Notes: a model not told the origin generated them from the letters alone. A stretch of DNA of 46,029 bases, filler included, from Streblomastix strix (GCA_008636045.1; 2 parts of 2 records of this genome joined end to end with filler, not necessarily neighbours in it), one strand, 5' to 3'; positions 1 through 46,029 are shown, numbered from the whole stretch's first letter. Program-made: numbers and translations.

Positions 1-363
1 AGGCGGAACCTGAATTGTCAGAAGTACTATAATCTACAATGACCCTAATTTATAGCAATATTAACTCCTTTCTGAATTCCTTCAATAAGCTAATTAAAGA
101 ATTTGCAAATTACATCTTGCAAAGGACGAGCAACATTTGGTAGTTTATCTTTTGACCAGAATAACATTTATCTCAATTCTTCAAATAACTTATTACTGGA
201 TTATTCTTCTCTATCTTTTAATGCTTTATTTTCAATTTGTGCATTTTTTTTCAGCAATAGAATTAAGAAATTGTATTTGCTTTTGGTGTATTGTATTATT
301 ATCTTCTTCTTCCTATTCAATAGTACCTTATGTAGCAGGAAGAAGTTGGTTGTTATTATTCAT
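1..363 (-). CDS. 5' end of a hypothetical host gene (partial, apparent +1 frameshift in an A8 run)
   Basis: Code-6 reading from ATG at 363: MNNNNQLLPATQGTIEQEEDNN. It continues as EKNAQIENKALKDREEQ...WSKDKLPNVARPLQDVICKF only if one A is removed from the homopolymer near 250. No recognisable family. Confidence 0.35.
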
Positions 364-1340
364 GATAAACTGGAATTAATAAAATTAAAAGAGGGGAAAA
401 TATTATAGAAAATTTTAAACAAAAAAAAAATTGGCAAGATTTTAAAAAAAAATTATTTTTTCAATTAGTAAAACCAGAGCGAAATAAATAATCAACATAT
501 TTTAAAATTTATATTAATTAAATAAATTTTTCAAAAAAATGCGAATTTGTTGAAATTTTTTGTCGGTTAATTTTGTAATGAACAGAGAATAAATTAGCTG
601 TGAAATTATTTAATCAATGTAAATTAAATAGTAATATTAAAATTAATATTAATGAATATTTAAGGTAATTTTACAAAGAACAAGAAAAACCGTCGAATTT
701 ATTTGTATATTTTCATTTAGCAATTTTAACGTAAAAAATGCGATAAAATATGATTATTAGGGTGGCAAATTATAAGATTTTTGTAGCAATGATTAAATTT
801 GTATGATTATAAAGATATACAAATTGAACGGTATGAGTTGAGGAAAATTCTAAATTTTAATCGTTTCGTCTTGAAGATGCAGTAATTGATTAGCTAAAAT
901 AATAATTATTTTAATTTCAAATAATTTTATTTATTTTTATAGTTGTAAATTAGCAGAAACGAATATTGAACGAGACGCTTTCGATTTTATGGCTATTTAT
1001 ATTCAATTAATACATAAAATTAAAGATTTTTTCAAAATTAAAACATTGAAATCTAGTGGGTTTTCCCTTGTTTTATTTCATTTTTTTTTTTCATTCTAAT
1101 CGTTTTAGCCATTCGCAAATGACATTTTTCTATATTTTTCTTTCGTAAATTTTCATATTTTTGATATATATTGATAATAGCTTTAATATTTTTAATAATA
1201 ATAAATTCATTATCGTTATTTTATTTATAAATATTTTTCCTAAACAAAATAAAGAATTACACTAGAATTAGAAATTATTAATTTAATTTTATCATCTATA
1301 TTGAATTTAACATCTATCATATTTTAATTAATACCAGTAG

Positions 1341-2621
<1,281 letters not shown>

Positions 2622-3093
2622 AAATATACAATAGAATGAAACATTGATATTAATTTTTTAATTCACTGTTTATTTTAAATATTTAATGTTTAGTTGCATG
2701 AGTAAATTGTATTTTTATCATAGTATCATTTTATATTAATATCATTTTAATTTTAATTTATTGAATATTCAATTCACCAATAAATTGATTGAAAAAATTG
2801 TTATCATTATTATATTCATTTATTGTGCATTAGTTCCAATATGAAGTTTGATTAATGGAAGAATTAATTGATGAAGTCTGTAGATAAAATGAGAAGCAGC
2901 TACAGGAGCTAAATTGACTTTAAAACATTAATAATTTTGCAATTTAAATTAATAAAAGAAAATTTGTAGTTTAATGATAAAATATTTTTAAAATCTGGCA
3001 TTTTTAAACAAAAACGCTAATTTATTCCAGTAAATGGACAACAAACACGATTTATTTATATAAACCGTTAAAATTAATAATAATATAACTAAC

Positions 3094-4300
3094 TCATGCA
3101 AAAGGATTAAATATCTTCTTCCCTCCAACAAACTCATATCCATTTGTATCTTCATTCCTACTTCTATTTCCACCTCTTCCTCTTCTTCCTCTACTTCTTC
3201 CTCTTCCTCTAAATTAACCTCTTCCTCTTTATCCTCCAATATTACCTCTTCCTCTAAATGACCTTCTTCCTCTAAATTAACCTCTGCCAAATCTATTATT
3301 ATATTAGACAGATTCACTCTCATTTATATGACAGATATTATGGATCTCTTCACTGCAATCTAAGCATCCCGTTATTTATGTTCCATCTTCTGAGATTGTA
3401 GTTGATGGGATTGTTTCTTATTCTTATTATTATTATTCTGTTTAAGTGTTTGGATTTGGATGCAATGGTATTTCTTTCTTCTTTTGTGGCTGTTCGAATT
3501 TCTTACCAAGTTATATAACAATTTACTTCATTTATTCGCATACGTTGCATATTCCATTCCGCTTAACTTGAACACTTGCAACTAATTCTTTGTTGAATGT
3601 TACTTATAGTTAACATTCAGTGCAGTTCATTTTCGATTTTGGTTGAGAAGTACTGTCTAATACAAGAACTCCATTGCATTCACCTTCACAAAAGCAAGGT
3701 TCAATCTAATAAAAAAATAAAACAAAATTAAATTAATTTATATTAGATAATTAAATTAAATAAATTATAATTAAATAAGTTTATAATAAAAGTATTCAAA
3801 TTGATTTATAAAAATTAATTAATATATCAAAAATGAATTAACTATATTCATCTCTCTTCCATATTAGCGTTATTAATTAGGACATCTCCGACATCACATT
3901 CCTCTTTCTCCAAATGATCCCTTTGGATATAATTTTAGATTTTCAAAAGGGAAATTGTAGCAATATGGACATATGGAGAAAGTTTTAGTAATTTAAATCT
4001 GATTTAAATTTGATCCTGATTCTGAATATTGTTATTATGAAGGTATTAATTATCTGTAATTGAATTTAACTATTTTGAATCTGTCAAAAGGACATATTAG
4101 TAGTATATAAAAAAAAGAAGTTTGCCTTAAGTTCAAAAGTATTCATTTTCAAATCAATCTGCACGTGCAAGTACACAAAATATACAATTTGTTTGTTAAT
4201 TCTTATAATATCATTGTTACGTTGATATTATTTTTATCGTAATTTTAGTTCTTGCAATTTAAAATACTCCTACATTTAATTGTCCATATTAATTGCCTGA
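3094..4300 (-). pseudogene. TOP3B: DNA topoisomerase III beta, C-terminal zinc-ribbon/RGG region only (5'-truncated, degraded)
   Basis: Translates to MDNQMQEYF...ICPFDRF...SICPYCYNFPF...GM*CRRCP [intron 3706-3842] CFCEGECNGVLVLDSTSQPKSKMNCTEC...CNVC...TGCLDC...RGRGRG..NPFA*. This is colinear with the TOP3B C-terminus (CPLD, LCPYCYN, GVLVLDPTSGPKWK, GCVFC, RGG tail). In-frame TGA at 3894-3896 and frameshifts at ~4100-4200. Confidence 0.8.
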
Positions 4301-7300
4301 GTGTTAGATTTAACAACATGGTAATGAACTTATATAACTTCGTTCAATTGCTCCATCTCTTTATTACGAGACTGCCACATTAGGCTGTAAGGTCTGGATG
4401 CACCCACGAGTTGTCCATCCCTATGAGTCGGCCATCTAAAAACAAAGAAAACAGGAATGGATGTAAACCAGGACCATTCCAAAATTGTCTGTTAGTTAAA
4501 TGGGCTAGGCACGCTAAAGATTCATACATTGGGCGCCAATTCGAGCCTCGCAGTCGACTTGTCCAACGCACAACTGGATTTAAACGTTTTTCAGTCCGAT
4601 CGACATTTAGCGCCCACTGTAGCCACTAACGCACTCATACAGCGCACCACACTACTACCGCTCGTTTAGGGATACCTAATGCAAATACTGAAATGTATCA
4701 TTGGAGCGTTGCTGCAAGAAACTGACTTCTAAGCAACATATATGCGAAATACGCAGGTTTTGGAGGTAATACAACGCGCAGCACGGGCACCACAGCTTAC
4801 GCAACACACGGAGATACCAGCATCAGAGTGACAACTTCTGCCGCTACTTTAGACGATAGAAACGCTCGCATCAGGTTTTTAATTGCAAGCGCTGGAATTT
4901 TGGGAGCTTGATAAACTTCCCATATAACATATTTTGGATAACAATCTGATAGAAGCATTGATTGATACAGTCTCCGAACTAGCCAAGTCCATCAGATAGG
5001 ATGAACGTGTAAATATGGTTAGAATTAGTTTATTTCTGAGAACAATACCAATTAGATTTATGGAAAAAATAACTTCGTGATGAGCCACGATAATCTATCG
5101 ACAACGTAAAGATAAATTTGGAAACCAATAATTAACCTCGGTATAAAGAGTCTCGAGTGTACAAGGCAACGTGATGGAGGCAAACATATTTTTAACCTTT
5201 TATCCCATGTATAAACACGGAATTTTGACATAAGTATAGATCAATAATAATTAACTTCAAGCAATCAATACAAAATCAAAATAGCAAATTCAACAGTCAT
5301 AAATTTCATAGGCACCGTCGCAGAGACCATTTTAAGCGTAATTCCAGGAAAATTTACTATTTATTACAGCAACCATTATCCCTGAATAGAGGTTTATTCA
5401 ATACTGCTACACAAATGTAGCAAAATCAACAAAATTCCATACCTCCGAACACTTATTTAATCCGACAACAATAAATCGCTTTAATTCTCAATGAAATATA
5501 AAATCCTCAATAATTTGGATCAGATTTGGAAAACATCCAAACTCAGAAGCTTGACACTTTGGAAAGAAATTTTCATAGTGTAATGGAGATTGACATGAAA
5601 TCAGACGGACGAGATATAAATCTTCCACCGCTCGATGCAAAAATCATTTGGGCCTCTTTTAATAGACAATGAAACTACTGGCCAATGAAATCATACCTTC
5701 TGAAGTATACTGGTAAGTCAGGCGTTGGTCAGCATCATCCTGGATATAGAAAATGACAAATTGATGTACAAGAAGTAATATTTAGACACACTGGAGGCGA
5801 AACCATCTCAATTGCAGATTGGAAAAAGTTTTAGAAAGAGCTTGACACTGAAATTATACTTGATTCAGTAAGATTATAATCTAAAGTATGAGACTCACAT
5901 AAACAAGGCAACGAAAAGAATAAAGGAACTACCTTTTGGAATAATCTTAGATAGAGATACAAATATGATGATAGATCAAATTCAGGAGGAAATAACTAGA
6001 ATTTTTAACCTAGATATAATACTAGAGACGATTTCAGATCATAAGGTCTAGGATAAAGAGGAGGTAGAGGAGATTTCAGAGGAAAAAGATTCAGTGGAAA
6101 CAGAGGCGTTCATAATAGAGAGAGTCGAGAAGTAAACACATATTATAATGATAATAACTAAAGTTTGTTTATTGTTGTTCCATGGCTTCCAACTTAACGA
6201 GTTTTGGCAACATCATCGATTACAGTTTTCTCAGACATTTCTCAAAGAAAAATTGGTGGTCCAACTCCTCAAATAGAGAGAACTCCCGACACATGAAAAT
6301 CAAATAGAACCCCAACTCCAAAATAATATTCAAAACAACCAACTCCTACCCGAAATACAACATGTTAACTGTAACCTACAAATTAATAATAACAGTAATA
6401 AATAACAGTACGTCTTTAACCATAAGTTTATTAACTATCTATCTAGCCCTCAATATCAACTTCTTAATCCTCTGAAACCACAAGTTCTAATATAATACCT
6501 ATTCCAAAACCAAGCGTGCATTAAGTATAATAAGAATAATGTAATCTTCTTCTTCCTTCTGTTGCTGTTTTTCCCCCTCCAATTAATCCTACAAATATCG
6601 AATTACCTTCAGAAGTTAACACACAACCTAATGACATGATTCATCCTTTAAATAACATTTTGGCTACTCATTAATATGCATAGAACCAATAACAGTTTGT
6701 AATTCATCAATAATAATTTTTCATATTGTAGAATTAATAGTTTATCAACTAATCATACAGACTTCCAGATACTTCTAACTACTGGTCTAACATAACTACA
6801 TAACCAATAAGTATGAATCTTAGAGTAAAATAAGAGGTGTAATGACTTCACTATTAGATGCAATTACAGCATAGTAGGGCTAGATAAGAATTTTAGATTA
6901 ATATATAACATAAAATTCGTAATAAAGCGCAAAAATACTTAATGGATGGAATACTGATGAATTTGGGAACTAGAAATTAAAGCTTTAATAATCCCTCATA
7001 CCATTTTCTTGGAAACTTTTAACCTAGTTTCAATCCAAAAAAGTGTATTGATGATTTCAGCTAGATTTATTCTTTAGACCAATAAGAATACTCCAATGAT
7101 TTTGATTACAATCGAAAACAAAGAGACGAGAATTATAACAGCAATGATGATGTATTTGGAAGAGCTGATCTGATATAATTATAAGTAAGAGATCACTGAG
7201 GAAACTGAATGATAGATCGAGGTTGAAGTAAAGGATATTCTCAAACAAAATCCTTTTTAACTAGTCATCAATTTTTTTTAGAAAAGGACGTCGTCTAAGT

Positions 7301-8129
7301 TTAAAGTCCCAGAATAGAAGCGCTAGAAGACTGGAGCAGTCAATGAGACCATAAATTCAAACGCATAATCTTCAAGAATAAAGCAGATCGCAGGCAGGAG
7401 TGATATTAATTTTGGGTCAAATATGGATATTGATATGGAACAGATGATGGAAAGGGATCTTATTCACAAATAACGTATAACCAATGATGGCCCTATCGTT
7501 TCAAAAGCTCAAACTTAGTTTGTAACAGCATTATGACATGTATGGGGAGAAACTGTAATTGTTTTTGCTGCATAAAGCGCAAATATTTAGCATTTGAATG
7601 ATGTAAATGAGACGAATATACCTCAACGTGGTCATCTTGCAGCATAAAGTGCACATGGCCTTGGTTTTCATCCCTTGATTGGTCAAGAATAAGAGCGATA
7701 TGAAGATGAACCTGAACAAGACCAGAGTCAACAAAACTTAAGCAATCTTCCAGATAATCTTGAAAAAGAAGGCCAACCGGTACAGACATAAGAAACCGGA
7801 AGAAGTGAAGCGAATAAAGGCAGCATATAACCACGCTCCAAATCTTTCCGTAAGAAGAAGAAGAACCGCTGACAGCGCCAACTTCGCCTCCAGACGGCAC
7901 ATGCTGATGTAGGTCTGAATGCATTAACTGGTGGAGAAACTACAAAAGAATCCTCCTTAGAGAAGCTAAACCCCAGTTTAACCACAATAATTGCGTGGGA
8001 AACTCTTGTGATACATCACAGCTAGAGAACCAATAAACTAAAATGATTTCATATAGAATGGATTCTACCTAATCTTTTAGGACAATAACAGTCAAGTGAG
8101 ACTTCAATAAAAAATCGCACAATATCCCT

Positions 8130-9860
8130 TCCAAGGGAATTAAACAGAAATGTTAGTATATAAAGCGATATTATAAGAAGAATTTTAGGAAGGAATATTA
8201 AATGAGAATCCGAAAGAATAAGTTAAATGTTGGAAACCAACCTTTTTTGTTCCTAAACCTTCAGGAGAATGGAAAAGGATACTAGATGTAAGTCTTCAGA
8301 ACGAAAAAATACATCCGTTACATTTTCAAATTAATTCAGTCGAGCAAATTCGAAACCTTCTCATTCCTAACGATTGTGCAGTAACTTTCAATCATAAATT
8401 GGCTTTTCTCCACTAAATCGTATACTCTCCATATAAAACATATCAAACTTTCACAGACGACAATCAGCACTATCAATATAAGGTAACCTCGTTTGGATGC
8501 AAACATTCACCAACATATTTTTTACTCATGCACTCACATTTTTTATGACAGAGATTCTTAAGAGAACAGACATCTGAATAATCAATTACTCCGTCGATCT
8601 TCTTCTCACCCATCAAAATAAAAATTGGCTTTTTTCCATAATTAACGTATAATCAATACTATGGAGCAGTTTGGTTGGACAATAGCTCTGAATAAGTGCC
8701 AAATAACTCCGAAATAAGAGATAAACTTCCGCGAATGGACATATATTATGACAGTAATGAATATATTTATGACTAAAGATAGAAGACATCAGTTTATTGA
8801 ATAGATCAAACAGTTTATTAAAAACATATAAAGAAATAAAATAATAAAAAATTAAAGAAACTGCATTTTAATTAGGAAAAATGAATTTCTTGAGAACTCA
8901 ATTCAAAAAAGCACCACTTTATCTAATGCCGATAGATTCAGCGAAAACTAGAGCAGTCAAAACGTAAGGCTGGACTGGAACAATGCTCCCACCGCTGAAA
9001 GCTCTGAAGAAACTTTACAGGTTGATTAAGAAAATAGTTGAAAATAAGAAATAATACATTTAAGATCCAATTCCGCAAGCAGCAGTAGTATCAGATGCCT
9101 CACCCAAAGGGTGGGGGAGCAACATTAGAACTAGATTCTGGAGAGGTTCTAGTAGCACACGGAGCATGGTTAGGCTACCAAATACATTAAGCAAGTAATA
9201 TGAAAGAACCGTGGGCCATTCACTTAGGAATAATTGCTTTTACAAATGTTTGCTAAAAGCAGCAGATAACTAATTTCCAAATTAGATCAGATAACTCTAC
9301 AGCAGTATTCGATTTAAGAATATTGGGAGCAACAGACACATTGGCACCAGCAGTGAAGGAGATTTACTTCACTTACCAACATCTGAATATAAAATAATAA
9401 AATAAAAAATCCTGGGAAAGATAAACATAATAACAGAAGCTCACAGTAGATTATATAGATCAAGAGACTATCATTTTCATTCATTCTATCTAAATCAAAT
9501 AAGAATGATATGGAATATATAATCAACTCTCGATTTATTCGTATTATCAACAACAAAACAATTGCCTCAATATGTGACAGCGTACATAACGGATTAATAA
9601 GTCCAATAGATGGAAGTATTCCCATGCACATGGACGAACTAAATTCTATTGGTACATTTTCCGTTTCCAATTTTTTCAAGAGTGAATTCATATTTTAACA
9701 TCGTGATGACTTTAGTAATAGTAATCGCACCATTTTGGCCAAGCCAACTATGGCCTACAAGCATAATGAATCAATCAAGCAAGTATTTTATCTTTGGACA
9801 ATCAAGCTAATGCTTAATCAAATGACTAAGCATGGAAAACCTAAAAGTTTTTACCACCTA
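8130..9860 (+). pseudogene. DIRS pol: reverse transcriptase + RNase H + N6-adenine methyltransferase-like domain
   Basis: RT: KPTFFVPKPSGEWKRILDVS, YQYKVTSFGCKHSP, and IINYSVDLL (YxDD decayed). RNase H: VVSDASPKGWG, IRSDNSTAVFD. MT: TLDLFVLSTTKQLPQYV...W..ILLVHFPFP...VIAPFWPSQLW. Confidence 0.85.
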
Positions 9861-9879
9861 GAAAAATTGCAGCATTTCT

Positions 9880-10902
9880 CATGGACCAAAAAGGGAGAAT
9901 GATAGAATCTTTTTAACTTAGATTTTAGACAAGATAGAACTTTCTAGAGTAACTTAGCATCTACTCATCAGTGGATATAAATCTGAAATTTAGAGTCGTT
10001 ACCTTTGTATAATACGAACATTAGCAGAACTCTCTTATAAAAATGTTCTTCATATTGATCAATTACTCTCAACAACCCCGGGCTTTTTAACTTCTTGCAA
10101 TCATAATTTGGTTTATAAGATGGAATCCAAGTGTTTCATCAGCAAACACCCTCCAATTTTGCTTAAATTCAATGCGATCTTTAAGTTTTGACATACAAAA
10201 AATAAAATGTATACTGTTAATATTAACATATAGATCCGTTTCAAACTGTAAGATTTTATATAAGAGATACTACAATATGTGGGACATAAGATAATTATTT
10301 AATTATTGGTGTTCGTGACCTGATGACAAAGATTTATCAGATCCAGTGAAACAAATGAAACTTGCATCGTTATTACTCTTCATATGTTTCATCATAATAA
10401 ACGAGGCTGCCGAAACAAACTTAGCCATTTCGAACATAGATTGTAGAAACTAAACTGCTTTCTTATGCGTATATCTGAAATCCATAAAATCGATTGAACA
10501 ATATAAGATAAGAAGAACAGGAGATCCAAAAGACATCCCTAATTCAACATTGATTAATTAGCTTAATCGTACAAATTTGCATTATGGGAAGGATGTTGAA
10601 CACTTTTCGAACTTTTATGGCAATCTAATGGGTACCCTGCTGATAACTGACAAATTAGACATTGGTTGAACTCCTTTATACGCGAAATCGGTATCCGGGT
10701 GGCAATTGCATATTTATTTAAATATGTAACATCAATAGAATTAATAAATCAAGGTTTAAAAACAGCAAAATTGAACATTTTAACTTACCACAGTGTATAC
10801 TCAAGAGCTGCAAGCCACAACAATATATATGAAGCTAATGCAGGGATTAATGACATCAATTCTTTGTTAATGAGAAGTCATAGTCAAAGCTATGCTACTT
10901 AA
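9880..10902 (+). pseudogene. DIRS tyrosine recombinase (degenerate)
   Basis: KLASLLLFICF..INEAA in the region of catalytic box I. The C-terminal AYLFKYVTSIELINQG...LNILTYHSVYSRAA..NIY corresponds to the decayed HxxR...H...Y region. Lies after the MT domain, as in DIRS1. Confidence 0.7.
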
Positions 10903-11759
10903 ATTATCTCTAAATAAAAAAAAATGGTGGAGCAATTGAACGTAGAAACATAAGTGCATTTCCTGATTGTTATTTAAAACATTCTGGTAATAATACGTTA
11001 TCACGAAGTTCAATTGCTCAACCTCTTGGCCTCACATTCTATGGGACCCTATCCGTCGGTCGAGTAATTGAATCAACTGACAACATATGAGCTAGAAGCG
11101 ATATGATATACATTGATCAATATGATAATGATGATATGCTTAGACAACAAGACTAATGGAGCAGTTGGAATGCTAACGAATTGGAACACCGAAAAAGTTT
11201 TTATAAAGGTCAATAACAACAATGATAAGAAATAAAACAATTAACAATAATTAAACTGAAATATTTTAATATGTAATATGTTTTATTAGGTTTTTTGTTC
11301 GAATTTAATATTTTTTTTTCATTCTAACATCAACGAAAATGCTATGGTGAATGAGTATTCCTTTTTATGTTTTCATCACATATCAATTTTTTTTCTTTAA
11401 TTGTCAAAATCTCTATGCTGTTTTCCCGTAAAAGGGAGTTTCAGATTTATCATAAATTAAGATTTCAAGCTTTATTTAAAATTTTAATAATCGCCGACCC
11501 ATTTGAATGTACAGCTCGTGGGAGCATCCAATGCCAACGGCAGAGTATGTCTGTCCTGTAATAAAGGGGTTAAACTATTGAAATCCGTAAGAACGTACTA
11601 TCATCTACATTGGACTGCATAGGGCGGAGCAACAGATGTTTCATTCATAATAGGAATCGACGATAATGGTTTTAATCCTAAATTTACTAGAATAAAAATT
11701 ATTAACACTTAACGATTGCAACATATAATATCAATTCATACTTAGATTATATAATAAAT

Positions 11760-12350
11760 TAATATGGCAACATTTACATTAATTCTAATTCCCTTATATC
11801 TAGCAAGTAATGGATGTAATGAGATAATCATTAACTCTCTTGATAAATTAAACAATTAACGGCTCCTTATCCTTAAGATTATTTGGAAAGCAGCTATTAA
11901 ATAAGCATGTTAATAAAAAATTGAAGTTAATTAAATTTATTTTTTTAGTTTCACTGCTATTTAGATGATTTTTTAATTCGCTGATGTTTAATAGCTCCAC
12001 CAGCAAGCTCTCCAATAACATTAATATTTGGTACTTATTTCATTGAACTCTCATCAAATATAATTCAAACAAACGCATAACACAAGTAATACGTCATTGG
12101 AATAGTAGATATATTAGTAACATCAGGATATGATCTAGTTCCAATGAATTATTTGAAACCATTTTAGTTCTATGAAGGATATAGCATATGTATTAATAAT
12201 TTCTTTTGTCAAATTTCCTTTCAAAATCACCTACATATTAGTTTTAGAACTTAGCTTTGAGGAGTTATAACCTCTCATAAATGAATTGTCAATAGATGAC
12301 TACTATGCAAAAATATTTTTGTTAGGATAAAGTGTTCTAATAGCTATACT
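11760..12350. mobile_element. Relic of a Polinton-like virus: capsid 3' end (- strand) converging on a PolB-tail-like fragment (+ strand)
   Basis: Minus 12350-11980 gives LYPNKNIFAQQSSIDNSFMRGYNSSKLSSKTNMQ...GTRSYPD...VIGELAGGAI, matching YYPNKYMLAWKLSTDDSFMRGYNST..ARTNIQ...GTRSYPM...VIGEIGGSTI at 42525-42894. Plus ~11870-11925 gives KIIWKAAIKQAC, matching KTIWEAAIKYAC at the end of the PolB frame. Confidence 0.75.
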
Positions 12351-12899
12351 TCCACTATACAATGTTGGTAAAATGAATATGGGGTCGGATTTGCCCAATT
12401 CAAGGTATGTAACTGAATAAGTTAAAAATAAATTTATACATATATTCCTAAATAAATGAAATATTTATTCAATAAAATAAAAAAAATGCAGCATTCAAGG
12501 AGAATTATTTATATTTATTTTTAATAAATTTTAAGTGTAAAAATATGTGTAATTGATTTATTATATAAAATTTTGAATAAAAATAATATTATTAATACAA
12601 ATTATTTTTATTATGATTATTAGCTAATTCAAAATTCCTTCAGTTGTGGAAATAAAAAAAATTAATTTTAAAAAATTTATTAAACTAAATACAAAATCAC
12701 AAAACATTAGTGATTATCAACTATTTATCCTTTAGATAGCTCTTGAATAAAGTCAAATTTGTCTTAATTTATTGTTCTATCAATCAATATTTCTTGCAGA
12801 ATCTGACAATTAGCTGGAAATAAGAGCTTTTCTTTTCTTTCTTACTTTTTTATTTTAAGTTCCTTCCTAATTTTTTTCTTTAATATTGTTATTATCAGT

Positions 12900-14500
12900 T
12901 GAATGACTAGATTAATTATTTTATATATTCATTTCTTTGTTTTATATTAAAGCAGATGAATATTCATCTAATTATGAAGATTATTACTCAGGATTATGAT
13001 GAGAACTCTAAGAAGATGATTAATTTATCTGTAGAAGTTCATTAGTTGCAAAAATAGAAGTATGTTAATATGCAGATAACTAAGAATGATATTAATCAAT
13101 ATGATGAGTTGCTGATGACGAATTCGATTTTTCAGGAGATTTGGTTTAATCTATTTTATTCAGTTGCTTCATTTCTTTATCCTTTTCTTTGAATTCTGCA
13201 ATATTTTTTTCTTCTCGTTTTCAACTGAATTCTTCTTATTCTTTGATCTGATAACAACAAATATAATTATTAAGATTACAGCAACATTCATAGCTACTCA
13301 AATAACAACAAATATAATCCAAATTATATTTTAAGAAGTAGATTTCTCGTTTTTTCATCAACTTATTCTTCTTCTTCTTTTATTGATCAATCTTTTTCTT
13401 TATCAATTGGATCTGTTTTCTTACAAACAGTTTCAGATCTTGGATCACCAATTGATAAATATGGGCATGTTGCTTAAGTTCGATTTGCTAAATCAAATGC
13501 GTACTTTTTATCTTTGTCACAAGTTGCAGAAGGATAATTTGATGATCCAGAATCGCACATACAATCGGAAATTAAAGATACTTTAATACAATTTGATGGA
13601 CATTCACCTTTTCCTGCTCTTGGATCTCCTGTTGATAAGTAAGGACAATTTGTATGATTCTGAATTATCAAAATAAAAAGTTTATGATTAATTCATCTAA
13701 CATACTGCTATTGGATAAGATGTTGAATTTAGATCAGATACGCAGTCAGATATAAGAGATCTTATTATACAATATATAACATATGACCCATAAATAATTA
13801 TTGTATTATCAATTGGTAAACATGGACAAACTGAAGTCGATTAATGAATAGAATCAAAATTGCATAACAAATTTCTTTCATATATTGAATGTTGATAAGA
13901 AGTAAAATTTGGGTCACAGAAGCAATCAGAAGTCATTTCAAATTTTGATTAACAATATTCTTTAGGAAGATTATCAAAACCTTGAATTAATGGAGTTTAA
14001 AATCTAACATTATCAATATTTGTAGATATAATCCATTTGAATAATGAAGTTATTTGTGATTGAGTATTAGATTAAGTCCTACCAGTAGGCTATGATTTAA
14101 ACATCTTAGAATGCACAATATCAAATAATAATCCCATCAAAATTGTTTGATTAAATCATTAATCTACCATCGTACTCTATACATGAACCGAATAAACATG
14201 ACATAAGAGTTAGAGATTTATAATTAGTGTCTGTATCAGAAGTTTCAACTAGAGAAATTGTAGTTCGTATAAATATTTCTTCACCTATTAAAACAGTCAA
14301 TGAAAAATAATACATTCTATATAAATATATAGTAATTATTGCATCAATGCAAACCTTGATGATAACTGGTTATGTTTGAGGTTTGCTGAAGTTTATAACT
14401 TTATCATGTCCATTATTCGTTAATGAAATGATATGACCATCATATGATAGTGATAAATAAATAATAGTTGTAAATTGCTATAAAAATAATGATTATAACC
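12900..14500 (-). pseudogene. Degraded Cys-rich repeat single-pass membrane protein
   Basis: Repeats CPYLSTGDPRAGKGECPSNCIK...CMCDSGSSNYPSATCDKDK...TCPYLSIVDPRS, then a hydrophobic segment (IIWIIFVVI*VAMNVAVILIIIFVVI) and a basic/Ser-rich tail. Internal TGA and frameshifts. Confidence 0.55.
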
Positions 14501-14849
14501 TAGAATGCTGGATTCAATTGATATGAGAGTAAAAAATGTTCAATCAAGAGATAAAATAATATAAAATTATTATTGAAATGGCAAGAATAAAATTCAATAG
14601 CATAAATACACCAACTTATTATGCTAAATTATTTTCAAAAGCTCAAATAATAAATAAATTATTCAGTTTTCTCTCATTTATGAGATATTGAGTATTATTT
14701 TTTTGTCTAATGCTTCTCTCATCTCAATATTTGCCATATTCCGCCACTCTTAATGAAGGTTATACTCGAGTAGCTGCTTAAATAAGAGTGACTAAGCGCT
14801 TAATTTATATAATGTATTGAATATAATATATTAAATATGGAAATAAATA

Positions 14850-16750
14850 ATATATTGAAAAATTTATATGAATTTAATTCATTTTAATATGGTAATGTAA
14901 AATAGATGTATATAAATTAAATAAAATATTTATACTTGAAATGAAGCGCCAGTCTAACAGACAAATACCTGTTGTAAGAAGAATAATAGCATATGATAAA
15001 AATTATTCATATATAATAGAGAAAATTTATTAATATATATATTCAAATTAATTCAATATATAATTATATTAATTCATTATATATAATCATGTTAATTCAT
15101 AATATATATAATCATGGTAATTCAATATATAACTTCATATGTAAAATCTTATGCTCATTGGCACATTAAGAATGTAAATGGGTTGTTTCTGATCATCAAC
15201 AAAAAAATTGATTGTGCGTGGAACAGCTTCAAAATCAACCCTTTGAGTAAATATTGAAATTGCAATATATATATATAATGAGTAATAATAATTAATTATT
15301 TTATTTCAATAGATAAATAATATTCTAAAGCATTAATATTAGTTATAATACTTCAGAACTTACAATCTAACCACATTTATTCATCTGATTACCTATAATA
15401 CCTTAAGTACTTTATCGAATTCCAAGTTCAATTCTAAATATTCAGTATATAATAATATAAATATGAATAAAAATAAAAGCAATAATAATGAAATAAAAAT
15501 AATTTTAAAAAAATAGGATATAAGTAAAGAAAACTAAACTAAATTATTACATTTAGTATTTCATACTTATTTTAATATCGAACAATCCTTATTTAATCTA
15601 AAAATAAAATAAATAAATATAATATAACATCAAAAAATAGTTTCAATAATAATATTAATTCAATTATTACTAAAAATAAAACTATAAATAAATATAAAAC
15701 ATGCAATTATTTACTCCTAGATAAGTATTAGGATCAAATCTAACACTTTATTTTACAATCCCAAATCCTGAGTTAATAAGAAAAATGAATAAAAAAAAAT
15801 TAATTAATATATAAGTAATAAAAATTAAATTATTAATTTTCAATTATTTATTTATTTATTTATTCCTTATTATTTATATTAAATAAGAATATCGAACTGA
15901 AATTCTCTGATTTGTGATTTTCAAATTAAAGTTTAATCCTATGTACACCTTTTGTCATAACTGGATCAACTAGATAAAGTAAATATATTGATATGATACA
16001 AAATTTAAATATTAATATAAAAAGAAATACATTATAAATTAAATAGAAAATATTCTTAAAATTAATATGTAATTTATACCTGAAATTGATCAGAATGTAT
16101 TTCCTGTCTATGTTAGAACAAATTTATTATTGTTTATAAATAAATATGCCATATTCATATTATATAAATAATAATAAAAATAAATAATACACTATAATTT
16201 ATTTTATATTATATTAAAAATCATAAAAATAATTTAAATTAATTCAGTAATATCATTATATAATTATTAAATATCAGTAACTAACCAACATTCAATCCAC
16301 TTCTAGTGTATAGTATTATGAGATTATGCTCAACTGGATCATATCATGATTATATTAATGCATTTTAATTAAAAATACATAAATTATTAATGAATAATAA
16401 AAAATGAATTTATACTCTATTTTATTAATATATTTTATCACATCAGTACAATACAAATACAATACATACCAAGTGTCTTCTACAGTATAAACTTAATCTA
16501 CAGAAGCTCCAAACTCAGTTATTCACAATCATTTTCTTTCTCATTCCTTTCTAATTTCATCCTTAAAATTGCAAAATATCTTTTTTCTCGATTTTTTCCA
16601 AGTTCTAACAGTGATGGAGGTGGTAAGTTGTATGAAAATAAGGTTTCATTCAGTTGATATATATCAAGCATTTATTGTCAGCCTTATTTTGATTGTTTCA
16701 ATCAAATTTTATGTAATGTTATCAATTTCTGAAGTTCATTTACTACTAAA
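14850..16750 (-). pseudogene. Intron-rich, probably degraded SPRY/B30.2-like protein gene
   Basis: Exon fragments DPVMTKGVHRIKLQFEN, GFGIVKQSVRFDPNTYLG and RVDFEAVPRTINFFVDDQKQPIYILNVPMSIRF resemble SPRY beta-strands. The exon structure is not resolved. Confidence 0.4.
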
Positions 16751-17749
16751 AGAAAAATAAATATAATTTTTAATAAATATCTAATAAAATAAAAAAATAT
16801 TTTTCAATAATATATATAAAACACATATAGAACGTTATAATAAAGAGAAATTTTATTTTGGAGGAAAAAAAGGATTTTATGAAGTTTGGATTAATATAAA
16901 TGTTGGTCAAATCACTGATTATAAAAATAAATTTCAATATATTGTAAATAAAGAAATAAATTAATATTTTATATTAATTATCAAGGCTAAATAAGTAAAT
17001 TTCTTTAAATTATGAATTATTATGCTATTTTGAGTTTGAAGATTCGAAATATTTTCATGTTTTATAATATGTATAATTTTTATAATTTTTAAAGTATTAA
17101 ATTTTGTTATTGTTGTGATTGATATACAATTTTTATTTAGATAAATAACAAGGCATTTGACTTTATATTAAGGTAATTATGCTTCATTTATAAGCAAATG
17201 TTATTTATTAAATATATTTTACTAATATTTATTTGTATACATTCAATTTGAAGGAAAAATTCGTTATTTTATTATAAATCAAGATTTTAACAAAAAGGAT
17301 AATTTCAATTTGCATTAATTATGTTATTTAGTTTAGAATTTATTAAATATAAAGAAATTGTTAAAGTAATAATTATTGTTTTATTGATTTTTCAACCTTA
17401 TCTTTACTTCTGATATTTTTTCATCAAATTTTGATGTTTATTTAGAAACTAATAATTAAAATCTTGTTTCAAGCAACTTTATTATATATCATCTGACTAT
17501 TTATTTTGAAATTTTGATTAATTTATCAAATATTTTATATATTTGAAGAAAGTATAATTTCATTTTTATTTTTTATATAAAATTTAGAGCTTGCGTATGA
17601 ACAGATAAATATGGTCTGCAGTACCATCAATAATTATTATAATAAAGACAATATTTTTTAATGTAATAAATTAATTTCAATAAATTTATTCAATTCATAT
17701 TTATTTTTATTAAATTATTAAAAATTTATACGTAATTTTTATATTAATC

Positions 17750-20130
17750 AAAACAGTAATAAATATCATCCTTCGAATATACTAGAAGTTATATTGTACT
17801 CGCTTCCTGAATTTTCAAGGTTTGATTAATCGTTCTCATTTTCTGTTTCAATGAGCTTTTTTCGTTTGTTTTATTTTTATGAACTTGATTTTATCTTCTT
17901 GCTATTCCTCTTCTTCTTCTTCTTCTTCTTTGCATTTTTTGCACTAAAATCAAATTCTTCTGAAGAATCATCATAAAAAATTATTATTATATCATCCTAC
18001 TAACTCCACTTTTTCTTGATTTTTCTTGAAATGGTTTAAGTTTTTTCTTATGTTTCATCTTTTAACATTTAATTCATTCTTTTTCTTTATTTAGATGCTT
18101 AATTTTTTCCAAAGACTTAAGAATCATTCTTCTATTTCTTTTTCGAGCTTCCCTGATATCTACATGATGCCACCCTTGTTAGTAAGTTGACCTCATCTAA
18201 ATTCGAGCGGAAGTATTTGAGCTATCATAATTACCTAAAATCTCATTGTTTCTTTCTTGAAAATGAAGAAATCTTGATGAATCAACTAGATTATACTTAG
18301 TAATATATATTCTTCCAATTGTTCTTGTATAATCAATAAATTCACAACTATATTAATAACCACTTTTAGACATTATTCTGAAATTGGAGGAAAAGGTTTG
18401 CAATAATTAATTATATATCCTAATTGGTTATGAAAGCCTTTATAAATTTAAATAATTGCTTATTAAGCTAAAAAACGAGTCGCATAAATTTTTGCCATGA
18501 TTTTCACTAAAAAAATTAATTCTTATTTCTTTATTTTTTCTAATTTCAGATAGTGGAGAAAGTAACATCCAAAGAAGAAATCCATTCTTCATAACCCCGC
18601 CCCGTCACTCCAAGTGTAGACAGTTTTTGCAGATTGAAGAGGATCTTGGCTGAATGCATACAATAGGCATGTTGTTACTGCTATGAAATCCTTCTTTAAT
18701 ATTTCTGATGTGTATGGAATATATTTTTTTGTTAATTTTTTTGATAATTTATCTATATATATTATAACTGCAGCAGACATCTGCACTTGCTTTTTCTAAT
18801 AAAAGTCCTAACAAAGTTGCTCATCATCTTGAGGTATTGTTAGATCTTCATTAAAGTCATATATTATAATAATTTCATCCTCATTCAAGTTTTATTACTA
18901 CTGTTTGAATATAAATCTTTGAGCATTTTTGCTTTTTAGATGCTAAATATATAATTCATATTAATCCTACTCTTATTATGTTAGTTATTCTTTCTTTTTT
19001 ACTTTTTTTAAAATGTCTTTAATTCTATAACAAATATCACAGACATCAGAGCGTACTTTGACTCTGCAAAAGAACGGTCTCATAATCTTGACGAATTGCG
19101 AATAACAAATTTTAGTATATTTTTATTAAGATAAATATTAAAGATAATGATTCCTTAATGACTAATGATATTGTCTAATATTATATCTTTTGAATTTATC
19201 ACATCTTTAATAATTTCCTTTCTCTTAATTCTAATCTTAATCATTATTCAAATTATTATTATTTATTACAGGTTCTACCTTATTAAATTTTGATATTGAA
19301 ATTGGAATTTGTTTCAATAAAATTTATTCAATAAATGACTTATCTTTTGTTGGGGATCTTTATTTTTGCTGAAGAAGCTGAAATGGCCCCTCTACTTAAA
19401 GCTATTCCTCATTTTCGAATAGAGTTATTGCATATTCTTATTTTTATATTTAATCATAATCTTAATCAATTTCTCTCCAAAAGAAAAATCTAGTCAATTC
19501 TGACTGTTCAATCATATAATTATATACATGAATTCGTTCCTCATAAGTGAGAGTATTAGAAGGAGAATGTCCAAATCTACTTACAGCCAAATCATTATGT
19601 TGTGCAGCGTAATAATATTAGTTGTATGATTAATCAAACTCAGCTTCATCTATTTGTTTATAGCTGAAAAAAGGGCATATGCATTTCATTAATAGCTCGC
19701 AATATTACTCAGGAATTAGTTTCATAAATTTTGACAATTTTTTTAGCATTTCATTCATTTAATCTTAATAAATAGATTATAACCAATATAAATACATTAT
19801 TTTTTTAAAATAATTTTTAATAACTTATTCATTATTTAATATTCAGACCTATATATAACTATACAGCTTAATCCTTGATTTGTTTTCCAATTTCGGTGTG
19901 CTCAAATAAATATTTCATATTCAGTTAAGGAGAAACTAAGGAGAGTTTAGGTAAAAATTTGAAAAAATGTTAATTCCATGCAGTCTGGTGACTTCCTTTG
20001 AGACTTGTAACAGGATTTATTTTAAGATCAAGAGAAGCTGTTTCTTTTATGAATGATTTTAAACTAAAGACCGGAGTAAGCTTTTAATTTGGAATTGAAT
20101 CTAATTTTGGCTCTAATTCAAATTCTTAAC
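17750..20130 (-). pseudogene. Hypothetical host protein with Lys/Glu-rich C-terminus, interrupted by several TGAs
   Basis: Long code-6 reading stretches (EFELEPKLDSIPNQKLTPVF...; TLTYEERIHVYNYMIEQS; QMSAAVIIYIDKLSKK...) with in-frame TGAs (e.g. 18589). Family not recognised. Confidence 0.4.
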
Positions 20131-21100
20131 ATCAAATTTAAAAGTAATTATAATTAAATTAAATATAAACAAATTTTTTTAAATATTTTAATATAATTCA
20201 ACTGCGATGGTGTAACTGTAGCGTCGAAATCCATATTTTTTATTTCTAACCATTTTTATCAATAAAATTTTTTTCTCATCAAATATTGAATGTTTCTTAA
20301 AAAAAACTTTAAAATTATTAAGTAAATAATTATTTATTATTAATTTTATATACTATTAACTTCAGTTACATTCCATCAATTAAAACTTGAATTGGGCAAA
20401 TCCGTTCCCATATTAGCTCATATCAATGAAAACTATGGATATATTTTTCTTCTAAAATCAACATTTAGACGTTAAGAAAATAATTAAAGAAAAGCATTAA
20501 AATAGTAAGACATAAAAATTTGATTAAAAAGAAGAACTTCACTTCATTAAATGAGGTTGGAGATATTTATGGTACTAATTTACAAGTATAGTTTGAAGAA
20601 TGGAAGTTAATTAGTATTAATGATGGAAAATTAAGGAAAATGAAAAAAAATTAACTGATTTATTAGGTGATAGAATCTAACATTTATGGATACCCGCAAA
20701 AAAAATTGGAGACCGGTACAAATTTCTTAAAAGGAACGCTCCGAGCTATGGTCTATTAATTAAAAATCTCGTTTATATAAAAGATTTAAAATACTATGCA
20801 AAAAATTTTAATCGATAAATATGACATATCAAATTTGGTTTCTCGTCTCAAAATAATCTCGCCCATTTGTCGCAAAATAAATTATATTTTGATCTAGAAA
20901 CAGATTTAATATTAAATAATATAAATATTAATTAATGTGATCAATAAAATATTTTTAAAATATTATTGACAAATTTTATATCCACGCTAAGAAGAAATAT
21001 TTTTTATTTATTTATAGAATTTTTTAATAAAAAGGGACAAAAAACAAATTATGAGATACCTATTTATTTCATATTAAAAAAATGAAATAAACTATAAAAA

Positions 21101-22979
<1,879 letters not shown>

Positions 22980-23079
22980 NNNNNNNNNNNNNNNNNNNNN
23001 NNNNNNNNNNNNNNNNNNNNNNNTTAATTAATTAANNNNNNNNNNNNNNNNNNNNNNNNNNNNNNNNNNNNNNNNNNNN
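22980..23079. other. Artificial contig spacer (Ns with TTAATTAATTAA six-frame-stop linker)
   Basis: 100-nt N block with TTAATTAATTAA at 23024-23035. Genes on both sides are cut off at the block. Confidence 0.95.
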
Positions 23080-23081
23080 TC

Positions 23082-26000
23082 TATGCTTCACTTAAAAGTG
23101 ACATTTTAGTTCCATATCTTGAGTCTCAATCTACAATAGCTTATGTATCTAATAGTTAAACTGGAGACGATATATATCCAGAATTTAATGTAGCTTTTGG
23201 AACTTTGTCTAACCATGGAGGGCAGGTATTTGTGCTAGATGACGCGTTCAATTGTATTGGGACAACTATATTTGCTATCAATTAAGAAATAACAATCAGT
23301 CCAAGTCTACCAAATACAAAATTATACAATTTGATGGTGTCATCCAATCCTTTATACGTTACGAGCTTTGGACTGCTTATAATAAGTGACTTCAATGCTA
23401 TACAAGGTGATGATACAGAATTAGGAGCTTCATCTGGAAGGAGTGAATTCTTCTACATCGGTGGTTGGGCCGAAGTGAGATTAACTAAAATCAACTTCTC
23501 AACTAATTATAGGCCAGGTGTAACTGGAAGAACTTTCATCTCTATATCTACTGGTTCACTTCTATTGGATGAATGCAGTTTTAGCGGTGGATAATTTGTT
23601 CAATACGATTCTTAAGTAACATTATCCAATCCTTAAAGGATAGTAATCAAGAAGAGCAATTTTACAGATGCTTTAGGATACGGTCCTTATTCAGCTGCAC
23701 TTGGTTTCACCTCCGTTTCTGATATAAGCCAAATATCAATCACAGATAGTATATTCTCAAACAATAAATAGTCGACACCAGGTGGAAGTACTTTTTATGC
23801 TGGTGCGATACACGTATCTTTCCAAGGTGCTAATCATTAAAGATTCGACTTTTCCAGGAATACATTCACTAACAACAGGGGTTAGATTGCAGGAGCAATC
23901 TACATATAGTATCCTTATGCGCCAGCAGTAACTTTAGATAAGTTCATTTTTGACGGGTGCACTTTCAGCAATAACACTTTAACCAATTCTCAGTAATCTG
24001 ACATCTACTTCAGTCATCCTTTGAATGCTTACTTTAGTGCAACTGGATATTATTATCACCCGTTGGAAGTAACAAGTGATCCTAGCGCAGCTGATGAAAC
24101 ATTAGAATTAACACTTCAAAGAAACATCCCTAATTCTGAATTTTACAAATTCAAGACAGTTTCCAGTGCTTTAATCTTTGCTGGTCGTTTCCGTGATTAT
24201 CCGAAGTCCCCAATAACAATAATTGACTCAATAACAAGTCTCACTTCTGAAGCAATCACTGGTAATGACATTATTATACAAGGAAAGAGAAAATTGACTG
24301 ATACCACAACTCAAAGCACAATTAGCAGTGATGTTGATACTGATTCTATATTTGTATTCAGTGGAACTAATGATGTGCTCCGTTGGCTGACGTTTGTGAG
24401 AGTTGCATAATCCAGTGCTACTGTTCTAATTGATGTTATTGGTGGAAGTCTTACTGTTGATAGTTGCACTTTTAATGATCGGAGCGCTGTAACATCTACG
24501 TAACCAGAATTTACATTCATTAAAGCATCTGGGACTTCAACTACAGTATTAAACTCAATATTCAATGGAAATTAATATGATAATGGAGCTGCCATCAACA
24601 AAACTAGTGGTATATTGAATGTTGAGAAAAGCATCTTCACTGGAGCGATAGCATAAACTGGACCATTCATAAGATTAAGAGGATCAGGAGCCAACACAAT
24701 TTCTTCAAATATATTTAGAAATGTAACATATTATGGAAGTCTCGTTCCAGGTACTATCAATTTTGCAGCTGTGATTATTGACACTGATAATTCTGTTAGT
24801 AGTATCAGTCTGAACACATTCACTGGTTTAGTGAACGGTCCTGGCATTACCATAGACTCAACGCTGTTCACTGTTACATTGAACTCAAATGTCTTCAGAG
24901 ATAATGGCCAGTCAATTCTTTAAGCTGGAGGAGTAAGAATTACTAAAGCCGATGCAAGAGGTAGTTTCACTGCTCTATATAACACGTTTTATAACAACAC
25001 TGCTACTCGAGCAGGAGTAATTTTTGCTGACGTTTCATCAGGAACTCCAACTTATGTCATACAATATAACCTATTCATTAACAACACTGCAAATGCTGCA
25101 GTTGGTAGTAAAGCTAATGACATCTTGATTCTGAGCAATTGCACATATAGAATAAGTGATAATGTTTAGATTGATGGAGACAGTTCAGATGCATTGATAT
25201 AAATTAGAGATGATGTGATAGAGATTGCCAATGCATATTCAATTGTATTACCTTATTAATACTAAAGAGATGTTTGCATATTATTATTTAATTAATTAAT
25301 ATTAATTAAACACTTTAAAAATTATTTTTATTCTTAAATATTTTCTAATTTATTATTTAGATTCATGTTAGAGCTGGTGGAGAAAACCTTCCATATGATC
25401 CAGACCATCCAGACGTTTCAATTGGATCTTTTGGTAATCCACTGAAAACGATAGATTATGCAGTGAATTAAAGAGATAAAGCTGGGAACCTAGATCTTGT
25501 ATTATATAGATAAAACTATCCATTGTAATACCCACTCTGGATTTATGATGATGATATTACTATAAAAGATGAAGTATTCTGCTCAAGTCCATATTACACA
25601 ACAGATAAATCAGTAATAAGTGCTTCTTACGGTTCAAGTCATGCATTCTCCATCAGAGGAGGATCGTTTGTTCTAAATGCCATCAATATTGATATTACGT
25701 CTAGTGTATCTCCATATGTGCTTATTTTCATTACAGGATAAGGATCATTTGAAGCTAAAGATGCAAGTATTACAGTTGCCGCAACAAATTCCAAACTCAT
25801 TGATTCGAATTAATTCATCAAATCATTCAAACTAAAGAATGTCAACCCAGTCACATTTACAGGATAATCTTTATCATCTTCCCTTATTAGCACTGTTCTT
25901 AATGATGTCAGTACATTTGACATAAGTGACAGTACAATAGATGCTCGAAACAACCAGAGATATGCTTCATTAAGAATTGATGACACTCCTGTTAACATAA

Positions 26001-28629
26001 TATTCAAAACTGTTAAATTCATTTCACTTGGTACTAATACTGATTCTAAAATCGCACAAATTTATGGAATTGAAATTAATCCCATTAAAATATTTGATCA
26101 CAGCACAATTCCAGACACTACTTCATACCATCCATTACTTCAAATTACCAACGAAAGATTCTCTGGTGAATATGATGACTTACTCTTTAAAACTAAATGG
26201 AGCAATTTAGGATAATTCAACCAACTTCCTACAGAACTTTCTGCTTCTTTGACAATAAATAGTAAGATAGCATACATTGGTGCAAGACACGTCTTCCAAA
26301 CGATCGAAACTAGTTAGTTGAATGTTGTAGTTGGAGGTCATTTAACTCTTCGTGGGATTACATTCACTCAACGAGCAACGGGCGTTAGCGTAATATAAGT
26401 CAATTCAATTAATTCTGTTGTTTCATTGGAAGATGTTGGCTTCTTTGTTGCATCGAGAAGAATAGTTGAATCTGGAGTTGGAAAACTTACTTCATCATAA
26501 TTAAGGAAAGATGCCTCAAAGCTAAAGAAAAGTGATGATAAGATTAATATTGATTATTATCTTAGAAGTTTGGAAAAAACAAGCGCATCTGAAATCCTAA
26601 TAAATCCATTTGTAACAGTAGTATCTGGATATTCACTTTCTCTTTAGGGTATCAAATTTGGTGATTGGATTTCCAGCGGCAATAAACCTCTTATTGATGT
26701 CAGTGGTCCTTTGTAATATGCAACAATTGAGAACGTGTAAGTTAAAAAGATTGGAAGAAAATATGGAGGACCTCATATCCTGAACTTGAATCTTCATTCG
26801 TCTGGAGAAGCTAAGATCAATAATGTTACAATAGATGGACGAGGTTGGGTTCCTTCGATAGATGCGAAAGTTGACATTAGGGATAAAAATGAATATTTGA
26901 ATGATGAAGAAGAAGAAAAAGGAAAATGTGGAAAAGATATTTATAGACCAGTTTAAAATATAGATGAATTAACAGATACTTTGGATGTAGCAGTACCTGA
27001 TAAGTTCAATTGGAAATTTGCAGCTATTAAAGTTAAAGGAGGTAAACTCAGGATAAGTGATTCTACATTTGTAGGACTTGGTGTTGATGGAGCACTTGTA
27101 TTAGATGGTGTTGATGCTGATCTCACGAACTCAACTCTATTTGAAGAGAACAGTGTTTATGAAGCAGCAGTAGCAGAAGGAAGAAAGAAATTGATTCCAA
27201 CCGAAATAAAGACTTTGAGTAATGAAGATGATAGCGATGAAGAATATGATGAAGACGACAGAAGAACTCGTGAGTTGCGCAGATATCCAGAATATGTAAA
27301 GAATATTATTGCTGAAGGTGGAACAACACTAAAAGCATGGAATGTTAGTTTCATTGGAGAGAAGCTGGCAAAGAAGAAGGATTCATATTAGAAAGGATAT
27401 GATCTTTATGTATAATATGAAAGTGGATCTAAGCTTACAGGTGAGATTGGATAATCTAACAATGCATTTGCTGTTCCAGAGATATCATATGTAAAAAGTG
27501 CATATTTGAAAGGAACCGATAAAGACACTGCAGATGGAAAGATTGAGAAAACCGTTCAAATTGAGATCCGAACCAAAGGAAAGCTTATTCCTGGAGTTGA
27601 ATGGTTCATTGAACTACAGAACAAGAAAGATCCGGAAGATAGCAAGAGAACTTTGCATTACAACTTACTTCACAAGAAAGTTTGGGAAGAAGCAACAAAA
27701 GAAGAAAAACTTCAAGGATGGTATATAAGTGAAGACGAGAATCGTTTGAAAGATGAGAAAACAACTTCAAATAGTTATCCAGTGAATGAATTTGATGGAA
27801 AAGTGTTTGTTCGTTGGGTCAGTGAGAGAGTGATTGTTCTTAGACTTGCTCATACAGAACCAAAACCAGCAGAGAAATCGAATGCTGATGCAACTGAACC
27901 AGATTCCGATAGATATGTTAAAGATTGGCAACTTCGCGTTGGTGTTGAGAAAAGAGCAGATTAAGAAGGATAAGAAATTGAGCCAGAAGTTGAATGGACC
28001 AATCTGAAGAAATAACCACTTTCAGGTTTGAGATTATTATATATATTTAATATTATGATATAATTTAAATTTGTTTTAATATTTAATTTTCATATTTATT
28101 TTATAATTTCCAAACAGGTGGTGCAATTGCTGGAATAATTATTGCTGTCATTGTTGTAATAGTTGTTGTAATAATTATTGTGATCCTAATTATATACTTC
28201 TGCATAAAAGCAACAAATTCTGGAGATAATAAGAGTAAAAAGTAAGACGACCAATCAAATTATAATTAGGAAGAACAAGAAGAAGAATCCGAATAAAGTA
28301 GTGAATCATCAGAATCTGATTCTGATTCTGATTCAGAAAAGAAACTCAAAAAATAGAGGAAATCGAAATCACCAGTTAAAAAATAGACAGAGAAAGAAAA
28401 AGAGCCAGAAAAAGAAAAAGAAATGGAGGAAGTTAAACCAGATGATAATAAAGAAAAAGGAAAAGAAGCAGAGAAAACAGAAGAAAAGGATAAGGATAAA
28501 GAAAAGGATAAGGAAGAAGAAGAAGATGATGATGATGATGACGACGATGATGATGATGAAGAAGAAGAGGAAGAAGATGAAAAAGAGAATTAGAAATCTA
28601 AGTTATTGAAGGATGGTGATGATAAATGA
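23082..28629 (+). CDS. Very large single-pass surface protein with right-handed beta-helix (pectin-lyase/Pmp-like) repeats; 5'-partial; introns 25272-25360 and 28026-28117
   Basis: One code-6 frame links track ORFs 23331, 24021, 26981 and 27506. Repeats FTNNRGQIAGAIYI, FYNNTATRAGVIF, FINNTA. TM segment LSGGAIAGIIIAVIVVIVVVIIIVILIIYFC followed by a charged acidic tail. TGA at 28627-28629. Confidence 0.85.
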
Positions 28630-29229
28630 TTATGATGAAAAGATATTGATAAGAGATAAAGAAGAATAAAATGAAAGTGAAGATTAAGAATTAATATATA
28701 ATGACAATGAAACACAAACTTCTCTCAAATAATTATAACGATTTTTTGGGGTGAGATTTATTTTTTTCTTTCCTCCAACTTTTTCAGTCATCTCCTTCAT
28801 CTATCAGCTTTGATTCGTTTTAATTATCTCTTATTTGTTTGTGGTCATTTATTTGATTCAAACAATTGGAGAGAAAAACTTGAGTTAAAATTGATAATGT
28901 GGAAGATGAGCTCGAATATTCTTTGAATACCATTTTTATACGAATATTGAAATAGAAATGATGAGGTTTTTTAATCATTCGTCTTACTCACCCCCTGAAT
29001 ATCCATTTATCGATAGTTTCACATCACTTACAACGCCGAGCTTAGGTAAAAAATAAAAAAAATATTTTTTAATATTTTATGTGGTTTATATGTACTATTT
29101 AATTTTTAAGTTAATTAAATATATAAATGTTTGAATTCATCAAATTTGTACATCAGACCATATATTGAACGATGAATCCCGTCAAAAAAAGTATATATTT
29201 TTAAAAAAAAATTAAAGAAAAAAGAGTCA

Positions 29230-29520
29230 GTTTTATCTTCACTTCCGCTACTAATGTTTCTCTAAAGCTCTGCTTAGCTATATTTTATACTACGGTAGAG
29301 ATTTCTGTCTTGATTAGGATCGATATGATCAATAGATCTTTAAATATTTATCCATAGCGAATTTGATATAAGAACATAGCTATCATCTAATTATTGTTGC
29401 ATGTCCAATGTTTCTGCCCCTTGCTCCATTCTCCATGTTGGACTAACGTATGCCCTGTTTATAGTTCCAGAGTCACTCCTAAGCCTTTGTGAGCAGTGAT
29501 CTCTCTAAGATTTTTTGTGA
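29230..29520 (-). mobile_element. Isolated DIRS RNase H fragment (third, inverted relic)
   Basis: KGLGVTLELQTGHTLVQHGEWSKGQKHWTCNNNQMIAM...ILIKTEISTVVQNIAKQ..ETLVAEVK is colinear with copy-1 RNase H (KGWG..LELDSGEVLVAHGAW...IRSDNSTAVFD...TLAPAVK). Confidence 0.7.
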
Positions 29521-29779
29521 ACTTGCAAAAAGTTAAAACACTTGCATTTCACATAACTTTTCAACATATTATTTTGCTTTTTTTACTCTAATATAAAACT
29601 CTCAACATCGTTAATGTTTAATTCAAAGAATTAAATATTATCATTTTCAACATTTAAACTAAATTGCAGATTTATTTTCTTTTTACCTTTATTTGTCTAA
29701 TAACCATCATTTCCATTATCATTTGGATCTTCTTCATCATCAACTTTTTCAAATATTATTTCGTACTACTTTTTGTGAG

Positions 29780-32700
29780 ACTATCAAACGGCACAAAGAG
29801 TCTCGCACAAAAAGCAGCTAGAGTAATGAAGATGTGTCCACAGGCTTTTCGATTATGATAAAATGTCTACTTTCTTTGAGCTAGATAGAGACCTAGCTAA
29901 GTTCGAGTAGCAATTACGAAACGTTCACTAGAATCGAGGATGACTTCATGGAAGAGAAGGAATGTGAGGTCTACGTAGGCGAGCAAACAGGTGAAGTTCT
30001 GATGCTGTTTCGCGGTCTAGTGAAAGCGGTAGTAAAGGAACAGGGGCAGTTCAGAGTTCTCAGTAATGAAATGTAAGACTCATAGTATTAGGAATTCGAA
30101 TCAGAGGAAGAATTTAGATTGTTGTTGGCATATACTTTAGCTGATGCAGCACTAGTCAAAAATTTGCGATAGCACACAACAATTCGAGCTTCATAAACTA
30201 AGATATGAGCGTTTCTCGACACCGAATAAGACATACCAAAACTAACAGAGTCACAATAAATGTAGCCCGTATAACGCAAATGAGAGGAAGAAGCGCGAGT
30301 TACCCAAGCTACGAATCTGCTACAAGCGCAATTTAAATAATAAAGGATACATTATTATAAGTTCAATTCAATTGAAGATCAGATGGTAGCGTAACATTTA
30401 ACATCTATATTTATAGGAATATTGAAGAAAGATGCATGCGAATTTGAAAATCTTAATTACATGATCTAACTAATCGAGAAACAATAATTATTTATTAATA
30501 TCGCATGAAGTGAAACTAACACAGTATTCTCGATGCTAGAAATATAACCAACACTACATGAAGAAGGACATGAATATTCGAGAATGATATTATATGCAAT
30601 ATCAATTGTAATTTAAAGTCCTGCAAGCGTGAAATATTAGATTGCAGGAGGTGACGTATAGGAATTAGTAGGAATGATATTCAAAATATTCAAGGCATAA
30701 CTTTCGTCGATAGGTGATGTACAACGAGAGAGAGAATGCAGACATAGAAGCTTCTAATATGTAATCGTCAAAAAAGATATTTTGTCCAAATAATCGAAGT
30801 TCAACAAGTCAACAATATCTGCTTTTGTTAATTAAAGGATAGTTGCATATTAATTTGATAATGTTAACAAAATTAGGAGAAGAATGAGATCAAATTAAAG
30901 AAGACTTCAATATAAACCGAAGGCAAGATTTTAAATAAAATTCTAATTCAAAAGATAAAACAATGCAACTGGCAATGAGCCGAAAGAAAAGTATAATTCC
31001 TGATGGGTCATAAAAATCAATATTATTGTACTCTTACGCACATCTTAATCCTACTCCATTTCACGATAAACTCCATACGTATTCATCAATTATAGATATA
31101 GCCAAGACAGATAACCAACAATTATCCTGTTCATATGATCGCCAAGAAGACATTCCTAAAGCTCTTTAACAGATTAAAATAATGCAGTGCGTTGCGAACT
31201 TTCAGTTTTTTACCCTGCCTCAGATAGAGATAAAACGGTGCGTCGGAATTAAATGGCCTTTGACTCTGTCTTTATAAGAACAGTTTGTTTGGAATCATTA
31301 GTCTTGAACTTTGCAATACAATAACGCATAGTAGTGAGACGGGAATTAAATTCCTTGGACCCTACAACAAATGATTAAAGGGAAGTGCGTTGGGATGAAT
31401 TTGCATGGAATCCTGCAAAAGATATAGCGGCGCATCGGAAATTACTGGCATTTGACCATTCAATAAACAAATAAGTTATAAATTTCAGTTGCGAATAACA
31501 TTAATAACTCGAAGAAGGTGATCGAACAATCTACAATGAGAATATTTGCAACTTAACAGCAGTAGTGGCTTGACAATCAGGAATAAAATATCATGGGTTC
31601 CCTATCCTGCGAAAATATCAAGAACAAGAGTAAAGAAATGAGTTTCAACCAATCTAAAATGAAAGAAAAAGAAGATCCACACATTATAAATTTCAATTTG
31701 TTATAAGATAAGCATATACAATGGCTTTGAGGCTTAATTACAAGATGCAAGGAGAAAAATTACTTTTTAATTGGAGCAATTTAGCGAATTGTTTCGAAGA
31801 TTGGAAACAAATCAAAGCAGATCAAATAATATCAATAGGAATAAATGTATGTTGGAGGCACTTAGCGAGCCCATAGATCTTGAATTAAAACTGCATAGTC
31901 CCGATACAAAAGAGATCGGGGGAATGCAAGATGACACTTTGTAAGATAATAGATAAAGAATAAGAAGAATAGACAATAGAAAAGGACAACTTGGAATATC
32001 TAAATTAAATAAATCCTAGTTTTACCATTCAGAGGTAATATAAGAACATATCACGTTAAATGTCAGACTTTATAGTTCTCTATAAAGATTTATAATCGAA
32101 ACATTTCATTATGAAAAACATGTGCACTCATCGAAAAATGCTAAAAATAGGAGATTTGATGTTGAAGATAGATCTGAAATCAGCGTCCAGTCATGTAATA
32201 GTGGACGAGGACTTTATACCATATCTCAGATTCTCGCTTCTGAATAGATATTATCAATATTGTTCGATAAGTTTCGGAGTGAAACATGCACCTCTCACTT
32301 TCCAAATGACACTTTGACCAATGATCAGAAAAACTATAGAAGAATTGAGAGTTAGAATTCTGATGTATGGCGACCATGTCATTATCATACACTAAGACAA
32401 ATTAAAGTTATTAGAAGCAAAAGGTAGCATAATTAACATCTTGACGAACTTCGGGATGGTTAATTGATACCAATAAAGATCAGTTGATGATGATAATGGA
32501 GCGACAAGCTAAGATGAAAGGACTGATATAAAAATGAAGAAGGAAAACACAATTATAAATAATAACCAAGATAAAATTTCTGGCTTGCTTCATTGGTTCA
32601 CTTAATTTCTTACGTCTACCGAATAGGAAAATTGGTATTCACGAACAAAAATTAAATAGAAAGAATGGAAGATTCAGGAGGTTCGTATGTCTGATCCCAG

Positions 32701-34140
32701 ATAATTGAACGATAGCTCAGGATAGTCTATCGATATTTTAGAAAGGAGAAGTTACATCTGTCAATTCACCAATCCCATTAATTTAATCTACTCCAACCAA
32801 AATAGAGAAAAGGAAGGTAATTGCTATGATGTTAGCACCGAACTGGCCATCCCAATCACGGTGACCGAATCTAATAAAGTTGATCTAGAAGTGGATAATC
32901 GTGGGAAAAAGCGTAAACATATTGATTTCAGGAGGGAGAATGAGAAAATAAAGAAAATTCCTACCTCCTAGAGAGATAGTAGTCGCGATATTAGAGGTAA
33001 TAAAATGGTTGCATACCATTTGTGGCTAGCGCAGGCACTTATTAAGCTAATTATAATATAACTGGATGATTATAGTGAAAAAAGAGAAGATATACTTAAA
33101 ATTGAAGATCCTGATGTGATATTTGTAAATATTGTAACATATCTCTTGGAGTAGCAAGCAAAAGATTTAAATTATGCGAACTGTTGGATTATTATAAACA
33201 ATTTATTCAAGCCTCAATTGTTACTTAACTAAAAAGTTGATAATTCTACTGTAAGTTAGATAATGAATAAGCAGCAAACGGCTTTAAGGAAGGATAGGAA
33301 GGAAGAGCTACCTTATGATTTGAACATATTTCTGAGATACGTATAAGGGAATAATCAAGTAAACACAACACTCTCCAGATAACAACACTTAATTTTCAAC
33401 GTCACTTCAATAATGGAATTATTCGCATAGCAATTAATAGAAATTCAGAAAATAAAATCTGCCAAAGATAGAAGAAATTCATTTATAATCCAAACATCCA
33501 AATTCAAGGGTATAAGCTATGATGTCTCATTATCGTTTAGGCTAGTGTAGAACAATTCAGTATGCCAAACTATATGGATCACATCATAGTTAGCCAAAAG
33601 AAGGAATGAAAATAGATTCAAATCGATATTTTAGCTGGAATCAAAAAGAAAAGAAGAAACATACGATTAAATATCTAATGAAGTTCTTATGATAATGAAT
33701 GCAGTAGGAGTAATCTATAGAGAAACAGTTGTTTCCATTCGAAAATTCACTTTTACTAAAAGAATAGACTTAAGAGCAACTAAACTGGAGATTGATCGCT
33801 TCTTTATGCATGCTGATGGCTCTGAGGTCTTTCAGGGGCATTTTTTAGGAGCTTGAAAGATAAGATCTGCAGGAGACATGCAAACTTAGATAGATAGCTA
33901 GTATTTCAATAAAGATTGTACAAACTGATTATTTGAATGCTATGATAACTGCATAGTGTAGCGTAGTTGTTATCGTAGTATTCCACTTATCAGTCAGCAC
34001 TGTCTTCAATACACTCTTAAATGAACTTCACAACAATATGATAAATACGTTGAAGGAGAGTAGTATAGTGCCGGTAGACTTGCGCTCAAAACAGTTAATT
34101 TAACGGTCTAACTTAATTAAATTGGGCCTCAAAAGCGTGT
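29780..34140 (+). mobile_element. Degenerate DIRS-like retrotransposon, copy 2 (internally deleted)
   Basis: RT ~31900-32450: KIDLKSASSHV, YYQYCSISFGVKHAP, ILMYGDH (YxDD decayed). RNase H is largely missing. MT remnant MLAPNWPSQ at ~32830. YR remnant ~33000-33860 (YDLNIFLRY; VSIRKFTFTK..IDRFFMHADGS). Boundaries are approximate. Confidence 0.8.
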
Positions 34141-34553
34141 AAAACAGCCTAAAATAATCAAATCAATAGTTAATTCGACCTATGTTTTGAATATTTCCTG
34201 TAGGAAATTATTTATGTAGTATTTTATTACATTATTTCTTGCCATGATTGCTCTAAATCAAACAATTTCTATTTTTATTAGCGTTTAGGGGTTCCTCTTG
34301 CCTACATTATTAATTTGTTCTATTAAGCTTAAGTAATTATTTTTAGACCTTTCTTTCCATTCTCGAAGCACTTAATTTGTTTCTTATCTCGAATAAAATA
34401 TCCAACATCAAAATATTCAGTATTTGTTCCATTCTCCATCATAAATTTATAAGCTTATGACTTATCCATTTAATAATCAGAAATCTTTATCGAATTTAAA
34501 TGAAACATGGAGTTGAACGGAATTAATTACGGCTCTCTAAAAGTAAGAAGTAA

Positions 34554-35237
34554 ATGAAAGAATTGACTGATCCAAATAATTAATAAAGATTACAGTATAC
34601 AGATAGCTTAATATCCAAGGCTATTGAAGGTAACTAACTCAATAATTAATCAGGTATTGAATAAATTAATTAATCAAGTTAATCATAACGTTAGTTCAAT
34701 AAAAATAAGTACACTGATGCAGATAGAACAACTGCTTAAGTTACCTCCATTGAATTAATTGATAAATTAGCCTAACCAATAATAAGTGAACAAATAATTT
34801 AGCCAATAATTTAGCTATCAATTCAAAATGTAATCGTGGACAATCATTTGAACGCTTATCTATCCCATCCTAATCAGGAAGTTATGAAGTTTGTAGTCGA
34901 TTGTATATGGCGAACAGTTACCCATAGAAACAAAGGTGATGACTTCATTCTATCATCGGATAATTTTATTAAATTTTGATCTATAGTAACATAAGAGAAA
35001 GAAGATGATATAGAAATTGTTTTAGAGGAAAGTATTATTGCAACACACTCATGCCTAAGTAAATAATATAGGAAGAAAGAAATAATTAGAGTTATTGATG
35101 TACTGATAAAAAATGTATCGATTAATACGTTGGATAATGTACTCTGGAATAGCGTAGAAAAATTATATCGAATAAATAAAGATCTAGTTAGATTAAGTGA
35201 AGTACCTGCAATTGAAATAGACCCCGCTGAATTTTGA
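34554..35237 (+). pseudogene. Hypothetical viral protein with one in-frame TGA (~34977)
   Basis: MKELTDPNNQQRLQYTD...CIWRTVTHRNKGDDFILSSDNFIKF*SIV...EIDPAEF*. The frame is otherwise open in code 6. Confidence 0.5.
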
Positions 35238-35266
35238 AAGTTAATTTATTTTTGTAATTAAATTAA

Positions 35267-36310
35267 ATGGATGACCTTGAACTTCCTACCTAAGAATAAT
35301 TATAAGCTATGAAAGATGAACTAGATAAAATAAAAGAGATCGATAACGAATAAAAATAGTTCGAATTATTACGTGAAAAATTAATTCCATTCATTGAATA
35401 ATAAATAATTAAGTACTTCACTTACTTTAGCTAATATATTAAAAATAAGGATGTTAATTAATCTAAAATAATGACATTAAATACTAATCAAACAGTAACA
35501 GGACATAAATAATTCACTTAAACTATCTAATCGGATAAATTTATCAAAACAGGTGGCATTGATAATCAATTATTATTAGCAAATGGATCAACATCAGACA
35601 TAAGTGATTTCTTACCTAAATAATTTCCACATGCGATGGGCTAATTGATTATTGAACCGAATAACGATATACGTAATTAAGGTATTAGGATAATGAAAAA
35701 TAAAAATAATTGGGATAGCTTTGTACTAACTGGCTGCAACGCTGACCCCACAGATAGAGATGGAGTATGGAAGATGGGATCAACTTCATCATAATTCAGG
35801 ATATAAAAATAAGAAGATGAAGCATATGATTACAAGGGATTAATTATCGATTTCGATTGCACATCACTTAAATTTAACAATTAATTAGTATCTCCTTTAC
35901 CAACTCCTCCAATTGAATAAGCTATCAAATAAACACTAACTCATGGAATGTATGAATCATTTGCTTGGGGTTAATTTACAACGTATAATGGAAGGGCTTA
36001 TATATCATTGTAAGTTACACACTCCAATCCTAACACACAGTCTTAATCCACCTATACATTATTCACTGTATTTAAGGATGAAAATAAGCCTTAATTCACA
36101 GGGACACCTTTTAATATATCTTTAAATGCTGTTTTGTTCGCGTAGAAGGTAATAGGCTATCCTATATGTTGGAATGGTGCTATCCCAATAGACTGTTATA
36201 TTGATGTTAATGGTTTTGTTAGAATTAATAAAATGTGTTAGCTTAATTTACCGGACGACTTTTGTGTTTAGTTTTGTGATTCGTATGCCCTACATAATTA
36301 ATCAAGCTGA
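35267..36310 (+). CDS. Tail-fibre/receptor-binding-like virion protein 1 (347 aa)
   Basis: Open code-6 frame with a coiled N-terminus, then TNQTVTGHKQF...DKFIKTGGIDNQLLLANGS (phage-fibre-like motif) and a beta-rich C-terminus. Shares modules with the 38083 gene. Confidence 0.6.
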
Positions 36311-36362
36311 TAAAAGGTAAATTGCACCAACGAAATAAATTTAGAAAAAATTGGAAATTAAT
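36298..36362 (+). repeat. Viral intergenic ~65-bp repeat, copy C, followed by tandem CTAATTCATAYATTAATT units to ~36450
   Basis: The 40-bp core GATAAAAGGTAAATTGCACCAACGAAATAAATTTAGAAAA matches copy D in inverted orientation at 37/40 positions. Confidence 0.85.
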
Positions 36363-36462
36363 TGTTAGGCTAATTTAAGGGCTAATTCATATATTAATTC
36401 AAGGGCTAATTCATACATTAATTTACTACTCTAATTCATACATTAATTCTAGTTAATTTTAT

Positions 36463-37491
36463 TCAATTTTATCGTTTTAATATATCGAACGTATTTAAGT
36501 TTTTATTTATTATGATAAATTCGTATTTCTAAAGGCTGCTATAAATAATTATAAATTCATACTCATTTAATTCTTAAACATTATTTTCCTTATATATTTA
36601 TTTCAAATCTTATTCATATATGTTAGCCCCAACGGCAATCACATGGCATAAGACACGAGCTGATTTAAACAAATAACTCGGCCGTTAGGCGCAGAAGAAT
36701 ATGGTATTTTTACTATGCCTGCTATCACTAACCAAATGAGTGATTGATCTAGCCAGCTCACTAGTGTACCGTTAGATATCAGTATTAGATCCAATGTCAT
36801 CAAATATCATTAATGTGGAAAGTAATTATGAACTATTCAAAATTGGTATTTTTTAGAATTCTTATTCCCCATCTTATTCTATTACCTTTAATTTTTTGGA
36901 ATATTTTACTCCCTTAATTATAGGGTGAACATTGAAGCGCATAATTGTTGTAGGCTAACTAAATTCGTTAATTATTTTTATACATTCCATTTGGAAAATA
37001 TCTCGTAATCTATGTTAATATTATTTATCTGTTTCCTATTCCCCACGTTAATCTTTTTATTTATTATAATCTACTATTTATTCTTTCATTCTTGTTATGT
37101 AATCTGAATCATATCTAATATCTCGTTCTTTTAACTTCCAATAAGTATAAATTTCATTTACTTTATATTTAATTTCGTCGAATTAAGGTAGAAAAGATTA
37201 TGCTTCTGAGTAAGTTATATTAATTAATTTTATACTCTTGTTATTTAATTTAATCGCCATTGTTTCATCTGGGCCAAAGTTAGAAAAATATAATATTTAG
37301 GGATGAATGTATCGTTAATATAGTACAATTAATTTAGCCATTAGAGTTGTTTTACCACTTCTTACCGATCCAACAATATAGTGATTGGCGTTAATGAGAA
37401 AGATTGAATGTGGGGCTAATGGCCTAATTTTATATTCCTCTAATAGCGATTAATCGTCGAACGATACTTAATTTATTTATTAGGTACTCAT
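36463..37491 (-). CDS. A32-like (FtsK/HerA superfamily) genome-packaging ATPase, 342 aa, intact
   Basis: Walker A IVGSVRSGKTT, Walker B LMIFDD, then DSRHSKNTIFFCAQ (Arg-His and Gln motifs of the A32 clade). Frame checked from ATG 37491 to TGA 36463-36465. Confidence 0.9.
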
Positions 37492-37505
37492 TAAAGTTAA
37501 TATAA

Positions 37506-37880
37506 ATGAATGAGATTAGTATAATATAATTAGTTTTAAATTACTTATTTTATGGGATTAATTTTAAAGTATCAATTATTTCAGTTAGTGTACCAATCTA
37601 ATATATTTCACTGATTAAACAATTATGGGGGTATCTAGATATAATATTAGTTCCTGTTAATATATTAGTATATATAATATAATTTTGCTATCGTAGAAAG
37701 AAGATGAAGTCAAGTAGCGATTATGTTGCCGCTCTAAAGAGTAACGAATCTTCACTCAAATAATTTACCACCGAGTAATTGGAATAATTAATTAAGGAGG
37801 CAATCAAAAATAATGATATTAAACTAGCTAAGGAATATAGATATTAATTATATTTGAAGTTATTGAATGAAACAGTGTGA
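37506..37880 (+). CDS. Small hydrophobic (probable membrane) viral protein, 124 aa
   Basis: MNEISIIQLVLNYLFYGINFKVSIISVSV...WGYLDIILVPVNILVYIIQFCYRRKK...ETV*. It is divergent from the ATPase with only 14 bp between starts. Confidence 0.55.
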
Positions 37881-37889
37881 TGTTAGAAC

Positions 37890-37948
37890 TTAAACTATTT
37901 TTTAAATTTATTTCGTTGGTTCAATCTACCTTTTATCTGAACCAAATA
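37890..37948 (-). repeat. Viral intergenic repeat, copy D (inverted relative to C)
   Basis: Reverse complement reads CAGATAAAAGGTAGATTGAACCAACGAAATAAATTTAAAAAATAGTT. Confidence 0.85.
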
Positions 37949-38082
37949 ATTAGTGTAAAGTTTAAGCCGCGATTTTTCGCGGGTAGTTTGGTATAGCCTA
38001 AATTAGGCAGGACCCCAACTTTAGCCCGATAATTGATGTCAGTTCAAATTTGAGCCAGCCCTTTATTTTTGTCAGTGCTTAA

Positions 38083-39776
38083 ATGTAATAGATATAAGTG
38101 CTCACCAATTAATAAAGATCTGTTATTAGTTAATTAATTTCGACATAGATACAGTATTATTTGTAGTATGTGAAAAATAAAAGTAGTAGCTCAGGTGTAA
38201 TATAAGATGAAAACTACTAATTATTTATAGATAACTAATCCGCGTTAGTTTATGCCGATAAATAATATATATCTGACGGGTAAGCTAGTAACTTTGCTCT
38301 AAAAATAAATACAGATGGTAAGTTAATAGTTAAAGATTTATAGGTGTTAAATTTGGACTTTATATAATAAATAGTTTAAATATAATAATAGATAAATTAA
38401 CTTCAATAAAAATATGGTTAATAATCTGGGGATATTAATAATATAAATTAATCAATTACATTAATTTAGCAGGAGTTAGCTCGACAAACTCATTTTAGGG
38501 GTTATTACCTCCTTAACGCTAATATAATTAATCCAACCTCTAGTGCTACAGGTGATTTTGCTTTCTCCGCTGAAAGTGGTACGGTTTGGATGTATGAATC
38601 AGCATGGTATGACAGTGGATAATTAGTTCCTGATTAAGTGACCCCCGCTAGTTATGAACTACCCTTAGTTGATGGTACAGCTAGTGCAGGGATTAGTACT
38701 TCATATAGCAGAGGAGATCATGTTTACCTCTAACAATTAACTTATGAAGGAAATGTAACTGCAACTAAATTTATTAAGAAAGGTGGAACAGCAACTTAAA
38801 TATTATTAGCTGATGGATCAAATAAATCAATAACCGATTTTAATACAAGTGTTGTACCAAGAGCTTTTTAAATTGATCCTGCTGATGGTATATATTGGAT
38901 GTGTTTTGCTGTATTAACTATACCTAATTTTACATCTAATGGTTCATGCGGTTGTACTATGGATATTAATACTACTTATGTTACTGATTTATTTTATTAG
39001 ATTAAGTTGAATCTTAGAATATAAAACGGATATAATAGAAGATTTGAAGCTATTCAATTAGGGTCTGTATAAACAGATTTTATGATTTGTGCTGATACAC
39101 CTGAAACTTCTCTTATTTTAAGATTCTATATGAAAGTATTTACAAACAGTACTTATATACTTTTTAACATTAATTTATCATAATTTTCTGATACAAATGT
39201 TAGTAATAATTTTATACTATAAGATAATATAAATTAATATAATATAACTACTGATACATTACTTACTGGATCATTATTTACAAGTGCCGCTATATATAAA
39301 ATCAATTCTTAAACTTAGGAGGTAAAATTAATGGAATCGTATAAATTAATCCAACTACCACCAATTATTCATAAGGAATTAGAATATCACGTAATGCTGG
39401 AGGTTGTGGAATATATTTAGGTGTAGATCCAAATTAAACTTCAGGATAAATTGCAAATTAATGGGCTATCTATATTCCATACTCAGATTATGGTTAAAAT
39501 CCTTTGGGATTAACAATTTCATTAACAGGATAAGAAAATACAGCTAATCGAGGACTACGTATAAGTGCTGATGGAAACACATTAATATTCAATGGATCAG
39601 TAATTGCTGGCGCTGGTGCAACAAATGGTGCATCAAATGGTTCTGTTAATTACTCAGCTGGTAATCCGATTTTATGGGGAGTTAATAGTGTAGGCACAGA
39701 AGGTGGATTCTATAGCGATGGACCTAAAGTATATTGGCGAGCTAAACCAGTAACGTTAGGGGCTGTTCCTCCATGA
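38083..39776 (+). CDS. Tail-fibre-like virion protein 2 (~564 aa; one frameshift near 39290-39315)
   Basis: PLVDGTASAGISTSYSRGDHV (phage-fibre 'GTA..G....ARADHVH'-like), ATKFIKKGGTATQILLADGS, GIRISRN...GLRISADGNTLIFNG. The span is 1694 nt, which requires one frameshift. Confidence 0.65.
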
Positions 39777-39796
39777 TTAATTTTATTTTTATACAA

Positions 39797-40024
39797 ATGG
39801 TTTAGTTATTATAGGTTGCTATCAAACTTGGATAAAAGATTAACGCGAACAATACCGAGATATATTATATTTATTAAGCTCTAATTGAACCAATTAAATG
39901 TGAGGAAAATGAAAAAATAATTAACGAAGCAAACATAGAAGATGAAGGGGAATATATTGGAGATAAGTGTTAGGAAATGATTAAATATATTAATTACCTA
40001 TCGATAATAGCAACATATGATTGA
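39797..40024 (+). CDS. Small hypothetical viral protein, 75 aa
   Basis: ATG 39797 to TGA 40022-40024, MVQLLQVAIKLGQKINANNTEIYY...; directly follows fibre gene 2. Confidence 0.45.
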
Positions 40025-40705
40025 ATCAGATTTAATTTAACGAATAATAATTACTAAACTATTTATTTCCTACATCAGATACAAAATTATTGTATATTTA
40101 TTTTTCCTCATCATTTGTCTCAGTTAATATATACCGCTTTAATTTTTCAGCTTGAGTACTACTTAATTATTTATACTAGTTATATTAATCAATACATTTG
40201 TGATTATTTTAAGCGTAAGTTTTATTAAGGTATTACTCTTGCTCTGCTTACTTATTAAAAAATTATAATTTTTTTTATTGGTGATCAAATTACTATTTAA
40301 TTTTTTTCAACTCTTATGATAATAGTGGTTAATCTAATTAGGGCTACATTAAGTCCTTTAACTATTAAATTATTTCAGATATTAGATCCTCCTATAAATT
40401 ATTTTTGGTTAATTGTTTGATTAATTATTTCAATTATATTATTAATGATTCCATTTAATTAGCGAAAAAAATCAATTATTAATTAAATTTTTCGATTAGT
40501 GTACCTAATCAATTGGATTAGGTTAAATATGTGTAGGTTTAATAATAATTACATCACTTCTCATCTATGTTGAAGTTAACAATTTAGCTAAAGTATTTGG
40601 AACATATCCCTAAGCCTAATTTACCCCACTTAATATTTTTGAACCAAAGTTCTTATTAATATTAACTATCATATTTAAATATAAAAATAATTATTGAGTT
40701 TGGAC

Positions 40706-40909
40706 TCATCGATTAAGGAATTTATTTGCCATACCTGCAGCACCTCATACTCCTCTGGCTATCATACCTGCGGTTGGATTAATTGCACCTAATGGACCTG
40801 AAACAGCCCCCATAACTTTATGTAACACTGGCGCGACCCATTTAGCTGCAGATGTTACCCCGTGTAAAATTTTTGAGCCGAAATTCTTGAGACCTGACCA
40901 AAATCCCAT
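40706..40909 (-). CDS. Amphipathic, adenovirus protein VI-like putative membrane-lytic peptide (in-frame TGA at 40745)
   Basis: MGFWSGLKNFGSKILHGVTSAAKWVAPVLHKVMGAVSGPLGAINPTAGMIARGV*GAAGMANKFLNR*. The N-terminus resembles pVI LWSGIKNFGS. Confidence 0.6.
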
Positions 40910-40935
40910 TTGTATTAGTTTAAAATTTATTTCAA

Positions 40936-41211
40936 TCAATAAACGTCGTTCAGTGCTCCAGATTATTTAGCTCGTTTATCGAAAGCATCGCATTCGGATT
41001 ATGTTTCATCATACTCTGCAATAAATGAAGTGTTAAGAACATTAACTATTGAACCTTAATCTTTCGCATTATCCAAATAGGAATTTTTTGACTAGCCAGT
41101 AAATACATTGTTTTCTAATGGTACTAGATAGACTCGTGCTCCACTTGGGGCTAGAGGAAGTGCAACTTGTTGTTGTGTTTAGACCTGCTAAGTTAATTGG
41201 ACAATTACCAT
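40936..41211 (-). CDS. Hypothetical viral protein (~91 aa, 5' end uncertain)
   Basis: Code-6 frame ...QTQQQVALPLAPSGARVYLVPLENNVF...KQSGALNDVY*. Confidence 0.45.
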
Positions 41212-42894
41212 ACCCGCTAATACTATAGGGATATAATTAAATAAAGTAATTGAGGCTAAGGGTATGTTAACTGATAACGAATATATGCGTGCTAGAACAA
41301 ACTTTAATGGTAGAAAGACCGCCTCATTAGCGTTAGCCGATGAAATAAAGTAGGCAACTTAACATTATAATAGTAATGAAGTAATTAAATTTTGGTTAAG
41401 ATTCTCAACAGCTTGTGGGCCGTTCTAATAGATAGCTATATGTAGAGATAACACTAAATTATGGGAAACATCTATCTACGCTAGAGAACAAGCTATAATA
41501 TGTTCTAATTCACTATCTGACCTCACCGTTAATAATTTCGTTACTGTTTCACCGCTAGAAAGTATAGTTTAGGGCAAGCGCCATTGTGGTGTGTTTATTG
41601 ATATCCCCTGTGTTAATATTGATTCCAAAGGTGAAAACTTCTATTACAAAATTCCTGATCCCATTACTTTTTCTGGGGTATTAGATCTCAATTAATTGAA
41701 CCCGATATTTAACGAATTTCCTGTACTGACTAGAAATTACGCTTCATTATATTTATAACTTTGGATGACTGACTTCCTATAAGATCTAAAAGTAGTTTGG
41801 TTAAATAAATCCCGATATATTTACGATCAACATTTAGCTTACACTATGATTCCGCCGGAAAAACTTGATATTATTTCCCTACTAGATGATAGTGGAGATA
41901 TTGCTTATAATTATTATTCTGTTCGATTGATTAATTGCAAAGATTTAGATTATGCTGCTACTGACCCCAAAATAGTATATAATAATTAGATAACGCTTTT
42001 TTCGAATATTTATCTATACATAATTTATGCTTCAACATGGGGAATGAAATGGCTATAATTGATATGATTAGAGCTTAGAAAGTAATTCATTTCTCAACCT
42101 AGGTACTAAAATCATAATCATCGAATTATCCTATGGCTCGATTTGAACCAAGCAGTGGGTAAATTTAGAGTATAAAGTCGTTCTCTAACATCAAAGCTAT
42201 GCTTATGACATTCGCTATGTAATAATATCCAACATGGTTCTTTCCTATGTTATTCCACAATATGGATTTAATAATTGATTAACGACACGCTGTCCCTTTC
42301 CCTTATGAAGCACATACTTAGGCGACTAATGGTTCGATGTTTCAATGTTTCGTTGATCAGGATTTAGTTTCTCCCTCTAGCGATTTGTATCATTCACTTA
42401 CTTTCGAGAACATTAATATTAATGATAAGAAGTATTGGTATGGTAAGAATGATGGCCCTGTACCCCTATAAGACAACATATTTTATAATACTACTTTATT
42501 TACTGGTTCTAAATCAGTTAAAACGTATTACCCGAATAAATATATGCTGGCATGGAAATTATCGACAGATGACTCGTTCATGAGGGGCTATAATAGTACT
42601 TGAATAGGTGCCAGGACTAATATCCAAACTATATTAAATACTTAATTGATAACAGGTATAGTGGATAATTACAAAATTGACGATGATAATATTATCCCTG
42701 AAAATCAAAATACATTAGCCGGATTTATGGGTACTAGAAGCTATCCAATGTGCTGGCAGACCGGATAAACTCCAAAGTTACACTTCCTTTGTGACGCTAT
42801 AATTAGAGTTATGTTTGACGACAACCCTGAACCATAAGTATTAAATTTAGAAGTTATTGGAGAGATTGGTGGTAGTACGATTACCGCAGGTTGA
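41180..42894 (+). pseudogene. Probable major capsid protein (double jelly-roll; Polinton-like), frameshift ~42010 and TGA at 42601
   Basis: Large beta-rich frame in the viral cluster (HCGVFIDIP...LNPIFNEFPVL...YLQLW...HFSTQVL...PTWFFP...FMRGYNS...LHFLCDAIIRV). A homologous fragment recurs at ~12 kb. The capsid call rests on context, size and recalled similarity, not on a search. First in-frame ATG is at 41264; the N-terminus may be truncated. Confidence 0.65.
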
Positions 42895-42956
42895 TCTCGC
42901 AGATAAAAAACAGATTGCACCGCTGAATTATTTTTCAAAATAGTTAGGAAATTAAT
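42891..42956 (+). repeat. Viral intergenic repeat, copy A, starting at the capsid stop codon
   Basis: TTGATCTCGCAGATAAAAAACAGATTGCACCGCTGAATTATTTTTCAAAATAGTTAGGAAATTAAT; 57/66 identical to inverted copy B. Confidence 0.9.
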
Positions 42957-42999
42957 CAAGGAACCAATTTTGGTTGGTTGATCGAGTGTCAAAATTTTG

Positions 43000-43319
43000 G
43001 CAGTCAAAAATAATTATATATAGTATTTATGAAGTGGTGACCAATTAAATTTCGCTTATTCTATTTAACTGATACATTCATCAAAGCACTAGCGATAATA
43101 ATCAGTGATTACCTTTATTCTCTTAGTATTATATTATTCTCGTTATTTTTCACTTATGTTATTAAGTTCTTCGAATATTTACTTATACTTATTTATCTAT
43201 TCAATTGTTAATACCCACGGATATTTATTCTATCTTGGGTCTCCACTATCGTAACTTAAATTTCCTATTACTTGACCTGAACATGAAAATAAATTATATG
43301 AACAACCTGATCCTGACAT
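43000..43319 (-). CDS. Small hypothetical protein between repeats A and B (stop unclear)
   Basis: MSGSGCSYNLFSCSGQVIGNLSYDSGDPRQNKYPWVLTIEQINKY...WSPLHKYY. In code 6 the frame runs on through repeat A without a nearby TGA. Confidence 0.4.
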
Positions 43320-43433
43320 TTATATAAGATAAAAATAGTTAGGGGAAAAATTAACCCCCTTGATAAACGTTTAAATTAATGTATGAATTGATGTATAAAT
43401 TATACCTGAATTAATGTTTAAATTAATGTTTAA

Positions 43434-43499
43434 ATTAATTTCTTAACTATTTTGAAAAAATAAACAGTGGTGCAATCTGCCTTTTTTCTGCGAGATCAA
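43434..43499 (-). repeat. Viral intergenic repeat, copy B, starting at the PolB stop codon
   Basis: Reverse complement TTGATCTCGCAGAAAAAAGGCAGATTGCACCACTGTTTATTTTTTCAAAATAGTTAAGAAATTAAT, followed by AATTCATACATTAATT-type units. Confidence 0.9.
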
Positions 43500-46029
43500 A
43501 CTTTACATATCTTACTTTCACAAGCATATTTTATAGCTGCTTCCCATATCGTTTTGAAGATTGAGTGCCAATTGATACCTAATTATTCCTCGATTAAATA
43601 AATAGCTGTTTCATTCATCATTTATTGTTGGCTAAAGATCTATATAATTTGTTGCCGATAGTTTGTGTATGAATGGCGCGGCTAATTAACTCTGGGGTAA
43701 TAGAATCATTTTAGTGTGTATGCCAGTTAAGCCATTCTTATTTAGGGATAATTTAGCCATATATCCATCTTTCTAACCTAGACGAGTATTTGTACACTTC
43801 ATTACTTTCCCATCAATCGTATCTAATATATTTTATTTAGTTATAACATTTTATTATTAATTAATTCCCATTAATTTAATTATTTCTTTCTTAGCGTTAA
43901 TATAATAATTTTTTGGGGATAGAGCTATCATTACATCGCCTTCTTTTTCAATCGCTATTCCTAATAACTTCTTTTATTCAATTAGATCGTCAGTTGTTGG
44001 AAAATAATACTTATAGTTCGTATCATAAAATTATCGATCAGTAATGATTTGGCTAAATCCCTAATTAATTGGTTCATTAAAGTTACCTGCAATTGCGAAG
44101 TACATTGAATCTGTATCTCATTCAATAAAATGAAACCTATTTTTATCTAAGCACTTATACATAAAATTATATATGAAATTGAGATACCAATATTTAGCGT
44201 TATCTAGGGTAAAATAAGCTTCCTATAATGGAGTTGTACACTTACATTTATCTGTATTAAGTTAGACAGCATAAAGATTATCGTTCAATTAACGTTCATT
44301 CATAAAGTTACCAGTTAGATGCGAAATAAATGTGTCCGCTTTCGATCTTAATTTTTACTAAATTTTTCAGTGTTCATCTCATCAGAACCATAACTAGCGT
44401 TCATAACTATTTTACAAAATTAATCCAACCCCTTATTATTTGATTTAATAGCTTATATTCTTTTAGTCATAAATGTGTTAACGAAAGTATTAAATTTATC
44501 GTGTTTGGTAAATAAAATAAGTTAGCTAATGTTGTCAATTACAAAGTCGCATGTATCAACCAAGAACCATAAATAATAAGAACTGAAGGACATAAATTAA
44601 TCGTGTGTGAATAATAATTAAGTTAATTTTCGTTCTTCTTTATCAACCTTTATATTAATATTTTTCATAAAGTTATAGGAATAACTTCCAATTGTTTACT
44701 CGTTAGTTTAGTATGATAAATTTCTAAGAATAGGTGGAAAGTTAATGTATAGATTAATATCAGATATATGTCCTTTAATTGTTGCGATAAATAATTGTCC
44801 TGCTAATGTATATCTAGTTGGGGAATTAATTATATTTAAACAACGTTATTTATTTTAATCAGTAACATTAATCACTTCTTTTACTGTTCCTGCCATAAAC
44901 ATTTTATGATTAGTGTATGAATTCATTGGGTGAAATTAGCTGCCCATTACACTCGGATATAAAGAGTAGAAATCTAATCCTATGATATTAGTGACAACAT
45001 TATCTGTTTCAATTACTTTCACTTTATCCTCGTATCCTAATTTTTTTATTTTAGTTTAATTAGCTATATTTATTCTGTTCATTACATTAGATAGGCCACC
45101 AGTTATTCCATCTCTATGAGTTAAGTACACTTATTAGTTATTAATTGTTGTAGGTAAATTATATTTTTAGCAATATTTTTTTAATTATATCAGTAGCTTC
45201 ATCTCTTGATCGTTCCTATTACATTTGACCTAGTTACAATATAAGCAACACTATCGAACATTATTCTTACTATGAGATAAGGAATTTTTTATTCGATCTA
45301 ATGTAGGCTTATTTTTAAACGTAAATTATGTTTAGCAAATATAACAAGGCTATCTAAATAATTTTTTGAAATAATCATAATCACTTTCATTCACATTATT
45401 GTCCACAGGTCGATGCGCTAATTTATCTTGGGAAATATATCCTTCTACTTTAGCTTTCCAATATTAAGATGTAAGATAGAACGGGGGATCAAAACTACTT
45501 ATTGAATAAACACCATCTAATTTAAATTCGTTATAAGCCATAGAATACTTGACCGCATTAGCGCATGATGCCGTCGAGATAAATTAGAACATATCTACTT
45601 TATATTCAAAGAACAGATTAATCAAATTTTTTATCGGTTCAATCACTAATTCTGTGTCTAGTATATTATAATGTTACAAATAATCCCACCTGTTATTGAA
45701 TTACTTATAATCCTAGAGATAAGTTTAGTATTCTTTATCTGTTATTGAACTATTTTTCAACGTGTTATTGAAATCGGATTATTTAAAGGGGGTCGATTAA
45801 GACAGCTATTCTTCATAATTATCCCCCATCAAATCATATGGAAATAAGCCCTTACTTTGCTGTTAACTTGAATAATTAATAACAAATTAGTTCAAGGTCA
45901 TTGGTGGTGCTACATATAGGAAAGCATCTAAAAATTTAAGTTTAACTGATAAATTATTGTGTGAAATAATTAACTACTTACAGAATTAAGAAGTACCCAA
46001 ATAACTAGTTATTTTCCATTAACTTGAGG
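43496..46029 (-). pseudogene. Protein-primed family B DNA polymerase (5'-partial, inactivated)
   Basis: Exonuclease-region KFLDAF, KGLFPYD, YNILD; GITGGLS; motif A IGLDFYSLYPS; motif B KIVMNASYG; motif C FIE*DTDS; then LSPKNY. Frameshift at ~44340 and TGA at 44118-44120. Confidence 0.93.

Follow-up and report, generated by a model that had tools for sequence, protein, structure and literature searches.

Code-6 endogenous viruses have already been published for Streblomastix strix (Bellas 2023, PMC10120064). That survey reports 820 S. strix capsid hits, assigned to the Metamonada group as one cluster with a ~32% match to T. vaginalis; the S. strix set was obtained by PSI-BLAST, and the screen required 23% identity (PMC10120064). 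The Maverick-Polintons and Polinton-like viruses (PLVs) of this group are still described as "ungrouped" for lack of genomes (bioRxiv 10.64898/2026.06.19.733378). The locus described here shares with them the host species, code-6 genes, hundreds of copies and a highly divergent double-jelly-roll capsid confirmed by modelling only, but its capsid has ~650 aa compared with ~530–590 aa, and its family has standard-code environmental relatives of its own and no DUF4106 match. With Maverick-Polintons and adintoviruses (Polintoviricetes) it has in common a protein-primed family B DNA polymerase (pPolB), a packaging-type ATPase, a double-jelly-roll capsid and a small, predicted membrane-active core protein, which in adintoviruses is cupiennin-, pX- or VI-like (PMC8502044). 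In contrast to these viruses, its capsid is unrecognisable by sequence, and no rve integrase, cysteine protease or penton (single-jelly-roll minor capsid protein) was found in the visible ~12 kb (34059–46029), in agreement with an earlier note on this DNA as far as integrase and protease are concerned. The virophages mavirus and Sputnik rank with the best structural hits to the capsid (E 1e-10 to 1e-8), yet at 7–8% identity they are no closer than iridovirus or chlorovirus capsids, and the visible part yielded neither a protease nor evidence of a helper virus. Our literature search returned no usable report on oxymonad elements, on AGTAGT ends or on an endonuclease VII insertion in pPolB.

The window, that is, the whole analysed stretch of 46029 nucleotides, very probably contains at 34059–46029 the decayed left part of an endogenous PLV that has many copies in the genome of S. 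strix, an oxymonad of termite guts, and that uses TAA and TAG as Gln codons. The earlier proposal of an endogenous PLV in the host's TAR=Gln code is supported, and in general terms it is published for this species (PMC10120064); its start, formerly placed at 34440, moves to 34059 (AGTAGT) on the basis of a step in read depth. In sequencing run X1, the depth is 17.7 up to 34057, 454 at 34058–34083 and in the thousands further right. The rise starts in the same bin in runs X2 and X3 and one bin later in X4, and GTATAGTG is present on an X4 contig. The left terminus itself, AGTAGTATAGTG (34059–34070, plus strand), is likely the start of a terminal inverted repeat whose partner lies outside the window; we take AGTAGT to be a Maverick/Polinton type of end. 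Depth and homologues show a sharp host junction and many related copies. The window ends inside the polymerase gene, with the right end and the target-site duplication beyond it. Genes of non-viral type in code 6 lie in the left flank, among them, by inspection, an ABC transporter-like ORF. A reverse-transcriptase/recombinase-like remnant at 31721–33856, which lies beyond the left end at single-copy depth, was rejected as the element's integrase.

Retranslation with table 6 gives eight frames of at least 300 residues in 34059–46029 (mean of 200 shuffles, 1.6), and the longest stop-free frame under table 1 comprises 123 residues. Called genes span 10369 of the 11971 bases and amount to 13–14 packed genes rather than the approximately eleven counted before. 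Across 17 gene segments (3460 codons), Gln is encoded by 243 TAR and 38 CAR codons (86% TAR), and the element should therefore be expressible solely by cells that use code 6. In three host ORFs of the window the counts are 121 TAR and 41 CAR codons (75% TAR). In alignments with standard-code relatives, Gln is the partner in 34 of 204 pairs that involve a TAR codon (17%), against 152 of 3878 with a non-Gln codon (4%) and 6 of 50 with CAR. That the genes are invisible to an ORF track, as had been stated, is true of a standard-code track, whereas NCBI lists siblings as hypothetical proteins; some sibling proteins carry the UniRef name "Major capsid protein". None of ten window translations had an exact-sequence match in the protein collection.

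The polymerase gene (43611–46029, minus strand; 5′ part cut by the window) encodes a protein-primed family B DNA polymerase with an endonuclease VII/HNH-type insertion, a replication gene of the kind that characterises PLVs in the broad sense (Polisuviricotina). Its motifs A (DFYSLYPS), B (KIVMNASYG) and C (DTDS) are present, as previously observed, and the reading frame is broken by a frameshift near 44360 and a stop at 44118–44120 directly before DTDS. The match to PF03175 (E 1.2e-5) falls just under the cut-off (24.8 against 25.8 bits), and PHROG profiles identify both DNA polymerase (E 2e-7) and endonuclease VII (E 3.7e-10). The packaging-type (A32/FtsK-HerA-like) ATPase at 36463–37491 (minus strand), assigned from its motifs and relatives, is intact, as claimed before, and a TAA codon provides the Gln of CAQ (36687); its frame runs without a stop through 342 residues. 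It contains Walker A (GSVRSGKT) and Walker B (LMIFDD) and is 33% identical to the ATPase of the standard-code relatives L001 and L003, in which the Walker A, Walker B, RH and hhhhQ motifs are kept. The relative's ATPase matches a PHROG terminase family (E 1.3e-5); the window ATPase gave no Pox_A32 or IVa2 profile match in Pfam.

The major capsid gene (40943–42894, plus strand, ~650 aa) lacks an ATG and carries a frameshift near 41968 and a stop at 42601–42603. Its fold was modelled on a sibling protein, P0002, to which the window pieces are 80% and 71% identical. A first model built from 37 sequences (pLDDT 42) found no fold match among 48161 chains; it is superseded by a model from a 93-sequence alignment (pLDDT 76, pTM 0.81), for which all 27 Foldseek matches listed are double-jelly-roll capsids (best E 9e-11). 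The matches in PDB and BFVD, including iridovirus and mavirus at E 1e-10, are capsids, with TM-scores of only 0.24–0.42 by query length and 7–11% identity to solved capsids. The modelling and Foldseek check proposed for this gene thus confirmed the double jelly roll on the sibling. Sequence searches recovered none of this: the capsid profile matched nothing in PDB sequences below E 0.4, and no double-jelly-roll capsid family of Pfam matched at E 1 among 93 and 10 family members (0/93 and 0/10). Of 298 capsid homologues, the 120 best-ranking all come from S. strix.

Conserved words together with profile and locus-tag searches set the window capsid apart, and it likely belongs to a second, uncatalogued family of ~650 residues. 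The label "metamonad-type" accordingly fits insofar as the host is a metamonad, but the capsid probably lies outside the T. vaginalis-like cluster and looks like another family. It is unlikely, albeit the most serious of the competing explanations, that the element is simply one of the 820 capsid hits of Bellas et al. and the family nothing new. Host and code are the same, a PSI-BLAST search such as that behind the published set can reach far (PMC10120064), Atlas places Preaxostyla and Parabasalia clusters first for the capsid (0.96–0.97), and by eye the published example shares a few remote motif likenesses with the L003 capsid. However, that example (562 aa) contains none of the conserved words of the window family (PMC10120064), the screen had a threshold of 23% identity, and a motif, name and locus-tag search of the PMC10120064 supplements other than the S. 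strix rows of Table S5 gave no matching row. In addition, DUF4106 matched 0 of 93 and 0 of 10 members at E 1, in a library copy in which the presence of the model is unconfirmed. We therefore favour a separate capsid family, which looks new in being unlike the published S. strix example and in having standard-code environmental relatives. If it is separate, the S. strix genome has a higher viral load than has been counted, and the Metamonada-type viruses acquire a second lineage, one that includes environmental members.

Distant capsid relatives occur on environmental contigs of 20640, 20007, 20667 and 21847 bases. Searches of viral contigs (with the capsid alignment, four distant capsids and the polymerase) and of genome contigs retrieved no relative. 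In L001 and L003, which use the standard code, the genes for capsid, peptide and ATPase have stayed together, and 10 of 16 L003 genes terminate in TAA. The whole L003 contig (13454 bases) shows no polymerase and no integrase; a 701-aa protein on it is a lead for a penton (Atlas 0.91–0.92 to viral clusters, one with 10% V18–19 members). In a tree with long branches and only a midpoint root, 19 code-6 rows fall on one side of a 100/100 branch. Because the standard code is ancestral, we infer that the lineage of the element was recoded once, after its split from the standard-code relatives. Alignable recoded and standard-code relatives make the adaptation of a virus to a reassigned code testable.

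Next to the capsid gene, 40745–40909 (minus strand) encodes an amphipathic, cationic, protein VI-like peptide, which has 54 aa here owing to an early stop and mostly 67 aa in siblings; the 67-aa length is kept in 21 of the 44 homologue clusters listed. A homologue adjoins the capsid gene in both L001 and L003 (E 1.7e-7), and this conservation of a 67-residue amphipathic peptide beside the capsid gene in S. strix and in standard-code relatives also looks new. A second, degenerate copy of the gene lies at 40475–40672 (minus strand; tblastn E 6.7e-5, 47% over 30 residues). The N-terminal amphipathic helix typical of the protein VI family is present, with a hydrophobic moment of 0.45 (reached by 37 of 10000 shuffles) and of 0.54 in the L003 homologue (375 of 10000). 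The best three PDB matches are all adenovirus pre-protein VI, at E 0.41–0.86 and hence not significant, and WSGLKNFGS is identical to residues 41–49 of pre-protein VI, nine in a row, in three PDB sequences. Similarity to protein VI stays short of significance with a single sequence (E 0.41) as with a profile (E 0.35), the protein VI family of Pfam matched none of 32 peptide members at E 1, and the L003 homologue retrieved no protein VI match. Against the peptide profile, coronavirus heptad repeats and designed coiled coils score at least as high as protein VI, and the signal is therefore generic. Adenovirus protein VI is likewise amphipathic and encoded beside the major capsid gene, but it has 234–250 aa compared with 67 aa, and the peptide has no propeptide. 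Judged by its amphipathic character and its retention beside the capsid gene of standard-code relatives, the peptide is a plausible candidate for the lytic role ascribed to it. Through it, whether protist PLVs enter cells by a protein VI-like helix could be tested with little effort and at low cost. A more far-reaching idea, which we regard as doubtful, is that an uncounted ~20-kb protist-virus family, comprising hundreds of code-6 oxymonad proviruses and standard-code environmental genomes, carries in this peptide a minimal 67-residue homologue of the protein VI lytic helix, and would be at once a relic of the origin of adenovirus entry and a natural recoding series.

Two proteins may be fibre-like, as suggested by weak matches to tail-like proteins. 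The 347-aa open frame at 35267–36310 (plus strand) has one TLNTNQTVTGHKQF repeat resembling repeats in a relative's protein that matches a PHROG tail family, and no significant family or PDB match. The gene at 38083–39776 (plus strand) is frameshifted near 39291, as indicated by a change of codon-use frame and a 2-base difference in other copies; its N-terminus is 26% identical over 97 residues to an L003 tail-like protein (pairwise E 0.006), with no PDB or phage match. The two proteins have 37 residues in common (E 3e-5). A membrane protein at 37419–37880 or 40567–40890 was rejected on codon use, a weak test: the stretches 37419–37703 and 40567–40887 score as non-coding (−0.07 and −0.24 bits/codon), against +0.03 to +0.33 bits/codon for the 11 accepted gene stretches. 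With fibres resting on weak matches, the membrane protein unsupported and no penton in the visible part, the "unusually rich virion module" described earlier was not upheld. Further genes, none with a known family, are a 103–116-aa gene at 34158–34508 (minus strand, multicopy depth), a gene of ~227 codons at 34554–35237 (plus strand) split by a TGA at 34977–34979, and a 75-aa acidic ORF at 39797–40024 (plus strand). At 34979, 26441 of 26517 X1 depth carries a letter other than that of the window. A 142-aa Gln/Leu-rich helical ORF, also of no family, occupies 40026–40454 (minus strand), and a small Cys-containing ORF lies at 43074–43319 (minus strand), with its start at 43319 and an uncertain true end. 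At 37704–37880 (plus strand) lies a 58-aa helical ORF, whose hydrophobic in-frame extension from 37419 is probably non-coding; at the DNA level this ORF is related to the 5′ part of 40026–40454 (repeat I3).

The copy at 34059–46029 is dead: the capsid gene and the polymerase gene both have a frameshift as well as a stop; one fibre-like gene, the amphipathic peptide and the 34554 gene are also broken. This decay was absent from the earlier note. Might the breaks be assembly errors of collapsed repeats in an intact locus? Bellas et al. demonstrated that many such stops are artefacts (PMC10120064), and no assembled run contig spans the whole element. Yet the X1 depth lacking the siblings' letter is 76 at 34979, 239 at 40745 and 397 at 44120, with a flank depth of 18–30, and the window's letters are therefore likely present in the run, although X1 is possibly the window's own source and this evidence thus not independent. 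A flank contig also continues without a difference into the first 54 bases of the element. Overall, we hold an intact locus to be quite improbable and regard the copy as genuinely decayed.

An intact sibling would likely measure ~20 kb with inverted ends. After its excision or copying, the protein-primed polymerase would replicate it in the form of linear DNA, the ATPase would pump the DNA into an icosahedral capsid, and particles might attach through the fibre-like proteins. The amphipathic peptide could then be released and rupture the endosomal membrane in the next cell, followed by reintegration via an integrase presumed to lie in the unseen right part. Alternatively, the family might now be only a transposon copying itself within the genome, with capsid, fibre and peptide genes as relics. 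The broken or short state of the window copy and of many annotated siblings would fit this, as would a very high copy load like that of T. vaginalis Mavericks (PMC10120064), but full-length capsid ORFs (644–658 aa) survive in large number across 55–91% identity, the peptide length is conserved as described, and relatives lie on ~20 kb environmental contigs, leaving this scenario with slightly less weight than that of assembly errors. That the locus is a linear plasmid, or some other non-viral element whose protein is beta-rich by chance, is barely credible: protein-primed polymerases do occur in plasmids and capsid sequence profiles give no match, but the double-jelly-roll model is confident and matches capsids only, and a search of 72556 plasmids found nothing matching the C-terminus of the polymerase. 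A virus-derived element with a life cycle of the kind outlined is our preferred interpretation.

Finally, a 50-base motif that looks new follows four genes of the element. It overlaps the stop of the first fibre-like gene (36309–36358, plus strand), lies 7 bases past the stop of the 58-aa ORF in opposite orientation (37888–37937, minus strand), just past the capsid stop (42902–42951, plus strand) and ~120 bases past the polymerase stop (43439–43488, minus strand). It is absent from L001–L003 (best 6 bits). A shared hairpin is unsupported, as the four copies fold differently, and the motif fits a promoter in neither orientation. Most likely the motif marks transcript 3′ ends; one of the four copies is antisense to the preceding gene.

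Under the standard code, 30000-46029 holds only six stop-free frames of at least 80 residues (longest 123), whereas translation with table 6 opens the same region as packed genes. Within 34059-46029, called genes occupy 87% of the sequence and table 6 gives eight frames of at least 300 residues, where 200 base-shuffled versions average 1.6; one long frame alone is not significant under this table, the longest frame in shuffles averaging 350 residues. Glutamine is written TAR 243 times and CAR 38 times in 17 gene segments of the element (121 and 41 times in three host ORFs). Relatives carry Gln opposite 34 of 204 aligned TAR codons, compared to 152 of 3878 non-Gln codons, with the standard code verified for the metagenome contigs L001 and L003 and assumed for P0166-P0170. 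The claim of the earlier note that the element uses TAR = Gln is thereby borne out, as is its intact ATPase, whose gene is unbroken with TAA at the conserved Gln.

The same note placed the start at 34440, which omits the true end and most of one gene. The left end lies at 34059, where the element reads AGTAGTATAGTG, as follows from the depth of X1, one of four sequencing runs compared with the window. These runs stem from three samples and three studies; three are termite gut metagenomes and the fourth is a coded organism. Summed X1 depth, which does not equal copy number, is 17.7 up to 34057, 454 across 34058-34083 and thousands further in. Contigs of all four runs cover the element, mostly at 82-99% identity; the flank is cleanly covered only in X1, which may be the window's own source. 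Mavericks end in AGTAGT, for which a literature search gave no citation. A search with the capsid 5′ piece returned 298 protein clusters, the best 120 of them all from Streblomastix strix (50-95% identical).

The capsid gene (40943-42894) lacks an ATG, contains one frameshift and one stop, and matches its full-length sibling P0002 in two frames (80% and 71% identity). A model of another sibling, P0004, from 37 S. strix sequences reached pLDDT 42 and found no structural match; the P0002 model, from 93 sequences including environmental relatives, reached pLDDT 76 and pTM 0.81. With the latter, Foldseek retrieved capsids of iridovirus, mavirus, chlorovirus, faustovirus, Sputnik and adenovirus, with a best E of 9e-11, TM-scores by query of 0.24-0.42 and identities of 7-11%; its BFVD matches are viral capsids too. 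Atlas, a protein cluster resource, agrees with a capsid fold (Capsid_N and Sputnik clusters at 0.95-0.96). The jelly-roll fold whose absence would have spoken against the earlier interpretation was thus recovered. A lone decayed 3′ capsid-gene fragment of the same family, ~45% identical to P0002, lies at 11990-12392 (-) and marks another old insertion, 22 kb away from the element described here.

The polymerase matches PF03175 (E 1.2e-5), is interrupted by an insertion of endonuclease VII/HNH type (E 3.7e-10) and is broken by a frameshift and a stop immediately before DTDS; its 5′ part lies beyond the window. Both long genes proposed as fibres exist (35267-36310 and 38083-39776, both +), and weak matches hint at fibre-like products, leaving the fibre identity itself tentative. 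The proposed membrane protein is not supported, its candidate hydrophobic frames scoring as non-coding by codon use. As had been stated, no integrase or protease was seen in the visible 34059-46029, nor was a penton. Because five genes carry premature stops or frameshifts, the window's copy, taken as read, could not make virus. Breaks of this kind are often assembly artefacts according to Bellas et al, 2023 (PMC10120064), but at the broken sites a minority of read-contig depth lacks the siblings' letter. Two annotated S. strix fusion proteins join capsid pieces to the C-terminus of fibre-like 1 (P0292, 52% identical) and to an HNH domain (P0011), which suggests that gene order varies among copies.

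A metagenome scan gave 80 pattern matches, of which three contigs (L001-L003) were confirmed. Their capsids are 28-34% identical to that of the element and they read in the standard code, TAA ending 10 of 16 L003 genes. Capsid, peptide and ATPase stay together in L001 and L003, L002 terminates within the capsid gene, and the 13454 bases of L003 show no polymerase or integrase. Three tandem paralogues at L003 5380-7293 (+), of ~200-220 aa and without family, precede a 701-aa candidate penton; none of these has a match in the window. Further searches for capsid relatives gave 21 matches and, among 1.84 billion sequences, 211 at E 0.001 (best 150 of 211 listed). Four distant relatives are on contigs that, at 20.0-21.8 kb, are as long as complete Polinton-like genomes. 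A capsid tree of 26 rows, which excludes fragments and later-found distant relatives, keeps all 19 code-6 rows together on the same side of a 100/100 branch; its long branches meet and its root serves for drawing only.

The element is real and was correctly read, and its headline, a code-6 endogenous virus in S. strix, is already known. PMC10120064 reports 820 S. strix capsid hits, all within one T. vaginalis-seeded cluster, and endogenous elements using the host's code; the published capsid example there (562 residues) looks unlike the present family. The supplements, as far as available, hold no row matching the family's words or six locus tags, and DUF4106, the family behind that cluster, is matched by 0 of 103 members, the presence of its model in the profile set being unconfirmed. 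Going by words, tags and DUF4106, the capsid probably represents a second S. strix family. Metamonada elements are left ungrouped in bioRxiv 10.64898/2026.06.19.733378; the wider literature considered includes PMC8502044, PMC11071296, 10.1101/341131 and PMC6048507. In literature outside subscription journals, no paper describing the capsid family, its peptide or its motif was found. The element probably belongs to a new capsid lineage, and two of its features merit a test.

A 50-base motif occurs four times (36309, 37888, 42902 and 43439), always within the element and 0-123 bases past a stop codon, in sense orientation to the preceding gene in three cases and antisense in one. Left-out copies score 33-42 bits versus at most 12 elsewhere (91662 positions). 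The likeliest reading is a putative transcript 3′-end signal. Motif copies 1 and 4 are each followed, in matching orientation, by short CTAATTCATACATTAATT-type repeats (36382-36452, +; 43358-43450, -), and an X1 contig joins these two sites on opposite strands.

The peptide gene (40745-40909, -), adjoined by a degenerate second copy, encodes MGFWSGLKNFGSKILHGV..., with a computed amphipathic helix; its family comprises 44 clusters, mostly of 67-70 residues. In a PDB sequence search the top three matches were adenovirus pre-protein VI, sharing an identical WSGLKNFGS at non-significant E (0.41-0.86); the L003 homologue did not retrieve protein VI. The family profile reached protein VI at E 0.35 with unrelated helices ranking above, and in Pfam 0 of 32 members matched protein VI and two, weakly, cecropin. 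Membership in the protein VI family is thus not shown, matches at E 0.35-0.86 falling short of significance; the peptide likely has a lytic action, similar to that of protein VI or of cecropin-type peptides. Small membrane-active core proteins, some labelled VI-like, are already known from adintoviruses (PMC8502044), MELD viruses and adomaviruses.

The rest of the window contains host genes and other remnants. Inspection of code-6 translations indicated an ABC transporter fragment at 21101-22192 (-) and a long beta-helix-like surface protein at 23334-25445 (+). A 402-aa ORF at 18589-19797 (-) combines a CDIC motif with SDG at its C-terminus, by eye suggestive of a transposase, and 8202-9825 (+) translates, on inspection, as a broken reverse transcriptase/RNase H-like remnant; neither has a significant Pfam match. 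A decayed retroelement at 31721-33856 (+), putatively DIRS-like, has a reverse transcriptase (RVT_1, E 4e-5) with a recombinase-like frame after it, and the virus end lies ~200 bases beyond it.
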